From Ilumatobacteraceae bacterium (GTDB lineage: Bacteria > Actinomycetota > Acidimicrobiia > Acidimicrobiales > Ilumatobacteraceae), in contig JANMTV010000051.1 of the NCBI GenBank assembly GCA_031390905.1, positions 2,881-66,880 on the forward strand: a stretch of DNA of 64,000 nt. Reading direction: 5' to 3'. The first letter of the stretch is position 1; the number at the start of each line of letters is the position of its first letter. The position numbers were made by a program, and so were the translations under genes. Under the pieces are notes generated by a model. That model was given only the letters and a program-made list of their open reading frames with translations, was not told where the DNA came from and ran no database searches. Positions 1-64,000 of the stretch are shown here, piece after piece.

Positions 1-683
1 GACGACCGAGTGAAGGTCGAGAGGTACATGAAGTTGACGCGGTTGTCACCGTCGAACCAACCCATCAATCCATTCAGCGGGGTCTCGCCACCGCGGGCGA
101 TCCACCAGGTGATGACCAGCACGAAACCGACCACGCCGAACAACGTCTTGGCGATCCGCGTCGGACGCCACCCCGTGGCGGCCAACGCCACGAACGCCAA
201 CGGCCACATCACATACCACTGCTCTTCGACCGCCAGGCTCCACAGATGTCGCAACAGCGGAGGATCGCCAGGCTGGAAGTAGGGGACGTCGCCGACAATC
301 GTGCCCCAGTTGGCGAAGTAGAAGATCGACCAAGGAAGATCACGCCGCATCTGCGATGTCTGCTCAGCCGACCCGAATAACGCCGCCCAGATAGCCACCG
401 CCAGCAGCACCGCAAATAGAGCCGGGAACAGCCGTCTCGCCCGACGCAGCCAGAACTGCGGCAGCGAGACCCGCCCCGATTTCTCGCGCTCCTCGATCAG
501 CAGCGTGGTGATCAGGAAGCCTGACACGACAAAGAACACCTCGACACCGAGGAACCCGCCGTGAATCCAGGTGAACCCTCCGTGATAGAGCATCACGGCG
601 ATCACAGAGATCGCCCGTAACCCATCGAGACCCGGTTGTTGCCCCATCCCCGGTCGGGATGAGGTGGGGACCGGTCGCGTCAT
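1..683 (-). CDS. Acyltransferase-3 family membrane O-acyltransferase (OafA/OatA-like), runs off left edge
   Basis: Not in ORF track. Manual translation from ATG at 683: GLDGLRAISVIAVMLYH, GFLGVEVFFVVSGFLIT, FWLRRARRLFP, RHLWSLAVEEQWY, all family motifs. Confidence 0.92.
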   Translation of the reverse strand, partial: MTRPVPTSSRPGMGQQPGLDGLRAISVIAVMLYHGGFTWIHGGFLGVEVFFVVSGFLITTLLIEEREKSGRVSLPQFWLRRARRLFPALFAVLLAVAIWAALFGSAEQTSQMRRDLPWSIFYFANWGTIVGDVPYFQPGDPPLLRHLWSLAVEEQWYVMWPLAFVALAATGWRPTRIAKTLFGVVGFVLVITWWIARGGETPLNGLMGWFDGDNRVNFMYLSTFTRS

Positions 684-720
684 AGCGTCAGCCAGCCTAC
701 GACCTAGGGTTCGTCACGTG

Positions 721-1145
721 ATGTTCACCTCAGACGGCCACTCCTCGGCGCGGCAGGGCGCCCTCACCGGCATCGGAAACACGCCGATCGTTCGACTGTC
801 GAGCATCACCACATCCGACGACGCCGAGGTGTGGGTCAAACTCGAAGCGGCGAATCCGACCGGTTCCTACAAGGACCGGATGGCGCTTGCAATGATCGAG
901 GCGGCCGAGCGAGACGGTCGCCTGCAGCCTGGCCAGACCGTCGTCGAGTACACCGGCGGATCTACGGGAAGTTCGTTGGCGTTGGTGTGCGCAATCAAGG
1001 GCTACCCGCTTCGGATCGTGTCGTCGAACGCCTTCGCTGGAGAAAAGCTGGCAACGATGAGCGCCTTCGGGCCTAACTCGAAATCGTCGACAGCCCAGAG
1101 GGGATCACCCCGTCGCTGATTCCTCGGATGATGGAGCGAGCCAGC
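721..1145 (+). pseudogene. Truncated, frameshifted PLP-dependent cysteine synthase (CysK/CBS family)
   Basis: GNTPIVRL, KLEAANPTGSYKDRMA (PLP lysine), EYTGGSTG; frame break at ~1069-1076, homology resumes in another frame (LEIVDSPEGITPSLIPRMMERA) and is lost ~25 bp before the cysS stop. Confidence 0.8.
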
Positions 1146-1171
1146 CGAGTAGCCCGCTGGGTGAGCGAGTC

Positions 1172-2527
1172 TCAGCGGCGAACGGCAGTGCCGTCTTTGG
1201 TGGTTTCGACGGTCCATCCGGCCGATTGAAGGTCGGCACGAATCGCATCAGCAGCCGCGAAATCTTTGGCCGCGCGTGCGGTGTCGAGAGCTGCAGCCTG
1301 AGCCTCGACGTCGGCAGGGATCTCGCCGGATGCCTTCAGTTCGAGACCGAACGCACCGCAAATCTCGACAGCGGCGGCGACCAACGGACCCGCCGCGGCG
1401 TCACCTGCGTCGATCGCCGCGTTGGCTTGGCGAACGGTGTCGAACAGCAGTGCCGTGGCTTTCGGGGTGTCGAGGTCATCATCCATCGCTGCCCGAAACG
1501 CATCGATCACACCACCATCGGGTCGCGCTGCATCAACACGTGACGCTCGAGCGGCGAACGAGTCGAGCCCGTCCAACGCGTTGACCGCTGCGTCGATCGT
1601 GTCCTGCGAGATCCTGATCTGACTGCGGTAATGCGACTGAAGCAGAACCATCCGATACGCCCGCTGGTCATAGATCGCGATCAGGTCGAGCAGGTTTGCG
1701 ACGTTGCCGAGCGATTTCGACATCTTCTCGCCTTCGGCATCGACGATGAAGCCGTGGTGCATCCAATGATTGGCGAACGTTTTTCCGAGCGCGACTGCCT
1801 GGGCGCGCTCGTTCTCGTGATGCGGGAATCGCAAATACTGACCACCTCAATGCAGATCGAAACCCTCGCCAAGCAGGTCGAGGCTCATCACCACACATTC
1901 ACTATGCCAGCCGGGGCGTCCGTCCCCCCATGGTGAGGGCCACGATGGTTCGCCTGGCTTCGAGAACTTCCAGAGCGCGAAGTCGGACGGATGACGCTTT
2001 TGGTCGGCACCGAACACGTCGCGGTCGCCGCCCCCGGCGCGCATCTCGTCGAGCGATTGATGGGCCAGCAATCCGTAACCGTCGACCGATTCGACCGACA
2101 GGTAGACACCGTCATCCGTCATATAGGCGTGGTCAGCCGAGATCAGTTGACCGATCATCTCGACCATCTCTTCGACGTACTCGGTGGCGCGGGGGACATC
2201 GTCGGGGCGCTTGACGTTGATTCCGTCCATCGCCTCGAACCAAACCCGCTCGCACTTGGCGGTGATGTCCTGCCACGGGCGCCCTTCGCGCTCGGCGCGC
2301 TCCATGATCTTGTCTTCGATGTCGGTGACATTCGACACGAGCCGCACTTCGAGTCCGGACCATTCGAGGTAACGCCGCAGGATGTCGTAGACCAGCGTTG
2401 CCCGCCCGTGACCCAGATGCGGGGGCCCATACACGGTCGGCCCACACAGGTAGATGCTGACCTTCCCGGGTTCGCGCAACGCCAGCTCACGTACCTCTCG
2501 GGTCGCCGTGTCATACAAGTTCAGCAC
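1172..2527 (-). CDS. cysS: Cysteine--tRNA ligase with one in-frame TGA at 1847-1849
   Basis: ORFs 1847..2527 and 1172..1834 are in the same frame: CAT TGA GGT GGT CAG TAT TTG CGA TTC CCG CAT CAC = H*GGQYLRFPHH. Motifs LCGPTVY, HLGH, GRPGWHSEC, FPHHENE, KMSKS present. Confidence 0.93.
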
Positions 2528-2550
2528 GCCGGACAGCCTAGAGGCCGGGG

Positions 2551-3036
2551 TCAGGACGGACGGCGGAAGTTTGGGTTCTCTGGCATCTCGACGGCGGCCA
2601 GGTTGCCGTGCCAGGGGCCGGCGGACGCCCCGAGCCGCAGCGCCGTAATCGTGGCGTCGTGGGTGTTCTGGAATACGGCTTCCTCATCGTCAGCGTGGGG
2701 GCCGATCCACACCGAGGCGATCAGGCAGAAGTCGCCCGCAGGATCATCCATCTTGAGATCGAGTACCGCAGCCGCCACACCAGCCTGCCCGGCGCCGAGC
2801 GTCAACTCGGCGTGACGTTGATCCAACACACCCACAGCCGGAACCAGCAACGTAAACGGCACGACCGGAAGATTCGGCTTGGCGACAACGATGAACGGTG
2901 AATGCCCAGCGGTCGGCGTGGCCAGCGCAGTCGTCCATGCGTTGCCAACTGGACCTTCGCGTTCGCCGAGGACAGTGCTGACACGCACCGCTTCTGCGCC
3001 CTGCCCAGCCGAGCCTGAACCGATCTGTGGTGTCAT
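2551..3036 (-). CDS. Formaldehyde-activating enzyme (Fae)-like protein
   Basis: QIGSGSAGQGAEAVRVSTVLGEREGP, PFIVVAKPNLP, GAGQAGVAAAV, IASVWIGPHADD align by eye along the length of Fae; start ATG 3036 assumed. Confidence 0.75.
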   Translation of the reverse strand: MTPQIGSGSAGQGAEAVRVSTVLGEREGPVGNAWTTALATPTAGHSPFIVVAKPNLPVVPFTLLVPAVGVLDQRHAELTLGAGQAGVAAAVLDLKMDDPAGDFCLIASVWIGPHADDEEAVFQNTHDATITALRLGASAGPWHGNLAAVEMPENPNFRRPS

Positions 3037-3081
3037 GTGATCCTCCGGTAGGGCCAACCCCACTCCCGACTCTACGCTGAC

Positions 3082-5408
<2,327 letters not shown>

Positions 5409-5412
<4 letters not shown>

Positions 5413-5498
5413 GAGACTGACTTTCGGTGAGCGTCGAAGCGGAGCGGAGACGGCGAACTCGGCAGGCGAGTGCCAACGAGCCGATTGAGAACGGTCAT
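5409..5498 (-). CDS. Repeat-encoded mini-ORF 2 (29 aa, [29 protein letters not shown])
   Basis: TGA (5411-5409) overlaps ilvN ATG (5412-5410) as ATGA. Translation is inferred. Confidence 0.55.
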
Positions 5499-5584
5499 CA
5501 GACTGACTTTCGGTGGGCGGCGAAGCGGCGCGGAGACGGCGAACTCGGTAGGCGAGTGCCAACGAGCCGATTGATAGCGGTCAT
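5498..5584 (-). CDS. Repeat-encoded mini-ORF 1 (28 aa, [28 protein letters not shown])
   Basis: ATG (5584-5582) overlaps ilvB TGA as ATGA; its TGA overlaps mini-ORF 2 ATG as TGATG. Translation is inferred. Confidence 0.55.
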
Positions 5585-7332
5585 GACAAGTACTCCCTGT
5601 TGGTCTGCTGAGATGGGTGGACGAGGAGGTCGTCGTTCGACTGACCGGCTGGAACCATCGGGAACACCTTCTCGTCGGAATCGGTACGGAACTCGACGAC
5701 GACCGTGCGGTCATTGATCGAGTTGGCCTTCTCGATCGCTGGTTCGACTTCCTCCGGCGACTCGACACGGATACCGACGCAACCCATCGCCTCGGCCCAC
5801 TTGACGTAGTCGGGGCACTCGGTCGACAGATAGACCTCGCTGTAGCGCTCGCCGTAGAACATCTCCTGCCACTGGCGGACCATCCCGAGGTAGCTGTTGT
5901 TCAGGAGGGCGACCTTGATCGGAATCCGCTCGACGGACGCGGTCACCAGCTCCTGGGCGGTCATCTGAAAGCAGCCGTCACCATCGACAGCCCACACCGT
6001 GCGGTCAGGGCGACCCACCTTGGCACCGATCGCGGCAGGGATCGAGAACCCCATCGTGCCGAGACCACCGGAGTTGACCCAGGTGTATGGCTCGTTGAAC
6101 TTCCAATGCAACGACGACCACATCTGATGCTGGCCGACACCGCTCGTCAGGATCGTGCCCTCCGGTGCCGCATCCCGCAACTTCTCGAGGCAGTACTGCG
6201 GCTTGAGCGCCGCACCGGGTTCTGACATCTCGAACGTGGTTGGGAACATTTCCTGCCAGCCGGAGATTCGGCTCCTCCAGGGGCCGATATCGGCTTGAAC
6301 AGCGTCACCGGCGAGCAGGTCGCGGATGGCGATGATCAGTTCCTCGGTGACCAGACGGCAGTCGCCGACGATCGGGACGTCCGGCTTGCGGACCTTGCCC
6401 TGTTCGGCTGGGTCGATGTCGACGTGGATGATCTTGGCGTCGGGCGCGAATGAGTTAACGCGGCCTGTGATCCGGTCGTCGAAACGGGCGCCAAGGGCGA
6501 TCAGGAGGTCGCTCTTCTGCATCGCCGTGGTCGCAGCGGCGGTGCCGTGCATGCCCGGCATGCCGAGGCATTGCGGATGATCGTCCGGGAACACTCCACG
6601 CGCCATCAGCGTGGTGACAACGTGGATGCCGGTTAGCTCAGCCAACTCACGGAGTGACTCTGCGGCGCGGGCCTTCAGCATCCCGCCACCGGCGTAGAGG
6701 ATCGGCCGCTCGGCTGCAAGGATCAGCCGGGCGGCTTCCTTGATCATGCGCGGGTGACCCTTGGTCGTCGGCCGGTAGCCCGGCAGCGAGGCGGCGACCT
6801 CGTCATCGGATGGCCAATACCAGGTCATCTCGTTCTGCAGGACATCCTTCGGGATGTCGACCAGAGTCGGGCCAGGGCGCCCGGTCGTGGCGATGTGGAA
6901 TGCCTGGCGAATCGCCATTGGCACGTCTTCGGCGCTCATCACGAGGTCATTGTGTTTGGTACACGAACGAGTGATCCCGACGGTATCGCATTCTTGGAAA
7001 GCGTCGGTCCCGATCGCAGACGTGGGGACCTGGCCGGTGATCGCCACCATCGGAATCGAATCCATGTAGGCGTCCATCAGCGGCGTGACCATGTTCGTCG
7101 CCGCAGGGCCCGAAGTCACCATCGCCACGCCGGGGCGCCCGGTCACGTGCGCATAGCCCTCGGCCATATGGCCAGCACCCTGCTCGTGACGCACCAGGAT
7201 GTGACGGATCGACGACTCCAGCAACGGGTCGTAGGCCGGGAGGATGCACCCGCCAGGGAGGCCGAACATGACGTCGACCTTTTCCTGTTCGAGTGATTTG
7301 ATCAGGGCTTGCGCCCCAGTCATTCTGGTCAT
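5581..7332 (-). CDS. ilvB: Acetolactate synthase large subunit
   Basis: [52 protein letters not shown]. Confidence 0.97.
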
Positions 7333-7390
7333 TGCGAACTCCGTCGTTCTGGGAGGTATTGCAGCTGTTGCAAGAGGGTGATTTGGGCCG

Positions 7391-7420
7391 AAAAACGAAA
7401 CAACCTCCCGGCTGGGAGGT
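7391..7420 (-). terminator. Intrinsic terminator of the ilvB attenuator
   Basis: Minus strand ACCTCCC-AGCC-GGGAGGT followed by TGTTTCGTTTTT, ~60 bp before ilvB. Confidence 0.85.
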
Positions 7421-7452
7421 CATGGTGCACACGCGGCTATGTCGCCGGTGTG

Positions 7453-7494
7453 CTACCGGATAAGTACTACGAGAGTGTTGGACTCGGCACGCAT
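7453..7494 (-). promoter_or_regulatory. ilvB operon leader peptide MRAESNTLVVLIR
   Basis: ATG CGT GCC GAG TCC AAC ACT CTC GTA GTA CTT ATC CGG TAG: five consecutive Leu/Val/Ile codons just upstream of a terminator. Confidence 0.85.
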
Positions 7495-7555
7495 CGCCGA
7501 CAAGTGTGCCAGAACTCGCGCCAGAACACAAGCGTTCAGTCAATAAGGTGCGGAG

Positions 7556-8248
7556 ATGCGCGTCGAGGAAATTTGGCGGTATCCGGTCAAGTCGCTTGGC
7601 GGCGAACGGCTCACGTCTGCTGACGTCGACCGGTTCGGAATCACCGGCGATCGGGGATGGGCGATCTTCGACATACAAACTGGCCTGGCGCTCACGGGGC
7701 GCCGCCAGCCGGAACTACTGATGGCGAGCGCTCGCTACGCGGAAGGTCGACCCACAATCTCGCTCGCCGACGGGACCGAACTGGTCAATGACGATGACCT
7801 ATCGGCTTGGCTCGGCCACCCGGTCGAACTGCGCTCGGCTGCCGAGACAACAGCAACGTTCGAGAACCCGATCAACGTCGAGGACGAATCGGACTGGGTG
7901 CACTGGAACAGCGCCGACGGCACTTTTCACGACGGCGGGTCGAAGATCTCGCTCGTCTCGCATGACTCGCTTGGAGTGCATGACGGTCGCCGATTCCGAA
8001 TCAACCTGATCCTCGACGGAGTCGGGGAGGACGACCTCGTTGGCGCGGTTCAAGTCGGTACTGCCGTACTCACGATTCGCCAACCGATCGAACGTTGCAT
8101 CATGGTCACGCGAGCCCAACCCGGGTTGCCACGTGATCTCGACGTGCTCAAACAGGTCATCCGTGAACGCAACAATTTGATGGGTGTCGGCGCAGTTATC
8201 GCGGTCGACGGGACGATCTCGACTGGTGATTTTGTCACGACAATGTGA
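7556..8248 (+). CDS. MOSC domain protein
   Basis: IWRYPVKSLGGE, GDRGWA, RRFRINLIL, ERCIMVTRAQ. Confidence 0.85.
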   Translation: MRVEEIWRYPVKSLGGERLTSADVDRFGITGDRGWAIFDIQTGLALTGRRQPELLMASARYAEGRPTISLADGTELVNDDDLSAWLGHPVELRSAAETTATFENPINVEDESDWVHWNSADGTFHDGGSKISLVSHDSLGVHDGRRFRINLILDGVGEDDLVGAVQVGTAVLTIRQPIERCIMVTRAQPGLPRDLDVLKQVIRERNNLMGVGAVIAVDGTISTGDFVTTM

Positions 8249-8251
8249 CAT

Positions 8252-9616
8252 GTGGAAGCGAATGTCACGTCGCCTAGCCTCGGGCGCGTGACAGTTCCCG
8301 ATACACCCACCGTGCAGCCAGCGACCGGTCGACTCGGCGTCTTGACGGTCGGCCTCGGCGCCGTCGCTACCACGTTGATCGCCGGTGTCGAGTTGGCGCG
8401 TCGTGGTCAGGCCGCCCCGATTGGTTCGCTGACGCAGATGGACACGATCCGGCTCGGGAAGCGGACCGACAATCGTTCACCGCTGATCAAGGATTTTGTT
8501 CCGCTCGCCAGCCTCGACGACATCGTGTTCGGTTCCTGGGATCCGTTCCCCGACGATGCCTACGTCGCCGCCCAGCGAGCCGGCGTACTCGAATCCGGCA
8601 AGCATTTGGAAGGTATCTCCGATGCGTTGCGTGACGTGCGCCCGATGAAGGCTGCTTTCGACCGTGAGTACGTCAAACGCCTCGACGCCGACAACACGAT
8701 CGGCACGATCGACAAGCGATCGATGCTCAACGCCATCCGAGAAGACATCAACCGTTTCCGCGACGAGAAGCAGGTCGACCGGGTCGTCATGCTGTGGGCG
8801 GCCTCGACCGAGATCTTCATCGAGCCGGGCCCGCAACACCAGAACCTCGATGCGTTCGAGGCGGCGATCGACGCCAACGATCCGATGATCGCTCCGTCGA
8901 TGCTGTACGCATACGCATCGATCCTCGAAGGCGTTCCGTTCGCCAATGGCGCACCAAACCTGACTGTCGACATCCCTGTGCTGCGTGACCTCGCCGTGGC
9001 ACGTGGCGTGCCGATCTCCGGCAAGGACTTCAAGACCGGCCAGACATTGATCAAGACCGTGCTCGGACCGATGTTGAAGGCCCGCATGCTTGGGTTGTCG
9101 GGTTGGTACTCGACCAACATCCTCGGCAACCGTGACGGCGAGGTGCTCGACGATCCCGACAACTTCAAGACCAAGGAAGAATCGAAGCTCGGCGTGCTCG
9201 AACACATCCTCGACGCCGAACGGTTCCCAGATCTGTACGGCGACGTGTACCACAAAGTGCGGATCAACTATTACCCGCCACGTGGCGACAACAAGGAGGG
9301 CTGGGACAACATCGACCTGTTCGGTTGGCTCGGTTACCCGATGCAGCTCAAGGTTGACTTCTTGTGCCGTGACTCGATCCTCGCTGCCCCGCTGGCGCTC
9401 GACCTCGTGCTGTTCTCAGACCTTGCGCAACGCGCCGGGCTGAGTGGCATCCAGGAGTGGCTGAGCTTCTACTACAAAGCCCCGATGGTCGCCCCCGGCC
9501 TCTACCCTGAACACGACCTATTCATCCAGTTGACGAAGCTGAAAAACACCCTGCGCTGGATGATGGGCGAAGACCAAATCACCCACCTCGGCCGCGAATA
9601 CTACGAGGCAGGCTGA
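8252..9616 (+). CDS. ino1: myo-Inositol-1-phosphate synthase
   Basis: GLGAVATT, GKDFKTGQT, STNILGNRDG, GDNKEGWD, RDSILAAP, WLSFYYKAP. Confidence 0.93.
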   Translation: MEANVTSPSLGRVTVPDTPTVQPATGRLGVLTVGLGAVATTLIAGVELARRGQAAPIGSLTQMDTIRLGKRTDNRSPLIKDFVPLASLDDIVFGSWDPFPDDAYVAAQRAGVLESGKHLEGISDALRDVRPMKAAFDREYVKRLDADNTIGTIDKRSMLNAIREDINRFRDEKQVDRVVMLWAASTEIFIEPGPQHQNLDAFEAAIDANDPMIAPSMLYAYASILEGVPFANGAPNLTVDIPVLRDLAVARGVPISGKDFKTGQTLIKTVLGPMLKARMLGLSGWYSTNILGNRDGEVLDDPDNFKTKEESKLGVLEHILDAERFPDLYGDVYHKVRINYYPPRGDNKEGWDNIDLFGWLGYPMQLKVDFLCRDSILAAPLALDLVLFSDLAQRAGLSGIQEWLSFYYKAPMVAPGLYPEHDLFIQLTKLKNTLRWMMGEDQITHLGREYYEAG

Positions 9617-9646
9617 CGGCTCGCCGGCAACCGGGCGTGCGCCGTT

Positions 9647-10132
9647 TCAGCGAGCGCCGAAAAACATGTCCGAATCGGTCACAACGATGTCGAGTGACAC
9701 GTCATGCGGTTCAGTCGGTAGGTCATCGACAACCTGCGGTTGGAAGCAGACCCCGATCGCGAGGCACTCGTCGCGGACCCGCGAGAGAAATCGGTCGTAA
9801 AATCCGCCGCCCTGCCCGAGGCGACCACCAAAGATCGTGAACGCCGTACCCGGCACGATCACCACATCAACAATCGTGGGGTCCGGCGTCGGGTCGTCCT
9901 CGGGCACCACGACACGCTTACCCTGAGCTTCGCACCAGTCGATGAACGGCTGGGTGATCGGTTCGCCGAGCACCGACGTGAACACCATCACGACCCCGGC
10001 ATCGTTGATCGCCGGAAGGGTCTGGACACGCGCCCAGATCTGTTCGGAACGCTCAGCCTGATCGGGAAGTGCCTTGCGGATCGCTCGCATTCGGCGACGC
10101 AGGTCACGTTTGGCGTCGATCGGTGTCTCCAC
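9647..10132 (-). CDS. 5-formyltetrahydrofolate cyclo-ligase
   Basis: VVIVPGTAF, RLGQGGGFYDRFL, EPHDVSLD; GTG start assumed. Confidence 0.88.
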   Translation of the reverse strand: METPIDAKRDLRRRMRAIRKALPDQAERSEQIWARVQTLPAINDAGVVMVFTSVLGEPITQPFIDWCEAQGKRVVVPEDDPTPDPTIVDVVIVPGTAFTIFGGRLGQGGGFYDRFLSRVRDECLAIGVCFQPQVVDDLPTEPHDVSLDIVVTDSDMFFGAR

Positions 10133-10146
10133 GGCTCCGCAATCTA

Positions 10147-10725
10147 ATGTCAATCCCCGTGAGCGATACCAACACACCAATCGGCACACCAATCGGCACA
10201 CCAATCGGCACACCAATCAACTCGGCATTTGACGGAAAGCAGTTTCGAACGGTGCTCGGTCACTTCCCAACAGGGGTGACGATCGTGTCGGGGATCGATG
10301 GAAACGAGCCTGTCGGATTCACCATCGGTTCCTTTACGTCGGTGTCGCTCGACCCTCCGATGGTCGGCTTTCTTCCCCAAACGAACAGTACGACGTGGGC
10401 GGCGATGCAAGCGTCTGGCAGATTCTGCGTCAACGTGTTGAGTCGCGAACAGACCGATCTGTGTTGGAAGTTCGCCAAGACCGGCAACGAATCCGAACGA
10501 TTCGACGGGGTCGCCTGGCATGCGGGCCCGACCGGTTCGCCAATCATTGACCGAGCAGTGGCATGGATCGACTGTGAGGTTGCCGAGGTTCACGAGATGG
10601 GGGACCACTTGTTCGTGTTGGGTCGAGTTGTCGCGCTGGCCGCCGATGCCGACGTAGACGGCATCGCTCCGATGCCACTCCTGTTCTTCCGAGGCACACT
10701 CGGCGGATTCAACGCCGAAGGATGA
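10147..10725 (+). CDS. Flavin reductase family protein (HpaC/NtaB-like)
   Basis: FRTVLGHFPTGVTIV, FTSVSLDPP, FCVNVL, GDHLFVLGRV, PLLFFRG. Confidence 0.9.
   Translation: MSIPVSDTNTPIGTPIGTPIGTPINSAFDGKQFRTVLGHFPTGVTIVSGIDGNEPVGFTIGSFTSVSLDPPMVGFLPQTNSTTWAAMQASGRFCVNVLSREQTDLCWKFAKTGNESERFDGVAWHAGPTGSPIIDRAVAWIDCEVAEVHEMGDHLFVLGRVVALAADADVDGIAPMPLLFFRGTLGGFNAEG
10174..10218 (+). repeat. 12-bp tandem repeat ACACCAATCGGC x3.75, encoding TPIG repeats
   Basis: Direct reading of sequence. Confidence 0.95.
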
Positions 10726-11111
10726 GCCGTCCACTGAGCCGACCACGGGATCGTATGGTGGCGGTTGCGGTTTTCTGCGACGTGTTCGCTGTCGTCGTGT
10801 TTGTCGCCATCGGGCGTCGAAACCATGACGAGGGGTCGGCGCTGCGCAGCGTGCTCGAGACAGCGTTGCCGTTTCTGGTCGCGCTTGGCGCTGCATGGTT
10901 GATTGCGCGCGCCTGGCGTCACCCGATGGCTCTGCTGACAGGCATCACGATCTGGCCGATCACCGTGCTGGCTGGGATGGTGACACGTCGGGTCGTGTTC
11001 GACCGCGGGACCGCAACATCGTTCGTGATCGTCGCCACAGTCTTTCTGGGCGTGTGCTTCGTCGGCTGGCGCGCCATCGCACAACGAGTTAGTCGGGTTC
11101 GCGCAGTTTGA
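10722..11111 (+). CDS. DUF3054-like membrane protein
   Basis: DVFAVVVFVAIGRRNH, TALPFL, four hydrophobic segments. Confidence 0.75.
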   Translation: MSRPLSRPRDRMVAVAVFCDVFAVVVFVAIGRRNHDEGSALRSVLETALPFLVALGAAWLIARAWRHPMALLTGITIWPITVLAGMVTRRVVFDRGTATSFVIVATVFLGVCFVGWRAIAQRVSRVRAV

Positions 11112-11274
11112 CGTAGGCAGCCAGCAGCAGACCGAGCAGGACGATCCAGACGATGAAACGGACGAGGAATCGGATCGTGCCGACGACCACACCGAGCAAC
11201 CAGAACACCAGGACCGCAATGATCACCCAACCAACAAGCGACGCCAGCAGCGACTTCGGTGATGTCTTGCTCAT
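11089..11274 (-). CDS. Small membrane protein (61 aa)
   Basis: Two hydrophobic helices; fills the gap after ilvD on the same strand. Confidence 0.6.
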   Translation of the reverse strand: MSKTSPKSLLASLVGWVIIAVLVFWLLGVVVGTIRFLVRFIVWIVLLGLLLAAYVKLREPD

Positions 11275-11282
11275 ACGAACCG

Positions 11283-12998
11283 TCAGACGAGGTTGGTGAT
11301 GGCGCCCTTTTCGGCACCTTGAGCCAAGCGGGCGTACTTGCCCAACACGCCGCTTGTGTAACGCGGAGGGTTCGGCTGCCAACCATCACGTCGACGCGCC
11401 AACTCATCGTCATCGACCATCAGATCGAGCGAGAACGTCGGTACGTCGACTTTGATTCGATCACCGTCTTTCACGAACGCGATCGGGCCACCGTCGACCG
11501 CTTCCGGTGCGACGTGCCCGATGCAGAAACCCCACGTGCCACCCGAGAAACGGCCATCGGTGATCAAGGCAACGTCGGCGCCGCGACCGGCTCCCTTGAG
11601 CGCTCCGGTGATCGCCAACATCTCGCGCATCCCCGGTCCACCCTTCGGACCTTCGTAGCGGATCACGATCACATCACCCGGTTTGATCTCGCCAGCCATA
11701 ACGGCGGCCATCGCCCCGTCCTCGCCGTCGAACACACGGGCCGGCCCCTCGAACGAACGCTGCTGTTTCGATAGGCCTGCGACCTTGACAACCGAACCTT
11801 TCGGTGCCAGCGATCCAGTCAGGATGTTCAATCCACCCTCTGCGTTGATCGGATTCGAAATCGGATACACGACGGTGCCATCTGGCGCCGGAGGATCGAT
11901 CTCTGCCAGGTTGTCGGCCATCGTCTTGCCGGTAACGGTCATCTCGTCGCCGTTGAGCAAGCCCTCATCGAGCAGGTGCTTGAGCACAACCGGGACGCCG
12001 CCGATCCGGTCGAGATCAGTCATGTGGAACTTACCGCCAGGCTTCATGTCGGCGAAGTGCGGAACCTTGGCAGCAATCCGGTTGAAGTCGGCGAGGTCGA
12101 GGTCGACGCCAATCTCATTGGCGATCGCCAGGAGGTGCAGCACGGCATTCGTCGACCCACCGAGTGCATTGGCCAACGCGATCGCATTCTCGAAGGCACC
12201 CTTGGTCAGGATGTCCTTCGGCCGCAGGCCGATCCTCAGCATGTTGACAACCGCTTCACCCGCGCGCCGAGCGTCATCCTCGCGGCGACGATCGACCGCC
12301 GGCGGGGACGCCGAGCCTGGCAGCGATAGTCCGAGCGCCTCGCCGATCGAACTCATTGTGTTGGCGGTGAACATGCCACCGCAGGCACCTTCTCCCGGAC
12401 ACGCATTGCGTTCGATCGCGTTCAGTTCCTGCTCGGTGATGCTGCCGGCCGCGCAGGCACCGATCGCCTCGAACACCGAGGTGATGTCGAGCGCCTTACC
12501 ATTGAGGTACCCCGGCAGCGTCGAACCGTTGTACACGAACACGCCAGGCAGATTGAGGCGGGCAATTGCCATCATCATGCCGGGCATCGACTTGTCGCAT
12601 CCGCCCGTTGCGACGAGACCATCGAGCCGCTCGCCGTGCATCACCGCTTCGACCGAGTCGGCGATGATCTCGCGACTGACGAGCGAGGCGCGCATCCCCT
12701 CGTGACCCATCGAAATGCCGTCGGACACCGTGATCGTGCCGAACTCGAGGGCCACCCCCCCGGCACTGCGCACACCCTCCTTGGCTGCTGCCGTCAACCG
12801 TCGAATCGACGCGTTACACGGCGTGATCTCGTTCCACGACGAGGCGATCCCAATCTGCGGCTTGACCCAGTCGTCATCGGTCAACCCAACCGCCCGCAAC
12901 ATCGCTCGAGCGGCGGCTTTCTGAATCCCGTCGGTCACATCACGCGAACGTGGCTTGATATCGACAGGTGTGTCGCTGGATGGTGTGAAGGCGGCCAT
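11283..12998 (-). CDS. ilvD: Dihydroxy-acid dehydratase
   Basis: [56 protein letters not shown]; start could be TTG 13025. Confidence 0.97.
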
Positions 12999-13138
12999 AT
13001 CGGTGAGGGTAGTCGGCACGGTCAAGAGTCAGTCTGGTGCAACCGCTACCACGATGCTCAACACCCGGAGGCGACTAGCGTGCGCATCGTGAGCCCGTAT
13101 AGCGACGGCATCGTTCCGGTATTGGACGTCGGGGTGTA

Positions 13139-14032
13139 ATGCCAACCGGTCGATCGTTTGCGAGTACCTGTTCGGCTCGCACAGCGCTGGCCGGTAACCC
13201 GTCGGATGGGTACGGCGGCGCTGTCGTGGCGATGCCAATCGACGATTTGTTCGCGGTGGCATCGACCACCGAAGCGACCGAGTTCGTCGTTGATGCCGCC
13301 GAACCCGATATGCATCGTCTGCTGGCCACCACCGCTGAGGCCTTTCGCGATTACATCGGTTCGTTGCCGAGCGTTCGGCTTTCGGCCTCGACCGAGATCC
13401 CGCGCTCCGTCGGGCTCGGCGGATCGAGTGCGATCGTGATCGCCGCACTCCGCGCGCTGGGTGCCTGGGAGGCACACAAATGGGAAGCGATCGAACTCGC
13501 CAAACTGGCGCTGTCTGTCGAACGTGATCGTCTCGGAATCGAAGCCGGGTTACAAGATCGGCTCGTGCAGGTCGCCGGTCAACTTGTCAGCGTGACGTTC
13601 GCGCCGGTCGCGGTTGAGACTCTCGACATGCCCGACTGGTCGTTCTTCCTGGGATGGGCACCGTCGGCGGCCGAGACCAGTGACGCAGTTCATCGATCGA
13701 TCCGTAGGCGTTATGACGCCGGTGATCCACCCGTGCACGCGGCGATGCTCGAGTTGGCGGAGCAGGCCTCGATCGCCAAGTTGGCGATCGTCAACGGCGA
13801 GCGAGAGCGGCTCGGCGTCGCAATGAACAAAACTTTCGAGCTGCGAACCACGATGATCGACGTCGGCCCAGCCCAACGCCGACTGGTCGAGCTTGGTCAA
13901 AGAACCGGTGCCTTCGTCAACTCGGCCGGCTCCGGCGGATCGGTAGTCGGCTTGGCGAGCGACGCCGATCACATCGCCGAGCTGAGCCACGTCTACCGAT
14001 CCTCCGGCGCCCAGTTCCACCCAATCTCGTAA
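13139..14032 (+). CDS. GHMP-family kinase, glucuronokinase-like
   Basis: ARTALAGNPSDGYGG, IPRSVGLGGSSA (GHMP ATP loop), GLQDRLVQ, SAGSGGSVVG. Confidence 0.75.
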   Translation: MPTGRSFASTCSARTALAGNPSDGYGGAVVAMPIDDLFAVASTTEATEFVVDAAEPDMHRLLATTAEAFRDYIGSLPSVRLSASTEIPRSVGLGGSSAIVIAALRALGAWEAHKWEAIELAKLALSVERDRLGIEAGLQDRLVQVAGQLVSVTFAPVAVETLDMPDWSFFLGWAPSAAETSDAVHRSIRRRYDAGDPPVHAAMLELAEQASIAKLAIVNGERERLGVAMNKTFELRTTMIDVGPAQRRLVELGQRTGAFVNSAGSGGSVVGLASDADHIAELSHVYRSSGAQFHPIS

Positions 14033-14094
14033 ACCGCGTCGACCCGCTCGGCCCTCGCCACAACCTTCGAGGCCAACCGCCCCCTACCCCAAAC

Positions 14095-14216
14095 TTTGCG
14101 GCAGGCATTACGACACGCAACGTCGTAGTGGCTGCCACAAAATCGCGGCCAGCAGTCTGCGGCAGGGATCAAGACGAAATCCGTCATCTCTCCTGCCACA
14201 AAATTGTTGGGCAGGG
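14095..14216. repeat. Two tandem REP-like hairpins (period 61 bp) between convergent genes
   Basis: TGCGGCAGG at 14097 and 14158, CTGCCACAAAAT at 14132 and 14193; arms are complementary, interiors differ. Confidence 0.7.
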
Positions 14217-14228
14217 TCGAGTCGGCGC

Positions 14229-15665
14229 TCAGCTCTTTCGGGCGTTGAGGATCGTTGTGACCAGTTTGCCGTCGGCTTGACCTTTGCTGGCTTTCATGAT
14301 GTGGCCGACGAGGGCACCCATCGCTTTACCTTCGCCAGCGCAGAACTTTGCCCACGCCTCGGGGTCGGCGGCGATCGCAGCGTCGACGAACCCTGCGAGC
14401 TCGGAGGTATCCATCGCCGCGAAGCCCCTCTCGGCGGCGATCGCTGCGGCGTCTCCCCCGCCACGAGCAACCAACTCGGCAAGCACTGATTTTGCCTGCG
14501 TAGCCGTCAGCGCACCTTCGACTTCGAGGCGGGTGAGAGCAGCAACGTCGGCGGCAGGCAATGTCGGTTCCGGCCCAAGTTCCGCAAACGCTTCTTTGAT
14601 GTACACCACGGCGCGACCGACATCGCCACCAGCCGCTTGAACAGCAAGCGCATATTGATCCTGTCGACGATCAACGATCGACATGATCAATTCACTGTCG
14701 GGTGCCACGCCGGCGGCCTCGGCGAGCCGAGCTCGACGGACGGCAGGCAGCACGGGCAAAGCCGCTCGAACCTGATCGATCCATTCTTGACTTGGCTCGA
14801 CCGGCACAAGATCCGGCTCGAGGAAATAGCGATAATCGTCGGAGTTCTCCTTGTCACGCAGCGTGTGGGTCCGTCCGTCGCCCTCGTCCCAGTGACGGGT
14901 CTGCTGGCGCACCGACTCGCCCGCATCAAGCATCAGGATCTGACGCTTGGCCTCGTACTCGATCGCACGGCCAACAGATCGAACCGAGTTGACGTTCTTG
15001 ATCTCGCAGCGCGTGCCGTACTCGGCCCCGGCGCGACGCACGCTGACGTTGGCGTCAACACGCATCGAACCTTCTTCCATCTTGGCGTCGGAGGCACCGA
15101 TCGCCAGCAGGATCCCACGCAGTTCCGTCACGTACTGCCTGGCCTGCTCTGGTGAGCGAAGGTCAGGACGACTGACGATTTCGACCAGCGGCACACCGGC
15201 CCGGTTGAGGTCAATCAGCGAGTAGTCGGCGCCGTGTACACGGCCGTCGCCACCGGCATGCGACGACTTGCCGGCGTCCTCTTCCATATGCGCTCGCTCG
15301 ATGCCGATCCGCGTGCCATCTGGCAGGTCGAGCCATCCGTCGACGTTGAGCGGCTGGTCGTATTGGCTGATTTGGTAGGCCTTCGGCATATCGGGATAGA
15401 AATAGTTCTTGCGGGCGAACGTGCAGGCCTGCACCGTGCAGTTGAGCGACAGCCCGATTCGCAACGCCAACTCGACGGCATGGCGGTTGAGCACGGGTAG
15501 CGCGCCGGGCAGGCCGAGTGTGACCGGGTCGATGTTGGTGTTCGGCTCGTCACCAAACCGGTTCGGCGACGAGGAAAACAACTTCGTGTTCGTCGCCAAC
15601 TCGACATGTACTTCGAGACCAACAACCATCTCGTAGCCGTCGAGTTCCCACAGTGCATCGCTCAC
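14229..15665 (-). CDS. gatB: Asp/Glu-tRNA amidotransferase subunit B
   Basis: VGLEVHVEL, RKNYFYPDMPK, HMEEDAGK, NRAGVPLVEIVS, GSMRVDANVS. Confidence 0.98.
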   Translation of the reverse strand: MSDALWELDGYEMVVGLEVHVELATNTKLFSSSPNRFGDEPNTNIDPVTLGLPGALPVLNRHAVELALRIGLSLNCTVQACTFARKNYFYPDMPKAYQISQYDQPLNVDGWLDLPDGTRIGIERAHMEEDAGKSSHAGGDGRVHGADYSLIDLNRAGVPLVEIVSRPDLRSPEQARQYVTELRGILLAIGASDAKMEEGSMRVDANVSVRRAGAEYGTRCEIKNVNSVRSVGRAIEYEAKRQILMLDAGESVRQQTRHWDEGDGRTHTLRDKENSDDYRYFLEPDLVPVEPSQEWIDQVRAALPVLPAVRRARLAEAAGVAPDSELIMSIVDRRQDQYALAVQAAGGDVGRAVVYIKEAFAELGPEPTLPAADVAALTRLEVEGALTATQAKSVLAELVARGGGDAAAIAAERGFAAMDTSELAGFVDAAIAADPEAWAKFCAGEGKAMGALVGHIMKASKGQADGKLVTTILNARKS

Positions 15666-17104
15666 GACAGACCTCCCGCGGCGCGTTCCAACTCTGCCGC
15701 CACCTGCAGCATCACCGGCTCGCCGAGCGACGGTGCAAGCACTTGCACTCCGACCGGCAGGCCGTATGCACCGGAACCGAAGGGCACACTGATCGCCGGT
15801 TCACCGGTCAAGTTGGTCGGGATCGTGTAGGTATCGCACAGGTACATCGTCAGTGGACTATCGGTCTTGGCTCCGAATGGGAACGCAACGCTCGGCGATG
15901 TCGGCGTCAACAACACGTCAGCGTGCTCGTAGGCACGTGCGAAATCATCAGCCATGAGGCGGCGGATGCGCAGCGCCTTGCCATAGTACGCGTCGTAGTA
16001 GCCGGCCGAAAGGGCGTACGTGCCGAGCATGATTCGACGTTTCACCTCATCGCCGAAACCGGCGCTCCGGGTCGCCATGTACATCGAGTCGGTGTCGGCA
16101 GCGTCGACCCGCATCCCGTATCGCACACCGTCGTAGCGAGCCAGGTTCGACGAGGCTTCTGCCGGGGCAATGATGTAATACGCGGTGAGGCCGTAGGTGA
16201 ACGCCGGCACCTCGACGTCGACGATCATCGCGCCCGCTGCGGCGAGTGCGTCGAAGGCCTGTTCGACCCGTTCGGCGACGTCGGCATCGGCGCCCTCAGG
16301 CAAGTCACGAATCCGACCAACCCGGAGACCTTCGACGCCACGATCGAGGGCTGCTGAGTAGACCGGCACCGATTCAGGGATCGATGTCGAATCCATCGGG
16401 TCATGGCCGCAAATGACTTGCAGTGCGAGCGCCGCATCGGCGACCGTCTGCGTAAACGGGCCGATCTGATCGAGGCTGCTGGCGAACGCCACGAGGCCAT
16501 ACCGGCTGACGCGACCGTACGTCGGCTTGACACCGACGACGCCGCACAACGCTGCCGGTTGGCGGATCGAGCCGCCGGTGTCAGACCCGAACGAAAGTGC
16601 CGCAAAACCAGCCGCGACCGCAGCCGCTGAACCACCAGATGACCCACCCGGAACGCGGCTCGTGTCGAGTGGATTACGAGTCGGACCGAAGGCGGAGTTC
16701 TCAGTCGACGAACCCATCGCGAACTCGTCGAGGTTGGTCTTCCCAACCGTGATCGCCCCAGCGTTTCGAAGCATCGAAACGACCGTGCCGTCGTAGGGCG
16801 GCTTCCACCCCTCGAGGATCTTGGACGAGCAGGTCGTCGGCACACCACGGGTGCACATGTTGTCTTTGAGGGCAACCGGTACGCCGGCCAGCGGACCTGG
16901 GTCGTGACCCGCGGCGACTGCAGCATCGATCTCGGCAGCACGGGCTCGGGCTGAGTCAGCCATCACCAAGTTGAAGGCGTGTACCTCGGTTTCGCGTCCG
17001 TCGATCGCTGCCAGGTGCTGCTCCAGGACATCGACGGCCGAGAGGGTACCCGCACGGACACCAGCCACAATCGCTGACGCGGTGAGGCGCTCGGACATGG
17101 TCAT
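15662..17104 (-). CDS. gatA: Asp/Glu-tRNA amidotransferase subunit A
   Basis: GKTNLDEFAMGSS, GGSSGGSAAA, SDTGGSIRQP, RRIMLGTY. Confidence 0.98.
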   Translation of the reverse strand: MTMSERLTASAIVAGVRAGTLSAVDVLEQHLAAIDGRETEVHAFNLVMADSARARAAEIDAAVAAGHDPGPLAGVPVALKDNMCTRGVPTTCSSKILEGWKPPYDGTVVSMLRNAGAITVGKTNLDEFAMGSSTENSAFGPTRNPLDTSRVPGGSSGGSAAAVAAGFAALSFGSDTGGSIRQPAALCGVVGVKPTYGRVSRYGLVAFASSLDQIGPFTQTVADAALALQVICGHDPMDSTSIPESVPVYSAALDRGVEGLRVGRIRDLPEGADADVAERVEQAFDALAAAGAMIVDVEVPAFTYGLTAYYIIAPAEASSNLARYDGVRYGMRVDAADTDSMYMATRSAGFGDEVKRRIMLGTYALSAGYYDAYYGKALRIRRLMADDFARAYEHADVLLTPTSPSVAFPFGAKTDSPLTMYLCDTYTIPTNLTGEPAISVPFGSGAYGLPVGVQVLAPSLGEPVMLQVAAELERAAGGLS

Positions 17105-17403
17105 AGCTCCAACCCGGTCGTCGGAGGAACCCGGAAGCGACCGGCTTCAGGTTGCGGCGCTGCTGCCAGCACCTCGTCGCGATCGAGGCACGCCATTTCC
17201 ACGTCTTCACGCATCACGTTGACCAACCGGTACGGCTGCGTCATCGGAGCAATACCGGAAAGATCGAGAGCATCGATGTCGGCAAAATGATCGAGCATGT
17301 CGCCGAGTTGCTCAGTGGCGAGCCGGATCTCGTCAGGGGTCAAATCAAGCCGGGCCAGGCGGGCAACCTTGGCAACCGCATCACTCGTCAGACGTTCAGA
17401 CAC
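17101..17403 (-). CDS. gatC: Asp/Glu-tRNA amidotransferase subunit C
   Basis: VAKVARLARL, VNVMRED, FRVP; overlaps gatA start. Confidence 0.95.
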   Translation of the reverse strand: MSERLTSDAVAKVARLARLDLTPDEIRLATEQLGDMLDHFADIDALDLSGIAPMTQPYRLVNVMREDVEMACLDRDEVLAAAPQPEAGRFRVPPTTGLEL

Positions 17404-17441
17404 AACACACGATGCTAATGGTCACCCAGGAGGCTGCCCAC

Positions 17442-18626
17442 CTAGGTTGTCGCCAGCACCGTTGCCCGAATCGGTTCAGGCCCGATATAGCGAGCTGCGG
17501 GGCGAATCAGCTTTCCTGCCGCCGCCTGTTCGATGGCGTGCAGGCACCAACCCACGGTTCGGCTGACAGCGAACGTGGGCGTGAACATCGAACGCGGCAG
17601 GCCAACAGTCTCCATGATCACCCCGGCGTAGAACTCGACGTTGCTCGGCAACGGTCGATCCGGCTTCAACTCGGCCAACGTCGCAAGGATCTGTGACTCG
17701 ATCTTCATCGCTCGCTCGACCAACGGTCCGCCGAGCTGTGCAGCCACCTCACGGAGCAGCGTGGAGCGAGGGTCGGGTGCCCGATAGACGGCGTGTCCGA
17801 AACCCATGATCCGACGACCGGCAGCCGTCTCGCGCCGAACCCACTCGGCAGCCCGATCCGGCGAACCGATCGCATCAAGCGCATCAAGCGCCCGGCTCGG
17901 CGCACCACCGTGGAGAGGACCGGCGAGCGCGCCAATCGCCGAACACACGACGTCGACCAGATCGGCCCCAGTCGAGGCCACTACTCGACCGGTGAACGTC
18001 GAAGCATTGAATCCGTGGTCAATCGTGAGGATCAAGTACTGCTCCAAGGCTCTGGAATGTTCGTCAGACGGATAGCGACCAGTCACCTGATGCAGGTAAG
18101 CCGCGGTATGACCGAGCTGATCGTCAGGTTCGACGGGCTCGAGGCCGATCACGCTTCGATGCAACCTGGCAAGAATCGTCGGCACCACTGATGCAACACG
18201 TTGCGCTTGACGGCTGCGCTCGGGTTGCATGAGGTCGAGCATGGGCGACAGGTTCAGCGCGGCCGTCGACACCGCCAACACTGACCGCAGTTTGGCGAGC
18301 GGGCTGGCCGACGTGGCAGCAACCGCATCAATCACTCGATCCAGCTCGGCTGGCACCAATCGGTCGGCGGCAATCGCCGCAGTGAACCGAGCACGTTCAG
18401 CCTCGTCAGGAAGATGACCACGATCGAGCAGAAACCAGGCATCCTCGAAACCGACGTGCCGAGCGAGGCCGACGGCGTCATATTGTCGATAGTGGAAGAA
18501 CCCCTCGTCGCCTCGCACATCGCCGATTTCTGTGGTCGCCACGGCAACTCCGTTGAGTCCGAATGGGACATCGATCAGGTTCTGCATACGTTCCAGTGTC
18601 GAGAGAACTTGATCCAATATCAACAT
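17442..18626 (-). CDS. Citrate synthase / 2-methylcitrate synthase family
   Basis: DHGFNASTF, GPLHGGA, MGFGHAVYRAPDPR, NVEFYAG; start may be 18626 or 18587. Confidence 0.88.
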   Translation of the reverse strand: MLILDQVLSTLERMQNLIDVPFGLNGVAVATTEIGDVRGDEGFFHYRQYDAVGLARHVGFEDAWFLLDRGHLPDEAERARFTAAIAADRLVPAELDRVIDAVAATSASPLAKLRSVLAVSTAALNLSPMLDLMQPERSRQAQRVASVVPTILARLHRSVIGLEPVEPDDQLGHTAAYLHQVTGRYPSDEHSRALEQYLILTIDHGFNASTFTGRVVASTGADLVDVVCSAIGALAGPLHGGAPSRALDALDAIGSPDRAAEWVRRETAAGRRIMGFGHAVYRAPDPRSTLLREVAAQLGGPLVERAMKIESQILATLAELKPDRPLPSNVEFYAGVIMETVGLPRSMFTPTFAVSRTVGWCLHAIEQAAAGKLIRPAARYIGPEPIRATVLATT

Positions 18627-18644
18627 TGATTGAATCAACGTTGA
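18620..18644. promoter_or_regulatory. 25-bp palindrome, candidate operator
   Basis: TCAACATTGATT-G-AATCAACGTTGA, 11/12 arm match, between divergent starts. Confidence 0.6.
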
Positions 18645-18675
18645 CAGATCCACTCCAATCGATGACGATGGCGTC

Positions 18676-19824
18676 GTGAGTACATCAATCGGGGCGTCCG
18701 ATGCAGCACGACTGCTCGGCGTCAGCAAGTCGACCCTGTACGCCTACGTCAGCAGAGGGATCGTCACCCGTCGGACCGCCGTCGACGGCCGCACATCGCT
18801 GTACAACCGAGACGAAATCGACCACCTCCGGCAGCGATCACGCCAACGTCCAGTCATGGAAAGACCGACCATCGACGTCCAAATCACATCGTCGATCACC
18901 GAACTGCACGACGACGGTGTGCGTTACAGAGGGCACGACGTGGCCGAGCTGGCCACTACGACATCGTTCGAGCGCACCGCCGAACTGCTGTGGACCAACC
19001 GTCTCCCTGAGGACGAGCCGCGGTGGCCGGTCGACAGAGAGCTGCTGGCGATCTGCAAACGAGCGGTTGGCGCCGTCGACTCAGGCGATCCGCTGACTGC
19101 GCTGGCTCTGACTGCCACAGTCCTTGCCGCCCACTCCCCCACACTCGACGCGCCCGCCGCCGCCCGCCACATGTTGGCGATCGTTCCCGCTGTCCTTGGT
19201 GGCTCTCTTCGCGGCGATGTGGCGAGCCGTCTCAGCAGTTCGTGGATCAAGAACCCCTCACCGGAGTTTGTCGCCGCAGTCGCGCAGACATTGGTGCTGC
19301 TCGCCGACCATGAACTGGCGACCAGCACGCTGGCGGTGCGAGTCGCCTGCTCGGTGCGAACTGATCCGTACTCGGCATTCGTTGTCGGACTGTCGGTCAT
19401 GCGTGGCGCACTGCATGGTGCCGCCAGCCGTGACGTGGCCACGCTCTTTGATGAAGCTGCCGAGGTTGGCGCGTCGGCGGCTGTGAACGGGTACGTGAGA
19501 CGAAGGGATCGGCTCCCCGGATTCGGTCACAGCGTGTATCGCAATGGCGACCCTCGGTTTGTTCCACTGCTCGAATGCGTCTCTCGAATTCCCGTCACCA
19601 ACGACAGGATCGACATCGTCCATGACGTGTTGGGGGCAGCGGGGCGACAGCTCGGTCTCTACCCAAATGTCGATTTCGCGCTCGGTGCGCTGACATTCGT
19701 CACCGAGATTCCGCCCGACGTTCCACTGTTCGCGATCGCCAGGATCGCCGGCTGGGCGGCCCACTATGCCGAGGAGCTCGACGAGCGACCAGTTCGCTTC
19801 CGAGGGCTGGCACGCGCCCGGTGA
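18676..19824 (+). CDS. Citrate-synthase-like protein with N-terminal helix-turn-helix
   Basis: AARLLGVSKSTLYAYVSRG (excisionase/MerR-type HTH), then DHELATST, LHGAA, GFGHSVY, NVDFAL. Confidence 0.88.
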   Translation: MSTSIGASDAARLLGVSKSTLYAYVSRGIVTRRTAVDGRTSLYNRDEIDHLRQRSRQRPVMERPTIDVQITSSITELHDDGVRYRGHDVAELATTTSFERTAELLWTNRLPEDEPRWPVDRELLAICKRAVGAVDSGDPLTALALTATVLAAHSPTLDAPAAARHMLAIVPAVLGGSLRGDVASRLSSSWIKNPSPEFVAAVAQTLVLLADHELATSTLAVRVACSVRTDPYSAFVVGLSVMRGALHGAASRDVATLFDEAAEVGASAAVNGYVRRRDRLPGFGHSVYRNGDPRFVPLLECVSRIPVTNDRIDIVHDVLGAAGRQLGLYPNVDFALGALTFVTEIPPDVPLFAIARIAGWAAHYAEELDERPVRFRGLARAR

Positions 19825-19830
19825 CGATCC

Positions 19831-20733
19831 TCAATCGACTGGCTCAGCCGTCTCTGACTCCACGTGAATCTCTGCGACGGCTTCGACGTCCGCGTCAGGT
19901 TCGGCTTCTGTTGGAGTCGGAGCAGTGGGCCAGGTGCGGCCACGGGTCAACAGGAGGTAGATCGCTCCGCCTGCGATCGTCGCCAACGCAACCCACTGAT
20001 TCCAGCGCATACCGGCGACCTGATGCGACAGGTCGATGCGGAGGCCCTCGATCCAGAATCGGCCAATCCCGTATCCGATCAGATACACCGCCAGCAAACG
20101 GCCTGGCGCGAGCCTGAACCGACGATGGACCCACAACAAGACCGCACACAACGCCAGGTTCCACAGCGATTCATACAGGAACGCCGGGTGATACGTCGTG
20201 CCAGCCAAATCGCCGACCGGTTGATGATCGGCGTCGATTTCGAGTCCCCACGGCAGGTCGGTCGGCTTACCGTACAGCTCCTGGTTGAACCAGTTCCCCC
20301 AGCGACCGATCGCCTGCGCCAGCGGAATCGCAGGCGCCACGCACGTCATCACGATCGGCACCGGAATACCTCGGCGTTTCGCCTGCCAACCACCCACCAC
20401 CAGTCCGGCCAGAATCCCCCCGGGAATCCCGAGCCCGCCTTCCCAGATCTTGGGGATCGAACCGAGATCGTCGGAGAAGCGACTCCAGTCGGTGGCGACG
20501 TGATAGAGCCGTGCACCGATCACACCGGCAACGACTCCCCACGTTGCGATCGACGACGCATCGTCTGTGGTCCCAACTCGTTCTTCGACGAACAGCTTGC
20601 CCATCAACCACACACCGGCGATCACGCCGAGGGCGATCATCAGACCATAAGCCCGCAAGTTGAGCGGACCAATCGAGATCGCATTGTCCGACGGGCTCGG
20701 CAGCGAACCCAGCAAAGCGCCGAAACCGTTCAA
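19831..20733 (-). CDS. lgt: Prolipoprotein diacylglyceryl transferase
   Basis: LRAYGLMI, WEGGLGIPGG, AIGRWGNWFNQELYG, HPAFLYES, RFWIEGLR; start approximate. Confidence 0.93.
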   Translation of the reverse strand: MNGFGALLGSLPSPSDNAISIGPLNLRAYGLMIALGVIAGVWLMGKLFVEERVGTTDDASSIATWGVVAGVIGARLYHVATDWSRFSDDLGSIPKIWEGGLGIPGGILAGLVVGGWQAKRRGIPVPIVMTCVAPAIPLAQAIGRWGNWFNQELYGKPTDLPWGLEIDADHQPVGDLAGTTYHPAFLYESLWNLALCAVLLWVHRRFRLAPGRLLAVYLIGYGIGRFWIEGLRIDLSHQVAGMRWNQWVALATIAGGAIYLLLTRGRTWPTAPTPTEAEPDADVEAVAEIHVESETAEPVD

Positions 20734-21479
20734 GAGTGACTCACTTTCTTGACGAAGGCGACCGCCTCTGACGTGACGAAGTCGCGTTCGTAGTCTCGGG
20801 TGGCGACATGATAGCTGCGTTCGAGCCACGTGTGTTCGACCTCGCCGCCCCATGTGCCGACGAGATATTCGCTGTCGGCCGGGTCAACCACGTGATCCTG
20901 ACGGGAGGTCAGCACAAGCAGGGGCATCTGCAGCTCACCGAAACGATCCGTGATCTTGGCAATACCGTCGTGGAGTAGTGAACGCAGCGGAACCAGGGGT
21001 GTGCCGGGATACGCGATGTCGGACGCATCCGGATCGGCGATGTCAGATTCGTCGCCACCCGGCACGATTGTCAAACCGTCCTCGATGAACTCGTCGAGCA
21101 TCTCCATCGTGACGGCGTCACGAAGTCGGGTCAACGGATTGATGCACACCAGCCCGGAAACGGAGCGATGTTGGAGCGCTGCATTCAAAATCAGGCTGGC
21201 ACCCATGCTCTGACCCACCAGGACGACGTGTTGCGTACGAGCCGCCAGGCGCTGGTAGGCGAATTCGACCTCACCGACCCAGTCGTTCCATCCCGTCGTC
21301 AACATGTCGTTCACGGTGGTCCCGTGACCTGGTAGTCGCGGCAGCTCGACGTCGAACCCGGCGTCAACCATCGCGTCGGCGATCTGGCGCAATGAGGCAG
21401 GCGAGCCGGTAAATCCATGCAGTGTGATCACACCCACCTGCGACCCGGCGACATGCGACATCGGCTCGCATCCGGGCAT
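20730..21479 (-). CDS. Carboxylesterase / monoacylglycerol lipase, alpha/beta hydrolase
   Basis: LHGFTGSP, LPGHGT, GQSMG, QDHVV, SYHVAT. Confidence 0.88.
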   Translation of the reverse strand: MPGCEPMSHVAGSQVGVITLHGFTGSPASLRQIADAMVDAGFDVELPRLPGHGTTVNDMLTTGWNDWVGEVEFAYQRLAARTQHVVLVGQSMGASLILNAALQHRSVSGLVCINPLTRLRDAVTMEMLDEFIEDGLTIVPGGDESDIADPDASDIAYPGTPLVPLRSLLHDGIAKITDRFGELQMPLLVLTSRQDHVVDPADSEYLVGTWGGEVEHTWLERSYHVATRDYERDFVTSEAVAFVKKVSHS

Positions 21480-21601
21480 CACCTCCACAGCTATGCCTGC
21501 GCTAACCGTCATCCCAGAGTTTCTAGCAGCCGATTGGCTTGACCCGCTGGTCAAGCGTCGGCTTCACTAGGACAGTGAGCATCGGTGAGCGAACATCGAC
21601 C

Positions 21602-22210
21602 ATGCAACGCCAGCTCACCGATCAGGGCCGCGAACGCAAACAACAACTTGTCGACGCGGCGATGGCGTTGTTCGCTGATCGCGGGTACAACGCCACCAGG
21701 ATCAGTGATATCTGCGCATCGGCCGGGGTCGCCAAGGGGTTGTTCTACTGGTACTTCCCGACCAAGTTGGATCTGTTCAGCGAACTCGTGCGCTCGATGC
21801 GGCAGCGACTTCGTCGTGCACAGGCCGAGGCAATGTCCGACGCCGATCCGATCACCAAGATCGGTCAAGGAGCAGCCGCCAGCGTGTTGTTCATGGCGGA
21901 CCACGCGACGTACTTCGCCCTCGTCGATCTCGAGCGTGCCGACCCAGCGATCGCCGAAACGTTACGTTCGAGCGGTCATGTGTACCTCGCTGACGTAACC
22001 GCACTCGTGCGCGACGCACAGGCAATCGGCCAGATCCCCGACGCCGACCCAACCTTGTTGGCGCTCGGAGTGCTCGGTTCCGTCTCGTCGTTCAGTAATG
22101 CGTGGAGGAGCGGTCGAATCGAGTTATCGGCCGACGAGTTGGCGGAGTTCGTCGCCGACTGGGTCGTGCGAGCGCTCGGTGCCAACCGAGCTAAGAAGAC
22201 GAGCCAATAG
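21602..22210 (+). CDS. TetR family regulator
   Basis: ISDICASAGVAKGLFYWYFPTKLDLF. Confidence 0.92.
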   Translation: MQRQLTDQGRERKQQLVDAAMALFADRGYNATRISDICASAGVAKGLFYWYFPTKLDLFSELVRSMRQRLRRAQAEAMSDADPITKIGQGAAASVLFMADHATYFALVDLERADPAIAETLRSSGHVYLADVTALVRDAQAIGQIPDADPTLLALGVLGSVSSFSNAWRSGRIELSADELAEFVADWVVRALGANRAKKTSQ

Positions 22211-22303
22211 GCGAGGCGACCAATCGTTACGGTGCGCTATTTCGCTGCGCAGCAGGCGAAATGAAACTCCAGCACGGAGAACCTTCCTGTCCGCTGGACC
22301 CCT
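22211..22303. repeat. Dispersed ~94-bp intergenic repeat, copy A
   Basis: Aligns with 25105-25199; contains TTCG-CTGCGCAG-CAGGCGAA dyad. Confidence 0.85.
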
Positions 22304-24053
22304 ACGTGAGCTCGTCGCCCAGTTCTGGGTGACGCGCCGTCAACATCGCAACGAAGGCGTCAACCACGGCTGGGTCGAACTGGCCACCGCGACCGGAGAC
22401 GACGAATCGCGCCGCTTCCTCGCGGGCCCATGCCCGTTTGTACGGCCGACGGCTACACAACGCGTCGAACACATCGGCGATTGACACGATCCGGCCGGAC
22501 AACGCAATCGAGCCGCGGCTGATCCCAAGCGGATAGCCGCTGCCATCCCACCACTCGTGGTGCGACTGGGCGATCTCGGCCGCCATTTGGAACAACGAGG
22601 CAGAGTTCCCTGCCAGAATCCGATGACCCATGCTGGTATGCGACTTCATCATCTCGTACTCCTCGACGGTCAACGGACCGGTCTTCTGGAGCACGGCGTC
22701 AGGGACCGCAACCTTGCCGATGTCATGCAGGCGAGCGGCAGTGCGGAGTTGCTCGCACCACTCAGGTGACTTTCCAAGTGCATGCGCGATTTCTGCGGCC
22801 ATGTCACCCACACGGTTTGTGTGTTCGCCGGTCTCGGCGTCTCGGAACTCGGTCAGGATCGCCAGTTGTTCGAAGGCTTCAAGGTGATACGCGGGCGTTG
22901 TAGGAACCAAGCTCTGCACCACCGCCCTGCCTCCAACCATCGCTTCCAGTTCCTGGGTCCGAAGTCGAAGGATCTCGGCCTGGTGGCGGGCATTCGCAGT
23001 TTCGTGGGCAACCTGCAGTGTTCGTAAGCGCAAATCAGCGGCATGCGTGAACATTTGTCGGTATTGCGCGTCGTGCTTCTCGCGCCGTTCCAGTGCCTGC
23101 TCGAATCGACCACGCCGCTTGAATGCGGTCGCCAGCAGATCGTTGATTTCCAACTCGTACTCGCGCGATTCGGTACGCTCCGACATGTCCAGCGCGGCTT
23201 GGAGCACACCGATCGCATCGTCGAGTGCACCACGCCGCAACGCGACGCGACCTTCTGCCACCATCACCCCGAGCTGCGCTGCGTGTGACGGTTCCGAACC
23301 TTCCTCGGAACGTTCCTGCAACACGCGCCTCGCCTCGGCGAAGCATTCTGCGGCCTTCACGTGATCGGCGAGGCCCATGTATGCCTCTGCGAGATCGGCG
23401 AGCAGATTGGTCACGATCGACGGTTCATGCCGACGAGCAATTTCGACCGCTCGGCGACCCATCGACACCGCCGGCAAGTACTCGGATCGCGACGAGCGAA
23501 TTCGGGCGATGTTGCCCATCACCAGCGCCACCAGATCGGGACGCCCATACGGCTCAGCGGCGGCTAGCGCCTGTTCGTACGTCACGATCGCCCGGTCGTT
23601 GTCGCCCATCGAATGATAAACGGCGGCGATCGTGTTGAGAATGTTGCCGGCGTCTACGCCGTGGCCTGTTGCCTGGTACAGATCAAGCGCCCGTAGGCAC
23701 CGTTCGAGCGATTCGGAGAAGTTCGACGCCTGATAGTGAACGACGCCGAGCAGATGCACCGCCCATGCTTCGACGAGTTGGGCGTTGCACTGGGCGGCGA
23801 TTTCACTGGCTTCCATCGCCAACCCGAAGGCGTCCTCAGGGTCACCGCTGGAATGGGCGAGGCTGGCAAGCCGGTAGAGCGATTCCGCTTCGCCGACGCG
23901 GTCGCCCTCAGCACGCGACACCACCCGCGCCTGGATCGCTAACTGACGAGCCGCCCCCGGGTTCTGATCTTGTTCGTCTGAGGCGCGCTGGAGCAGGTCC
24001 CGTACCGCCGGGGACGCGCTCGGATCAGTCGACGCAGGGGCATTCGGTTCCAC
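22302..24053 (-). CDS. TPR-repeat + HD-GYP phosphodiesterase
   Basis: TPR-like helices, then ETGEHTNRV, LHDIGKV, HHEWWDGSGYP, IADVFDAL. Confidence 0.9.
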   Translation of the reverse strand: MEPNAPASTDPSASPAVRDLLQRASDEQDQNPGAARQLAIQARVVSRAEGDRVGEAESLYRLASLAHSSGDPEDAFGLAMEASEIAAQCNAQLVEAWAVHLLGVVHYQASNFSESLERCLRALDLYQATGHGVDAGNILNTIAAVYHSMGDNDRAIVTYEQALAAAEPYGRPDLVALVMGNIARIRSSRSEYLPAVSMGRRAVEIARRHEPSIVTNLLADLAEAYMGLADHVKAAECFAEARRVLQERSEEGSEPSHAAQLGVMVAEGRVALRRGALDDAIGVLQAALDMSERTESREYELEINDLLATAFKRRGRFEQALERREKHDAQYRQMFTHAADLRLRTLQVAHETANARHQAEILRLRTQELEAMVGGRAVVQSLVPTTPAYHLEAFEQLAILTEFRDAETGEHTNRVGDMAAEIAHALGKSPEWCEQLRTAARLHDIGKVAVPDAVLQKTGPLTVEEYEMMKSHTSMGHRILAGNSASLFQMAAEIAQSHHEWWDGSGYPLGISRGSIALSGRIVSIADVFDALCSRRPYKRAWAREEAARFVVSGRGGQFDPAVVDAFVAMLTARHPELGDELT

Positions 24054-24169
24054 GCAGCTTGATCGGCACGTCGCGTAACGAACTTGAAGGGTTCTTAACG
24101 ACCGCTTGCCAGTCGAGGTCGGACGAAATCGATGGCCAGAACACCGTGATAATCCCTATCCTCGCTTGC

Positions 24170-25069
24170 ATGGCCCAGCCGATCGCGGGACGCAGCCGCC
24201 AGATCGAACGATCGGCGCTGACAGCGCTTGTGCCGGTCGCCGCCCTTGTGCCGTTCTGGCTGTTGGCAATGACTGTGGTCTGGTTTCCGCTCTGGCTGGT
24301 CGTCGGCGCGCCGTACTGGATTGTGCCAGTCGTGTGGATCGCATTGGGGAGTTTGCTGTTCGTTCCGTCGGTGCAAGTCGCCGTATTAAGTCCGTTCCTT
24401 GGGGCGCGCCGACCAACCGACGCCGAACTGGCGATCATCACTCCGATCTGGCGCGACCTTGCTGTGGCCGCAAACCTGCCGCAGTATCGATACACGATCC
24501 GGATGCTCGACTCAGACGAGCTGAACGCGTTCGCGTGCGGCGGCCACCTGGTGATCATGACGACGTTCGCGATCGACGAATTGTCGCCGAGCGAGCTGTC
24601 TGGTGTGCTCGCCCATGAACTCAGCCATCACATCGGACTCCACACCGTGGCGCTCACGCTGGGACACTGGATGTCACTCCCGGTGTTATTACTCGCCCGA
24701 TTCGGATTCTTCCTCCAGAACGTTGCGCGGGCGGCGACCGACTCGTTTGCGTCGCATTCCGCGGCGCTGACCGCTGTGGGTCGGGTCGTTGCTGCGGTGC
24801 TCACCGCCGTGTCGTGGGTGTTCCTTGCTGCCCTGTACGCGGCCGACGGATTGGGCAACATCGTCGGCCATAGTTCCGAATTCGAGGCCGATCGGCGGGC
24901 TGTGCGAATGGGTTACGGCCAGCCGCTCGCCGATGCGTTGCGCGCGGTGATTCGACTTGGTGGTGGTGCTCGCCCGATCGGATGGAAAGCACGGTTGACC
25001 AGTTCTCACCCGCCGGCCCGAACCAGGGTTGCAAGAATCGAGGCCATGCTCCGCCACCCCAGCGGCTGA
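24170..25069 (+). CDS. M48 family zinc metalloprotease (HtpX-like)
   Basis: LNAFACGG, GVLAHELSHH (HExxH), EFEADRRA, SHPPARTR; start reassigned. Confidence 0.88.
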   Translation: MAQPIAGRSRQIERSALTALVPVAALVPFWLLAMTVVWFPLWLVVGAPYWIVPVVWIALGSLLFVPSVQVAVLSPFLGARRPTDAELAIITPIWRDLAVAANLPQYRYTIRMLDSDELNAFACGGHLVIMTTFAIDELSPSELSGVLAHELSHHIGLHTVALTLGHWMSLPVLLLARFGFFLQNVARAATDSFASHSAALTAVGRVVAAVLTAVSWVFLAALYAADGLGNIVGHSSEFEADRRAVRMGYGQPLADALRAVIRLGGGARPIGWKARLTSSHPPARTRVARIEAMLRHPSG

Positions 25070-25104
25070 CTCCCACAACTCGCTCAACGGAGCCGAGCCG
25101 ACAC

Positions 25105-25199
25105 GCGAGGCGACCAGTCGTTACGTCGCCCCATTTCGACTGCGCAGCAGGCGAAATGAAAACTCCGGCACAGAACCCTCACCTATCCGCTAGACCCCT
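25105..25199. repeat. Dispersed ~94-bp intergenic repeat, copy B
   Basis: Same orientation as 22211-22303; shares GCGAGGCGACCA-TCGTTACG, CTGCGCAGCAGGCGAAATGAAA, CCGCT-GACCCCT. Confidence 0.85.
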
Positions 25200-25633
25200 C
25201 AACGGCGACTCAGCAACGCGATCAGGGTTCCGATGAAGGCGAGACCCAGAATCGCGCTGACAAGAACGGCAAACGCAACCGCAGCTGCACTTGATGATCG
25301 AACGATCAGCACAGTGCACATGAACCCGAGCAACACGACGACAACGGTCGAAATCACATACTCCAACCGGAACTCGACGGGTGTCCGCATGTTGTCGACA
25401 CGAATCGGCGGTGCGGGAACAGGCTCAGCAACGACCGGCTTTGATCGTTGCCGTCGGATGTCCGCAATCAGCCGGTCACATCCGGCGTTGACCTCGGCCA
25501 TCGCCCGTTCGAGTCGGCCTTGGTGCGCGTCGGGATGGAGCCTTTTGGCAATCCGGCGACGAGCCGCCCGCACTTGGCCAGTGGTCGGGTCGCCCGGTAG
25601 CTCAAGCAGTTGCAGCAACTCGCCGGTGTTCAT
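25199..25633 (-). CDS. J-domain (DnaJ-like) membrane protein
   Basis: VRAARRRIAKRLHPD (HPD motif), MAEVNA, two C-terminal hydrophobic helices. Confidence 0.75.
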   Translation of the reverse strand: MNTGELLQLLELPGDPTTGQVRAARRRIAKRLHPDAHQGRLERAMAEVNAGCDRLIADIRRQRSKPVVAEPVPAPPIRVDNMRTPVEFRLEYVISTVVVVLLGFMCTVLIVRSSSAAAVAFAVLVSAILGLAFIGTLIALLSRR

Positions 25634-25731
25634 TTCGTACCTCCTTCCGCACTCAACCACAACAACCTGCCGATGTCGAGGGCACGCCAACTTTCTGACG
25701 TCGGCGGCTGATCGCGCGTACGGTGTACGAG

Positions 25732-27177
25732 ATGCCGGTTTCCCGCGGTCGCTTTGATGCAGTCGTCGTTGGCGCCGGGCCGAACGGTCTGACCGCCGCC
25801 GCACGCCTCGCCCGTGCAGGTCAGCGGGTGATCGTCGTGGAAGCCGCCCCGACGATCGGCGGCGGCTCGCGTACGGGCCAACTCGGTGACGCCCGCGTCG
25901 ACTTCTGCGCAGCAGTCCATCCGTTCGGGGCTTCGTCACCGGCGTTCGAGGAGTTGGGACTCACGACCTACGGTCTGACGTGGAGTCATGCGCCGCTCGG
26001 GCTGGCACACCCGTTCGATGACGGCACGGCAGCCACCCTGTTGCGTTCAACACCGGAATCGCCCCACGCCACAGCCGAAATGCTGGGCGACGATGCTCGC
26101 CGGTGGCGGCAAGTGGTCGATCCGTTCACAACCGACTGGGATCGCTGGCGCCACTTGGCACTCGGGCCCGTGCTCGGCACCGTCGTCAGCAACCCGCTGG
26201 CGATGATCCGGTTTGGCATGTTGGCCGGCATGCCCGCCACCGCACTCGTGCGGTTGTTCGCTTCACGCGAGGCACGCGGCCTGCTGGCCGGGATGGCGGC
26301 CCACAGCGGCGCACCACTCGCCTCACCGACGACCGCAGGCGTCGCCATGGCGCTCGCCGCTGCCGGTCAGTCGGCAGGGATGCCAGTCGCGGCGGGTGGC
26401 AGCCAGGCCATCGTCGACGGATTGGCGGCGATCGTGGTCGAAGCCGGCGGCGAGATCGAGACAGGACGACGCGTTGGATCACTCGGCGAGATCCCACGCG
26501 CCGACGCAGTGCTGCTCGACGTCACGCCTCGCCACGCGGCGGCAATCGTCGGAGTTCCGGCGCGGCGATGGCGGCATGGCGTGGCGGCATGGAAACTCGA
26601 CCTCGTGATGGTCGGCCCGATGCCATGGACGTCGGCGGCATGCCACCTCGCAGGCACGGTCCATCTGGGAGGAGATTGGCGCGAGGTTGCAGAGTCAGAA
26701 CGGGCGACCGCACACGGCGGTCTACCGGAGCGACCATTCGTGATCATCACCCAACCAACGCTCGCCGATCCATCCCGCGCACCACTCGGCCAACACGTCG
26801 TGTGGGCCTACCGGCACGTCCCGAACGGATGCGACGATGATCGGGCGACGGCTGGTATCGAACGTCAACTCGACCGGTTCGCGCCCGAATGGCGCGACCT
26901 CGTAGTCCACCGTCGCGTCACGAGTCCCGGCGATTACGCCCGCTACAACGAGAACTACGTCGGCGGCGACATCGCCGGCGGAGCGATGACGGCATGGCAG
27001 ACCGTCGCCCGCCCGCGCCTCAAGCTCGACCCGTACCGAATGGGCGACGGTGTGTGGCTGTGTTCGCAGTCGACACCGCCTGGCCCTGGTGTCCACGGCA
27101 TGTGCGGCTGGCATGCCGCTGGCTCAGTCCTGTCAGCGCGGCGTCGAGGCAGTCGGTCGGCCCACGATGTCGGCTAG
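25732..27177 (+). CDS. FAD-dependent oxidoreductase, phytoene desaturase-like family
   Basis: [40 protein letters not shown]. Confidence 0.88.
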
Positions 27178-27621
27178 CGCGGCCTCAAGTAGGCCAACCA
27201 GGTCGGCGGGAGCGACAGCGATATCGAGGCCGCGTTTGCCTCCGCTCACGTAGATCTGGCCGAACAGGATCGCAGTCTCGTCGATCACTGTTGGCAGCCG
27301 TCTCTTTTGACCCAGCGGGCTGATCCCACCTCGCACGTACCCAGTGATTCGTTCGGCAACTGCCGGGTCGCACATCTCGACATGCTTTGCACCGAGTGCC
27401 TTGCCGACGGCCTTCAGCGAGAGCTTGCAACTCACCGGGACAACCGCGACCGCGTGTGAGCCGTCGACCGTCACCAGCAGGGTCTTGAAGACCTGATCGG
27501 GGTCGAGGCCAAGCTTGTCGGCTGCCTCTTTGCCGAAATCGTTGAGCGATTCACTGCGCTCATATTCGTGCGTGGTGAACGCTACGCCTGCCGCTTCGAG
27601 CGTCCGGATCGCCGGGGTCAT
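27133..27621 (-). CDS. ybaK: Cys-tRNA(Pro) deacylase
   Basis: [39 protein letters not shown]. Confidence 0.9.
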
Positions 27622-27663
27622 CAACCACGAGTATGGCGGCTGGCCAGCCACTATGGTCGGATC

Positions 27664-28098
27664 GTGCGCATCTCGGTCGACCCGTCGACGAACCCCGCTG
27701 ACTACGAGTTCTCACATCAGATCCGTGTCCGTTTCGCCGAGACCGATGCGATGGGAATCGTCCACCACAGTCGGTACGTCCCGTACCTCGAGGAAGCCCG
27801 TGTTGCGTACCTCCGACACATCGATCATCCCTACACCTCGATTCAGGACGAAGGCATCGACATGGTTGTGTTGGAGGTGTTCATGCAGTATCGAGCGCCG
27901 CTCAAATTCGATGACGTCGTCGATGTTCATGTGACCGTCCACGCCGTCGAACGCGCCACGTTTCAGATGGCATATCTGCTCTCGGTCGACGCTGGTGTCC
28001 GCGCCGTCGGTGCCACCGCCCACGGCTGTATCACGATCACCGAAGGCCGTCCCACCCGAATCCCGACCTGGATGCGCGACCTCAGGCCAACATCGTGA
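27664..28098 (+). CDS. Acyl-CoA thioesterase (4HBT/YbgC hotdog family)
   Basis: [34 protein letters not shown]. Confidence 0.88.
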
Positions 28099-28107
28099 CC
28101 GGCCCTC

Positions 28108-29397
28108 TCAGGGTCGGTGCCGAACGACTACGCAGTCCTGGTGGCTTGTGAGGCTGAGGTTGAACGGGGCGATCTCGGCACGGATGTCGTCGACGCTGTC
28201 GCAGCGCCAGGTCGATCGCGCTGTGTGTTCTGCGACCACGTTCACACCGTCGAGAACCTTGTAGATCAGCGTCCACGCCATCGTGCGATCATCGACAGGC
28301 TCGCCCTGCTGCCAACCCTCATAGGTGTAGTGACCAACCTGGAGTTGTCGGTACCGCGTGAGTGGCACCGACACCGCCCGTTCCGGCGGAAGCACGCCAA
28401 TCACTGCAGGCGCACCGACCGGCATTTGCTCGGCAATGAACCGCCAGAGTCGCGACCGTTCCTGATCGTTGAGATGTCCGAACGCCGCAGAAGCAACGAG
28501 AGCGCACGCCCCAACAGGCAGCGGTGCATCGGCAAAAGATCGAGGCACGACGGTGGTCATGGCACGCAGCGAGTCGTCCATCGACAATCGAGCGTGCAGC
28601 GCTGTCCGCATAGCTTTCGACGGTTCGATGGCGATCACCTGGCCGCCCGTAACAGCCGCTTGCAAGTAGGCCAGACTGACACCGCTTCCCGTACCGACAT
28701 CGACAATCGGACCGTGGGCAGGGTCAGCATCGTCCAACAGGTCGAGCAGTAGAAGACCGAATGACTCCCACATACCGGTGGCCAGCAGATCGTAGAACTC
28801 AGCCGTGGCCTCGCCGTACGGGTCATCGGACGCAGGCGTTGCACGAGTATCGGAACGGCGTGGTTCACTTGCGGAAGCGTCGAACGGTGCCAAGAGGTGG
28901 ACCCAGCGGGTGTCCTTCTGACCGGGCTGACGGTCAAGTTGTAACGTCAGCGGTTGACCACGGCCGGCAAGTGTCGACAGGACGTCGCCGACATCATCGG
29001 TCGAATCGAATCGGTGTTGGCGCTCAGTCCGACCCTTCAGCTCACCGACGGTTTGCGGGCCGCGGAGCATCAACACCGAGAGCACCGCAGTCTCGGCAGC
29101 GTTGAGCGTGAGCGCTTCTGGGACAATGTGCCGGTACTTGGTCGCCCTGTTCGAAGTGCTGTGTACCGTGCGAGTCAGACCGCGTCCACGCAGCGATGAG
29201 AGAGCCGTCTCAATCTCAAAGTCTGCGTATGTCACGACTGGGTCGCGACTCGTCGATTGGTTGCAGGCATTCCGCAAACTGTTGACGGTGAGCGGATACG
29301 TCTCCGGAACGGTCGCCTCCTTTTCGATCAGGCAGCCGAGTACGCGCACCTCCTCGGGAGTGAGGTCACCGACCTGAGCTGACGTTGCACTGTCCAC
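28108..29397 (-). CDS. YceH/DUF480 domain fused to class I SAM-dependent methyltransferase
   Basis: N-term RVLGCLIEKEATVPETYPLTVNSLRNACNQSTSRDPV, LMLRGPQTVGELKGR; C-term VDVGTGSG, IAIEPS. Confidence 0.85.
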   Translation of the reverse strand: MDSATSAQVGDLTPEEVRVLGCLIEKEATVPETYPLTVNSLRNACNQSTSRDPVVTYADFEIETALSSLRGRGLTRTVHSTSNRATKYRHIVPEALTLNAAETAVLSVLMLRGPQTVGELKGRTERQHRFDSTDDVGDVLSTLAGRGQPLTLQLDRQPGQKDTRWVHLLAPFDASASEPRRSDTRATPASDDPYGEATAEFYDLLATGMWESFGLLLLDLLDDADPAHGPIVDVGTGSGVSLAYLQAAVTGGQVIAIEPSKAMRTALHARLSMDDSLRAMTTVVPRSFADAPLPVGACALVASAAFGHLNDQERSRLWRFIAEQMPVGAPAVIGVLPPERAVSVPLTRYRQLQVGHYTYEGWQQGEPVDDRTMAWTLIYKVLDGVNVVAEHTARSTWRCDSVDDIRAEIAPFNLSLTSHQDCVVVRHRP

Positions 29398-29495
29398 GCC
29401 GCGAGTGTTGCACCTCGGTTACACCATTCCGTCGACGCTCTTCGGGGTCACCGCACCATGCAAGTCCATGCATCCGGTGGGTAAGGTCGAGATTC

Positions 29496-30543
29496 GTGAA
29501 ATCCCCCAAGGACTTCTTCAAACCATTGGCAGTTGGCGCGCCCGAACCGCTCCGCGAGATTCCGTTTCGGCCGAGCAGGATGATCCATTTCTTCCCGTCA
29601 TCGAACGAGAAGATGATCGCCAAACTGCCTGAGCTGGTGCCCAGGGTCGACGTGCTGCTCGCCAATTTGGAAGATGGGGTTCCGGCCGCCGAAAAACAGG
29701 CGGCAAGGGTAGGGCTCGTGCGTGTCGCACAAACCGTCGAGTTTGGTGACACACAGTTCTGGACACGCGTCAACAGCCTCGATTCGCCATGGGGACTCGA
29801 CGATCTGACCGCCGCCGTGCTGGAGGCGGGCATATCTCGACGTCGTGATGATCCCAAAGGTCGAAGGCGCCGAAGACATTCACTACGTCGACCGGTTGCT
29901 GGCGCAGCTGGAAGCCAAGGCAGGTCTCCGCAGGCCGATCATGGTCCACGCCATCTTGGAGACGGCTCGAGGCGTCGCCAATCTCGAGCAAATCTGCGTC
30001 GCCTCGCCACGCATGCAGGGCCTATCGCTCGGACCAGCAGACCTCGCCGCCAACCGTCGGATGAAGACAACACGTGTAGGCGGCGGACACCCCGACTACA
30101 TCGTGCGCGCCGACCCGAATCCCGATGATGCCGCGGCGCCACGCAACACAGCACAACAGGACCTGTGGCACTACACCATCGCTCGCATGGTCGACGCCTG
30201 CGTCAGCGCAGGCATACTCCCGTTCTACGGGCCATTCGGCGACATCGCCGACACGACCGCGTGCGAAGACCAGTTCCGAAATGCCTACCTGCTCGGTTGC
30301 GTCGGCGCGTGGTCATTGCACCCGTCACAGATCGACATCGCCCGCCGAGTGTTCTCACCGCGGCCTTCTGAGGTCGCCCATGCCCAGCGAGTGATCGATG
30401 CGATGGGTGACGGAACCGGCGCCATCATGCTCGACGGCAAGATGGAAGATGACGCCTCGTGCAAGCAGTGCCAGGTCGTCGTCAACCTTGCTCGACAGTT
30501 GGCCGCCCGCGACCCCGAGCTCGCCGCCACCTACGGTTTCTGA
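29496..30543 (+). pseudogene. Malyl-CoA lyase-like (HpcH/CitE family) CoA-ester lyase with frameshift at ~29832
   Basis: SRMIHFFP, NLEDGVP, WTRVNSLDSPW in one frame; [32 protein letters not shown] in another. Could be a sequencing error. Confidence 0.75.
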
Positions 30544-30544
30544 C

Positions 30545-31417
30545 ATGGCTGATCACACACTCCGCCCACGCCGATCGGTGCTGTATATGCCGGCGGCCAA
30601 CCTGCGCGCCCTCGAGAAAGCCAAGACGATTCCTGCCGATGCTCTCATCTTCGACCTCGAGGATGCAGTGTCGCCAGACGCTAAGGAGACCGCACGCGCC
30701 AACGCGGTCGCTGCCGCGCGGTCGGGTGACTACGGCAATCGTGAGATCACGATCCGATGCAACGGACTCATGACGCCGTGGGGCACGGACGACCTTGTCG
30801 CGGCGGCCCGGTCTGGCGCCGCTGCAGTCGTGATCCCGAAGGTCAACTCGCATACATACCTCGAAGAGATCGACCGTCTGCTGACCGAATCCGGAGCCCC
30901 GCCCGAACTCTCGATCTGGGCGATGATCGAAACACCGACGGCGATTCTCGACATCAGGACGATCGCTCATCACGATCGGGTCAACGTGCTCGTGATGGGC
31001 AATAACGACCTCGCCAAGGAACTCCGAACAGGCGTGCTCCCTGAGCGCTCACCGATCGTTCCGCATCTCGCCTACGCACTACTGGGGGCGCGTGAAGCGG
31101 GCAAGGTAATTCTCGATGGTGTCTACAACGACGTCGGCGACGCCGAGGGTTTCCTTGCGGAGGCTCGACACGGCAAGGCGATGGGGTTCGACGGCAAAAC
31201 GCTCGTCCACCCGAGCCAGGTCGTTCCGGCCAACGAGGTGTGGGCGCCATCGGCCGACGAGGTCGACTTCGCCGAGCGTGTGATCGCCGCCTTCGACGAT
31301 GCGCGTGCGGCTGGCCAAGGTGTGATCATCGTCGATGGCCGGATGATCGAACATCTCCACGTAGAAAACGCACAGCGAATCCTCGCCGTATCCATGGCAA
31401 TCGCCGAACTCACCTGA
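30545..31417 (+). CDS. CitE-family CoA ester lyase / malyl-CoA thioesterase-like
   Basis: RRSVLYMPA, FDLEDAV, AMIETP, MGNNDL, DGVYND, GFDGKTLVHP. Confidence 0.88.
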   Translation: MADHTLRPRRSVLYMPAANLRALEKAKTIPADALIFDLEDAVSPDAKETARANAVAAARSGDYGNREITIRCNGLMTPWGTDDLVAAARSGAAAVVIPKVNSHTYLEEIDRLLTESGAPPELSIWAMIETPTAILDIRTIAHHDRVNVLVMGNNDLAKELRTGVLPERSPIVPHLAYALLGAREAGKVILDGVYNDVGDAEGFLAEARHGKAMGFDGKTLVHPSQVVPANEVWAPSADEVDFAERVIAAFDDARAAGQGVIIVDGRMIEHLHVENAQRILAVSMAIAELT

Positions 31418-31419
31418 CG

Positions 31420-31452
31420 TGTTATGCCTGGTGTCTGACACCATGTGTAACA
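31420..31452. repeat. GGTGTCTGACAC-core palindrome, copy 1
   Basis: TGTTA...TGGTGTC-T-GACACCA...TAACA. Confidence 0.85.
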
Positions 31453-31475
31453 ACCGCTGGCCTATCGTTTCGTGA

Positions 31476-31763
31476 ATGAACCAATCCGTGGTGGATTCCG
31501 AGCTGATCACTGACGAGGAACTCGCTGAGTTGGCGATGGCAGCTGACCCTGACGCCCCGATCGCTGACGATGCGGTGCCGTTCGCGTCGATGATCGACGA
31601 CCCATTTGCACTGCTCCCTTCGTGGTACATGCCTGCGCCCGGCCTGCGCCAGTCACGCGGCCGCGTGCTCGTTCTCGCTGGCGTCGTGTTGGCGCTGCTC
31701 GTGATCGGTGTGATGGGTGTGTGCGTGACGAACGGTGTGCCTGAGCCGGTTTGGTCGCCGTGA
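31476..31763 (+). CDS. Small hypothetical membrane protein (95 aa)
   Basis: Acidic N-terminus, LLPSWYMPAP, C-terminal transmembrane segment; lies between two palindromes. Confidence 0.65.
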   Translation: MNQSVVDSELITDEELAELAMAADPDAPIADDAVPFASMIDDPFALLPSWYMPAPGLRQSRGRVLVLAGVVLALLVIGVMGVCVTNGVPEPVWSP

Positions 31764-31800
31764 TTGTTACACGTGGTGTCTGACACGACCTGTAACAATC
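31762..31800. repeat. GGTGTCTGACAC-core palindrome, copy 2
   Basis: GATTGTTACA...GTGTC-T-GACAC...TGTAACAATC. Confidence 0.85.
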
Positions 31801-31883
31801 CGCCGCTGGCGAACGTTGGAGGTGAGTCGTGCGTCGCCGATCAACTACGTTGCCGCCCAGGAATCGATCAAGGAGGTAGCACC

Positions 31884-32711
31884 GTGTCGCAAGAAGATGA
31901 GTTGCTCGCGGAGGTACTCGGGCGGTATGCCGATGCGCCGAACCCTCGCCTCAAGGAAATCATGGAAGCCGCTATCCGGCATCTTCATGCGTTCGCTGGC
32001 GATGTCAACTTGCAGCGCGACGAGTGGTTCGAGGGCATCAAGTGGCTCACGGCGACCGGCCAGATGTGTAGCGACACGCGCCAGGAATTCATTCTGATGT
32101 CCGACACGTTGGGTGTGTCGACGCTTGTCGAGATGTTGACCTATGCCGGCGCATCCGGGACTACCGAGAACACCGTGCTCGGACCGTTTTACGTGCCGGA
32201 CTCGCCGATTCGCGAGTTTGGCGAGTCGATGCTGGTCGACCCGGACGACGGTGACCGCGTCGTAATTCGTGGGACGGTGACGAACGCGGACGGTGAGCCG
32301 CTTTCCGGAGCGGTGCTCGACTGCTGGCAGAACGCGACGGCCGGCTACTACGCCGTGCAGCAGATGGATGACCAGTCGCCCGAGAACCTCCGCGGTATCT
32401 ACACGACCGACGATCAGGGGCGATACGAGATCCGCACGGTTCGCCCGGTTCCGTACCCGATCCCCTACGACGGTCCGGTCGGTGCCCTGCTCTCGGCGAA
32501 CTCGCGGAACTTCATGCGCCCCGGCCACACCCATGTTTGGCTGAAGGCCGACGGTTACAAGGAACTGATCACCCACGTCTTCGACACCGAGAGCGACTAC
32601 CTCCACGACGACGCCGTGTTCGGTGTACGTGACAGCCTGATCACGAGCTTCGCTCCCGACGAATCCGGCGAACTCACCACGACCTACGACTTCGTCCTCG
32701 ACCGCACCTGA
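31884..32711 (+). CDS. Intradiol ring-cleavage dioxygenase (hydroxyquinol/catechol 1,2-dioxygenase family)
   Basis: RQEFILMSDTLGVS, TENTVLGPFY, WQNATAGYY, YPIPYDGPVG, RPGHTH; AAGGAGG RBS before GTG. Confidence 0.9.
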   Translation: MSQEDELLAEVLGRYADAPNPRLKEIMEAAIRHLHAFAGDVNLQRDEWFEGIKWLTATGQMCSDTRQEFILMSDTLGVSTLVEMLTYAGASGTTENTVLGPFYVPDSPIREFGESMLVDPDDGDRVVIRGTVTNADGEPLSGAVLDCWQNATAGYYAVQQMDDQSPENLRGIYTTDDQGRYEIRTVRPVPYPIPYDGPVGALLSANSRNFMRPGHTHVWLKADGYKELITHVFDTESDYLHDDAVFGVRDSLITSFAPDESGELTTTYDFVLDRT

Positions 32712-32765
32712 CCAGCGGTTTGCACGCGCCGCCATCGTGGCGCTTAGGGCGCCAGAATGGCGCTC

Positions 32766-32996
32766 ATGCCCAGCTTGCAGGTCAAGGATGTTCCCAACCA
32801 GGTTCACGATGTCTTGCGTCGGCGGGCGGCGGCCGCCGGCCAATCACTGCAGGAGTACGTCATGACCTTGCTCGAGGAGCACACGTCGGCAGACACTGTC
32901 CAAGAAGTGTTCGAGCGAATCTCTTTTCGGTCGGGCGGCAGTATCACTTTCGGCGACGCGGTCGCGGCGATCCGCTCGGACCGCGACAGCCGGTGA
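32766..32996 (+). CDS. FitA/VapB-like ribbon-helix-helix antitoxin
   Basis: LQVKDVPNQVHDVLRRRAAAAGQSLQEY; GTGA overlap with PIN gene. Confidence 0.85.
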   Translation: MPSLQVKDVPNQVHDVLRRRAAAAGQSLQEYVMTLLEEHTSADTVQEVFERISFRSGGSITFGDAVAAIRSDRDSR

Positions 32997-33387
32997 TCGT
33001 TGTCGACGCCGGCGTGCTCGTTGCGGCGCTCGGAGACGACGACCGCAGCGGCCAGATCGCTCGGCGGCGACTCCGCGACGAACACTTGATGGCACCGGAA
33101 ATCATTGATCTTGAGGTGATCTCGGTGTTGCGTCGGATGGTCGCGTCACGACTGTGTCCGACGTTCGAGGCGATCAGGCGGTGCTCGACCTGGTGTCGAT
33201 TCGGATGACTCGCGTCCCGCATCGACTCGTTGTCAAACGATGCTGGGATCTCCGGCAGAACTCGACGCCGTATGACGCCGCATACAGCGCCGTCGCCGAA
33301 GCATTTCAACTCACGCTGGTCACCGCCGACGCCAAGCTCGCCGGGGTACCGGGAACCAACTGCGTGGTCGAACTCCTGACCGATTGA
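32993..33387 (+). pseudogene. VapC-like PIN toxin, frameshifted at ~33153
   Basis: VIVVDAGVLV, APEIIDLEVISVLR in one frame; WDLRQN, YDAAY, LVTADAKL in another. Confidence 0.8.
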
Positions 33388-33637
33388 CCGTCGCTATTCC
33401 CGCCAATTCGGCCGGTTTCATCGTGGTACGTTTTGACAATGAAGCTCGGCCGGTGCCGACGAAGTGCCGCCCGATGACACTCCGACGTCGGACGTTCCGA
33501 TTCCAGATATTGAACTGGAACGAGTGCTCGCTTTGCCTCCGGAGTTGAACAATGAACAGGAGCAGCGGCACCAACACCGTCAAGATCGAGATCACCGGCT
33601 GGATCCTCGATTGAGAGTCCCGGTCGAAGCGCGAGTC

Positions 33638-34198
33638 GTGACGTTCGTGCTGATCCTCGGTTCCGCAATCACGGCATGCCGTGCGGGCTCCGCCGAGCAG
33701 CCACGGTCTTCGAACAACAATCCAGAAACCTCATCAACGGAAAGCTCGACATCGGCGGAGTCGACGCCGGTACTGGTGCTACCGCGCTCCTGCTACTCGC
33801 GGGACACCGAGTCCGAATGCCAAGAACTGACGGCGGAAGAGACCAGCGAAGCATCGTACGTTGACGGTCCGATTGTGGTCGACAACGACTGTGTATACGT
33901 TCGCTATCTGAACGGGACCGTCGGTGCGGTGATCTTTCCGTTCGGAACCGAATGGGATGACGCGGAGCAGGCAGTCGTTCTGGCCAACGGTGATCTGCTG
34001 CATGAGGGTGAGTGGTTCACGGGCGGCGGGGGTGGCCTGAAGTTGCACGAGCAGACCGCTGAGGCGCTTGGCGACGTGTTGGATGCACGCCTTCGGCGTT
34101 GTATGTCCTATCCCGGTATCGATCCCGTCTCGTATTTCAGACAGGCTTGGGGCGGGATCGTCACAAAGATTCCGGATCCGACCGTCAGCGTTCCGTAG
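33638..34198 (+). CDS. Putative lipoprotein
   Basis: Hydrophobic signal ending ITA-C, Ser/Thr-rich linker, small globular domain; start uncertain. Confidence 0.5.
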   Translation: MTFVLILGSAITACRAGSAEQPRSSNNNPETSSTESSTSAESTPVLVLPRSCYSRDTESECQELTAEETSEASYVDGPIVVDNDCVYVRYLNGTVGAVIFPFGTEWDDAEQAVVLANGDLLHEGEWFTGGGGGLKLHEQTAEALGDVLDARLRRCMSYPGIDPVSYFRQAWGGIVTKIPDPTVSVP

Positions 34199-34214
34199 CA
34201 TCGCAACGTGTCGT

Positions 34215-35672
34215 TCAGGCTGGCCACGTGGTGTCGGCGACGAACTGGTTGACTCGTTCCACCTGCGCACTGCGGTCGTAGACGTTGTACAGGGCTTGAC
34301 GCATTCTCACGGGGTCACCGAAGAAGAACTGTTCGTAGTGCGCCTGGCGACCGCCGAAGCTCGACAGCGTCATATCCCAGGCGAGCCGCATCAGGCGAAT
34401 ACGATCACCAGCGTCACCGCCGGCCGAGCCGAGGTACTTGGCGATGTCGGCGCCCATCGGGCCTGACAGATCGGCCTCGGTCGGGATCATGATCAAGCCA
34501 CTCGACGTGATCAACTTCAGGATCTCCACCAGGCGTTGATACGCCTTCGGGTAGTAGTTACGGGCTGCGTCGAGTGGGCCGCGGGCCGGACACAGGAGAC
34601 CGTACTTGTTCTTCGTCGCTCCAGCTTCAGAGGCGACGAGCAGCGACTTCATGATCTCGAGCGTGATGATCGTCTCTGCGATCATCTCCTGCACATGCTG
34701 ATACGAGCCGGTGCCAATCATGTCGACGGCGGCTTGCATCGTCCCGAGCAATGCCTCGGTCTTGGCGATCTTGAGGTTCACGACCTGGTGTGCCATGTGC
34801 AGCACCGCTCCGGTTTCGCCGTATGCCTGGTTGGCGAGCTCGGCGTCATTCATCAGGAACACCCGCTCCCACGGGACGAGCACGTTGTCGAAGTAGACCA
34901 TCGCGTCCATCTCGTCGAAGCGTGACCCGAGTGGATGGTCGGCATGTGAGCGACCCTGGTCCAGCGGCTCGCGACACTGGTACGAGAGGCCTTCGATGTT
35001 GTTCGGCACGGCGAATGCCATCGCATAGGGCTTCATATCGTCGCTGCGCTGCAGCACGGTCGATGGGAAGATCAGGATCTCGTCGGAGATCGGCAGCGTC
35101 GCCAGCATGCGAGCGCCCCGCACGACGATCCCATCGGACGTTTCACGAACGACTCCGAGGGCGATAAACGGATCATCGTGTTCGGAGTCACGTTTCGATC
35201 GATCGACCTGCGGGTTGGTGAGGGCGTGAGTGAGGGCGAGGTCGTTCTCGCGGACGAACTCGAAGTAGTTCGTGGCGTTCGGACCGAAGCGGTGGTCATT
35301 CTGGTTGAAGAAGCCTGGCGCCATACCGGCCGCCATCACGTTGACATTGAGGTAGTCAGGAGTGCGACCCATGAAACCGAGATGAGCGTTGGCCCACACA
35401 CGGTGCATCGACGAGCGGCGTTGCAGATCTTCGATCGTCTCCGGCACGAGAAAGCTGATCCCGACTCGGTCGCCTGTTGTGGGGCTCTCGAATGTCATCG
35501 TGTCGACGAGCTCCGGCTGATGCTGCAGGTCGTACAGCGCCGCCAAAGACTTGCAGGCGTTTGCCGTGGTCGGATGTGTGGTCGGATCCGTCACCTGCTC
35601 GCCATTGACCCAGAGATTTGGCGCGTCCGATCGGAGTCGGGACAACACGTTGGCAGCGGTGCGAGCAGGCAT
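34215..35672 (-). CDS. hpaB: 4-hydroxyphenylacetate 3-monooxygenase, oxygenase component
   Basis: [49 protein letters not shown]. Confidence 0.9.
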
Positions 35673-35707
35673 GGACAGATCTAATCAAAGGTTGTACTAT
35701 CCTGTCA

Positions 35708-36268
35708 ATGGCTGAACGAGCGAATTCGAAGACCGGCGATGCAGAACGCGACGTCCGAGATCCAGCACTCACATTCGTCGGTCGCGCCCTCGATCAGGTC
35801 GCCGATCATCTCGACGGCATCGATCGGCAAGCGATGGAGATGGTGCTGCTGATGCACCGAGTCACCAACGCGGTCGTATATGACCTGGAATCGACAGTGC
35901 ACCGACCGGCCGGCTGGAGTTGGTCAGCGTTTCGTGCCGTCTTCACGTTGTGGGTCTCTGGCGAGCTCGAACCAAGCAAGCTGGCCGAGCAGAGTGGCAT
36001 GAGTCGTCAGGCCGTTTCGGCGCTTGCCAAGACACTCGAAGTCGACCGGTTGATACAACGTGATGCAGTGTCCGGCGACGGTCGTTCGGTGTCATTGTCA
36101 CTCACCACCGAAGGGCGCGATCAGATCGAGCGGATCTTCCGACAGCACAACGAGCGCGAACAGCGGTGGGCCTCGATCTTGACCGGCGACGAACGCACCA
36201 CGCTGACAGCGCTGCTCAACAAACTGGCCGACGCCAGTCAGCAGCCATGGGTCAGCCACCGATTCTGA
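35708..36268 (+). CDS. MarR family regulator
   Basis: SKLAEQSGMSRQAVSALAKTLE, DGRSVSLSLTTEG; divergent from hpaB. Confidence 0.88.
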   Translation: MAERANSKTGDAERDVRDPALTFVGRALDQVADHLDGIDRQAMEMVLLMHRVTNAVVYDLESTVHRPAGWSWSAFRAVFTLWVSGELEPSKLAEQSGMSRQAVSALAKTLEVDRLIQRDAVSGDGRSVSLSLTTEGRDQIERIFRQHNEREQRWASILTGDERTTLTALLNKLADASQQPWVSHRF

Positions 36269-36301
36269 TGTTACCGATGGTGTCTGACACCATCGGTGAC
36301 A
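36269..36301. repeat. GGTGTCTGACAC-core palindrome, copy 3
   Basis: TGTTACCGATGGTGTC-T-GACACCATCGGTGACA (15/16 arm match). Confidence 0.9.
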
Positions 36302-36320
36302 CTGGCAGACAGGAGACACT

Positions 36321-37334
36321 GTGAACAATCCACCAGACATCGTGCGATCGGCTTACGTCGATCTCGTCGTCACGGATCTCGAACGTGCTCGCCGCTGGTG
36401 GGTCGACTTGATCGGGTTTCACGTGCAGGACGAGGAACCCGGTGTCCTGTACCTGCGCGGTTACGAGGAGTTCGTCCACCACAGCGTGGTGCTGCGCGAA
36501 GGACCGCTGGCAGCGTGTCGGCGGATGGGATTCAGGGTCCGCACACCTGACGACCTCGACAAAGCCGAACGCTTCTTTGCCAATCGCGGTTGTGCGACCC
36601 AGCGCGTTCCTGCCGGGGCAACGCTCGGGCTTGGCGAGGCCGTGCGCGCCGTCGACCCACTCGGGTTCACGGTCGAGTTCGTCCACCAGATGGACCGGGT
36701 CGAGCCACTGGTACAGCGTTACGACCTGCGGCATGGGGCGAGCATCAACCGGCTCGACCACATCAATATCGCGATCCCCGACGTGCCAGAGGCGTACGAC
36801 TACTACACGTCGCTCGGGTTCGGCCTATCCGAAACGATCGAGGATCTGAGCGACGGCACGCTGTATGCAGCGTGGATGTTCCGCAAGCAGACCGTGCACG
36901 ACATCGCCTTCACGCTTGGTTCCGGACCGATGCTGCATCACGTCGCGTTTGCTGTGCCCGAGTCGCACAACATCTTGTCGCTGTGCGACCGAATTGGAGC
37001 ACTCAACCTGGCGAAGTACATCGAACGCGGCCCAGGTCGTCACGGTGTGTCGAACGCCTTCTACCTGTACCTGCGCGATGACGATGGCCACCGGATCGAG
37101 ATCTACACGACCGACTATTTCACCGGCGATCCCGATCACGAACCGATCCGATGGGATGTCCACGACGAACGGCGCCGAGACTTCTGGGCGAATCCGATTG
37201 TTCCCACCTGGTACCACGGTTCAGTCGGCGTGCTCGACCTCGACGGGGACCCGGTCACCGTGGTTGCACAAGACCCCACCGAACGAACTGTGACCGTCGG
37301 AGCCGACGGCCTCGGCAACATCGTCAACGACTGA
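36321..37334 (+). CDS. hpaD: 3,4-dihydroxyphenylacetate 2,3-dioxygenase (extradiol)
   Basis: YLRGYEEFVHHS, RLDHIN, TVHDIAF, LHHVAF, ERGPGRHGVSNAFYLYLRD, HRIEIYT. Confidence 0.9.
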   Translation: MNNPPDIVRSAYVDLVVTDLERARRWWVDLIGFHVQDEEPGVLYLRGYEEFVHHSVVLREGPLAACRRMGFRVRTPDDLDKAERFFANRGCATQRVPAGATLGLGEAVRAVDPLGFTVEFVHQMDRVEPLVQRYDLRHGASINRLDHINIAIPDVPEAYDYYTSLGFGLSETIEDLSDGTLYAAWMFRKQTVHDIAFTLGSGPMLHHVAFAVPESHNILSLCDRIGALNLAKYIERGPGRHGVSNAFYLYLRDDDGHRIEIYTTDYFTGDPDHEPIRWDVHDERRRDFWANPIVPTWYHGSVGVLDLDGDPVTVVAQDPTERTVTVGADGLGNIVND

Positions 37335-37370
37335 GAATCTCCGAGTCGACAGGAAGTATCGCTGTGCGGG

Positions 37371-38621
37371 TTACCTGGCGAGCAGGATTTGCTCGACTTG
37401 GTTTCGCGAACTTTCGGCGGTGGCCCGCCTGAATGTGACGATCGCAACCGCCGCAGAGCACACGAAGCCGATCGCCAACGGCGTGATCGAATTGTCGAAG
37501 GCGCGGTTGATCAGGCTGCCGAGCACTGCGCCGAGCACGCCCGACACCATGCCAAGGATCGCCGCCGCCGTGCCGGCAACTTGGGCAAGCGGGCGCATCG
37601 CGGCAGCGTTGATGTTGGGAACCAGCACACCGTGCGTGATCAGGATTCCGCTCAACAGGGCGACGAACAGCCAAAACGGGGGCCGACCCTCTGTCAGCAG
37701 CGCTGTCGCCAAGAAGATCACGCCGAACACTCCGTAACCGAGCAGCAAACGGGCGACGAGCCGGTCGAGTCCGACACGCTCGACGATCCGGCCGTTGAGC
37801 AACATGCCGACACCCATCACGATCGCCATTGCACCGAAGAAGATCGGAAACCAGTTCTTGAGATCGAACACTTGGTCAAGGATGATTTCAGAGCTCGAGA
37901 GGTAGGCGATGAACACACCGAACAGGGCGGTCATGGCGATCAGGTAACTCACGGTCCCCGGTGTCGCTACGACGATCTTGCAGCTCTGCCAGACTTCGCC
38001 ACCGGCCAACGGGCGTCGCTCATCCACCGCCAACGTCTCGGGAAGTCTGAACACCATCAATGCGACTGCGACGGCTGCTGCAGCACACATCCAGAACACG
38101 ACCTGCCATGGCCCGATCTTGAGCAACCCGGCGGCAATCGTCGGCGCAAACGTCGGGACCAAAATGAATACGGCCATGATGAACGACATCTGACGAGCCA
38201 TCTGCTCACCGGCGTAGACATCACGAACCATTGCCATCGCGGCGACTCGCGGGCCTGCTGAACCGAGCCCCCAGACGAACCGAGCGATCAGCATCACCGT
38301 CAGCGAAGAAGCCAGGCTGGCTCCGATTGCACCCACGATGAACAGCAGCAACCCGCCCCACATCACCGGTCGTCGGCCAAACCGGTCAGCCAGCAGCCCT
38401 GCCGGCAACAGTCCAATCGACGACCCCATCAGAAATACGGTGATCAGGCCGGCAACAGCAGTCGAGTCACTCGCCAAGCCCATCGCCGAACGGATGTCGG
38501 CAAAAGCAGGGAGGACCGAATCAACCGACAACGCCGTCGCCGCCATCGCCATCGACAAGACGAACGTGAATCCCTTCGTCCCCGGAACCAGCGAAGTGCG
38601 GGATCCGTTGCGGGTGAGCAT
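37371..38621 (-). CDS. MFS efflux transporter, Bcr/CflA family
   Basis: LSVDSVLPAF, LADRFGRRPV, MVRDVYAG, ~12 hydrophobic segments. Confidence 0.88.
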   Translation of the reverse strand: MLTRNGSRTSLVPGTKGFTFVLSMAMAATALSVDSVLPAFADIRSAMGLASDSTAVAGLITVFLMGSSIGLLPAGLLADRFGRRPVMWGGLLLFIVGAIGASLASSLTVMLIARFVWGLGSAGPRVAAMAMVRDVYAGEQMARQMSFIMAVFILVPTFAPTIAAGLLKIGPWQVVFWMCAAAAVAVALMVFRLPETLAVDERRPLAGGEVWQSCKIVVATPGTVSYLIAMTALFGVFIAYLSSSEIILDQVFDLKNWFPIFFGAMAIVMGVGMLLNGRIVERVGLDRLVARLLLGYGVFGVIFLATALLTEGRPPFWLFVALLSGILITHGVLVPNINAAAMRPLAQVAGTAAAILGMVSGVLGAVLGSLINRAFDNSITPLAIGFVCSAAVAIVTFRRATAESSRNQVEQILLAR

Positions 38622-38695
38622 GCACGTCAGGCTATGAACGTCGAGTCACATCCCAACTAGCATCGTTCGCGACGTCGAAACGTCGCTCCGGAAAA

Positions 38696-38974
38696 TCAGG
38701 TCTGTGCAGCGAAGGCGCTATGGAGTGGGTAGTACCTCCGATCGGGGACGATCTCAGGCGGGAGATTGGGCTTGACGTTCTCGACGAACCAGTTCTGCCC
38801 GTCCTCCTCTGACTCCCAGATCTCGACGACCCTCCAACCTGCGATCGGGCTCGGCCCGCCGGTATGGGCGATAAACCCCTTGGCGGCACGCATCAGGGGA
38901 GTCATCTGTCCGATCATCCCCGCATAAATCTCCTCGGACAGATTCGGCACTTCACCGATCATCAGCACTGGCAT
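38696..38974 (-). CDS. Small hypothetical protein, possibly dimeric alpha/beta barrel
   Basis: KGFIAHTGG, WRVVEIWESEED. Confidence 0.6.
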   Translation of the reverse strand: MPVLMIGEVPNLSEEIYAGMIGQMTPLMRAAKGFIAHTGGPSPIAGWRVVEIWESEEDGQNWFVENVKPNLPPEIVPDRRYYPLHSAFAAQT

Positions 38975-39074
38975 CAAAGTCTCCATTCTCGTGGCGGTGC
39001 GCCGCATATTACGGCAACCCGGAGGAGCGCACCAGGGGCTAGTTGCGCCGTTTTCCGTCGACAGGAACGTGAGT

Positions 39075-39977
39075 TCAGGTGCCGCAGGTTTCTAACACGA
39101 CGCGGACACAGGCGGCCGTTGTGAGCCTCGTGTCACCTTGACGCCAGGCGACTCGGAACTCGTCCCACAGCCCGACGGGATCGAGTGGGCGAATCGCAAC
39201 ATCAACTCGGCCAGACTCCCGCTCGGCCTGCCAAGTGTTCAACCATCCGATACCACTCCCAATCGCAACCATGTCGAAGACTCGCTCGATTTGGGTTGCA
39301 CCGTGCGTCACCCATGCAGGGTTGACGCCGACGCCGGCGAGGTACCTAGTGATGTCGTCGTGAGCGCGCGGCGCATCGCCGCGGTCGACGATCAACACCG
39401 GTTCGCCTTCGAGCTCGGTGGCATCGACTCGGTCGACTCCCGCCAGCCGATGTCCCAACGGCACGGCAACGTGGTCAACCGGCACCCGCGCCAACGGTAC
39501 CGACGCAATCCGATCAGGGTCGGCCACCGGCCCACGGACAATACCGGCCGCGAGGCGACCGGACCGGAGTCCCTCGACGATGTTGACCGACGTCATCGCA
39601 GCAGGGTGAACCAGCACGTTGGGTTGCTCGTCACGAAATCGACGCAGGGAGTTCATCGCACCGCCCTCGCTGCCATGACAGAATCCGAACCCGAGATCGT
39701 TATCGGCCGACGTCAACTGTTTGGCGAGTTGCTCAAGCCGTTCCGCCGCTCGCAGTACAGCCCGCGCCTCGCCAAGCAATCGCTCGCCGGCATCAGTCAA
39801 CTCGACGCTGCGCGACGTCCGCTCGAACAGCGTCAAACCCAGTTCCGCTTCCAACTCCCGGATCCGCTGCGACAACGGCGGTGTCGACATGTGCAATCTG
39901 TCGGCGGCACGACCGAAGTGGCGTTCCTCCGCGACTGTGACGAAGTACCGCAATCGGCGCAGGTCAACGTTCGCCAC
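39075..39977 (-). CDS. LysR family regulator
   Basis: LRYFVTVAEERHFGRAADRLHMSTPPLSQRIRELE, LFERTSRSVELTDAG. Confidence 0.95.
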   Translation of the reverse strand: MANVDLRRLRYFVTVAEERHFGRAADRLHMSTPPLSQRIRELEAELGLTLFERTSRSVELTDAGERLLGEARAVLRAAERLEQLAKQLTSADNDLGFGFCHGSEGGAMNSLRRFRDEQPNVLVHPAAMTSVNIVEGLRSGRLAAGIVRGPVADPDRIASVPLARVPVDHVAVPLGHRLAGVDRVDATELEGEPVLIVDRGDAPRAHDDITRYLAGVGVNPAWVTHGATQIERVFDMVAIGSGIGWLNTWQAERESGRVDVAIRPLDPVGLWDEFRVAWRQGDTRLTTAACVRVVLETCGT

Positions 39978-40074
39978 GCCCTACAGGCTACTCGCCGATT
40001 GTTATCGAACGAGACATAATCGGCGTACCAGCCGGTCGTGGACACGACACCGGCCAGCGGCCAAACTATGACCC

Positions 40075-41274
40075 ATGAAGATGCTTTGGTTTCATCTCAT
40101 GCCGTACCCGGCGCTGCCAGACGACTTCAACAAGAAGCACCGCAGCGTGTGGGTCGACATCGACCCTGCCTTGTTCGATCGAGACATCATGGCCGAGACC
40201 TACGACACGTACATCGAGCAACTGGTGTACGCCGAGGAATGCGGCTTCGACGCGATCTGTGTCAACGAGCATCACAACAACGGGTATGGCTTGATGCCGT
40301 CGCCAAACCTGATCGCCTCGATCCTCGCCAGCCGCACTTCCAAGGCGGCGATCACAGTGCTCGGCAACTCGGTCGCGCTCTACAATCCGCCTGTCCGGAT
40401 CGCCGAGGAAATGGCGATGCTCGACCTGATGAGTCGCGGTCGGCTGATCGCCGGCTTCCCTGTCGGCACCCCGATGGACACCTGTTACTCGTACGGCGTC
40501 AACCCGAGCCATCTGCGCCCCAAGTACTACGAGGGCATCGAGTTGATCAAGCAAGCGTGGGAGTCGACCGAGGCATTCGCCTTCAATGGTCAGTTCAACC
40601 AGCACCGATACGTCAACCCGGTCCCCCGCCCGTACCAGCGCCCGCGACCGCCGATCTGGATCCCTGGCGGAGGGTCGGTCGAGACGTGGGACTTCTGCGC
40701 CGCGAACGACTACGTGTACGGAGCCCTCACCTACTATGGCTACAAGATGGTCCGCGAGACCATTGCCGGATTCTGGCGACAGGTCGAAGCACACGGCAAG
40801 GACGCCAACCCGAACCGGCTGGCGGTCACACAGTTCATCGGAGTCGCCGACACCGACGCCGAAGCGCACAAGCTGTACCGCGAGCCGGCCGAATACTTCT
40901 TCAACCGCTCGCTGCACGTCTACCCCGGCTTCACCGATCCGCCCGGCTACGTCACGGAGGCTTCGGCGCGCGCCCGCTACAAGTCACAGGTTCGTCAAGT
41001 TGCCAGATCCAAGCAGGCCAGTCATGATCTCACGTGGCAGGAAATGCTCGACAAAGGTTATGTCGTCGTCGGCAGCGCCGACACGGTGCGCGAGCAACTC
41101 GAAGCAGCCGCCAGGGAACTCAACATCGGCAACATGTGCGCGATGCTCCAATTCGGCAACATGAACGACGAGGTGACCCGATACAACACCCAAATGTTCG
41201 GCGAGAAGGTCGCCCCGCAGTTGCGCACCATGTTCTCCGAATTCTCACACGATTGGTGGCCGACCGGTGCCTGA
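40075..41274 (+). CDS. Luciferase-like (LLM) flavin-dependent monooxygenase
   Basis: AEECGFDAICVNEHH, PVRIAEEMAMLDLMSRGRL, PYQRPRPPIW. Confidence 0.9.
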   Translation: MKMLWFHLMPYPALPDDFNKKHRSVWVDIDPALFDRDIMAETYDTYIEQLVYAEECGFDAICVNEHHNNGYGLMPSPNLIASILASRTSKAAITVLGNSVALYNPPVRIAEEMAMLDLMSRGRLIAGFPVGTPMDTCYSYGVNPSHLRPKYYEGIELIKQAWESTEAFAFNGQFNQHRYVNPVPRPYQRPRPPIWIPGGGSVETWDFCAANDYVYGALTYYGYKMVRETIAGFWRQVEAHGKDANPNRLAVTQFIGVADTDAEAHKLYREPAEYFFNRSLHVYPGFTDPPGYVTEASARARYKSQVRQVARSKQASHDLTWQEMLDKGYVVVGSADTVREQLEAAARELNIGNMCAMLQFGNMNDEVTRYNTQMFGEKVAPQLRTMFSEFSHDWWPTGA

Positions 41275-41977
41275 CTCTCGACTCCCCGAACGGCTGATCT
41301 ACCTTTTCGGGATCGCCGGCAATGCCGGCACTTCGCCCGCGTTGCAGCAACTCGCCGACGAGGGCTGCGAGATCATCACCCCGTCGGTTCCGGGCTTCGA
41401 TGGTGTCAGCGGATTCGTTGCGCCGTTCGAGTACCTCGACTGGTTGGCATCGTTCTGGGACTCGATCGACGCCTCAGCGGCGACACCATGCCCAGTTGTA
41501 GGCGCGTCGATTGGCGGCATGATCGCCGCCGATCTGGCAGCAATGCGACCGGAAGCGGTCACCAAACTGGCGTTGCTGGCACCCTTCGGGATCGCCGATG
41601 CCTCGAATCCAGGTTTCGACCTGTATGCAGTGCGCGGCCCCGACCGGCTGCAACACCTGTTCGCCAAGGGTGTGCCAGAGGCATTCAATAATCGCTTTGC
41701 CGACAGAGGCGAGGAAGACGCTCCGGTTGCTCTGTACCTGTCCGAGATCGCCGCCGCCAGCCTCACATGGCCGCTCGGTGATCGCGGACTAGCCCGCCGG
41801 ATACACCGGATCACGTGCCCGAAGCTGGTCCTGTGGGGCGAACAGGACGAACTCCTGCCGCCCGGTTTGATCGAACGCTGGGGCGGCGGCGATGTGGTCG
41901 CCGGTGCCGGCCACCTGCTCGAATGGGACACGCCCGATGAAGTCGCAAGCAAACTCCGAACGTTCCTGAAGGATTGA
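41267..41977 (+). CDS. Alpha/beta hydrolase
   Basis: VPGFDG, GASIGG, LWGEQD, AGHLLEW; overlaps LLM stop. Confidence 0.85.
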   Translation: MPDSRLPERLIYLFGIAGNAGTSPALQQLADEGCEIITPSVPGFDGVSGFVAPFEYLDWLASFWDSIDASAATPCPVVGASIGGMIAADLAAMRPEAVTKLALLAPFGIADASNPGFDLYAVRGPDRLQHLFAKGVPEAFNNRFADRGEEDAPVALYLSEIAAASLTWPLGDRGLARRIHRITCPKLVLWGEQDELLPPGLIERWGGGDVVAGAGHLLEWDTPDEVASKLRTFLKD

Positions 41978-41982
41978 TCACC

Positions 41983-43149
41983 ATGACCGCAACCTGTGAA
42001 TACACACCCAGTTCTCCGTTGGGAGAGAGGGCGGCGGCAATCGCACCGCTGGCCGACAAATGGGCAGAATACGCCGACGAGCAGGGCAAACTTGCCCCAG
42101 AACTCGTCGATCAGTTGCACGCCGACGGCCTGTTCGGGATGTGGGTACCACAGGAACTCGGTGGGTCCGAGCTCGGGCCGGTCGAGTCGCTGGAAGTGAT
42201 CGAGCAAATTTCATACGGTGACGCCTCCGCCGGCTGGGTGGTGATGGCCGCCAGCCTGTCGATCGGCACAGCTGGTGCATACCTCAACGACGACGCCGCG
42301 AAGGCACTGTTCAGAGGCGACCGAATGCCGGTGATTGCCGGACAAGGAACTCGGCCAGGCACGGCTGTGACCGAAGGTGACGGGTACCGGCTGAGCGGCT
42401 CGTGGAGTTTCGGCTCCGGGCTCCTGCACAGCACACATGTGCATTCGCTCGGCATCATCCAGGAGACCGGCGAGCCACGGATCTTCGTGACGCCAATCGA
42501 AGACGTCACCCTGCTCGGTAACTGGGACGTACTCGGCCTGCGAGGCACCGGCTCGGTGGACTACTCGATGGATTCCGTCTTCGTCCACGGCGATTACACC
42601 CACTTCGCCGTCACCGAACAGGGCAAGCGGGGTGGCAGCCTCTATCACGTCGGCATCATCGGGTTCGCAGAGATGTGTCATTCGGGTTGGGCTCTCGGTC
42701 TCGGGCGTCGGATGCTCGACGAGCTGGCTGAACTGACCTCGCAGAAGGCCGGCCGAGCCGGCTCGAGCGGTGCCAGCGACTCGTTCGTCGAGGGCTTCGC
42801 CAACGCAGAAGGTACGTTCCGGGCCGCCCGCGCCTTCGTGCACGGAGTCTGGGCGGACGCCGCCGCAACGCTTGCTACCGGCGCACATCTTTCGACCGAG
42901 CAGCACACGTTGATCCGGCTGGCGCTGACCCACGTCACGCACGCGTTACACGAGGTCGCCAACCACGTGTACCTCGCGGCAGGAACCACGTCGCTGCGCC
43001 GCGGCCGGTTGCAGCAGATGATGCGCGACGTGCATGCCGGCACGCAGCACATCACGTCGTCTCCGATGGTCGTCCAGAATGTCGGCCGCATGCTGTCGGG
43101 TGCCACGTCCGGTAAGAAGTGGCAGTTCCTCGACCTCGTCGACGCATGA
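41983..43149 (+). CDS. Acyl-CoA dehydrogenase-like flavin monooxygenase (HsaA-like)
   Basis: GDASAGW, LSGSWSFGSG, NWDVLGLRGTGS, RDVHAGTQH. Confidence 0.85.
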   Translation: MTATCEYTPSSPLGERAAAIAPLADKWAEYADEQGKLAPELVDQLHADGLFGMWVPQELGGSELGPVESLEVIEQISYGDASAGWVVMAASLSIGTAGAYLNDDAAKALFRGDRMPVIAGQGTRPGTAVTEGDGYRLSGSWSFGSGLLHSTHVHSLGIIQETGEPRIFVTPIEDVTLLGNWDVLGLRGTGSVDYSMDSVFVHGDYTHFAVTEQGKRGGSLYHVGIIGFAEMCHSGWALGLGRRMLDELAELTSQKAGRAGSSGASDSFVEGFANAEGTFRAARAFVHGVWADAAATLATGAHLSTEQHTLIRLALTHVTHALHEVANHVYLAAGTTSLRRGRLQQMMRDVHAGTQHITSSPMVVQNVGRMLSGATSGKKWQFLDLVDA

Positions 43150-43799
43150 GTAACGATCGACGACAGTTCGATGCGCTACTGCTCGACATCGGTGACGTGA
43201 TTACCGCCCCGATCTGGGATCAACTCGACGAACTCGAACAGATCACCGGCCGCTGCTTCGTCGGCCGTGGCCCACTCGCTCCCGAAGATGACCAACTCTG
43301 GCGGCGGTACACATCTGGCGAGCTGACCTTTTACGACTACTGGCGTGAGTACGCCACCGCAGCTGGTTACACCGACTGGCGCGACCTGTTCCGGGAACTC
43401 ACGGTCCATCTTCCCCATCGGTTCGGCGATCTCGATGCCTACGCGTTGATGGCTGACGCGCGAGCCGCCGGTTACAAAGTTGGCGTACTCACCAACGACG
43501 GTGTCGGGATCGGCGGTCACGATTTCTTCTCGAATCTTCGGGAGTTCCAACTACTCGATGCCTTCGTCGATGCCCGTCAGTTCGGGTCAGCCAAACCCGA
43601 TCCGGAACCCTATTTACGAGCTGCCGAAGCGCTCGACACGCCGATCGAACGAATCGTCTTTCTCGACGATGCCCAATATTGCATCGACGGAGCCCGCGCT
43701 GTCGGCATGACCGGAGTGTTGGTCGACCCTGTCGACAAGTTGCCGGCGTTCGAACGGACCCGGGCGCTGCTCGGACTATCTCGCGTCTCGATCGTCTGA
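43146..43799 (+). CDS. HAD-superfamily hydrolase
   Basis: LLLDIGDV, GVLTND, KPDPEPY, FLDD. Confidence 0.85.
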   Translation: MSNDRRQFDALLLDIGDVITAPIWDQLDELEQITGRCFVGRGPLAPEDDQLWRRYTSGELTFYDYWREYATAAGYTDWRDLFRELTVHLPHRFGDLDAYALMADARAAGYKVGVLTNDGVGIGGHDFFSNLREFQLLDAFVDARQFGSAKPDPEPYLRAAEALDTPIERIVFLDDAQYCIDGARAVGMTGVLVDPVDKLPAFERTRALLGLSRVSIV

Positions 43800-43845
43800 T
43801 GGGATGCAGGCTTGGTTGCGGGCAGGTTGACGATCCCATGACAGA

Positions 43846-44793
43846 GTGGACGTCGTGACCGACAACGCGTTCCGAGTGGCCGCTGTGCAGGCAGCCCCCG
43901 TCTTTCTCGACGCCGGCGCGTCCACCGACAAGGCGTGCGGCTTGATCGCCGAAGCGGGACGACAGGGGGTGCAACTCGCTGCGTTCGGCGAGACCTGGCT
44001 GCCTGGCTATCCCCGTTGGGTCAACTCCCCGATACACGTCAACCTCAAACGCACGATCGGTGGCCGCTATCTCGATGCCGCGATCACGGTGCCAGGGCCC
44101 GAGACAGAACGGCTCTGCGCTGCCGCCCGAGACGCCGGCATCGATGTCGTGATCGGTGTGGCCGAGCGGGACGCGTTGACGAGTGGAACCGTGTATTGCA
44201 CGCTCGTCTTCATCTCGTCAGACGGTGAGATCATCGGCAAGCACCGCAAGCTCAAGCCGACGTACGGAGAGCGCTTCGCGTGGGGCGAAGGCGACGGGTC
44301 CGGCCTTCGGGCATGGCAGCGGCCATACGCCAGGATTAGTGGACTCAACTGCTGGGAGCACAACATGGTGCTGCCGGGCTACGCCCTGATCGCAGACGGT
44401 ACCCAGGTTCACGTCGCCGCCTTTCCCGGATACGAGAGCACGCGACAACTGGTGCTCTCGCGGGCGTTCGCTTCGCAGGCAGCGGCCTACGTCATCGTCG
44501 CCGGAGGAATCCTCGACGCCAACGACATCGACGACGCCGAGCTGCGAGACGCAATCTCGATGCTCCCGCCCATGACTGGTGATAGCTACATCATCGATCC
44601 GAGCGGCGAGGTGATCACCGGGCCTGCCCTCGGCGAGACGCTGTTGATCGCCGACATCTCGCTGGAAAAGGTGCGCGAGTCGAAAGCGTTGTGTGACACG
44701 GCCGGGCACTACTCGCGGCCCGACGTGCTGCGACTCGTGATCGACCGAACTCCGGCGCGCCGCCTGATCGAGACCGCTGGAGAAGGGTCGTGA
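43846..44793 (+). CDS. Nitrilase (carbon-nitrogen hydrolase)
   Basis: FGETWLPGYP, HRKLKPTYGER, LNCWEH: E-K-C triad; DTAGHYSRPDV. Confidence 0.92.
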   Translation: MDVVTDNAFRVAAVQAAPVFLDAGASTDKACGLIAEAGRQGVQLAAFGETWLPGYPRWVNSPIHVNLKRTIGGRYLDAAITVPGPETERLCAAARDAGIDVVIGVAERDALTSGTVYCTLVFISSDGEIIGKHRKLKPTYGERFAWGEGDGSGLRAWQRPYARISGLNCWEHNMVLPGYALIADGTQVHVAAFPGYESTRQLVLSRAFASQAAAYVIVAGGILDANDIDDAELRDAISMLPPMTGDSYIIDPSGEVITGPALGETLLIADISLEKVRESKALCDTAGHYSRPDVLRLVIDRTPARRLIETAGEGS

Positions 44794-45725
44794 CGCGCTT
44801 CACGGACCTGGTCGGATGCAAGCATCCGATTCAACTGGCCGCAATGTCACGAACGGCCACACCGGCGTTGGCCGCAGGAATCTCCAATCTTGGCGGGCTC
44901 GGCATGTTGGCGATGGGTCGCCCGACCCGAGCAGCGGCGCGGGCCCAGGTCGACGACGTACTTGCACTCACTGACCGCCCGGTCGGCGCCGGATTCATCG
45001 TGCTGTTCCTCGACCGCCAGATCCTTGAAGACGTCGCTGCCAGACTTCCGGTAATCGAATTCTTCTGGGGTTGGCCAGATCCCAAGTTGGTGTTGCCTGA
45101 CGTGATCACCGGATGGCAGGTCGGCACCGTCGATGAAGCCAAGGCTGCCGTTGACGCCGGATGTCAATACGTGGTCGCCCAGGGTGTCGAAGCTGGCGGC
45201 CACGTGCGGGGAGTGATTCCGCTTGCAGAATTGATTCCCGCCGTTCGGGCAGCCGTCGGCATCCCGGTCGTCGCCGCTGGCGGAATCGGTACCGCCGCAG
45301 CCGTGCGTGTTGCCCTCTTGCGCGGCGCCGATGCCGTGCGGATTGGAACACGGTTCGTTGCGACAGTCGAATCAGATGCGCACGATCATTATGTCGATCT
45401 GCTCATCCGATCGACGGCTGCCGACACCGTTCTGACGAGGCGATTCGATGTCGGATGGCCCGATGCACCCGTTCGAGTGCTGACGTCGGCGCTCGTCGCT
45501 GCCGAGCAGTCGCCAGACGGGACGGTCGCCCAAATGGCGATGCCGGACGGATCAATTGCCGAGATCCCGAGGTTCTCGACAACTCCCCCCAACCGTACGA
45601 CGACCGGCAACCTCGATGCCATGGCGCTGTACGCCGGCACCAGCGTCGACGCTGTCACCGGGCGAACCACGCTCGCCAGCGTGATGAACGAACTGCTCGT
45701 CGGCACCAGCCCAGCCGAGGCCTAG
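44790..45725 (+). CDS. Nitronate monooxygenase family flavoprotein
   Basis: PIQLAAM, QGVEAGGH, VAAGGIG, AVRIGTRF. Confidence 0.88.
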   Translation: MTRFTDLVGCKHPIQLAAMSRTATPALAAGISNLGGLGMLAMGRPTRAAARAQVDDVLALTDRPVGAGFIVLFLDRQILEDVAARLPVIEFFWGWPDPKLVLPDVITGWQVGTVDEAKAAVDAGCQYVVAQGVEAGGHVRGVIPLAELIPAVRAAVGIPVVAAGGIGTAAAVRVALLRGADAVRIGTRFVATVESDAHDHYVDLLIRSTAADTVLTRRFDVGWPDAPVRVLTSALVAAEQSPDGTVAQMAMPDGSIAEIPRFSTTPPNRTTTGNLDAMALYAGTSVDAVTGRTTLASVMNELLVGTSPAEA

Positions 45726-45758
45726 GAGCCGGTACAAGACCAGGAGCATCAAACCGAT

Positions 45759-46460
45759 ATGACGAGGACCATCGTGATCACCGGAGCGAACCGAGGGCTC
45801 GGTCTCGCACTCGCACGCGCCTACGCCCACCGGGGCGACAAGGTGATCGCCGGTTGTCGCATGCCGTCAATGGCCAACGAGCTGGCTGCTGTGACGCCGC
45901 ACGTTCACACCCTCGACGTCGGCGATGAACAATCGATCAATGCGTTTGTCACCGCCTTCGGCGATCGCACCGTCGACATCCTGATCAACAATGCAGGCAT
46001 CGACGCCCGCAACCTTGGCGTCGCCGACAGCGACCGTGACGTGCTGACCCAGTCGGGCGATCACATACTGGATCAGATCCGTGTCAACGCCGTCGGACCG
46101 ATGCTCGTAGCCCGAGGTTTGGTCGCCAATCTGCGTCGGTCTGACAGTCCCCGGATCATCAACGTGTCATCGCAGGTCGGCTCGATGGTCGTCGGCGCAG
46201 GCATGGGTCGCGACGTCGGCTACGCCGTGTCCAAAGCGGCACTCAACATGATCACGGTCAAGTTGGCGGCGCGCCTCACGGACGACGGAATCATCGTCCT
46301 GGCGCTTCACCCCGGTTATCTCCGCACCCAAATGGGCGGCACCACTGCCCCCTTGGGTCCTGATCAAGCAGCCACCGAGATCGTGCAGTTGGTCGACAGC
46401 CTCACGATCGACGATTCCGGCAGCTTCAAAAGGTGGGATGGCACCGAGCACCCCTGGTAA
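45759..46460 (+). CDS. Short-chain dehydrogenase/reductase (CsgA-like)
   Basis: ITGANRGLG, LINNAG, YAVSKAALN, LHPGYLRTQMG. Confidence 0.92.
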   Translation: MTRTIVITGANRGLGLALARAYAHRGDKVIAGCRMPSMANELAAVTPHVHTLDVGDEQSINAFVTAFGDRTVDILINNAGIDARNLGVADSDRDVLTQSGDHILDQIRVNAVGPMLVARGLVANLRRSDSPRIINVSSQVGSMVVGAGMGRDVGYAVSKAALNMITVKLAARLTDDGIIVLALHPGYLRTQMGGTTAPLGPDQAATEIVQLVDSLTIDDSGSFKRWDGTEHPW

Positions 46461-46581
46461 CGCCGGTTGGTCAAACCGTGGGATGAGCCGTCCCTGAGCT
46501 GACCGGCAATCGTTCACCGTGTTCGTCACAGCGGGACGCGTCCCTTCCTCGGGAACGGTTCGATACGACATACTGAACCCC

Positions 46582-47664
46582 ATGACGTTCTTACAAAACA
46601 CCTGGTACGTGGCGATGTGGGGGCAGGATCTGGAACCTGGCGAACTGACCCAACGGGTGATTTGCGATCAACCGATCGCTCTGTTCCGGAAGGCCGATGG
46701 AATGGCGGCGGCGATCGCCGACCAGTGTGCTCACCGGTTCGCACCTCTCAGTCGCGGCAAGGTGTGTGGCGACAAGGTCGAGTGTCCCTACCACGGCCTC
46801 CAGTTCGACGAGAACGGGACCTGTGTTGTCAATCCGCACGGCAGCGGTCGAATCCCATCCTCGTTGAACATTCGCTCGTATCCGATTGTCGAACGCCACA
46901 CGATCCTGTGGATCTGGTTGGGTGATCAACCGGCTGATACCAGCCTGATCCCCGACTATTCACATCTCGACGACAACGCCCCCGGGGTCGTGTCGAAGCG
47001 CGACTCGATGGTGATCGATGTCGACTACCGGCTGATGGCAGACAACCTGCTCGATCTGAGCCACGTCAACTATCTTCACGACGGTCTGCTCGGCAACGCC
47101 GAACTGGTCAGTGCCGATGTCGACATCCATCAGGACGGCGACACGCTCTACGTCACGCGCACCTCGCGGAATGTCACACCGCCGCTGATGTTCGACCTGA
47201 TGTACCGCAACGACAGCATGCCGGTCGATACATGGGCCGAGATGCGATGGGATGCGCCCGGTTGTTTGCGCAACCACGCCGGCGTCACGCAACCGGGGGA
47301 AACTCGCGAGCAGGGCATGACGGTGATTGGTTCGCATCTGCTGACTCCGATCTCCGCCACGCAGATGCGCTACCACATCGCTGCCGTTCAACTCGGTGGA
47401 CCTCCTGTCGGCGAAACCGACGCTGAGATTGCCGAGCGACTCAGCACGCTTCGACGATTCGCCTTCGAGCAGCAGGATCTCCCGATGGTGGAGGCTCAAC
47501 AACGGGCGTACGACCGCGCCGGTGGCCCCGAGAATCTGAAGCCGATCATGCTCTCGATCGACGCCGGTCCGCTGCGGGCGCGTCGCATCTTGGAACGCAG
47601 GATTGCCGAGGAAGCAGCACCAGTATCGGTTGTCGTCGGCGGCCGTCAACCTACGCCGGTCTGA
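46582..47664 (+). CDS. Rieske non-heme iron oxygenase, VanA/DdmC (O-demethylase)-like
   Basis: CAHRFAPL and CPYHG (Rieske), DNLLDLSHVNYLH (Fe site), QQDLPMVEAQ. Confidence 0.9.
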   Translation: MTFLQNTWYVAMWGQDLEPGELTQRVICDQPIALFRKADGMAAAIADQCAHRFAPLSRGKVCGDKVECPYHGLQFDENGTCVVNPHGSGRIPSSLNIRSYPIVERHTILWIWLGDQPADTSLIPDYSHLDDNAPGVVSKRDSMVIDVDYRLMADNLLDLSHVNYLHDGLLGNAELVSADVDIHQDGDTLYVTRTSRNVTPPLMFDLMYRNDSMPVDTWAEMRWDAPGCLRNHAGVTQPGETREQGMTVIGSHLLTPISATQMRYHIAAVQLGGPPVGETDAEIAERLSTLRRFAFEQQDLPMVEAQQRAYDRAGGPENLKPIMLSIDAGPLRARRILERRIAEEAAPVSVVVGGRQPTPV

Positions 47665-47686
47665 AGCCGCCCAGCGACCTGCGCAG

Positions 47687-48490
47687 CTACTTGCGGCGAC
47701 GGGGCAATCGGTAGTCGCCGCTTTCGAGCGCCACAGTGAGTTTGCGAGCAGCGGACTGCAGCACGCTGACGTGATGCGACTCGCCGTCGGTGACTCGTGA
47801 CGTCGGACCGATCATCGAGATCGCCGCCACCACCGGACCATTCACCGACGATCGCACAGGAACAGCGAGCGAACTCATTCCGATCTCGGTCTCGTCGATA
47901 CTGCGGGCATACCCGCGCTCACGAACCTTCACGATTTCTGATCGCAGGACATCGGGCACGACGATCGTGTAACCGGTGCTGCGCGGCAGGCCTGCGGCCA
48001 GTCGCGCCTCCAACACCCCGGGGACGAATGCCGCCAACACCTTGCCGGCGCTCGAACGATGGATCGGGCCGCGACGCGAGTTATCGGTTGCGTATCTCAG
48101 TGCGCGAACGCCCTCGACGCGCTCGACGTACACGACGTCGCCGCCGACCGGGATCCCGACCTGTACCGTTTCACCAAGCGCTGTACGTAACTCGACGAGT
48201 AACGGGAGGGCATGCTCGCCTACTGCTGAGCGCCCTGCAGCGAGGTGTCCGTACTCGATCAGCCGCAGGCCAAGCCGGTATTTTCCGGCCTCGGTTCGCG
48301 TCAGCATTCCAGCGTTGGTCAACACGGCGCATGTTCGGTGCGCCGTACTTTTGGCAACGCCGACACGTCGCGCCAACTCACTCAGACTCAGTTCGGGTGC
48401 AGCCGCTAGCGAGTCGAGCACACCCAACGCGATCGTGACCGATTGAAGTGCCGGTTTCTTGGCTACCGACGTGCCGGTGGCGAGAGTCAT
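47687..48490 (-). CDS. IclR family regulator
   Basis: LSELARRVGVAKSTAHR, ERGYA, SSLAVPV, AAISMIGP. Confidence 0.92.
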   Translation of the reverse strand: MTLATGTSVAKKPALQSVTIALGVLDSLAAAPELSLSELARRVGVAKSTAHRTCAVLTNAGMLTRTEAGKYRLGLRLIEYGHLAAGRSAVGEHALPLLVELRTALGETVQVGIPVGGDVVYVERVEGVRALRYATDNSRRGPIHRSSAGKVLAAFVPGVLEARLAAGLPRSTGYTIVVPDVLRSEIVKVRERGYARSIDETEIGMSSLAVPVRSSVNGPVVAAISMIGPTSRVTDGESHHVSVLQSAARKLTVALESGDYRLPRRRK

Positions 48491-48798
48491 ACGGTTCCGA
48501 CGATGATCGAATTAGGATCGACCGTTACCGGGCTCTCGAAGTACTCGACAGTCGGCGAGGCACCGAACCGCTCGGTCAAGCGCTCACGCCACGCCTCGTT
48601 GTACACGGCTTCGGCTGCCGCCTTGGTCTCCCAGAGGTAGACGCCCCCGCCTACGGTGCCACCCTCGCCCAGCAGGTAGTGCTTGCGCAACAGCCCAGGC
48701 AACCCCTGATACGAGGGAGCGCTAGCTTCAAAGGACGCCCGCACCGCGTCAGCCGACATCGCTGAGTCAAGTGGAAAGCGAACGATCGCAATAATCAC
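48487..48798 (-). CDS. YdhR-like small putative monooxygenase
   Basis: YQGLPGLLRKHYL, GGGVYLWET. Confidence 0.75.
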   Translation of the reverse strand: MIIAIVRFPLDSAMSADAVRASFEASAPSYQGLPGLLRKHYLLGEGGTVGGGVYLWETKAAAEAVYNEAWRERLTERFGASPTVEYFESPVTVDPNSIIVGTV

Positions 48799-48866
48799 GG
48801 TGTTGACGTTAGTTCGCTGCGTTCGCCCACGACGAACGCTAGGTCCTGAGCGTCCGACGAACGACG

Positions 48867-49727
48867 TCAGGCCCGAGAATCTATTGATTCCAGGAATCGA
48901 GTCAGCTCGTCGCGGTAACTCGCAGATGTGGGCAGGTACTCACGAATGCCATGCGGCGCACCGGCGACCTCGATGATCCGAGCATGCGGCACACCCTCCT
49001 GAAAGCGCGCCGACTCATCGGGCGTCAGTGCAGGACCCATTGCCGGGTCAGCCCGCAAGATCGTGACCGGCACAGCGATCGGTCGTGCAGGATTCCATCC
49101 GGCGAGCGCCGTGCCATCGATCGCCGTGTCCCACACACCCGGATCGCAGGCGAGGAACGATTCGACCTTGGCGTCGATGGTTGCGGACGAGACTTCGTCG
49201 GACCATCGACCACCACCGGCACCGCGCTGTTCCGAGAGATATGCGCGGACCGCCGCCGGAGATGCGCCAGTGCCCTGCAACCGTTGCATCTCGGATCGCA
49301 AGTACCGGAACACATTGGCGAATGGAGTCGCCGCGAACACGCCGGGTTGCCCGTGGTACAGGGGCGGATCTTCGGCGAACACGCCACTCACGAGGTCGGG
49401 TCGGGCACCCGCCAGATACACGGCAACTGCACCGCCCAGCGAATGGCCCACAACGACAACCGGCTCGGACATCGTTTCGAGCAATGCGATCACGTCGCTG
49501 GCGTAGTGCTCGATGACGTACGTATCGGGCACCCGATCCGACTGGCCGTGACCTCGTAGATCGATCGCCGCGATGTTCCAACGCGGCGACAGACCGTGGC
49601 CGAGTTCCTCGTAGTGCGCCGAGCACGCTGACAGACCGTGGATCAACAACACGTCGCAGTCGGTGTCACTCCCCCATCGGCGCACGCCGAGCGTTGGTCC
49701 CCCAGGTACCGAGAATCGGCTGATCAT
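48867..49727 (-). CDS. Alpha/beta hydrolase
   Basis: LIHGLS, DLRGHGQS, GHSLGG, APHGI; ATGA overlap with amidase stop. Confidence 0.88.
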   Translation of the reverse strand: MISRFSVPGGPTLGVRRWGSDTDCDVLLIHGLSACSAHYEELGHGLSPRWNIAAIDLRGHGQSDRVPDTYVIEHYASDVIALLETMSEPVVVVGHSLGGAVAVYLAGARPDLVSGVFAEDPPLYHGQPGVFAATPFANVFRYLRSEMQRLQGTGASPAAVRAYLSEQRGAGGGRWSDEVSSATIDAKVESFLACDPGVWDTAIDGTALAGWNPARPIAVPVTILRADPAMGPALTPDESARFQEGVPHARIIEVAGAPHGIREYLPTSASYRDELTRFLESIDSRA

Positions 49728-51136
49728 CTGGGGTTCTCTGGTCGGTGATGTGACCATGGCGATGCCGCTTCGAGAGAGCTGGCAACTTGAATCAGAATGT
49801 CGTCGCGACCGTAGGCAGCAGTGAGTTGGACACCGCGAGGCAACCCATCGGACGGCCATCCGAGCGGAAGTGAAATCGCCGGTTGGCCAGTCACGTTGAT
49901 CGGGCGCGTGAAGGCGCTGCCGAGTCCTGACACGTAGTTCGTGAGGTAGTCACCGAGCGGCATCGCCGCTGTCGGCGTGGTCGGGGTGACAAGCAGATCA
50001 AAATCATCCCACCACAACAATGCGCGGCGGGAGATGTCCTGCAGACGACCGATCAGTTCGAACAGATCGACCCCTGACAGGGCGTTGCCTGCCTGCACCA
50101 CCGCCCAGGTCCTCGGTTCGAGATCGGCCTCACCAAGAGGGCGGCCGATCCGGCTCTGCCAACTAGCGGCATCGGCAGCGACCGATACGCCCAGTGCGGT
50201 ACGGGCCGACTGCCACAGTTCGTCTGACGACAATTCAGCTGGAGCCGCGACCTCGACTCGATGCCCCATCGACTCGAGCAATCGAGCCGTGTCTGTGGCA
50301 GCACTGGCGGATTCGCTGTCGACCGTGACACCCTCGGTCTGGCCGGCGTTGAATGCTTCGGTCCAAACGCCAATCCGGAGCACACCAGGGTCGGTACCAA
50401 CGACGGAGGCGAGTGACTCCGAACATCCTGGCGCGGGCCACCAGGGCGACCGGTCTGTGAACAGATCGACGAGTGCAGCGGTGTCACGAACGGTTCGTGT
50501 CAGCACGCCTTCGGAGAACATGCCCGTCGCTGGATCGGTATCGCTGGCAACCACTCGCCCACGCGTCGGTTTCAACCCGACCAGCCCGCACATCGCCGCC
50601 GGTATCCGAATCGACCCCGAGATGTCATTGCCGTGAGCGGCCGGAACGATCCGTGCTGCAATCGCGGCGGCCGAACCACCGGAGGACCCGCCTGGTGACC
50701 GAGACAGATCCCACGGGTTGTGGGTAGGCCCGTAGAGCGTGGGCTCGGTCGTCCCCATCGCAGCAAGCTGCGGGACATTCGTGCGACCAATCGGGATCAG
50801 ACCACCCTGACGCGCTCGCAGCGCAAACCGACTGTCGGTTCGCGCCCGATAGCCGAGGCCGAGCAACGTCGGTACACCGGCGTGATACGACTCACCCGCT
50901 TCACGACCCTTGTAATCCTTGAAGAGGAACGGCACGCCGGCGAACGGTGCATCGTGTTCGATCCGTTCCGCGTCGGCGCGAGCCCGCTCGAACTGACGAT
51001 GAATGACCGCATTCAACAACGGGTTGAGACGTTCGACTCGTTCGATCGCGGCCTCAACCAACTCACGCGGATGCACCTGCCTGCGGTGAATGAGGTCCGC
51101 CAGCGCTGTTGCATCAAACTCGTCGTACCCGTGCAT
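49724..51136 (-). CDS. Amidase-signature family amidase
   Basis: PFLFKD, GRTNVPQ, GGSSGGSAAA, GNDISGSIRIPA. Confidence 0.93.
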   Translation of the reverse strand: MHGYDEFDATALADLIHRRQVHPRELVEAAIERVERLNPLLNAVIHRQFERARADAERIEHDAPFAGVPFLFKDYKGREAGESYHAGVPTLLGLGYRARTDSRFALRARQGGLIPIGRTNVPQLAAMGTTEPTLYGPTHNPWDLSRSPGGSSGGSAAAIAARIVPAAHGNDISGSIRIPAAMCGLVGLKPTRGRVVASDTDPATGMFSEGVLTRTVRDTAALVDLFTDRSPWWPAPGCSESLASVVGTDPGVLRIGVWTEAFNAGQTEGVTVDSESASAATDTARLLESMGHRVEVAAPAELSSDELWQSARTALGVSVAADAASWQSRIGRPLGEADLEPRTWAVVQAGNALSGVDLFELIGRLQDISRRALLWWDDFDLLVTPTTPTAAMPLGDYLTNYVSGLGSAFTRPINVTGQPAISLPLGWPSDGLPRGVQLTAAYGRDDILIQVASSLEAASPWSHHRPENPR

Positions 51137-51148
51137 CGTTTGATTCTG

Positions 51149-51829
51149 TCAGTACGGGACTCGCCCGCCATTGACGAGCATGGTTTGACCCGAGACGAAC
51201 GCCGAGTCGTCTGACATCAAGTAACAGAACGTGCCAAGCAGATCGGCAGGTTGCATCACTCGCCCGAGCGGCGTGCGTGACGGGTCGTACGTGCCGAGGG
51301 TCGCTGACCCTGGGGTCGGAGTGAAGCCAGGGGCGACGCAGTTGACTCGAATGCGGCGTTCGCCGAGTTCGTTCGCCAAGCCACGAGTCAGTGAAACAAC
51401 AGCGCCCTTCGAGGCGACATAGTGGACGAATCCGTGCGATCCGGTGAACGCTGTCTCGGAGGCAACGTTGACGATGCTGGCACCTTCACCCATGTATCGA
51501 ACGGCGGCCCGACTGCACAGGAACGAGCCCTTCACGTTGACCGCGAACATCCGATCCCAATCATCGCCCGTGATGCCCTCGATCGAGCTACGAGTGCCGA
51601 TCAGCGCTGCATTATTGAGAAGCCCGGTGATCGGACCGACAGCGCCGATCTCGGAAAAGACGGCATCGACCTGGTCCTCGTCTGACACGTCACAACGAAC
51701 GTCAGCCCCCGCAGACACGTCGAGCGTGACAACCTCCGCGCCCCGTGCCTGGAACTCTGCCGCAGCCTCCGCCCCAATCCCCCGCGCCCCACCAGTAACC
51801 ACAATCCGCTTGCTCGCCAACGACAACAC
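51149..51829 (-). CDS. Short-chain dehydrogenase/reductase
   Basis: VTGGARGIG, LLNNAA, YVASKGA, RVNCVAPG; start reassigned. Confidence 0.92.
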   Translation of the reverse strand: MLSLASKRIVVTGGARGIGAEAAAEFQARGAEVVTLDVSAGADVRCDVSDEDQVDAVFSEIGAVGPITGLLNNAALIGTRSSIEGITGDDWDRMFAVNVKGSFLCSRAAVRYMGEGASIVNVASETAFTGSHGFVHYVASKGAVVSLTRGLANELGERRIRVNCVAPGFTPTPGSATLGTYDPSRTPLGRVMQPADLLGTFCYLMSDDSAFVSGQTMLVNGGRVPY

Positions 51830-51869
51830 GGCCTCCTCGGTCCCAGTCGATCTCCGGTTCAAAGTCTCG

Positions 51870-53591
51870 TCAGGGGTTGGCTCGTTCGAGGATCTTGACG
51901 ATGCCCCTGGTGCCGTCGACTTCAATCGTGTCGCCGGTGCGGATTCGCTGGGTCGCCACCGAGGTACCGACCACACACGGGATGCCGTACTCACGCGACA
52001 CGGTGGCGGCGTGGGTGAGTGAACCACCGCCGTCACAGACGCAGGCACCGATGATCGCGAACGCCGGCGTCCAGTTCGGCGAGGTGGCTTCGGTGACGAG
52101 GATGTCACCGTCGTCCAGGTCGAACAGTTCCATCGCCGAGACCATCACTTTGGCGGTCCCCGTGTAGGTGCCCGCAGACGCCGGGAAGCCTTTCAGTTCG
52201 GTCGTGTGAATGTCGGACTTGAGAGCGTCGAAGTAATGCTGGTGGATGCCGAAGATCTCGATCAACACAGGATCTTCGATCTTCTCGGGAATCGTCCCGA
52301 CGACCTTTGGAACGGTCGCCCGTTGGATCTGGTAACCGTCGTAGTAGTCGTGGCGTTCGGTGACCATCCCCTGCAGGTTGTTCCACTGCTGCTCACCGTC
52401 ACACACCTCGAGCAACTCGGAGAAGAACAGGAACAGGCCGTCGTCGTACTTGTCGACACCGACCTTCTCGCCGATCGCCAACGCACCCAACCGCATCGGG
52501 ATCGATGCCCGCAGGTCGATGTAGTAGTTGTGATCCTCGTTCCACCATGCGAAGTTGGCGACGGTGTTGATCGCCAACAGTTCGTTGAAGGCACCGAGCG
52601 ACTCGCCATTCAGAATCGAGCGAGCCTCCTCGATTGCCTGATCGCGTTCGGCTTGCGACGCAGCAAGCGAGGCGTCGAAGTCGTGACGGTGCTCGGCCTG
52701 CACGAAGTTGCGCAGCTGACCGAGCGGCGAGGTCTGATCCTCGAGCCATGACGGGATGTTCATGTCGGCGATGCCCTCGGTGCGATGGCCGTACACCTGC
52801 AGGAAGTCGTCGAACTTGGTCAACCACGCAGACGAGTTGCCGCCCGCCGAGCTGAGCGCCGCTCTGATCTGCTCGGGGTCGTGATCGAAATGGTCGGCGA
52901 TGCCGAGCCGCTTGGCCTCGTCGGCCAGATCCCACATCGCTCGGTCGGTCTCCATGATCTTGGAGTCTCGGCCCTGCAGCATCTTGGCGATGTTGCCCGG
53001 GTCGACACCGTTGCCGGCGCACACGCCGTAGAGCTGGAGATAAATCGCCAAGAGCGGATACATGATTTCGAAGTGGATTTCCCAGGCACGCCGCTGAAAC
53101 TGCCACGCGTCACGCATGTACTGCCCGAGTTCAGGCAGCGAGCGACCATCGAAGTCGTACGACTCGAAGTATCCGAGACCGAGGTCGAGTTCCCACTTCC
53201 GTTCCTCCCAGATGGCGTCGAAGTTCTGGAGAAACGGCGGCATATTCTTCTCGATGCGTGCGGCGCGGAAGCCGATCTCCCACTCCGACTTGATCGGGAC
53301 CTCGCCCTCGTATAGAAACGGCCCGCCCATTCGCTGCACAAGTCCTCCAGCCGGCGGGAGCGGCAGTTGATGAGCGGCGAGTTGGGTGCCCCATGCGGCG
53401 TCGCTCACCATCATCATGCCCAACGGCGAGAAACCACGTGGCCAGTGAAAGTCGACGAACCAGAAATGCTGCTCGTCGGCTTTGGTGAACGGCTTGGTCT
53501 GCATCCGCAGCCACGGATTGTCGAGGTGTTCAGGTTTGAAGCCCGGGTACCAGCCGTCAAGGAACTGATCGACGGAGATGATTTCGGCCAT
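51870..53591 (-). CDS. PEP-utiliser swivelling-domain phosphotransferase, phenylphosphate synthase subunit A-like
   Basis: C-terminal TELKGFPASAG, DILVTEATSPNW, GGSLTHAATVSREYGIP (phospho-His); N-terminal substrate domain; no ATP-grasp domain. Confidence 0.82.
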   Translation of the reverse strand: MAEIISVDQFLDGWYPGFKPEHLDNPWLRMQTKPFTKADEQHFWFVDFHWPRGFSPLGMMMVSDAAWGTQLAAHQLPLPPAGGLVQRMGGPFLYEGEVPIKSEWEIGFRAARIEKNMPPFLQNFDAIWEERKWELDLGLGYFESYDFDGRSLPELGQYMRDAWQFQRRAWEIHFEIMYPLLAIYLQLYGVCAGNGVDPGNIAKMLQGRDSKIMETDRAMWDLADEAKRLGIADHFDHDPEQIRAALSSAGGNSSAWLTKFDDFLQVYGHRTEGIADMNIPSWLEDQTSPLGQLRNFVQAEHRHDFDASLAASQAERDQAIEEARSILNGESLGAFNELLAINTVANFAWWNEDHNYYIDLRASIPMRLGALAIGEKVGVDKYDDGLFLFFSELLEVCDGEQQWNNLQGMVTERHDYYDGYQIQRATVPKVVGTIPEKIEDPVLIEIFGIHQHYFDALKSDIHTTELKGFPASAGTYTGTAKVMVSAMELFDLDDGDILVTEATSPNWTPAFAIIGACVCDGGGSLTHAATVSREYGIPCVVGTSVATQRIRTGDTIEVDGTRGIVKILERANP

Positions 53592-53670
53592 GGTGCATGC
53601 CCCCAAGATGTGCGCAGTCGGTTGAGACGTTGGGACAATACAACGGAGGCGACTTGGCGTCCCAGTTTCG

Positions 53671-54498
53671 TCAGGCGTTGTCGTTCAGATCACCGGTGTC
53701 GGTGCGGATGATCAAGTCGCCAAGTGCGTCGTGGATCTTCCCGTTGGTACCCATCACGTTGGCGAGTCCATGGCCGAGGTTGAGTGGGCCGCCGTCGAGG
53801 TCTTCACAGCGACCGCCCGCTTCGGAGATCAGGAGCGACCCGGCCGCCACGTCCCAGGCATACGTTGCGTCGCGTTCGTAAAACGCGTCGATCCGACCAG
53901 CTGCGACATAGGCCAGACATAATGCAGGAGAACCGAGCCCACGTGACCCGCGGGTGTGTTTGTGGAGCGCCGCAATCCGGCGTCCATGAGCGTCGATCTC
54001 GGCTTCGACATCCGACTGGATGCCCGTCGCAACCAGCGACCGACTCAACGTCTCGTTATCGGTCACGGAAAGTCGATCGCCGGACAGCCACGCACCACCA
54101 CCGCGGGACGCCGTGAACAGTTCACCCCGAAACGGTTCGAAGATCGCCCCGGCGACGACTCCCTCAGCGTCCCTTACGGCGACCGACGTGCAGGCAAACG
54201 GGATTCCTGACGCGTAGTTCGATGTTCCGTCGAGCGGGTCGACCATCCAGGTGTAGTCGCCGTTGTTCCCGCCACCGTCTCCTTCCTCACCGAGGATCAC
54301 ATGATCCGGAAATGCTGCGCTGATGACCGAGAAGATCTTGGCCTGAGCAGTGACGTCGGCCCACGTGACGATCGATGCCCGTTCGCTCTTCATCACGACG
54401 TCTTTCGGTCGCTTCAGCCCTTCGATCAGGATTGCGCCACCTGCCCGCGCGGCAGCGATCGCAACCTCGAGCAGTTCGGCTGGTGTTGGTGTGTTCAC
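53671..54498 (-). CDS. Inositol monophosphatase family phosphatase
   Basis: ILGEEG, WMVDPLDGTSNY, WDVAAG. Confidence 0.92.
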   Translation of the reverse strand: MNTPTPAELLEVAIAAARAGGAILIEGLKRPKDVVMKSERASIVTWADVTAQAKIFSVISAAFPDHVILGEEGDGGGNNGDYTWMVDPLDGTSNYASGIPFACTSVAVRDAEGVVAGAIFEPFRGELFTASRGGGAWLSGDRLSVTDNETLSRSLVATGIQSDVEAEIDAHGRRIAALHKHTRGSRGLGSPALCLAYVAAGRIDAFYERDATYAWDVAAGSLLISEAGGRCEDLDGGPLNLGHGLANVMGTNGKIHDALGDLIIRTDTGDLNDNA

Positions 54499-55130
54499 GA
54501 GTCCTCCCGGGCGAGTGCGGCGCGGATCCGATCCACCGAGCCGACAACGTCAGTGATATCGAACCACACGGACGCCAATCCGGCAGCAGCGCCAGCCTCC
54601 ACGTTGTCGTAGTGGTCGTCGGTGAACACGATCTCGTCGGGTTCGAGCCCCATCGCCGAAGCGGCCAACCTGTATCCCTTCGGATGCGGTTTCAGGTATC
54701 CAGTGTGTGACAAGTCGACGATCGGTGAAATCTTCGTGAGCACCGAGATCGATGCTTGCCATTCGGCGCCGTGAAAGTTGGAGATGTCGTTCGTGAGCAG
54801 CGCGACTTGGCGGCCGGATGCACACAATTCGTCGACGAGCGCAGATGTGATCGGACGAACCAGGTGGTCACCACTCGGCTCGAAATAGGCACTCATATAG
54901 CCAGCCAGATCGAGATCAAACCGCGCCGCCTGTTCAGTCCAATACTGACGCTCCGTGATCTCACCGAGTTGGCGAGCGCGCCAGCGATCATCCGCTGGAT
55001 CGAATGGCCCACCGGGAAGCGCTTCTACCGTGACGCCGAGCCGGGGTGCGGCGACCGCCTGCAGTTCAAACGGGGTCAGCAATAGCGGCCCACCGAAGTC
55101 GAACAACATATGGCGCTGTGCGCGGCACAT
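54495..55130 (-). CDS. HAD-superfamily hydrolase
   Basis: LFDFGG, ALLTND, KPHPKGY, FTDD; overlaps IMPase start; start uncertain. Confidence 0.85.
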   Translation of the reverse strand: MCRAQRHMLFDFGGPLLLTPFELQAVAAPRLGVTVEALPGGPFDPADDRWRARQLGEITERQYWTEQAARFDLDLAGYMSAYFEPSGDHLVRPITSALVDELCASGRQVALLTNDISNFHGAEWQASISVLTKISPIVDLSHTGYLKPHPKGYRLAASAMGLEPDEIVFTDDHYDNVEAGAAAGLASVWFDITDVVGSVDRIRAALAREDS

Positions 55131-55237
55131 GCGGTCGACCGTACCGTTCGGTTGTGCCCTGTCTGCAAGCACCGTCCCTGCGTGCGGAACGCCGTCGTTG
55201 GCCGGGTCACCGGGTCAATCACGTGTACGGAAAGTCA

Positions 55238-55382
55238 AAGCACACCGAACGAATCGGTCGGTGTGCGCGGTGCAGGTCGATAGCGTCACTCCGTTCTGCC
55301 CCCGAAGACCCCCGAATCCCCCCAACCCCGACACCCCCCGAATACACCCCGAAAGGGTGATACAGCCCCTCCTGGAGGACCC
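55238..55382 (+). promoter_or_regulatory. Structured leader upstream of ornithine decarboxylase
   Basis: 9-bp stem GCACACCGA/TCGGTGTGC (55240-55266), C-rich tract, CACCC-CGAAA-GGGTG hairpin, CCTCC next to GGAGG RBS. Confidence 0.45.
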
Positions 55383-56582
55383 GTGAATGTTGCCACCGTC
55401 GCCCCGCGCGCCGAGCTCGTAAACCCCGAGATCCTCGTGAACCCCAAGATCCTCGTGAACCCCAAGATCGAGGAGTTTCTCTCCTCGACGACGGCTCCGA
55501 CACCATTCGTCGTGGTTGATCTGGATGTGGTCGAGGAGCGATATCACGGGCTTCGGGCAGCGGTGCCGCAGGCCGCGGTGTACTATGCCGTCAAGGCAAA
55601 TCCGGGCGGTCCTATTCTGGAGCGGTTGTGCGCGTTGGGGTCTTCATTCGACGTCGCCAGCCCAGCCGAGATCGACGCCTGTTTGGCGGTCGGTGTGCCG
55701 GGCGAGCGAATCTCATACGGGAACACGATCAAGAAGCGCCGCGACATTGCGTATGCAACATCGGTTGGAGTCGATCGGTTTACCGTCGATTCGCAAGAAG
55801 AACTCGCCAAGGTGATCGACGCTGCGCCAGGTTCGAGTGTGTGTGTACGGCTGCTTCACGAGTGCGGTGGCGCAGACTGGCCGCTGTCACGCAAGTTCGG
55901 ATGCTCCGCTTCTGACGTCGCTCGCCTGCTGGTCGCCGCCACCGAAGCCGGGTTGCAATCTGGTGTCTCGTTCCATGTCGGATCGCAGCAGCGTGACCTC
56001 GAGAGTTGGAACGACACGCTGGAGGTCGTCGCTCGGGTGTTCGATTGGGCTCGCTGTGCAGGTGCAACACCATCGTTTGTGAACCTTGGTGGAGGATTTC
56101 CGGGGACGTACCGCGAGCCCGTCCCCGGTTTGGCGCGCTACGGCGAGGCAGTCCGCTCGGCGATGGCAACATGGTTCCCCGGCGGACTCGACGAGGTCAT
56201 GATCGAACCGGGCCGGTTCATGGTCGCTGACGCTGGCGTCCTGCGTACCGAAGTCGTGTTGGTCTCACGCCGCTCGGCCGAGGACTTCGAACGGTGGGTG
56301 TACCTCGATTGCGGCAAGTTTCACGGTCTCGCCGAGACGATGGACGAAGCGATTCGCTATCGCCTGCGCACGCCGCACGACGGTGAACTGACCGGCCCGG
56401 TGGTGATCGCCGGTCCGACGTGCGACTCAGCCGACGTGCTGTACGAAAAAAGTGGATACGAGTTACCGATCGCGCTGACCGAAGGTGACATGGTCGACAT
56501 ACTTTCGACGGGTGCCTACACGACGACGTATTCGTCGGTCGGTTTCAACGGCTTCGCTCCCCTCGCCGAACACTTTGTCTGA
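55383..56582 (+). CDS. Ornithine/lysine decarboxylase, fold-type III PLP enzyme
   Basis: YYAVKAN, FDVASPAE, SYGNTIK, SRKFG, SFHVGSQ, NLGGGF, EPGR, GPTCDSAD, GAYT. Confidence 0.92.
   Translation: MNVATVAPRAELVNPEILVNPKILVNPKIEEFLSSTTAPTPFVVVDLDVVEERYHGLRAAVPQAAVYYAVKANPGGPILERLCALGSSFDVASPAEIDACLAVGVPGERISYGNTIKKRRDIAYATSVGVDRFTVDSQEELAKVIDAAPGSSVCVRLLHECGGADWPLSRKFGCSASDVARLLVAATEAGLQSGVSFHVGSQQRDLESWNDTLEVVARVFDWARCAGATPSFVNLGGGFPGTYREPVPGLARYGEAVRSAMATWFPGGLDEVMIEPGRFMVADAGVLRTEVVLVSRRSAEDFERWVYLDCGKFHGLAETMDEAIRYRLRTPHDGELTGPVVIAGPTCDSADVLYEKSGYELPIALTEGDMVDILSTGAYTTTYSSVGFNGFAPLAEHFV
55416..55469 (+). repeat. 18-bp tandem repeat x3, encoding LVNP(E/K)I
   Basis: CTCGTAAACCCCGAGATC, then CTCGTGAACCCCAAGATC twice. 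Confidence 0.95.
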
Positions 56583-56618
56583 CCGTCCGCGCAGCATGCG
56601 AATGACTTGGATGACTGA

Positions 56619-58886
56619 TTAAGTTTCGAGCCGATCGGCGGATTTGATCGCTGCCCACACCTTTTCAGGCGTACAAGGCATCGTCATGTGCCGAACACCA
56701 AGGTGCGCGAGGGCGTCGATCACGGCGTTGTAGACCGACGGGATTCCGCCAACGGTGCCAGACTCGCCAACGCCTTTCGCACCTAACTCGTTGACCCACG
56801 TGGGGGTAGCCATATGCACCAGTTCGAAGCTCGGCAGTTCGGCCGCGGAGATCACCGGGTAGTCGGCGAAGTTGGTGGTCTTCGGGGTCCCATCCTCGTC
56901 GTAGATGATTTCTTCCATCAACGCCTGGGCGACGCCTTGGGCGATCCCACCGTGGATCTGTCCCTCGGCAATCAGCGGGTTGATCAGGGTGCCGGCGTCA
57001 TCGACCGCGATCTGACGGCGCAATCTGACGTGGCCGGTTTCCGTGTCGACTTCGACCACGGCCAAATGGGTACCGAACGGAAATGTCGGCATCGGCGCCG
57101 TGAAGTCGTGGTCTGCGGCGAGCGGTCCGCCATCGGTCGATGCGAGCTCGGCCCAACTGACCGTCCGCGCGGGGGTGCCGGCGACGTGAAACTTTCCTGC
57201 GTCGGCGTCGAGGATCACGTCGTCGGCGGCCGCCTCCAACAGTTCGGCGGCTCGTTCTCGCGCCTGGTCGATCAACTTCGTCGATGCTGCCGCGATTGCC
57301 GAGCCGCCGAGCTGAACGGAACGCGATCCGACCGTGAGTCCGCCGGTGCGGATCTCGTCAGTGTCACCGTGAACCACTTCGATCTGATCCATCGGTACTC
57401 CGGTGCGGTCGGACACGATCATCGCCCACGTTGTGACGTGGCCCTGGCCGTAGGGCGTACAGCCCGTGCGGACCCGGAGCCGACCATCATCGAGTAGTTC
57501 GACGGCGCCGAACTCGGACCCGCCGACGCCAGATGTGATCTCGACGTACGTGGCGAGCCCGATCCCGAGGGCGATGTGATCGCCACCGGCGCGACGAGCG
57601 GCCTGTTCGACGCGAAGTTCGTCGTAGCCGGCGGCCTTCAACGCACGCTCGAGCGATTCCGGGTAGTCGCCGACGTCGTACGGCGTGCCGACGGAGGTCG
57701 TGTACGCCTCCATGAACTTCGGCACCAGGTTGATCCGGCGGACCTGTGCCGGATCAACCTCGATTTCGGCGGCGAACCGATCGACCATGCGCTCGATCGC
57801 AACCGCAGCTTCGGGGCGACCCGCACCGCGATAGGCGGTGATCGAAGCGGCGTTCGTGACAGTCGAAACGCCGGTGAACCCAACGCTGGGAATCTCGTAG
57901 CAGCCCGTCGTCATCCTCATCGTCATCCCGTGCAACACGGCACCCGTCAGCGGGTATGCGCCGGCGTCTTGAATCACATCGAGTTGGTACGCCAGAATCC
58001 GACCGTCGCGCGTTCCACCGATCTTTGCGTACTGGATCTGACCGCGACCCTGTGGCATCGCCAGGAAGTTCTCGCTCCGAGTCTCGGTCCAACGCACGGG
58101 ACGGCCGAGTTGGCGCGCATAGAAACCAAGCGCCACCTCTTCCGGATACGAACGTGACTTGACGCCGAAGCCGCCTCCAACGTCGGGCACGACGACTCGC
58201 ACATCCGACTGCGGCAACCCGTACACGATGGCCAGCAGGTCACGCGTCGGATGGCCCCCCTGACAGGCCGAGTAATGGACGAGTCGGCCTTCCGGAGTCC
58301 AGTAGGCGGCACCGGACCGGGCTTCGATCGGCGCACCACTCAACCGCTGGTTGACGATTCGCTCCTCGACGACAACTTCGCATCCGGAGAAGTCGGCGGT
58401 GTTCGGGGTGCCGATCTTGAGAACCGCGTTCGAGCCCAGCTCAGGGAACAACAGGATCTCGTCCTTGACCGACTGCTCGACGTCAATCACGACCGGGAGT
58501 GGCTCATACTCGACGACGACCAGGTCGGCGGCGTCGGCCCCGGCCTGGCGGCTTTCGGCCACGATCGCCACGACGGCTTCACCGACGTATCGAACTGTGC
58601 CAATCGCCAGGAACGGGCGGCGCATCTCGGCCGCGAAGTTTGGATTGTTGTTCGGATTCAAGCCGATCGATTCGAGGTCGTCGGATGTGAAGATCCGCAG
58701 CACACCAGGCACGTCGAGGGCATCGAGGATGTCGATCGATTCGATTGTGGCGTGGGCCATCGGCGACCGCACGTAGGTGACCCACGCTGCGTTCGGGAAC
58801 TCGAAATCCTCGACGTATTTTCCGCCTTCGGTCAACATCCGTGAGTCCTCGACTCGTACGACTCGATTTCCGAGGATGCTGCCCAT
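56619..58886 (-). CDS. Xanthine oxidase-family molybdopterin large subunit (CoxL form II-like)
   Basis: VGGGFGVK, AYRGAGRPEA, GQGHVTT, GSRSVQ, QIHGGIAQG, KGVGE. Confidence 0.9.
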   Translation of the reverse strand: MGSILGNRVVRVEDSRMLTEGGKYVEDFEFPNAAWVTYVRSPMAHATIESIDILDALDVPGVLRIFTSDDLESIGLNPNNNPNFAAEMRRPFLAIGTVRYVGEAVVAIVAESRQAGADAADLVVVEYEPLPVVIDVEQSVKDEILLFPELGSNAVLKIGTPNTADFSGCEVVVEERIVNQRLSGAPIEARSGAAYWTPEGRLVHYSACQGGHPTRDLLAIVYGLPQSDVRVVVPDVGGGFGVKSRSYPEEVALGFYARQLGRPVRWTETRSENFLAMPQGRGQIQYAKIGGTRDGRILAYQLDVIQDAGAYPLTGAVLHGMTMRMTTGCYEIPSVGFTGVSTVTNAASITAYRGAGRPEAAVAIERMVDRFAAEIEVDPAQVRRINLVPKFMEAYTTSVGTPYDVGDYPESLERALKAAGYDELRVEQAARRAGGDHIALGIGLATYVEITSGVGGSEFGAVELLDDGRLRVRTGCTPYGQGHVTTWAMIVSDRTGVPMDQIEVVHGDTDEIRTGGLTVGSRSVQLGGSAIAAASTKLIDQARERAAELLEAAADDVILDADAGKFHVAGTPARTVSWAELASTDGGPLAADHDFTAPMPTFPFGTHLAVVEVDTETGHVRLRRQIAVDDAGTLINPLIAEGQIHGGIAQGVAQALMEEIIYDEDGTPKTTNFADYPVISAAELPSFELVHMATPTWVNELGAKGVGESGTVGGIPSVYNAVIDALAHLGVRHMTMPCTPEKVWAAIKSADRLET

Positions 58887-59056
58887 CTCGTACCTTCCTC
58901 AACGTTGCTACGGTCAATCCGTATTGATCACGAACCGACTCTGAAGTGTCCCGACGATAGACGTCGCGTCTGGTGCTCAGCCAATGTCGTCCCGTTGACC
59001 GGCACGCTACGACCCGACCACACCAACTCATCCGAAACCGTTTACCAGGGAGAAAC

Positions 59057-59764
59057 ATGACACCCGAGACCCGAGATCGACTCAGCGCGGCGGCGACGGC
59101 AACGCTCGTCGCAGCACTTCAACAACGTGGGATTCGCAGCACGTTTCTGTCGGGTTTGCAGCCTGTTCGTTCGGGTCAACGGATGCTCGGCGTCGCCCAC
59201 ACGTTGCGATATCTCCCGATGCGAGAGGACCTCGCCGATCAGTTCGCTGGGCGTGTCAACGCCCAACGCAAGGCAGTCGAAGCACTCCAGCCCGGCGAGG
59301 TGTTGGTGATCGAGGCGCGTAACGAACCCGACGCCGGAACGATCGGCGACATCTATGCGATGCGGGCGATCCAGTTAGGTGCGGTCGGAATCGTGACCGA
59401 CGGTGCGCTGCGCGACACCGGGGCGCTTCGGGCGATGGAGATCCCGGTCTACCATCGGTCGTCTCACGCGGCGACGTACCGGCGCGCTCACATGCCGCTC
59501 GATCACCAGATCCCCATCGCCTGCGCTGGCGTCACCGTGATGCCCGGTGACATCCTGGTAGGCGACGACGAAGGCGTGGTCGTGATCCCTGCCGCGCTCG
59601 TCGACGAGATCGCCGCAGAAGCCGCCCAGAAGGAACTCGAAGAGGCGTGGGGCATGGAACGAGTCACCGCCGGCGAGAGCACCGATGGGACGTTTCCGAT
59701 CACTCCTGACCGACGCCCCGAGTTCGAGGCCTGGGCCGCCGCCAGGCAGGAAGGTGAACGATGA
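59057..59764 (+). CDS. RraA-like / HMG aldolase family protein
   Basis: GVAHTLRY, VLVIEAR, GTIGDI, VTDGALRD, PGDILVGDDEGVVVIP. Confidence 0.85.
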   Translation: MTPETRDRLSAAATATLVAALQQRGIRSTFLSGLQPVRSGQRMLGVAHTLRYLPMREDLADQFAGRVNAQRKAVEALQPGEVLVIEARNEPDAGTIGDIYAMRAIQLGAVGIVTDGALRDTGALRAMEIPVYHRSSHAATYRRAHMPLDHQIPIACAGVTVMPGDILVGDDEGVVVIPAALVDEIAAEAAQKELEEAWGMERVTAGESTDGTFPITPDRRPEFEAWAAARQEGER

Positions 59765-60138
59765 TGCGGCGCCAATCGTTTGACATACAGTCGCTGACGC
59801 ACGCCAATCCGATACCCGCCGTCACACGTGTTGGGCCGCTCGTGATGTCGAGCATCATCGTGCCGCGCGACCCTGGGGCCACCACGGTGCCGGACACCAT
59901 CGAGGGCCAGCTCACCAACCTGTTCCACCACGTCGGTGAATGCCTCGAAGCCACAAGGGCCGATTGGCACGACATCATCAAAATGACGTTCTACCTACCC
60001 GACCTCGGCCTGCGAGCCGAGTTGAACGTCCCCTGGGTCGAGCACTTCCCTGACCCCGATTCGAGACCAGCGAGGCATACCCAACAGTCGCCAGGCAACG
60101 TCGCCCAGTGTGACTTCATCGCGTTCGTAGCCGACTGA
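59761..60138 (+). CDS. RidA/YjgF family protein
   Basis: DIIKMTFYL, LNVPWVEHFP, RPARHT. Confidence 0.8.
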   Translation: MMRRQSFDIQSLTHANPIPAVTRVGPLVMSSIIVPRDPGATTVPDTIEGQLTNLFHHVGECLEATRADWHDIIKMTFYLPDLGLRAELNVPWVEHFPDPDSRPARHTQQSPGNVAQCDFIAFVAD

Positions 60139-60273
60139 AGGGCGGCGACCTCGCCGACCACTTGGAGCGGTGTTCTGAACGACATCTTGACAAGATCTCT
60201 GGACTTTTGCCTCTCGGCACCGGACTATTCACTGTAGATAGTGGTTTAGGACACTCAAGACCTGGAGACGCCG

Positions 60274-61677
60274 TTGCAAGAAACACGGTTCGCGGATTCG
60301 GCGCCGCCTGGTCGACCTATGGAAGCCGACACCTCGATCTCGAACAGGAGGAGTTTCAGCGTGACGACGATTGTCGGTCAGGCCCACGACAGGTGGGACG
60401 CAGCCGCAATGCTTGACGCGCTTCCGGAGCGGGTAAATCGATATCGCGTGGCAGACCATGTCATCGTGTATTGCAATGCAGCATGGGGTGCCCAGTACAA
60501 CATTGATCCCCGATTGGCATTGGGGCGCCCGCTCGACGACTTCTTGAGCGACGACGAGCTGGCTGGCCTCAATTCTCAGCTCGCCCTGCTGGGTCCCGAC
60601 AATCCGATCCTGGTCGACAGTATCGCCCGCGCCGTCCCCAACGCTCCCGGCCAGTGGCTCGAGTGGGCTGATCGGTACTTGCCCGGCCCAGATGGCGCTG
60701 AGGTGCTGTCCGTCGGCCGAGATGTCACGGAACGCCACGTGGCCGAGTCGAAACTGGCCGCCAGCGAGGCTCGATTCCGGAATCTCGCCGACAAGTCCGC
60801 CGACGTCATCTGGAGCTTTGTCGCCGAACCGTGTCCGCATTTCGACTACATCAGCCCGTCGATCGAAAGCGTCCTCGGCTATCCGCCGTCGTTCTTCGTC
60901 GAGGACTTCAACCGGATACTCGAAATTCTGAACGACGAAGACCGCACAGCCATCGATCGCGCTCTCCGTGGCGAGCAAACACTCGCCCGCTTCGACTTCC
61001 ATTTTCGACACGCTGACGGTTCGTCGATAATCGGCGAAACGCAGACCACCGTCGTCCGCGGTGGGTTGCAGGGTGTCAGCCGCGACGTCACCGAGCTACG
61101 TCGCCTGCAGGAAAGCATGGCGGCCCTTGCCTTGCGCGATCCGTTGACCGGATTGGCCAACCGTCGGCTGTTCGACGAACTTTTCGAGGCAGCTTTGGCA
61201 CGCACCCAGCACAGCGGGCTTCCGCTCGGAGTGGCGTTTCTCGACCTGGACGGTTTGAAAGATGTGAACGACACCTACGGCCATGATGCCGGCGATCTGG
61301 TGCTGTGCGAGACAGCCCGCAGGTTGGTCTCGATGTTGAGCGGTGCCGATGTTGTAGCGCGGATTGGCGGCGACGAGTTCGCCATCGTCTATGAACCAAA
61401 CGAACCGAATTCGGACGACCTCGTTCGGCGCATCGACGTAGCCCTGTCAGCACCCATCAACATCAGCGCCACAACGGCCGTGTTCTGCCCAGCCAGTATT
61501 GGCAGCGCAGACACTCGTCGCGTCGGACGCGACCCCACCAAGCTGCTCGCGTCAGCCGACGACGCCATGTATGAGTTGAAGCGCGCTCGCTACGCCACTC
61601 GAGGAGCCCACGCCAGGGGTGTCGTATCGATCGGCGTCGTGAGGCCGATCAGCGACGCGCTCGCCAACATCGCCTGA
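60274..61677 (+). CDS. PAS-PAS-GGDEF diguanylate cyclase
   Basis: Two PAS-like regions, DPLTGLANR, DLDGLKDVNDTYGHDAGD, ARIGGDEF; start uncertain. Confidence 0.9.
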   Translation: MQETRFADSAPPGRPMEADTSISNRRSFSVTTIVGQAHDRWDAAAMLDALPERVNRYRVADHVIVYCNAAWGAQYNIDPRLALGRPLDDFLSDDELAGLNSQLALLGPDNPILVDSIARAVPNAPGQWLEWADRYLPGPDGAEVLSVGRDVTERHVAESKLAASEARFRNLADKSADVIWSFVAEPCPHFDYISPSIESVLGYPPSFFVEDFNRILEILNDEDRTAIDRALRGEQTLARFDFHFRHADGSSIIGETQTTVVRGGLQGVSRDVTELRRLQESMAALALRDPLTGLANRRLFDELFEAALARTQHSGLPLGVAFLDLDGLKDVNDTYGHDAGDLVLCETARRLVSMLSGADVVARIGGDEFAIVYEPNEPNSDDLVRRIDVALSAPINISATTAVFCPASIGSADTRRVGRDPTKLLASADDAMYELKRARYATRGAHARGVVSIGVVRPISDALANIA

Positions 61678-61764
61678 GACGGGTATCCCGTGGTGCGCGC
61701 GCGAGTCATACGGGCGATGCCGATGCAGTTGCGTGCGCCCCGACCGAATGGGACCCAGGCGATG

Positions 61765-62451
61765 TCAGCTGAGGCGCGGGCCTGCTCTCGGGATGGGAGT
61801 GCCCCGACCCGTTGTTCGTGAGGGGAGTCGCCGATGAGCGGGGTCCCTGGACATCCAGGCGAAGACCGCGATCGCACAGGCCAGGACCGCCAACAGGCGC
61901 GACGTGGCACCGGGAGCGTCGGGGTGTGCGGGAAACGGGAGCCATGTCCGCGGCGGTAGGAAGGTCGTGCCGAAGCAGGCCATGGTGAACAACGCGCCGG
62001 CGATGCCGCCAGCCGTGCGGTCGCCTATCGTTGATGCCGTTGCCGACACCGCGTTAGCAACGGCGACGAACGCGCCCAGTTCCAATGCACGGCCCCGCAA
62101 GGGGAAACCGCCGGCAAGGTGGGTGGTGACTGCGATCGCGGCGGCCCACCACAACCCGACAGCCAGCGCAGCAACCGTCACTCGTTGGAGCCGGCGGCGC
62201 GGCAACGACATGGGGGATGCAGCGAGTGTCACGGCGGCGGAATCGTCGAGCAGGAACGCAGTCGCTGCGGCGACCGCTGCGCTGGCGATCGACAGGCGGA
62301 GGTGCACGCCGGCCCGGTTCCCGCTCGCCACGATCAAGATGCCTGCCAACATCATGTACACCAGCGGCTGCCAGCTCAGGATCCGCACTGCTGGTCGTGT
62401 CAGCAGTGACGCTCGACGCCGAGCGCTGGAGCCGATGGTCGTCGGCGTCAT
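61765..62451 (-). CDS. Membrane protein, possible ABC permease
   Basis: About six hydrophobic segments, AFLLDD; adjacent to next gene. Confidence 0.6.
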   Translation of the reverse strand: MTPTTIGSSARRRASLLTRPAVRILSWQPLVYMMLAGILIVASGNRAGVHLRLSIASAAVAAATAFLLDDSAAVTLAASPMSLPRRRLQRVTVAALAVGLWWAAAIAVTTHLAGGFPLRGRALELGAFVAVANAVSATASTIGDRTAGGIAGALFTMACFGTTFLPPRTWLPFPAHPDAPGATSRLLAVLACAIAVFAWMSRDPAHRRLPSRTTGRGTPIPRAGPRLS

Positions 62452-64000
62452 TACGGACAGCTCACACCGGTCGATGCGGCTGGCACCGCCGCCCCCGGCG
62501 TCACCGCCGCCGCGCCGTCGTCGTCGTCGATGCCGAGTTCACCGGCGAGTTCTGACGTCGAGGTTTCCGGATCGGTCCAACGGACCCAGTCACGATCGAG
62601 CGTGGAGCTCACCTCGGCGGCTGGCAGTTCGAGCATCGCCAGGGCGACCTCGGCGTCGCCAACGGCGTAGTCGACGCCCCACATCGGCGGGTCGTCCCAT
62701 TCCACAAAGGTGATCAGCGGTCCGCCCCCGGTCGACCCCTCGTCGGTCACCCGGCGCAGGGTTCGGGCACCGTCGGGGCTGGCGGCGGCGCCAGCCCACA
62801 GGGCAACCGTCGAGCGAGCCTGGCCGCTGGCGGTACAGCGCTCGTTGTCGTCGTGCGGCGCCGGTGGTAGGCCGGTCGCCCACGCCCCAGTCTGCACGGC
62901 GAGGAACAACCCATCGACGTCGAACTCCGAACACGGGAAGGACTCTTCCTCGAGCGGCGGGTGCACCCGACCGTCGGCGGGCCATAGATCGGTTGGCGAC
63001 AGGCGGTCGGCGACGCCGGGCGGCAACCGATCCCTGAACGTCGTCGGCACACAGTCGTCACTACTCACGATGATCGCCGGGCGCTGTATCACCTCGAGCG
63101 GGGCGCGTTTGTCGACGGCTGCTGCCGGGAAAAGTGTCAGCGTCGCCTCGACGCTGGTCCGCCATTCGGTCAGATCGGCCACGAAATCGGGGTAGGCGCA
63201 GTAGCGAACCGCGCCCGCCTTCTCACAGACCTGATGGGCGCCAGGTTCGGAGAGGTACGAAAGGATCTCGTTCTCTCGCGCGGTCGATGGGTGTCGGGTC
63301 TGCATCCACCCGGCACCGCCAGCAACAAGGACGCCGACACTGAGCACGGCACCGACAGGGCGACGGATCCCGTCGCGAGCAAGTGCGACACCGGCCATGA
63401 CTGCCACGAGGCCACCGAGATAGAGCAGATGCCACCCTGACGGGCGTATCTCGAGGAAGTCGTCACGGACGCCGGTCGGCTCGGCAATGAACGCAAGGAA
63501 GCGCAGCGGGTCACCTTCGGTGCGATCCCACGGCCACGTCGCCACGTCAAGGAATCGCACCTGGATCACGATCGTGGCAACCGCCGCCAACATCCCGAAG
63601 CCTGCGTTCGGCAGCCAGCGCGCCACCGCCACACCAACGCACGCGCTGCCGACAACGATCAGCAACCCGACCGCTGTCTCGTCCAACTGTGGCGATCCCC
63701 GCAACTGATCGCGGCGCCCAACTACAAACGCCAACCAGCCACCGGCGAGCACCGTGGCGATGGTCACCGGCCCAAGCGCAGTAGCGAGCAGCGCGCTCGA
63801 CCTGACCGGCTGCGCGGCAGGCAACGCCGCGAACAACTCGTCGGTCCCGGTGCGCTGTGGTCGCAGGGCGACGAGGTTGGTGGCGATGATCGTCATCCAG
63901 CCCAGCGGCACGAGCGCCAACGCGGTGCCTGCCGAGACCTCCCGCCAGTTCGTCTCGCTCTCGGTGGCGGCAATCAGCATGAGCGGTGTCAGGAGCACCC
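62451..64000 (-). CDS. Large membrane protein, ABC-2 permease-like, 5' end outside window
   Basis: Multi-TM N-terminal half with DELFAALP, then acidic soluble domain. Confidence 0.6.
   Translation of the reverse strand, partial: VLLTPLMLIAATESETNWREVSAGTALALVPLGWMTIIATNLVALRPQRTGTDELFAALPAAQPVRSSALLATALGPVTIATVLAGGWLAFVVGRRDQLRGSPQLDETAVGLLIVVGSACVGVAVARWLPNAGFGMLAAVATIVIQVRFLDVATWPWDRTEGDPLRFLAFIAEPTGVRDDFLEIRPSGWHLLYLGGLVAVMAGVALARDGIRRPVGAVLSVGVLVAGGAGWMQTRHPSTARENEILSYLSEPGAHQVCEKAGAVRYCAYPDFVADLTEWRTSVEATLTLFPAAAVDKRAPLEVIQRPAIIVSSDDCVPTTFRDRLPPGVADRLSPTDLWPADGRVHPPLEEESFPCSEFDVDGLFLAVQTGAWATGLPPAPHDDNERCTASGQARSTVALWAGAAASPDGARTLRRVTDEGSTGGGPLITFVEWDDPPMWGVDYAVGDAEVALAMLELPAAEVSSTLDRDWVRWTDPETSTSELAGELGIDDDDGAAAVTPGAAVPAASTGVSCP

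Follow-up and report, generated by a model that had tools for sequence, protein, structure and literature searches.

An in-frame TGA in the cysS gene of an Ilumatobacteraceae assembly is very probably a one-off lesion and not a programmed feature

The window analysed here is a 64-kb stretch (positions 2881-66880) of C42, which at 67 kb (67,013 nt) is the second longest contig of a 4.26-Mb assembly of 404 contigs with a GC content of 62-63%. It carries cysS, the gene for cysteine--tRNA ligase (CysRS), whose frame runs from 2527 down to 1175 and closes with a terminal TGA at 1174-1172, and, convergent with it, the remnant of a gene of the PLP cysteine synthase family (Table 1). The first-pass annotation had drawn attention to an in-frame UGA in cysS that was not accompanied by a frameshift, and our reading of the frame agrees: there is one interruption in a single frame, the TGA at codon 227, with the flanking residues reading G F D L H * G G Q Y L R F P H H E N E.

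Table 1. Coordinates of cysS, its lesions and the other features discussed. Positions are those of the window unless a contig is named; G024 is the nearest relative.
Feature	Position	Strand	Remark
cysS (cysteine--tRNA ligase)	1172..2527	-	451 codons plus terminal TGA; interrupted at codon 227
In-frame TGA, codon 227 of cysS	1847..1849	-	Cys (TGC) in G024 and in most genus members
TAT (Tyr), codon 231 of cysS	1835..1837	-	replaces Asp of the GGxDL motif
Codon 233 of cysS, CGT to CGA	1829..1831	-	synonymous; third transversion of the 19-nt cluster
7-bp stem GAGCGCG/CGCGCTC with 10-nt loop	1787..1810	-	in codons for ENERAQAVALG; not a SECIS
cysK/cysM-like remnant (PLP cysteine synthase family)	664..1147	+	convergent with cysS; compared with the intact G024 copy
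HpcH/CitE-like lyase gene, frameshifted	29364-30540, lesion 29832-29836	+	GAAAAC in G024, ATAT in the window
GH38 (alpha-mannosidase-like) gene	contig C307, about 24100-24110	-	2 nt deleted from a CACA repeat, by comparison with G024
fdhA-like molybdopterin oxidoreductase, Sec gene	contig C334, TGA at 4367-4365	-	reads SCNRT-U-HAPSV

Apart from this interruption the gene has the hallmarks of a canonical bacterial CysRS (E. coli CysS, PDB 1LI5/1U0B; TIGR00435). When the translation is read through with X at the stop it scores 407 bits against the NCBIfam cysS profile TIGR00435 (cut-off 340) and covers profile positions 1-465 of 466, the genomic DNA scores 406.5 bits against the same profile, and the alignment with E. 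coli CysRS (1LI5) takes in residues 2-451, end to end. Furthermore, the HIGH-like, KMSKS and zinc-ligand motifs, described earlier as retained, were all located in the frame and in the 1LI5 alignment. The class I motifs are HLGH at residues 37-40 and KMSKS at 268-272, while C28, C211, H236 and E240 align to the zinc ligands of the E. coli enzyme, which we take to be C28, C209, H234 and E238. The anticodon-binding domain is likewise encoded, and the database homologues of the product are CysRS of Ilumatobacteraceae/Acidimicrobiia.

The gene departs from the canonical enzyme in two respects. Owing to the TGA at codon 227, no unbroken frame encodes both the catalytic and the anticodon-binding domains, and the invariant Asp of the H-x-G-G-x-D-L motif, equivalent to Asp229 of E. 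coli, is absent and its place taken by Tyr231. Translation of cysS as written would end after 226 residues, before KMSKS and the anticodon-binding domain. Readthrough of the stop would still leave the GGxDL nucleotide-binding motif without its invariant Asp, and the Asp231Tyr change would be expected to inactivate CysRS.

Both positions were followed through 26 orthologues, 19 of them from other genus members and 7 from members of the order. Codon 227 is a sense codon in all 26 (Cys, Gly or Thr); it is Cys in G024, the nearest relative ("MAG: Ilumatobacteraceae bacterium"), and in 16 of the 18 other genus members, every time as TGC, and Gly or Thr in the remainder. Gly also occupies the position in E. 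coli, Coxiella and part of the family. Codon 231 is Asp throughout (26/26, GAT in G024), as it is in the E. coli and Coxiella CysRS structures. The first-pass annotation had placed the UGA at a Cys position that is Gly in many other bacteria and had seen that the conserved Asp four codons on was changed to TAT, and the alignment bears out both statements.

A wider search returned the same picture. No internal stop in cysS was found among 137 further genomes of the family (150 drawn, of which 137 had a cysS match), and the "TGA inside" cysS that the search reported for the genome G020 is merely its terminal stop. One of the 137, the unpublished genome G128, enters the analysis through this count alone. 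Of 18 short CysRS fragments examined from the protein collection, none terminates at FDLH. In the metagenome collection there was no match to either of two DNA patterns, one species-specific and the other degenerate but with TGA obligatory at codon 227. In the protein collection the exact 226-aa N-terminal fragment is recorded from this contig alone. The TGA at codon 227 is therefore private to this assembly and absent from the approximately 175 related genomes examined; all close relatives have a sense codon, which the first-pass annotation had named as evidence against recoding. Frameshifted cysS genes occur on long contigs of other Ilumatobacteraceae MAGs (e.g., P0004, P0006, P0089), so that a broken cysS is not unusual in such assemblies. 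As a separate observation, the 90% cluster to which the 226-aa fragment belongs (P0122 cluster) is mixed and includes unrelated acyltransferase-like fragments; it is bridged by an 818-aa member that resembles a fusion or a gene-calling artefact on another contig.

A second gene might in principle supply the lost function. The assembly, which is 96% complete, contains one full-length cysS, and a search of it revealed no second full-length copy, about 4% of the genome being unassembled; SepRS was not found in the genome either. The second hit, a paralogue on C135, scores best on MshC (412 bits) and covers positions 1-322 of the 466 positions of the cysS profile, that is, the catalytic part. It has no anticodon-binding domain and is MshC-like, and a shorter second cysS homologue of the same sort stands beside the full cysS in most of the relatives searched. 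Back-up by a second cysS or by SepRS was accordingly rejected. Moreover, G024 has a single cysS, and the locus is syntenic and orthologous to it. On the written sequence the organism would be left with no CysRS. As this is the sole cysS found, and as CysRS is essential in bacteria without a SepRS route, the sequence as written can hardly be the working allele of a living population. The outcome of the check for a second intact cysS, suggested in the first-pass annotation, hence tips the balance towards an artefact or else an allele that is dead or carried by a minority.

Comparison with G024 places the damage within a narrow patch. The two cysS genes share 95.9% nucleotide identity, and their 55 differences are mainly synonymous. 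Three transversions fall within 19 nt, at CDS positions 681 (TGC to TGA, a single C-to-A), 691 (GAT to TAT, a G-to-T) and 699 (CGT to CGA), all of them changes to A or T. Apart from codons 227 and 231, this genome has no unique residue at an invariant column, as is also the case for the other aligned genomes. A long period of decay is not compatible with this, and cysS would seem to have been under normal constraint until very recently, or to be so still, in which case the patch would not be biological. Gene conversion from a paralogue was considered as a source and rejected: the genome contains no second copy of the 46-nt patch, and at the corresponding place the mshC-like gene has a different sequence.

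One way in which the UGA could be a functional codon is that SelB and tRNA-Sec insert selenocysteine (Sec) there and CysRS is a selenoprotein, a reading that we regard as very improbable. The genome does carry the machinery, with selA and selB on C260, selD on C131 and two tRNA-Sec genes; the search for it had been proposed earlier, and with these genes all present, absence of machinery is no argument against Sec. In addition, the UGA aligns with the Cys of most genus members, and a genuine Sec gene, encoding the fdhA-like oxidoreductase, is found on C334. A UGA at the Cys position of homologues in a genome with SelA, SelB, SelD and tRNA-Sec is what cysS has in common with bacterial selenoprotein genes such as fdhF/fdhA. 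However, it has neither a SECIS at the proper distance nor a UGA common to its orthologues, the TGA being found in no relative (26 aligned orthologues and 137 family genomes). The position is Gly in many CysRS, so that the Cys is neither conserved nor a catalytic residue such as Sec commonly replaces, and the second change, Asp231Tyr, would disable the enzyme regardless. No publication describing a Sec-containing CysRS was found in the literature searched, and none dealing with Asp229 of the E. coli enzyme. This case illustrates that a lone UGA at a Cys position cannot be read as Sec on the strength of the machinery alone.

The case against a SECIS can be made within this genome, with its own fdhA-like site as the local reference. 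There, a SECIS-like hairpin of classical bacterial appearance begins about 15 nt after the UGA, its GGUCU loop closed by the 6-bp stem GUGGUC/GGCCAC; the equivalent zone of cysS has a weak 4-bp hairpin only. The first-pass annotation had pointed to a 7-bp stem some 36 nt downstream of the UGA in cysS, and this stem exists, its first base lying 36 nt after the UGA and its loop starting from about +43. Under the rules of bSECISearch the apical loop lies roughly 16-37 nt from the UGA. Moreover, the cysS stem is base-for-base identical in G024, which bears TGC, and recurs in several other TGC-bearing relatives, and an Rfam search with it gave no match. It is best read as a by-product of a conserved peptide in GC-rich DNA. 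With regard to the tRNA-Sec genes, the two are different tRNA-Sec(UCA) genes, located on C47 (c370-462) and C96 (c3088-3183). C47, a contig of 1.2 kb, also carries a 3' fragment of selD and a selB C-terminal-like fragment. This contig may be a contaminant, come from a variant strain or hold a second sel locus.

Of the stop codons UGA is the leakiest, and low-level near-cognate readthrough by Cys-tRNA or Trp-tRNA would be attractive in principle in the enzyme that charges tRNA-Cys, where it would form an autoregulatory loop on CysRS synthesis. We consider this highly unlikely. A regulatory device should be conserved, whereas neither the stop nor its context is conserved in related genomes as programmed readthrough would have it: the TGA is missing from all of the approximately 175 genomes, including the closest relative, G024, at 96% identity. 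The product of readthrough would also have Tyr for the invariant Asp231, and no suppressor tRNA was found in the genome besides tRNA-Sec. A tRNA-Sec-like suppressor charging Cys was rejected as well, both tRNA-Sec genes having the usual G73 and not the Cys-type U73.

Similarly, TGA might have taken on a new meaning in this organism, such as Gly or Trp, and codon 227 is indeed Gly in part of the family. This reading is already refuted by stop-codon usage, and its probability is practically nil. TGA ends 892 of 1278 long coding ORFs genome-wide (70%), 18 of 24 on the contig, and cysS itself, in keeping with the earlier remark that UGA is an ordinary stop in the window. No other in-frame TGA was seen in real coding frames in the approximately 620 kb compared with G024; the only other example found is the Sec codon in the C334 fdhA-like gene, which lies outside that comparison.

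Three findings contradict recoding in any of these forms, be it Sec, readthrough or reassignment: the TGA is not conserved, a SECIS is missing, and Asp231Tyr accompanies the stop. For the UGA to be real, fixed and decoded, as Sec or by leak as Cys or Trp, enough CysRS would have to be made and the enzyme would have to tolerate Tyr at the Asp of GGxDL, a combination to which we give next to no credence. If it were true, CysRS would be the first selenoprotein among aminoacyl-tRNA synthetases or would be governed by an autoregulatory readthrough loop, and either would be a remarkable recoding in the enzyme charging tRNA-Cys; nothing found supports that. The view of the first-pass annotation that an error is more parsimonious than Sec or readthrough is upheld on the same three grounds.

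Small, messy lesions are also present elsewhere in the assembly, in the cysK-like remnant (1068-1147), the lyase gene (29832-29836) and the GH38-like gene on C307, and they count for an explanation of the TGA by an error or a null allele. In the cysK-like remnant a run of Gs at about 1068-1072 is one G short, which shifts the frame, and the gene lacks about 522 nt at 1147/1148, where the junction has a 4-nt GCCG microhomology. Its counterpart in G024 is an intact gene of 329 aa, which scores 254.7 bits against TIGR01136, below the cut-off of that profile. The HpcH/CitE-like lyase gene is intact in G024 too, and outside the lesion the two proteins are 97-99% identical, so that the lesion must be very young or an error.

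The quality of the assembly was assessed by comparing approximately 620-670 kb between G024 and this genome. Outside the window (~620 kb) there is one convincing frameshift, the deletion on C307, which splits the ~1055-aa frame of the GH38-like gene; the other flagged stops all lie upstream of a likely start or in antisense frames. A generally error-ridden assembly was rejected on this basis. Damaged genes thus number three in the 64-kb window vs one in ~620 kb elsewhere, and this enrichment may point to a local coverage or polishing problem, or to real decay in the sampled lineage.

Taken together, the TGA is very probably (probability roughly 0.9) a one-off lesion of this assembly rather than a programmed feature, arising either as a consensus error or as a null allele of recent date. 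It is comparable to the sporadic nonsense lesions of MAGs, being a single-base TGC-to-TGA change in a conserved single-copy essential gene of one assembly whose relatives have a sense codon. It differs from them in that two more transversions lie within 19 nt, the invariant Asp is destroyed and the neighbouring gene is damaged.

As to the origin of the lesion, an error of consensus, assembly or polishing appears the likeliest, at slightly better than even odds, and is favoured over a null allele on the ground that a lethal allele should not dominate a population. Against an error, three clustered substitution errors would be unusual in a well-covered short-read consensus, C42 is probably well covered, being the second longest contig, the ~522-nt deletion, with its microhomology, resembles a genuine deletion more than an error of base calling, and damaged genes appear to be enriched in the window. 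The lesion might instead be a real and recent loss-of-function allele, produced by a clustered multi-nucleotide mutation in a lineage or sub-population and followed by the assembler as a variant; viable cells would then have the allele with TGC, or another cysS would be located in the ~4% of the genome that is unassembled. We hold this to be possible but somewhat improbable. The several independent lesions of the cysK-like neighbour, including its microhomology-flanked deletion, are like those of real decay; the contig is long; the three changes in 19 nt are all towards A or T, as mutation bias predicts; and a completeness of 96% leaves room for a missing copy. However, CysRS is essential and a second copy was not found in the assembly, the locus is syntenic with the single cysS of G024, the remainder of cysS has no sign of relaxed constraint, and an allele that is lethal should not have become the dominant one.

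In annotation, the gene should be labelled cysS, with a flag that its internal stop is probably a sequence error or marks a pseudo-allele, and should be neither split into two proteins nor called a selenoprotein. As a side observation, at 5477-5498 in the spacer between ilvB and ilvN the window has approximately 107 nt fewer than G024 between short direct repeats; this is a difference in the copy number of a MIRU-like repeat.

Follow-up and report, generated by a model that had tools for sequence, protein, structure and literature searches.

The window, by which we mean the whole stretch of 64,000 nt analysed from a contig of an Ilumatobacteraceae bacterium, carries on its minus strand the genes ilvB, ilvN and ilvC of a predicted operon. 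The ilvN stop and the ilvC start lie 1 nt apart, and the interval between ilvB and ilvN is occupied by two repeat units, across which run two small open reading frames (mini-ORFs). All coordinates refer to the window:

5581..7332, minus strand: ilvB, large (catalytic) subunit of acetohydroxyacid synthase (from the ORF list; Pfam TPP_enzyme_N/M/C, E 1e-41 to 1e-53)
5499..5584, minus strand: repeat unit 1, 86 nt (family HMM match, E 6.8e-10)
5498-5584, minus strand: mini-ORF1, 28 codons plus TGA
5413..5498, minus strand: repeat unit 2, 86 nt (family HMM match, E 4.5e-13)
5409-5498, minus strand: mini-ORF2, 29 codons plus TGA
4837..5412, minus strand: ilvN, small (regulatory) subunit of acetohydroxyacid synthase, 191 aa (Pfam ACT_AHAS_ss and ALS_ss_C)
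3801..4835, minus strand: ilvC, ketol-acid reductoisomerase (Pfam KARI_N/KARI_C; also from gene calls on contigs L211 and L214)
5593..5597, minus strand: GGGAG, Shine-Dalgarno-like, within the 3' end of ilvB, 8 nt 5' of the ATG at 5584
5507-5511, minus strand: second copy of GAAAG, 5' of the mini-ORF2 ATG
5421..5425, minus strand: GAAAG, Shine-Dalgarno-like, 8 nt 5' of the ilvN ATG
7453-7494, upstream of ilvB: candidate ilv leader peptide MRAESNTLVVLIR
7400-7423, upstream of ilvB: terminator-like hairpin

An earlier note on this DNA had described the ilvB-ilvN gap as consisting entirely of two 86-bp units, which a reading of the minus strand and Tandem Repeats Finder both bear out: the program reports period 86, 2.1 copies, 92% matches and a score of 309 for 5406-5584, by far the strongest tandem array in the window, and the two units are identical at 79 of 86 positions. 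The junctions can be read directly, and they join the frames without a free nucleotide, as had likewise been claimed. ilvB ends in ...TTG TCA TGA, and its stop codon (5581-5583) is overlapped by the mini-ORF1 ATG (5584-5582) in an ATGA (5581-5584). The mini-ORF1 TGA (5500-5498) shares its A with the ATG of mini-ORF2 in a TGATG (5496-5500), and the mini-ORF2 TGA (5411-5409) overlaps the ATG of ilvN (5412-5410) in another ATGA (5409-5412). Along the chain of ilvB, mini-ORF1, mini-ORF2 and ilvN, the overlaps are -4, -1 and -4 nt, with zero free bases. The heptamer ATGACCG heads unit 1, unit 2 and ilvN alike, and IlvN itself begins MTAINPHG, its N-terminal MTAINP.GSS being conserved genus-wide, repeat-free genomes included.

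Each start codon that follows ilvB in the chain is preceded by a Shine-Dalgarno-like motif. GGGAG, which precedes ilvN in a sister genome devoid of units at this junction (L179, see below), here precedes mini-ORF1, for which it represents a putative ribosome-binding motif. The 3' end of the unit supplies GAAAG(G) 7-8 nt ahead of the next start codon, GAAAGG being the form found in units of other genomes. The 3' tail of actinobacterial 16S rRNA reads CCUUUC, and pairing with this tail would give GAAAG a putative function in ribosome binding. The units were also considered as an ilv leader or attenuator and rejected as such, as they hold neither a run of branched-chain codons nor a terminator.

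The ilvB-ilvN junction was compared across 35 genomes of the genus. In one of these, G311 (locus L179; IlvN 98% identical), the site is empty (TTGTCATGACCGCGATCAATCCGCACGG); it reads ...GAGTATTTGTCATGACCGCGATCAATCCGCACGG, and the ilvN ATG overlaps the ilvB TGA. A single 86-nt unit is present in G236 and in G281 (IlvN 99% and 97% identical, respectively), and a single 77-nt unit in G414 (IlvN 85% identical). The remaining genomes have short spacers or unrelated small inserts between the two genes, so that most members of the genus lack a unit at this position. Three further contigs were obtained by looking up the exact IlvN protein. A second MAG, 99.8% identical, carries the same two-unit array; a JGI metagenome contig, 95.4% identical, carries two diverged units with the joins ATGA, TAATG and TGATG; and a Logan contig, 99.5% identical, carries one unit whose left part comes from unit 1 and whose right part comes from unit 2. 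As the Logan unit combines the unit-1-specific C8 with the unit-2-specific C86, it records a two-to-one deletion by recombination between units. The number of units at the junction thus changes between 0, 1 and 2 among close relatives, a recombinant allele included, and the stop/start overlaps are preserved in every allele found, including all other occupied ilvB-ilvN junctions.

The two-unit array is not an artefact of assembly, since it recurs in two other independent assemblies. The longest exact stretch common to units 1 and 2 is 25 nt, so the single unit of the Logan contig is unlikely to be a collapse in 31-mer assembly. The single unit of the G236 lineage is found on two independent contigs.

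Comparison with the empty site (L179) divides each unit into an element of about 70 nt and a preceding 16-nt copy of the ilvN start:

5569..5584, minus strand: ilvN-start copy ATGACCGCTATCAATC, head of unit 1
5483..5498, minus strand: ilvN-start copy ATGACCGTTCTCAATC, head of unit 2
5397..5412, minus strand: native ilvN start ATGACCGCGATCAATC, identical to the sister-genome empty site

The unit heads match the native start at 13-15 of 16 bases, and the 16-nt copy looks like a target-site duplication. The repetition of ATGACCG and MTAIN, to which the earlier note had drawn attention, follows from the duplication of these 16 nt, and the impression that units insert at a start codon is upheld by the existence of an empty site and by the copy of the ilvN start in each unit. 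Direct repeats also flank a minority of the related copies in other genomes (the family is described below): 7.3% of family copies have flanking repeats scoring at least 12 (about 12-22 nt), compared to 0.7% of permuted left/right pairs. Overall, the direct repeats vary in length (9-22 nt), and most copies show none. Several of them span the end of a gene together with a GTGA or ATGA overlap, such as GGGGTCGAGTGATG at L081 and GGTGTGCTGTGAGC at L052, both of which span a gene-end/start overlap, the latter at a junction read as hisB-hisH.

All inserts at the ilvB-ilvN junction have a length of 3n+2, namely the units of 86, 86, 86 and 77 nt and a 92-nt insert in G418 that belongs to a different, unrelated repeat family and also duplicates ATGACTGC.AT, and all of them end on, or at most one base from, the ilvN start. 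With a length of 3n+2 and an ATGA at the next boundary, a mini-ORF must stop there or one base earlier. The stop/start overlaps are therefore largely an automatic result of the duplicated ATGA and the 3n+2 length, and as such are weak evidence of design; the relay stays intact whichever base ends the unit, and variation at that position carries no information. The 3n+2 lengths themselves are consistent with selection for coupling, an argument that, from about three independent lengths, reaches only p ~0.04.

The two units are the sole copies of their family in the present genome, a MAG of 404 contigs, by both BLAST and nhmmer, and an HMM built from 129 family copies matches nothing else there. 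BLAST with the unit core found matches in 40 of 401 Ilumatobacteraceae genomes, representing 17 of 61 genera, in some of which arrays of period 100-108 occur. About 360 Acidimicrobiia genomes sampled outside the family Ilumatobacteraceae gave zero hits. The core pattern CGAAGCGNAGCGGAGNNGGCGARCNCGG recovered at least 119 stretches in a species-genome collection; among the matches listed, the sources are Ilumatobacteraceae or otherwise Acidimicrobiia-labelled MAGs, except for one 'Actinomycetes bacterium'. From these searches, the repeat family appears to be restricted to part of the Ilumatobacteraceae (Acidimicrobiia). Its core lies in the window as follows:

5435..5462, plus strand: family core in unit 2, CGAAGCGGAGCGGAGACGGCGAACTCGG, an exact match to the pattern
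5521..5548, plus strand: family core in unit 1, differing from the 28-nt pattern at one position

Copy number per genome ranges from 0 to about 244, with a reversed-pattern control giving about 0. Core matches with at most three mismatches were counted as follows:

G153: 244
G031 (complete genome): 218
four other genomes: 55-60
G418 (same genus): 37
G000 (present genome): 2
G236 and G281: 1 each
four same-genus genomes, three of them single-contig: 0

Further copies, which the earlier note had proposed to look for in this genome and in Acidimicrobiia, are thus present in other Ilumatobacteraceae and absent from the genome at hand. Other junction-repeat families also occur in the present genome. 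A literature search for the core sequence returned no paper printing it, searches on Ilumatobacter repeats returned nothing relevant, and scans of metagenome contigs for the unit junction and for the box (see below) plus tail gave no match.

The surroundings of 152 non-redundant arrays were classified with a crude gene caller:

sense, between co-directional genes: 45
antisense, between co-directional genes: 28
between convergent genes: 38
between divergent genes: 18

A clean chain of overlapping frames was seen in 9 of 55 co-directional cases, a rough figure given the noisy GC-frame gene caller; a scan of the present genome, covering 5901 ORF ends, returned 104 loose chains, many of which are spurious. 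Periods of 3n+1 occur in 1 of 8 co-directional arrays versus 3 of 6 arrays elsewhere, small numbers that do not differ significantly. In G031, the left end of the copies (T[G/C]ATG-TTCG...) mostly lies 0-10 nt past a stop codon. Outside ilv, the relay layout is found at L080, upstream of an etfB-like gene, at L081, at L031, where two 78-nt units are read as one ORF, and at L051, where there are four 107-nt units; some such loci carry the element in the opposite orientation. The relay thus belongs to the copies that lie at tight operon junctions and does not characterise the family in general. The earlier note had likened the array to mycobacterial interspersed repetitive units (MIRUs), and this likeness stands with respect to the layout and to a family interspersed in other Ilumatobacteraceae at up to about 244 places per genome, while it fails for most copies in relatives, which are not operon-internal relays.

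The peptides encoded by the mini-ORFs are unlikely to be the point of the element. Two of the three sense frames of the units are open, so that openness by itself says little, and GC content by codon position (GC1/2/3 of 0.59/0.66/0.66, versus 0.67/0.39/0.73 in ilvN) does not follow the pattern of real genes. Units 1 and 2 differ by four non-synonymous and two synonymous changes, a Pfam search with the mini-ORF peptides gave no match, and the element in the opposite orientation encodes different peptides. Functional micropeptides were rejected on the grounds of composition, substitution pattern and this dependence on orientation. Annotators should leave the mini-ORFs out of the list of protein genes and keep 5412 as the start of ilvN. 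That the array is peculiar to this locus, whether as a tandem duplication of the 5' region of ilvN, as a product of misassembly or as a pair of functional micropeptide genes, might be argued from the units opening with the ilvN start and from there being no other copy in the present genome. We regard this as very improbable, given a core common to hundreds of copies in other genomes, three independent assemblies that agree on two units, units that share no exact repeat of at least 31 nt to mislead k-mer assembly, and peptides with neither a coding signature nor a family match.

It is also conceivable that the number of units is itself selected, each step of termination and re-initiation passing on fewer ribosomes and the array thus setting the IlvB:IlvN (catalytic:regulatory) ratio, the tuning that the earlier note had suggested. 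Such an adaptive tuner would suit the occurrence of 0, 1 and 2 units among close relatives and of a recombinant one-unit allele at 99.5% identity, the retention of the overlaps in every allele, and the position of the junction between two subunits of one enzyme. However, the units of G000 and G236 diverge by 5.8-8.1%, which is neutral-like when set against about 8.7% at 4-fold sites of the same pair; the same family is found at many unrelated junctions and gene 3' ends; the operon has a candidate leader-peptide attenuator upstream of ilvB; and the ilvB-ilvN junction is free of units in most of the genus. We therefore consider selection on unit number quite improbable.

An alignment of 197 family units reveals two small hairpins, the better supported of which has a 4-bp stem closing an invariant 13-nt loop, TCCGCTNCGCTTC. 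Its central stem pair, 65:81, covaries, being C:G in 130 units, T:A in 34 and G:C in 20. In the core of unit 2, these features make up a conserved box, CTCCGCTNCGCTTCG on the ilv-sense strand, in which the 13-nt loop is closed by the covarying 4-bp stem. Mismatched stem pairs on the ilv-sense strand are A:C in 66 and G:T in 40 cases, a slight argument for a structure on the other strand, which is G-rich. Unit 1 departs from the other ilv-junction units at positions 56, 65 and 69, all within the box or adjacent to it, and has lost the 65:81 pair.

The box also stands out in comparisons among the ilv-junction units. Between the units of G236 and G281, whose 4-fold sites are about 45% diverged, the box region (positions 41-72) shows 0 differences in 32 positions, versus 14 in 54 for the rest (Fisher p = 0.0015); between G236 and G414, the corresponding figures are 4 of 32 and 16 of 45 (p = 0.03). 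This conservation would reflect either selection on the box where it stands or repeated, separate insertion of a conserved source copy. It suggests a sequence-specific role, for which mere tolerance of the insert offers no account.

One may therefore ask whether the element acts as DNA or RNA in cis, with the box hairpin serving as a binding or processing site for a factor encoded by the host or by the element, or as an internal promoter, and with the mini-ORFs as the price of a position within an operon. In addition to being the best-conserved part of the family, with a stem that covaries through three types of Watson-Crick pairs and a sequence unchanged between two ilv junctions despite extensive synonymous divergence, the box recurs, with the same hairpin geometry, in a second repeat family of the present genome (14 exact-box copies). 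There is also a precedent in the MIRUs of the senX3-regX3 spacer, which are reported to drive regX3 expression (PMC4213456). Yet a scan of the units found neither a sigma-70-like promoter nor a terminator-like site, a search of 4500-8000 against Rfam gave no meaningful match, neither strand of the array folds better than shuffled sequences, unit 1 has lost its stem pair without visible consequence, and the conservation could stem from repeated insertion of a conserved source, as mentioned above. A cis-acting element thus seems an unlikely explanation of the array. As to folding, the ilv-sense strand does worse than 199 of 200 shuffles (z = +1.92) and the antisense strand has z = +0.78; the ilv mRNA across the units is accordingly predicted to be easy to read through.

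The agent that mobilises the family was sought among known candidates. None of G031, G153, G345, G192, G300 and G013, which have 55-244 copies, encodes a Y1/RAYT transposase (PF01797), and the presence of reverse transcriptase (PF00078) shows no correlation with copy number. Terminal inverted repeats were not detected, the complementarity of the ends (0.50 for the family consensus, 0.43 for the own unit) falling within that of shuffles. It is tempting, although on balance doubtful, to assume that Ilumatobacteraceae carry a superfamily of junction-homing repeats, defined by the hairpin with the TCCGCTNCGCTTC loop and its covarying 4-bp stem. At least two otherwise different repeat families of the present genome share this hairpin, and on this view selection would seem to maintain it in single copies too. 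If so, there would have to be a factor recognising the box, with the G-rich strand as its probable target, as well as a route of mobilisation that depends on neither RAYT nor reverse transcriptase and generates duplications of 12-22 bp where stop and start codons overlap.

Based on these results, we consider it likely that the array arose by a MIRU-like insertion that was later duplicated and that is tolerated because translational coupling to ilvN was kept. In the ancestor, ilvB and ilvN would have been coupled by an ATGA overlap, the state still present in the sister genome. An element of about 70 nt, belonging to the Ilumatobacteraceae family, would have landed just inside the ilvN start and duplicated the 16-nt target ATGACCGCGATCAATC. 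The upstream duplicate would still overlap ilvB in the original ATGA and lie behind the original ribosome-binding site, and would now open a mini-ORF through the element; by virtue of the 86-nt (3n+2) length, this mini-ORF would end in the next ATGA, at its TGA, or one base sooner (TGATG), on an intact ilvN start. Later, the whole 86-nt unit would have been duplicated, and recombination between units would gain or lose copies, giving rise to the 0-, 1- and 2-unit alleles. With regard to function, we infer that the mini-ORFs are translated: ribosomes finishing ilvB would re-initiate at mini-ORF1, then at mini-ORF2 and then at ilvN, and the mini-ORF peptides would be by-products. We propose that the insertion has been retained chiefly because IlvN synthesis suffers little from it.

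The alleles with 0, 1 and 2 units and the recombinant form a natural series at a junction between two subunits, and thus a ready test of the cost of re-initiation per step. Arrays of this kind could also serve to mark strains of uncultured Ilumatobacteraceae.

Several known systems resemble the array in part. With REP, BIME and REPIN sequences (PMC2817692, PMC3184786), the family has in common that it consists of short, GC-rich, high-copy extragenic repeats, often just past stop codons and between convergent genes, with a small hairpin whose stem covaries. It differs from them in that the unit is no palindrome and folds no better than shuffles, and in that genomes with 55-244 copies lack the Y1 (RAYT) transposase; coupled mini-ORFs, in turn, are not described for REPs. 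MITEs are likewise small, non-autonomous repeats, of which copies survive only where gene expression remains unbroken; their target duplications would have a counterpart in the direct repeats around a minority of the family's copies. The element described here lacks terminal inverted repeats. Some MITEs, such as the Rickettsia palindromic elements, insert in-frame inside genes. Unlike inserts of that in-frame type, the ilv units would be tolerated through stop/start coupling between genes rather than through in-frame reading.

The proposed translation of the array is paralleled by engineered bicistronic design cassettes (cited in PMC12548453), in which a throw-away ORF ends on the downstream start codon and terminating ribosomes initiate there. 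The units differ from these in being natural, repeated and mobile, and in that their function is a putative one.

The closest counterpart is offered by the MIRUs (Supply et al. 1997, as summarised in PMC12548453 and PMC3184786). A 2025 review of translational coupling describes them as apparently mobile repeats that insert at start codons, with a MIRU ORF coupled at -4 nt (PMC12548453), and Delihas (2011, PMC3184786) ascribes to them a length of 40-100 bp and 40-50 copies per genome, with sites both empty and filled, direct repeats of four nucleotides, and ORFs that overlap the neighbouring genes. The 86-nt units fall within this range of lengths, and both kinds of repeat form head-to-tail arrays of strain-variable copy number between genes of one operon (a predicted one in the present case), and in both a small ORF overlaps the stop of the preceding gene with its own start, and the start of the following gene with its own stop, at -4 nt. 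Both also have empty sites next to filled ones that are bounded by direct repeats. Interspersion at tens of loci, typical of MIRUs, is seen in other Ilumatobacteraceae (37-244 core matches). In contrast to MIRUs, the present family resides in Acidimicrobiia (Ilumatobacteraceae) rather than in Mycobacterium, is flanked at this locus by a 16-nt repeat (about 12-22 nt at other loci) instead of a tetranucleotide, occurs in either orientation, frequently between convergent genes or at the 3' ends of genes, and ranges from 0 to about 244 copies per genome, with a single locus in the present genome. We therefore file the units as MIRU-like by their putative mode of action, and not as MIRUs, the host not being a Mycobacterium. 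As such, they add evidence that the strategy of MIRUs, a mini-ORF repeat that hands ribosomes on within operons, is not confined to mycobacteria.

Beyond the window, the same genome contains a second repeat family, GGTCGGGACTGGCCTCCGCTTCGCTTCGGCTGCTCCCTCC..., with the exact box in 14 copies. This family and the ilv units, the two repeats between ilvB and ilvN, have in common the 15-nt box CTCCGCTNCGCTTCG and an identical geometry of a 4-bp stem and a 13-nt loop. On contig C205, copies of the family form a tandem run with a period of 74 nt, and several copies give rise to mini-ORFs that overlap by -4 at both of their ends. Two additional junction-repeat families of this genome also occur in relay layout, in which the mini-ORF start overlaps the upstream stop and its stop the downstream start; one of them is present on contig C384 as two ~90-nt units.

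Repeat families on contigs of the genome under study
C11, C35, C111, C152, C202, C205, C235, C275: second repeat family, GGTCGGGACTGGCCTCCGCTTCGCTTCGGCTGCTCCCTCC...
C111, C152, C211, C213, C138: relay layouts of the GGTCGGGACTGGCCTCCGCTTCGCTTCGGCTGCTCCCTCC... family
C69, C77, C128: family ATGACCGTTCA.TGCGTTCC...GACCAGTGA, relay layout
C221, C404, C384: family GGGGCTGCGCCCCCGGACCCCATCG..GGCTCGCTGGCGCTCG, relay layout

What looks like the same GGGGCTGCGCCCCCGGACCCCATCG..GGCTCGCTGGCGCTCG family fills the ilvB-ilvN junction of a same-genus genome, G418 (locus L193). Within the ilvB-ilvN spacers of other same-genus species, GAGTTGTGCCAGGCACAACTC and GCGTTACAGAAGGTGTCAGACACCTTCTGTAACGC form perfect palindromes, the latter similar to the GGTGTCTGACACC palindromes of the window.

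Palindromes compared
L181 (genome G220), L184 (G186), L183 (G406): ilvB-ilvN spacers of same-genus genomes
31420-31453, 31765-31798, 36269-36302: GGTGTCTGACACC palindromes of the window

G220 and G186 each carry Y1 transposase genes. For small elements, the ilvB-ilvN junction is apparently a hot spot.

The genus has two types of ilvB C-terminus (window 5581-5600 versus locus L180 of G281, a same-genus genome). Genes ending in ...NRE[YL]L[SKT] overlap ilvN through ATGA/GTGA, while those ending in ...IRDRL[AV] are separated from it by 10-25 nt. G281 has the ...IRDRL[AV]* end despite an IlvN 97% identical to that encoded here, a combination suggestive of recombination in the region.

In two genomes of different genera, an element of the family to which the ilv units belong lies downstream of a gene ending in ...KGVL* (loci L052 of G064 and L041 of G051), a junction that we take to be hisB-hisH. 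The direct repeats at these loci, 14 and 22 nt long, include the end of this gene. The L052 mini-ORF overruns the downstream start in a different frame, and this copy is therefore not a clean relay.

Two further features lie upstream of ilvB in the window.

7453-7494, minus strand: candidate ilv leader peptide MRAESNTLVVLIR, with five consecutive Leu/Val/Ile codons
7400-7423, tail to ~7390, minus strand: terminator-like hairpin with a T-run, following the candidate leader peptide

The 7390-7494 region, combining candidate leader and hairpin, appears to form a classical attenuator of ilvBNC, distinct from the repeat units.

What the first reader, a model, noticed from the sequence alone, without database searches (positions are those of the whole stretch)
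17442..19824. Citrate synthase plus divergent HTH-citrate-synthase fusion sharing a 25-bp palindrome
The fusion has an N-terminal HTH and still shows His/His/Asp catalytic motifs. Between the genes is an AT-rich palindrome (18620-18644) built from two smaller dyads (ATCAACATTGAT, TCAACGTTGA) that covers the likely start of the synthase. Inference: an enzyme fold used as a citrate/oxaloacetate/acyl-CoA sensor, with this as its operator. I cannot verify whether this family has been characterised.
Basis: partly seen in the sequence, partly recalled or inferred. Interest (0 to 1): 0.55.

Follow-up and report, generated by a model that had tools for sequence, protein, structure and literature searches.

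The report
Citrate-synthase-fold regulator with conserved operator
A gene annotated as citrate synthase most likely encodes a DNA-binding switch built from a citrate-synthase body; through a 27-bp site that is nearly unchanged across many bacterial phyla it probably controls itself and the minor citrate synthase gene next to it, and I found no paper that describes this protein family as a regulator.

Summary
Window 17442-18587 (-) encodes a CitA-type citrate synthase. Window 18676-19824 (+) encodes a MerR/excisionase-type winged HTH fused to a complete citrate-synthase fold that keeps His/His/Asp and the acid-binding Arg residues.

The 88-nt spacer holds two tandem dyads, ATCAACATTGAT (18619-18630) and ATCAACGTTGAC (18634-18645). 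They do not cover the synthase start, which is the ATG at 18587.

- It is invariant in about 20 Ilumatobacteraceae loci while the flanks drift.
- A matching site lies within 200 nt upstream of the fusion gene in 75 of 76 loci from at least 7 phyla (background 0.004 per 210 nt).
- It is the only such composite site in this genome.

The outer half-sites coincide with -35-like hexamers of two divergent promoters that look leaderless. My best reading is therefore a dimeric, metabolite-responsive autoregulator and repressor of the synthase gene. The ligand, the sign of regulation and any residual catalysis are untested.

Papers treat the homologues (Streptomyces citA3/citA4, probably Caulobacter CitB/CitC) only as putative synthases. 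This scan has flagged the same family on other DNA at least 14 times.

Verdict: a real member of an apparently undescribed regulator family. No bench data exist.

The parts
17442..18587 (-). CitA-type (minor) citrate synthase gene, 381 aa, with Glu (NVEF) where classical synthases have the catalytic Asp
   Evidence: Pfam Citrate_synt 3.8e-103. Best solved relatives are B. subtilis CitA 2c6x (E 4e-76) and M. tuberculosis CitA. The start at 18587 is supported. NVE(F/Y/L) occurs in 74 of 75 partner genes.
18595..18600 (-). -10-like hexamer GACACT of the synthase promoter, 7 nt before the ATG (suggests a leaderless transcript)
   Evidence: Read. It is the only conserved block left of the operator in 25 aligned Ilumatobacteraceae loci. 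Function is inferred.
18618..18623 (-). -35-like hexamer TTGATA of the synthase promoter, overlapping the outer half of dyad 1; 17-nt spacer to the -10
   Evidence: Read. Function is inferred.
18619..18630 (.). Operator dyad 1, ATCAACATTGAT
   Evidence: The columns are invariant (2.0 bits) across relatives.
18634..18645 (.). Operator dyad 2, ATCAACGTTGAC, 15 nt from dyad 1
18641..18646 (+). -35-like hexamer TTGACA of the fusion-gene promoter, overlapping the outer half of dyad 2
   Evidence: Read. Function is inferred.
18648..18653 (+). Degenerate third half-site ATCCAC (5 of 6 to ATCAAC) inside the promoter spacer
   Evidence: Relatives carry TCCAC or a full ATCAAC at this place.
18664..18669 (+). 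-10-like hexamer GACGAT, 17 nt after the -35 and 6 nt before the GTG start (suggests a leaderless transcript)
   Evidence: The A and T columns are conserved at 1.7 bits. Streptomyces loci have TACGGT at the same distance from the start codon. Function is inferred.
18676..19824 (+). HTH-citrate-synthase fusion gene, 382 aa, the proposed regulator
   Evidence: AlphaFold2 mean pLDDT 94.1.
18697..18837 (+). MerR/excisionase-type winged HTH (aa 8-54); recognition helix carries the family-invariant TLYAYVSRG
   Evidence: Pfam HTH_17. Invariant Y22, Y24, V25, S26 and R27 over 57 sequences. The fold matches BldC, RacA, NmlR, SoxR and Xis at rmsd 1.5-1.7 A.
18886..19788 (+). Complete citrate-synthase fold (aa 71-371) with H212, H247, H285, R294, D333, R356 and R376 kept
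   Evidence: Foldseek TM about 0.75 to M. tuberculosis PrpC and other synthases.

Best explanation
The plus-strand gene encodes a one-component transcription factor.

Architecture (inferred). Its citrate-synthase body forms the usual synthase dimer, which places two N-terminal MerR-type winged HTH domains on one 12-bp dyad (ATCAAC.GTTGAT). Two such dimers occupy the two adjacent dyads, and perhaps the weak third half-site.

Promoter overlap (read from the sequence). The outer half-sites are also the -35-like hexamers of two divergent promoters that look leaderless: TTGATA for the synthase gene and TTGACA for the regulator gene.

Output (inferred). Bound protein blocks both promoters. It thus represses the CitA-type citrate synthase and itself.

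Signal (inferred). A metabolite of the synthase reaction (oxaloacetate, acetyl-CoA or CoA, or citrate) binds in the retained active-site cleft. The known open-to-closed domain movement of this fold then changes the HTH geometry and so the DNA affinity.

Shown here:
- the domain architecture;
- the retained pocket residues;
- the site, its uniqueness in this genome, and its conservation and linkage to the fusion gene across phyla.

Inferred:
- that the fusion is the protein that binds the site;
- dimer stoichiometry;
- the promoter assignment;
- repression rather than activation;
- the ligand.
For: 1. Architecture. HTH_17 plus Citrate_synt. Confident model, pLDDT 94. The HTH fold matches DNA-bound MerR-superfamily domains. 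The body matches whole citrate synthases.

2. Operator conservation. In 25 Ilumatobacteraceae loci the 27 operator columns score about 2 bits while the flanks score 0.1-0.5 bits, although the proteins are only 46-60% identical.

3. Breadth. 75 of 76 loci have a site with at most 1 mismatch to RTCAAYRTTGAY within 200 nt upstream of the fusion gene. Background in the same loci is 0.004 per 210 nt. The loci come from Actinomycetota, Myxococcota, Gemmatimonadota, Latescibacterota, Acidobacteriota, Alphaproteobacteria and Binatia.

4. The site follows the fusion gene, not the synthase. It is present where the divergent synthase is missing (L010, L013, L020). It is also present where the neighbour is a homocitrate/Re-citrate-synthase-like HMGL enzyme or a CoA-transferase.

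5. The recognition helix TLYAYVSRG is invariant over 57 sequences, matching an invariant DNA site.

6. Local regulon. No second composite site exists in the 96%-complete genome.

7. Promoter geometry. Hexamers, 17-nt spacers and 6-7 nt to the start codons. The only conserved flank columns are the two -10-like elements. The Streptomyces loci, taken from the same 80-locus scan, show a TACGGT -10 placed 6-7 nt before the start codon.

8. Sensor pocket. H212, H247, H285, R294, D333, R356 and R376 are kept in at least 99% of 70 fusions. The protein as a whole evolves faster than its partner, 54-60% against 70-74% identity between the same genomes.

9. One origin. Fusion bodies form one clade and partners another, each with support 100.

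10. Published hint. Caulobacter CitB complements E. coli gltA but its neighbour CitC does not (PMC7083601). The citC primers encode MTDWMDAEQVL, which fits the family's HTH N-terminus.
Against: - There is no binding, expression or ligand experiment for any family member.
- The E. coli-style promoter scan found no promoter in the spacer. My -10 hexamers (GACACT, GACGAT) lack the usual first T.
- A site centred near -37 could also serve an activator.
- The full catalytic triad, including the Asp that is needed only for chemistry on acetyl-CoA, is kept. This fits an active enzyme as well as a sensor.
- The membership of Caulobacter CitC rests on 11 residues deduced from primers, not on its sequence.
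Confidence: 0.7

Rival explanations
1. Bifunctional 'trigger enzyme'. The fusion is still a working citrate or 2-methylcitrate synthase (or citryl-CoA lyase) that also binds DNA, as PutA does. Regulation follows catalytic turnover rather than simple ligand binding. This overlaps with the best explanation on DNA binding and differs on catalysis.
For: - H247, H285 and D333 and all acid-binding Arg residues are kept in at least 99% of 70 fusions from many phyla.
- The fold is complete.
- The fusion keeps the classical Asp, whereas its partner has Glu.
Against: - Fusion-specific changes occur at columns invariant in the partner synthases: Asn to Ala215 (90%), Met to Pro281 (93%), and a deleted Glu (100%).
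- Overall divergence is faster than in the partner enzyme.
- Caulobacter CitC, a probable member, did not complement E. coli gltA.
Confidence: 0.25
2. The fusion binds the site but acts as an activator, or as a ligand-dependent activator/repressor switch, of one or both promoters rather than as a simple repressor.
For: - Each dyad is centred about 37 nt upstream of one start and about 52 nt upstream of the other. Those positions are used by some activators.
- MerR-superfamily proteins are often activators.
- The -10-like hexamers are weak.
Against: - The dyads overlap the -35-like hexamers and do not lie in a 19-20-bp spacer as in MerR-type activation. The spacers here are 17 nt.
- A third half-site lies inside the regulator's own promoter spacer.
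Confidence: 0.25
3. The conserved sequence is bound by another protein, or is conserved only as a pair of back-to-back -35 elements. The HTH of the fusion would then have a different target.
For: - The half-site TTGAC resembles the -35 consensus.
- In Streptomyces a response regulator, MtrA, binds the same intergenic region (PMC12323332).
Against: - Promoter hexamers alone would not keep 24 of 27 positions invariant, including the inner halves.
- The site is linked to the fusion gene in 75 of 76 loci across phyla, with various neighbours.
- The site is unique in this genome.
- The reported MtrA site matches a separate Streptomyces-specific element beside the dyads, not the dyads themselves.
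Confidence: 0.05

Closest known systems
Caulobacter crescentus CitB / CitC (CCNA_03757 / CCNA_03758; Berge et al. 2020, eLife, PMC7083601)
   Same: - Adjacent pair of minor citrate-synthase paralogues.
- CitB is an active synthase whose N-terminus (MMSDGLEGV, from the primers) looks like that of the partner here.
- CitC did not complement E. coli gltA.
- The citC primers encode MTDWMDAEQVL, which fits the HTH N-terminus of this family.
   Different: - The paper treats CitC only as a putative synthase. It mentions no HTH, DNA binding or operator.
- I could not obtain the CitC sequence, so membership is probable but not shown.
Streptomyces coelicolor SCO5831 / SCO5832 (citA3 / citA4; PMC12323332)
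   Same: - The paper places an MtrA site in the intergenic sequence between the two genes, as expected for a divergent pair.
- Streptomyces loci fetched here show the fusion, a divergent CitA-type synthase and the dyad between them.
- Those loci also carry a conserved neighbouring element that resembles the published MtrA probe; in L093 it differs from the probe at one position.
   Different: - The papers call both genes putative citrate synthases and study MtrA control only.
- S. coelicolor itself was not among my loci.
Bacillus subtilis citA-citR (a LysR-type repressor divergent from the minor synthase CitA); from my own knowledge of Jin and Sonenshein's work
   Same: - The regulated enzyme is of the same clade: 2c6x is the best solved match (E 4e-76) and has the same NVEF motif.
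- The layout is divergent, with a dedicated local regulator.
   Different: The regulator here is not LysR-type. It is an HTH fused to a second citrate-synthase fold.
MocR/GabR/PdxR regulators and PutA (enzyme folds fused to DNA-binding domains); from general knowledge
   Same: - Same logic: a whole dimeric enzyme fold serves as the dimerisation and effector module of a local transcription factor.
- Such factors often autoregulate from a divergent promoter.
   Different: - The DNA-binding domains differ (GntR winged helix, ribbon-helix-helix).
- The enzyme folds differ (aminotransferase, proline dehydrogenase).
- There is no sequence relationship.
Small MerR-superfamily HTH proteins: BldC, RacA, phage and ICE excisionases (Xis, RdfS)
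   Same: The best structural matches to the HTH domain share the strand, helix-turn-helix, wing and helix layout and lack a MerR coiled coil.
   Different: - Those proteins are stand-alone and oligomerise on DNA.
- Here dimerisation is presumably supplied by the fused enzyme fold.
- There is no integrase context.

Membership tests
Citrate synthase family (Pfam PF00285) | Full-length match to the Citrate_synt profile and the two-domain all-helical fold | tested here: met
   Fusion: 184.6 bits, profile positions 9-352 of 357; Foldseek TM about 0.75 to solved synthases. Partner: 345.7 bits.
Citrate synthase family (Pfam PF00285) | Catalytic His, His and Asp plus the acid-binding His and Arg residues | tested here: met
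   Fusion: H247, H285, D333, H212, R294, R356 and R376 are kept in at least 99% of 70 fusions. The partner has Glu for the Asp, as do B. subtilis and M. tuberculosis CitA.
Citrate synthase family (Pfam PF00285) | Citrate synthase activity | not testable with these tools
   No curated NCBIfam model is reached: the best, TIGR01800, scores 138 bits against a cut-off of 421. The only bench hint is that Caulobacter CitC failed to complement.
MerR family transcription regulators | N-terminal winged HTH of the MerR type | tested here: met
   Pfam MerR and MerR_1 give sub-threshold hits; HTH_17 scores 27.8 against a cut-off of 27. Structural matches to NmlR, SoxR, MtaN and CueR have rmsd about 1.7-2.4 A.
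MerR family transcription regulators | Long C-terminal coiled-coil dimerisation helix followed by an effector-binding region | tested here: not met
   After helix 45-56 comes a 15-residue linker and then the synthase fold.
MerR family transcription regulators | Operator inside an over-long (19-20 bp) -35/-10 spacer | tested here: not met
   The dyads overlap the -35-like hexamers and the spacers are 17 nt. The promoter assignment itself is inferred.
Excisionase / recombination directionality factors (HTH_17, TIGR01764) | Small stand-alone protein next to an integrase in a mobile element | tested here: not met
   The protein has 382 aa. Its neighbours are gatCAB, lgt, a hydrolase and a TetR gene. 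TIGR01764 scores only 16.5 bits against a cut-off of 28.8.
HTH-citrate-synthase fusion family with the RTCAAYRTTGAY site (undescribed; defined here and in earlier notes of this scan) | N-terminal HTH with the T(L/V)YAYVSRG recognition helix, fused to a Citrate_synt domain | tested here: met
   A profile of this HTH finds 2331 clusters (at 50% identity) at E of 1e-10 or better. In the members sampled with enough sequence it is followed by Citrate_synt; the exceptions were one fragment with the HTH alone and one protein of tandem HTH repeats.
HTH-citrate-synthase fusion family with the RTCAAYRTTGAY site (undescribed; defined here and in earlier notes of this scan) | The dyad lies within about 200 nt upstream of the fusion gene | tested here: met
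   Two perfect dyads end 31 nt before the start codon. The same holds in 75 of 76 loci.
HTH-citrate-synthase fusion family with the RTCAAYRTTGAY site (undescribed; defined here and in earlier notes of this scan) | Divergent gene for an acyl-CoA-using enzyme, most often a CitA-type synthase | tested here: met
   A CitA-type synthase lies 88 nt away. A divergent synthase is present in about 60 of 80 loci. In other loci the slot holds HMGL-like or CoA-transferase genes.
Caulobacter CitB/CitC pair | CitC carries the HTH and faces CitB across the dyad | tested here: inconclusive
   Only 11 N-terminal residues could be deduced from primers; they fit the family. A primer scan of the metagenome collection found no CitC locus.

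The most novel reading that the evidence does not exclude
The fusion is the founding example of a large transcription-factor family that nobody has recognised (about 2300 clusters at 50% identity, at least 7 phyla). In this family a complete, possibly still catalytic, citrate-synthase dimer reads the oxaloacetate / acetyl-CoA / citrate state of the cell. Through one almost universal 12-bp dyad it gates the promoter of an alternative first enzyme of the TCA cycle: a CitA-type synthase, a Re-citrate-synthase-like enzyme, or a CoA-transferase.
Probability: 0.55. Interest if true: 0.75.

Novelty: new variant of a known kind. Interest (0 to 1): 0.62.

Why it matters
If true, thousands of genes now annotated as 'citrate synthase' are mis-annotated regulators. 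Counts of TCA-cycle isoenzymes in Streptomyces, Caulobacter and many uncultured lineages would then be inflated.

It would add a central-metabolism enzyme fold to the short list of whole enzymes recruited as transcription-factor sensor modules (MocR/GabR, PutA).

It would also explain how the poorly understood minor (CitA-type) citrate synthases are controlled.

Because the DNA site and the recognition helix are nearly invariant across phyla, one EMSA or one crystal structure would hold for the whole family. The pair could also serve as a portable biosensor for oxaloacetate, acetyl-CoA or citrate.

Tried and rejected
1. Long ORF start for the synthase (TTG 18728 or the ATG inside the palindrome). 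Rejected from orthologue and Pfam alignments.

2. Wider regulon. Single-dyad and composite scans of the whole genome found nothing convincing. The other perfect 12-mer (contig C2:2314) lies inside ORFs. Two one-mismatch sites (C127:13954, C130:18475) are copies of a repeated element.

3. Co-regulated operon. The genes downstream of the synthase are gatCAB, which are housekeeping. The gene after the fusion is a convergent lgt.

4. RNA element in the spacer. No Rfam match at E of 0.1 or better.

5. E. coli-type promoter scan. It found none, so the promoter model rests on actinobacterial-style A..T -10 elements and their conservation.

6. Direct test that Caulobacter CitC is a member. An exact scan of metagenome contigs with the citC primer gave 31 unrelated loci. 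The paper's supplements hold no annotation for it. Only the primer-derived peptide could be used.

7. Literature. Nine searches found no description of the fusion as a regulator.

8. Co-variation between the recognition helix (TL or TV before YAYVSRG) and the centre of the dyad (CG or TA). There is a trend, but it follows phylogeny, so I do not use it.

9. Excisionase or mobile-element reading. Rejected because there is no integrase context.
Full report
**What is there.**
- The minus-strand product is a full citrate synthase (Pfam Citrate_synt, 3.8e-103).
- The plus-strand product has an HTH_17/MerR-like helix-turn-helix at residues 8-54 and a Citrate_synt domain at 71-371.
- No curated NCBIfam model reaches its cut-off for the fusion. 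The best, TIGR01800, scores 138 bits against 421.
- The two proteins share only 28% identity.
- The genome also has a type I synthase on contig C11 and a citryl-CoA-lyase-like gene on C163. The pair is therefore an accessory module.
- Names attached to the closest homologues place the organism in Ilumatobacter/Ilumatobacteraceae, class Acidimicrobiia.

**Correction to the observation.**
- The synthase starts at ATG 18587, not inside the palindrome.
- Pfam position 1 aligns to residue 57 of the long ORF.
- About 15 orthologues, B. subtilis CitA (2c6x) and M. tuberculosis CitA align from MQNLIDVPFGLNGV.
- The ATG inside the palindrome is absent from orthologues whose dyad centre is CG.
- The intergenic spacer is therefore 88 nt (18588-18675), and the palindrome sits in its middle.

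**The palindrome.**
- It consists of two tandem dyads: ATCAACATTGAT (18619-18630) and ATCAACGTTGAC (18634-18645), 15 nt apart.
- A weak third half-site, ATCCAC, follows at 18648-18653.
- The 27-nt composite occurs once in the window, with 0 expected.
- It occurs once in the 4.26-Mb, 96%-complete assembly; the next best site has 4 mismatches.
- Single dyads elsewhere in the genome lie inside ORFs or in a repeated element.

- In relatives of the same genus and family the fusion is 46-60% identical and the partner 63-74%.
- The spacer keeps a length of about 85-94 nt in these loci.
- The 27 operator columns are essentially invariant (2.0 bits) while the flanks score 0.1-0.5 bits.
- The only other conserved columns are two short blocks, which I read as -10 elements (see the promoter model below).
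- The site is also present upstream of fusion genes that lack the neighbouring synthase: L010, L013 and L020.

**Breadth.**
- The 80 loci kept include Streptomyces, Kribbella, Gordonia, Amycolatopsis, Nonomuraea and Actinoplanes. They also include Polyangiaceae and other Myxococcota, Gemmatimonadota, Latescibacterota, Terriglobales, Mesorhizobium, Rhodospirillaceae and Binatia.
- In 75 of 76 usable loci, a site with at most one mismatch to RTCAAYRTTGAY lies within 200 nt upstream of the fusion gene. The rate elsewhere in the same loci is 0.004 per 210 nt.
- A divergent CitA-type synthase is present in about 60 of 80 loci.
- Where it is absent, the divergent slot often holds another acyl-CoA enzyme:
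  - an HMGL-like, homocitrate/Re-citrate-synthase-like enzyme in L064, L070, L076 and L079;
  - a family III CoA-transferase in L044 and L078.
- A non-homologous Claisen-condensing enzyme in the same slot argues that the controlled output is acetyl-CoA plus 2-oxo-acid condensation.
- A profile of the HTH alone finds 2331 clusters (at 50% identity) at E of 1e-10 or better. In the members sampled with enough sequence, the HTH is followed by a synthase domain. The exceptions were one fragment with the HTH alone and one protein of tandem HTH repeats.

**The proteins.**
- Over 57 fusions from these phyla, the recognition-helix residues Y22, Y24, V25, S26 and R27 are invariant. So are H212, R222, H285, D292, R294 and R376. 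H247, D333, R356 and N331 are kept in at least 90%.
- A column-by-column comparison of 70 fusion/partner pairs shows that the fusion keeps the catalytic triad and the acid-binding residues in at least 99% of cases. It differs systematically at positions invariant in the partner synthases:
  - Asn to Ala215 (90%);
  - Met to Pro281 (93%);
  - one Glu deleted (100%).
- The partners carry Glu in the NVEF motif where classical synthases have Asp (74 of 75). B. subtilis and M. tuberculosis CitA do the same.
- Fusion bodies form one clade and partners another, each with support 100. Fusion branches are about twice as long.
- AlphaFold2 gives a confident model (pLDDT 94.1) with a strand, helix-turn-helix, wing and helix head, a 15-residue linker and a complete synthase fold.
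- Foldseek matches the body to solved synthases at TM about 0.75.
- Foldseek matches the isolated head to BldC, RacA, NmlR, SoxR, MtaN, CueR and Xis at rmsd 1.5-2.4 A.

**Promoter model (inferred).**
- Synthase gene: -35-like TTGATA (18623-18618), a 17-nt spacer, -10-like GACACT (18600-18595), then 7 nt to the ATG.
- Fusion gene: -35-like TTGACA (18641-18646), a 17-nt spacer, -10-like GACGAT (18664-18669), then 6 nt to the GTG.
- Both -35 hexamers are the outer half-sites of the operator.
- Both -10 elements coincide with the conserved flank columns.
- No Shine-Dalgarno sequence is conserved, and the distances fit leaderless transcripts.
- Streptomyces loci show a textbook TACGGT 6-7 nt before the fusion start codon.
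- Against this model, the E. coli-style scan finds no promoter in the spacer.

**Mechanism.**
- Most likely (0.7 overall), a synthase-type dimer places two HTH heads on each dyad, occludes both -35 elements, and represses the synthase gene and its own gene.
- A metabolite of the synthase reaction, bound in the retained cleft, changes DNA affinity.
- My estimates for the separate steps:
  - binding of this site by this protein, about 0.85;
  - repression rather than activation, about 0.6;
  - pure sensor rather than still-active enzyme, about 0.6-0.7.

**Literature.**
- Nine searches found no paper that describes the fusion as a regulator.
- S. coelicolor SCO5831/SCO5832 are called citA3/citA4, 'putative citrate synthases'. 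MtrA binds between them.
- The published MtrA probe resembles a Streptomyces-specific element that lies beside the dyads in my loci, not the dyads themselves.
- In Caulobacter, CitB complements E. coli gltA and the adjacent CitC does not.
- The citC primers encode MTDWMDAEQVL, which fits the family's N-terminus. The citB primers encode a GLEGV-type synthase start.
- I could not obtain the CitC sequence itself.

**Earlier notes of this scan.**
- The same family and site have been reported on other genomes at least 14 times, including loci with HMGL-like or CoA-transferase neighbours.
- I re-derived the main points independently on this window.
- These notes are not independent evidence.

**Verdict.**
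- The feature is real and the operator inference is strongly supported.
- The sensor inference is plausible.
- This is a typical, clean member of an apparently undescribed family of enzyme-fold regulators. Both dyads are perfect and the promoter geometry is symmetrical.

Noticed in passing
window 14229-17403 (-): A gatC-gatA-gatB operon starts 38 nt downstream of the citrate synthase stop, on the same strand. In relative L010, which lacks the synthase, the fusion gene faces an amidase (GatA-like) gene directly. The synthase therefore seems to have been lost from an otherwise syntenic locus there.
   Followed up: partly
L019/L027 (G014), L022 (G008), L024/L028 (G017): In these relatives the fusion gene, and in two of them also the synthase, align in several frames. 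The assemblies have few contigs and low completeness. Long-read indel errors are as likely as true pseudogenes.
   Followed up: no
own genome, contigs C127:13954 and C130:18475: Two one-mismatch copies of the 12-mer dyad lie in inverted copies of the same repeated sequence of about 80 nt or more. This is probably the end of a mobile or repeated element, not an operator.
   Followed up: partly
L073-L107 (Streptomyces loci), between the dyad and the synthase gene: A second conserved element, TTGAYTCGACTGTCCATG, lies on the synthase side of the spacer. It resembles the MtrA EMSA probe reported for SCO5831/SCO5832 (TTGACTTAACTGTCCA; PMC12323332); in L093 it differs from the probe at one position. 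Two regulators probably share that spacer in Streptomyces.
   Followed up: partly
L064, L070, L076, L079; L044, L078; L021: Across the same dyad, the fusion gene faces different genes in different loci. In four loci it is an HMGL-like homocitrate/Re-citrate-synthase-like gene. In two it is a family III CoA-transferase. In one it is a DUF2332 gene.
   Followed up: partly
window 19821-20117 (+): A 98-aa ORF overlaps the fusion gene's stop codon. It has no Pfam match and lies antisense to the lgt gene (19831-20853, -). It is probably not a gene.
   Followed up: partly
P0168: A 270-aa metagenomic protein made of about five tandem copies of this HTH type, with no synthase domain.
   Followed up: no
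window 20730-22210 and 22302-24053: A divergent alpha/beta-hydrolase / TetR pair, followed by a TPR plus HD-domain (HD_5) protein. They appear unrelated to the finding.
   Followed up: no

Follow-up and report, generated by a model that had tools for sequence, protein, structure and literature searches.

A conserved actinobacterial operon with a PpsA/CreH/HpeH-type phosphotransferase component that lacks an ATP-grasp partner

We analysed a 64,000-nucleotide stretch of DNA (GC content 62%; the window hereafter) from an Ilumatobacteraceae bacterium, a soil/freshwater actinobacterium whose assembly is 96% complete. The analysis confirmed that a 573-aa protein encoded there (positions 51870..53591, minus strand) is the H half, comprising a substrate-binding domain and a phospho-His swivel domain, of dikinases of the PpsAB/CreHI/HpeHI/AcvAB type. 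It also confirmed that this H-type protein is a true orphan, with no cognate ATP-grasp partner in its own genome. The protein lies in a tight run of eight genes and belongs to a conserved clade. What is new here is the loss of the ATP-binding half throughout that clade, in a genome where five or more further paralogs are likewise without a partner.

The assignment to the PpsA/CreH/HpeH-type component relied on full-length identities of 48-51% to eight homologs with an adjacent PPDK_N gene and on rifampicin phosphotransferase (RPH) structures, these PpsB-paired homologs and structures, rather than characterised PpsA, CreH or HpeH, being the yardstick of PpsA-likeness. The swivel domain was recognised by PF00391 at residues 498-568 (E 1e-22), and homologs of the protein carry precomputed PF27448 (Rph_4th) and PF00391 matches. 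The NCBIfam PRK08296 models matched at 158-228 bits, below their cut-offs. All the motifs that the first-pass annotation had quoted were present: FWF at residue 43, WEIHFE at 170, HNYY at 354, PEKIEDP at 435, TELKGF at 464 and GGGSLTHAA, which contains His527, the predicted phosphoryl-carrying histidine (codon CAC, 52011..52013, minus strand). By sequence, the PDB match was Listeria RPH (residues 570-867, E 1e-31). The AF2 model (pLDDT 80) was best matched in Foldseek by RPH 5FBU/5FBT (TMq 0.60-0.62, E 7e-17, 587-603 columns, 18% identity), RPH being the sole solved structure that matched the whole protein. Pfam and structure searches found no ATP-grasp domain in the H-type protein, which is RPH-like over its full length. 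His527 aligned with the catalytic His of RPH and its column was His in 69 out of 70 aligned relatives, the remaining one having a gap; the GG loop was also invariant among relatives. With respect to the motif T/SxxGGxxxH, position -8 was Cys and not Thr/Ser, both in the orphan proteins and in the paired homologs.

The absence of PpsB, initially noted for the window, was borne out and extended to the organism's own assembly. No PPDK_N/PpsB-like gene was found in the window, and the only PF01326 match across the genome was pyruvate phosphate dikinase (PPDK, contig C75). The genome search for stand-alone PPDK_N genes that the first-pass annotation had proposed thus returned none. Likewise, four PpsB tblastn queries and a custom PpsB HMM, run unfiltered on the 34,416 six-frame ORFs of the genome, recovered PPDK only. 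The closed chromosome of a congener (G018), which encodes a 76% identical ortholog of the H-type protein and several further paralog matches, had no PF01326 match besides PPDK. Across 71 clade loci, 46 of them with more than 3 kb on both flanks, a PpsB-like gene was found in none, and it was absent genome-wide in about 8 of 20 other genomes with the locus. The possibility that PpsB consistently accompanies this locus was therefore discarded. When a PpsB was found elsewhere in a locus-bearing genome, it adjoined a different paralog, 28-29% identical, in all four cases checked, while a PpsB-like gene lay next to each of the eight homologs checked at 48-51% identity. Reading by eye around the remaining H-type paralogs gave, by motif, glycosyltransferase, TetR, MerR, luciferase-like, MBL-fold, SelO-like and ABC1/UbiB kinase look-alikes and revealed no recurrent ATP-binding partner. 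An 853-aa ORF beside a G018 paralog was considered as a hidden ATP-binding domain and rejected, as Pfam found a swivel domain only.

The eight genes, all on the minus strand, encode the families and follow the order originally proposed: HAD, IMPase, H-type protein, SDR, NylA-like amidase, alpha/beta-hydrolase, YdhR-like protein and IclR. The HAD-IA hydrolase (54495..55130, alternative GTG start at 55172; PF00702/PF13419) aligned with motif I as FDFGG, in which Asp+2 is Gly (DxG-type), and presented motifs II (LLTND), III (K) and IV (DD). It is 35% identical to a HAD encoded directly after a PpsA/PpsB pair in Bradyrhizobium (L083). Its stop overlaps by 4 nt the start of the putative IMPase-family phosphatase (53671..54498; PF00459, 201 bits), whose metal-binding/catalytic motifs DPLDGT and WDVAAG are intact, which places it in the FIG superfamily; against the NCBIfam equivalogs HisN, SuhB and CysQ it scored below every cut-off. 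The classical SDR oxidoreductase (51149..51829; PF13561/PF00106) begins 40 nt past the stop of the H-type gene with a GTG start preceded by a GAGGAGG ribosome-binding site, and its top PDB matches were FabG, BbsD and phenylethanol dehydrogenase. The amidase-signature amidase (49724..51136; PF01425, 288 bits; GGSSGG at residue 149) was closest, over its full length, to the nylon cyclic-dimer hydrolase NylA (PDB 3A2P, E 1.8e-98). The alpha/beta-hydrolase (48867..49757; PF12697/PF00561; GHSLG) starts at ATG 49757 or at ATG 49727, the latter overlapping the amidase stop as ATGA. The run ends with a YdhR-like small alpha+beta-barrel protein (48487..48798; PF08803, 28.5 bits, cut-off 27.1) and, its start overlapping the YdhR-like stop by 4 nt, an IclR-family regulator (47687..48490; PF09339 and PF01614). 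Upstream, the molybdopterin large subunit of a hydroxylase of the XDH/CO-dehydrogenase family (56619..58886, minus strand; PF02738/PF20256/PF01315) is the only subunit of such an enzyme adjoining in the window. Neither CBS (PpsC-like) nor UbiD-type proteins were found among the operon and the scanned flanking genes.

The orphan proteins formed a monophyletic clade of 64 sequences (support 0.91) that span the Acidimicrobiales, with intact ORFs and identities down to 66%. Their dN/dS values of 0.07-0.25, obtained from a set that leaves out the L019 pair because of a frame offset, revealed purifying selection and, together with the invariance of His527, indicate that the phospho-His chemistry has been retained. 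Just 18 positions carried substitutions that separate orphan from paired proteins, and these gave no clear sign that a docking surface had been lost. Neighbour conservation was determined by tblastn of the window proteins, GC3-filtered ORFs and called genes. The expected co-conservation of the two predicted phosphatases applied to one of them: the IMPase gene was found at most 1.5 kb upstream of the gene for the H-type protein in 36 out of 45 loci (≥72.5% subclade) and in none of seven paired homologs, while a HAD gene was upstream in just 7 of 61 loci. The SDR gene was directly downstream in 37 out of 45 loci; the amidase was present in 35 of 42 and the YdhR-like protein in 27 of 36. The alpha/beta-hydrolase was kept in a few loci only (L012, L032, L040, L075 and L089), the XDH-family large subunit was upstream in 6 of 49, and the IclR copies near the locus in relatives were 68-100% identical.

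Two-component phenol dikinases have only lately been recognised as the step by which aromatics, including those derived from lignin, can enter aerobic catabolism, and every characterised one, to our knowledge, needs an ATP-grasp partner. Aerobic modules of kinase and phosphatase without phenylphosphate carboxylase are known from CreHI, from HpeHI/AcvAB with AcvF/HpeD and from a 3-hydroxypyridine cluster, systems in which dikinase, phosphatase and oxidative enzymes cooperate (PMC12167813; bioRxiv 10.1101/2022.04.28.489975; 10.1101/2020.01.08.898148). The locus had been put forward as an undescribed phosphorylation/dephosphorylation module; these precedents remove the novelty of the module as such, but not that of the clade-wide loss. 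In the CreHI pathway of Corynebacterium glutamicum the phenol is phosphorylated, its side chain is oxidised by a P450 and then dehydrogenases, and a phosphohydrolase takes the phosphate off last. This 4-cresol dikinase pathway, an aerobic one, shares an actinobacterial host with our locus, but CreI is present there, whereas here P450 and aldehyde dehydrogenase are missing and a conserved amidase is found instead. CreHI initiates 4-methylphenol catabolism (PMC12167813), while HpeHI from Rhodococcus rhodochrous GD02 and AcvAB from Sphingobium SYK-6 are hydroxyphenylethanone dikinases accompanied by the HAD phosphatase HpeD/AcvF (PMC12167813; bioRxiv 10.1101/2022.04.28.489975). The latter two have in common with the locus an RPH-like substrate-binding domain with a swivel His, a context of aerobic aromatic catabolism and a HAD in the cluster; they differ from it in that our genome has no HpeI/AcvB ATP-grasp gene, biotin carboxylase genes are absent and the linked phosphatase is of the IMPase family, with an SDR and an amidase as partner enzymes. 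RPH itself (PDB 5FBT/5HV1), which matches the H-type protein in overall fold and His motif, is a single chain whose N-terminal part is an ATP-grasp domain (about 310 aa) and which acts in antibiotic resistance, in contrast to a protein without this domain in a catabolic setting.

The PpsA alpha subunit alone carries out phenol/phenylphosphate exchange. The Thauera aromatica PpsABC alpha subunit, whose mechanism involves a catalytic His (PMC12167813), shares this residue and the two-domain build with the H-type protein. However, the Thauera system is anaerobic and includes PpsB, PpsC and phenylphosphate carboxylase, whereas here PpsB is missing from the genome and PpsC and carboxylase from the scanned genes. 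In the 3hpd cluster of Ensifer adhaerens HP1, for 3-hydroxypyridine, a PEP-utilizing protein is essential for hydroxylation (10.1101/2020.01.08.898148). Like the window, this cluster and one on a Thermomicrobium roseum plasmid have a PpsA-like gene beside a molybdopterin XDH-family hydroxylase, but both include a PpsB-like gene. The Ensifer cluster also encodes amide-cleaving and hydrolase enzymes of the maleamate pathway, while the window amidase is of the amidase-signature type. Relatives in the plasmid collection were only 25-34% identical to the H-type protein and served as paired controls. The Rhizobium and Thermomicrobium clusters also provide a precedent for the combination of kinase, phosphatase and oxidative enzymes in aerobes.

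The reading that we prefer, although we hold it tentatively, is that the locus may be an IclR-controlled 'phospho-masking' operon of the Cre/Hpe/Acv type whose H-type protein now works by partner-independent phosphoryl exchange. A phosphate ester would mask the hydroxyl of an amide or lactam substrate that is aromatic or N-heteroaromatic. The lineage would have lost its dedicated ATP-grasp half, His527 would either deliver the phosphoryl group to the hydroxyl of the substrate or take it from there, and the protein would most likely exchange aryl phosphate and free phenol through phospho-His. HpeH on its own phosphorylates acetovanillone with phosphate taken from 4-phosphoacetophenone (PMC12167813). 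The incoming substrate might receive its phosphate from a pathway product that is phosphorylated or from another phospho-donor, and a phosphatase would clear the rest. The SDR and the NylA-like amidase, joined in some genomes by the alpha/beta-hydrolase and the YdhR-like protein, would act on the remainder of the phosphate-masked molecule. In the last step the ester would be split by the IMPase-family enzyme, to which the nearest relatives add the DxG-type HAD. Exchange alone brings no net phosphate input, so that a primary donor is still needed, and the operon's own phosphatase would deplete a loop that recycles phosphate, which counts against exchange. More broadly, the partner-less H-type proteins, of which this genome has at least six and the closed congener several, could conceivably represent a functional class of their own, phospho-histidine phosphotransferases that stand alone and shuttle phosphoryl groups between aryl phosphate and phenol or use a donor other than ATP bound by an ATP-grasp domain, a generalisation that we regard as doubtful.

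Alternatively, the H-type protein could still be an ATP-dependent dikinase served in trans by the N-terminal ATP-grasp domain of PPDK or, where a genome has one, by the PpsB of another pair. PPDK is alone in its genome in matching PF01326. Within the genus it was encoded in 13 out of 13 genomes with H-type proteins, while three of six genomes without them lacked any PF01326 match (Fisher p ~0.02, calculated by hand, with completeness and genome size as confounders), which leaves some room for help in trans. Since the HpeH-HpeI complex is merely transient (PMC12167813), a loose dikinase partnership is chemically plausible. However, in PPDK the N-domain is tethered to a swivel domain of the same protein, and its identity to PpsB-type proteins is only some 26-34% across a stretch of about 100 residues. 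Furthermore, the tight adjacency of the A and B genes in all eight paired homologs indicates that a dedicated partner is normally needed, and we know of no precedent for a PPDK N-domain serving an H-type protein in trans; we therefore consider this explanation unlikely. A non-homologous system that loads His527 or supplies the aryl phosphate, such as a MarK-type kinase, a PEP route through a PPDK-like protein (contig C113) or a small phospho-donor such as acetyl or carbamoyl phosphate, is less likely still, as the conserved neighbourhood contains no gene of this kind. This option is favoured by the documented non-orthologous replacement of AcvAB/HpeHI by MarK (PMC12624787). The C113 protein consists of a swivel and a PEP-binding TIM barrel without ATP-grasp domain. 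Among 18 genomes tested, 12 carried its C-terminal domain, which was missing from G002, a genome devoid of H-type proteins. The PEP route would require His-to-His transfer between two swivel domains, for which we know of no precedent. As a correlate of H-type proteins the C113 C-terminal domain was set aside, the pattern being suggestive but the fused form confined to the genus.

The conserved phosphatase also fits a module that degrades or scavenges external aryl phosphates or organophosphates, in which His527 would take the phosphoryl group, the phenol would be freed and the phosphatases would release phosphate. Consistent with it, the IMPase is tightly linked, the window HAD is of the DxG type, the gene directly upstream in one locus (L056) encodes a PhoX alkaline phosphatase and a PGAM-type histidine phosphatase (RHG motif, by eye only) adjoins a stand-alone swivel ORF (C214). 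However, a phosphatase alone would suffice for this purpose, the PhoX adjacency is limited to that locus and the setting is IclR-regulated aromatic catabolism and not a phosphate-starvation regulon, so scavenging appears improbable. Finally, a dikinase without its partner should lose its activity, and the protein might no longer transfer phosphate, being a relic of PpsB loss or re-used for binding or regulation. The intact ORFs in 64 sequences that have diverged to 66% identity, the invariant His527 and GG loop, the low dN/dS (0.07-0.25) and the conserved operon position make this highly improbable.

Altogether, the maintenance of the catalytic His under purifying selection in a clade without the partner points to either a different donor or a physiological role for partner-independent exchange, and either outcome would alter the annotation of many database genes labelled 'PEP-utilizing enzyme' and could also provide ATP-independent aryl-phosphate transferases for biocatalysis. 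If the stand-alone class is true, catabolic pathways could keep intermediates phospho-masked without the expense of two ATP equivalents per molecule. The operon points to an uncharacterised catabolic route for amides or lactams in the abundant, uncultured Ilumatobacteraceae.

The 573-aa protein is encoded in a run of eight head-to-tail minus-strand genes, which either overlap by 4 nt or lie no more than about 80 nt apart, in a 4.26-Mb MAG that is 96% complete; the window corresponds to C42:2881-66880 of this assembly. Its gene (window 51870-53591 (-)), a PEP-utilizer, is preceded by those for a HAD protein (54495-55130 (-)) and an IMPase-family protein (53671-54498 (-)) and followed by an SDR (51149-51829 (-)), an amidase-signature amidase (49724-51136 (-)), an alpha/beta-hydrolase (48867-49757 (-)), a YdhR-like protein (48487-48798 (-)) and an IclR protein (47687-48490 (-)). 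The amidase came closest to NylA, a cyclic-amide hydrolase (E 1.8e-98). Motif I of the HAD protein reads FDFGG instead of the usual DxD, as it does in all its homologs and in a 35%-identical HAD located after PpsAB in Bradyrhizobium. E. coli YihX-type phosphatases have DxG in motif I, and such a motif would fit good-leaving-group substrates, for example aryl phosphates.

All motifs that the first-pass annotation had quoted for the 573-aa protein were found, the phospho-His motif being GGGSLTH527AA. Pfam recognised the swivel domain alone (residues 498-568), while NCBIfam matched the PRK08296 group below threshold and, at the C-terminus, rifampin phosphotransferase (RPH), PigC/RedH and PEP synthases; homologs in a large protein collection have PF27448 (Rph_4th) and PF00391 among their precomputed annotations. 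The top solved structure by sequence was Listeria RPH (residues 570-867), and the AlphaFold2 model (pLDDT 80, pTM 0.82) matched RPH structures from end to end (TMq 0.62, E 7e-17). Because the other solved structures matched this model only within the swivel domain, the protein is predicted to consist of a rifampin-binding-like domain and a swivel domain, and neither the model nor its structure matches gave any sign of an ATP-binding fold or space for one. In PpsAB, CreHI, HpeHI and AcvAB, all of them two-component dikinases, the H or alpha component has the same architecture (PMC12167813), and on this likeness of build we refer to the protein as H-type.

The absence of an ATP-binding (PpsB-like) partner, already noted for the window in the first-pass annotation, was borne out, as the PF01326 profile matched only the PPDK on contig C75 of the same genome. 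Similarly, tblastn with four PpsB-like proteins found nothing besides PPDK in this genome, and an unfiltered HMM built from six of them recovered PPDK only (E 3e-7) among its 34,416 six-frame ORFs. A same-genus genome in a single 4.7-Mb contig (G018) encodes a 76% ortholog and, besides it, shows several matches to paralogs, and PF01326 detected only its PPDK; since this chromosome is closed, assembly gaps do not account for the absence. No PpsB-like gene was present in any of 71 related loci (proteins 66-99% identical), 46 of which had more than 3 kb on both sides and 34 more than 8 kb. Of 20 further genomes that carry the locus, about 8 have PPDK-type matches only, and where a stand-alone PpsB occurs elsewhere in the genome it adjoins a different, 28-29%-identical paralog (4/4 checked). 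Conversely, all eight 48-51%-identical homologs checked (from Bradyrhizobium, Nocardioides, Nonomuraea, three MAGs and two Acidimicrobiales genomes, G139 and G130) have a PPDK_N gene directly downstream or one gene away. In the tree, 64 partner-less sequences formed one clade (support 0.91), sister to the paired ones (n=6). His527 was invariant among the aligned relatives, and dN/dS against five of them was 0.07-0.25. These sequence comparisons indicate that the dedicated partner was lost once in the partner-less clade, which has been under selection ever since.

The gene neighbourhood was then compared within the subclade of at least 72.5% identity. An IMPase gene lay within 1.5 kb upstream of the H-type gene in 36/45 loci (12 co-directional, the others divergent), an SDR directly downstream in 37/45, and amidase and YdhR-like genes downstream in 35/42 and 27/36, respectively. 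The proposed co-conservation of the phosphatases therefore held for the IMPase and failed for the HAD, which was upstream in only 7/61 clade loci; a Mo-hydroxylase subunit was upstream in only 6/49. None of these genes was found beside the paired homologs. In two relatives, the called genes showed the same core set amid aromatic-catabolic genes (HpaB, extradiol dioxygenases, FAA hydrolases, luciferase-like and Rieske oxygenases), together with the nitrilase/HAD-SnoaL/SDR block of window 39-47.6 kb.

The neighbouring operon (39075-47664 (+)), co-conserved with the H-type locus in L096 and L097, includes a nitrilase (43846-44793 (+)), a nitronate monooxygenase (44790-45725 (+)), an SDR (45759-46460 (+)) and a Rieske/VanA_C oxygenase (46519-47664 (+)), and both operons may form one catabolic supercluster. 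On the other side, a molybdopterin large subunit (56619-58886 (-)) has no adjoining FAD or 2Fe-2S subunit gene, and its neighbours are RraA-like aldolase and RidA-like genes (region extending over 58973-60138 (+)); this trio also occurs near the locus in L097. In the 66-72% subclade, a PF01717 (MetE-catalytic-domain-like) gene, with a divergent Zn-ADH, immediately precedes the H-type gene, or the IMPase and H-type genes together (L047, L048, L054, L066, L071, L051, L060, L059, L097 and L098:1520-2689), and another adjoins a second H-type paralog in G018. In a single MAG, a PhoX alkaline phosphatase (L056:8110-9603 (+)) was directly upstream of the H-type gene (68% identical); PhoX was not found in the other loci looked at.

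Outside the window, the genome itself encodes at least five additional proteins with the H-type build (550-600 aa, unassigned N-terminal domain plus PF00391 swivel), at C35:1730-3493 (-), C385:15960-17753 (+), C190:13990-15747 (-), C129:1-1374 (+; build read by eye only) and C208:3041-4717 (-), none of them near an ATP-grasp gene. An ABC1/UbiB-type atypical kinase, identified by eye (C385:14341-16065 (-)), is divergent from the C385 paralog. The partner-less C35-type paralog, 63-77% identical among relatives, lies 8-10 kb downstream of the ortholog in L017, L027, L068, L087, L020, L058, L036 and L015; a divergent MBL-fold gene accompanies it, and both belong to the same supercluster in many relatives. 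At approximately C113:5783-8090 (-), a PPDK-like protein lacks ATP-grasp and combines a swivel with a PEP-binding TIM barrel. Its 226-aa C-terminal domain, without any Pfam match, is fused in four same-genus genomes, separate (ORFs of about 230-310 aa) in most others having it, and absent from G002, a genome without H-type protein. A short swivel-only ORF with intact GGMMSHAA (C214:~19830-20146 (+)) may be either a gene fragment or a phosphocarrier in its own right. It has a PGAM-like histidine phosphatase (recognised by eye from its RHG motif) on one side and a Rieske oxygenase on the other, with two extradiol dioxygenases preceding the region.

While the orphan observation stood, its interpretation held in part. 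The operon most likely encodes a phospho-masking route, in which a hydroxyl is kept as a phosphate ester during catabolism; its substrate would be a hydroxylated amide or lactam, either aromatic or N-heteroaromatic. The phosphoryl group would be carried on His527, the masked intermediate would be processed by the SDR and the amidase, and the IMPase-family enzyme would take the phosphate off. As its source we tentatively favour partner-independent exchange between aryl phosphates and phenols, a reaction that PpsA performs alone. HpeH alone likewise transfers phosphoryl groups from aryl phosphate to phenol (PMC12167813). PPDK might instead supply the ATP-grasp function in trans, which we regard as unlikely; in weak support of it, PPDK was present in 13/13 same-genus genomes with H-type proteins and absent from 3/6 without them (MAGs of uneven completeness). 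Somewhat more doubtful, and to the same degree, are scavenging of exogenous aryl phosphates and a non-homologous donor, for instance a MarK-type kinase or the PPDK-like C113 protein without ATP-grasp. Loss of the phosphotransfer function is highly improbable.

Phosphorylation followed by dephosphorylation is already established in aerobic aromatic catabolism. CreHI initiates the breakdown of 4-cresol (PMC12167813), and HpeHI/AcvAB act with the HAD phosphatase HpeD/AcvF (PMC12167813; bioRxiv 10.1101/2022.04.28.489975). In the Ensifer 3-hydroxypyridine cluster, the molybdenum hydroxylase requires both a "PPDK" gene and a PEP-utilizing protein, and the amide-cleaving steps come after it (bioRxiv 10.1101/2020.01.08.898148). 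We also found an Acv-type cluster on a Rhizobium plasmid, and PpsA-like, PpsB-like and XDH-family genes together on a Thermomicrobium plasmid. Given the CreHI, HpeHI/AcvAB and Ensifer precedents, the missing phenylphosphate carboxylase and the oxygen-dependent setting, which the first-pass annotation pointed out, are not anomalous, and the module, proposed there as undescribed, is of a known type. We found no description in the literature of an H component functioning without any I component (the ATP-grasp half). What appears to be new here is an H component without an I component, within a known type of module.
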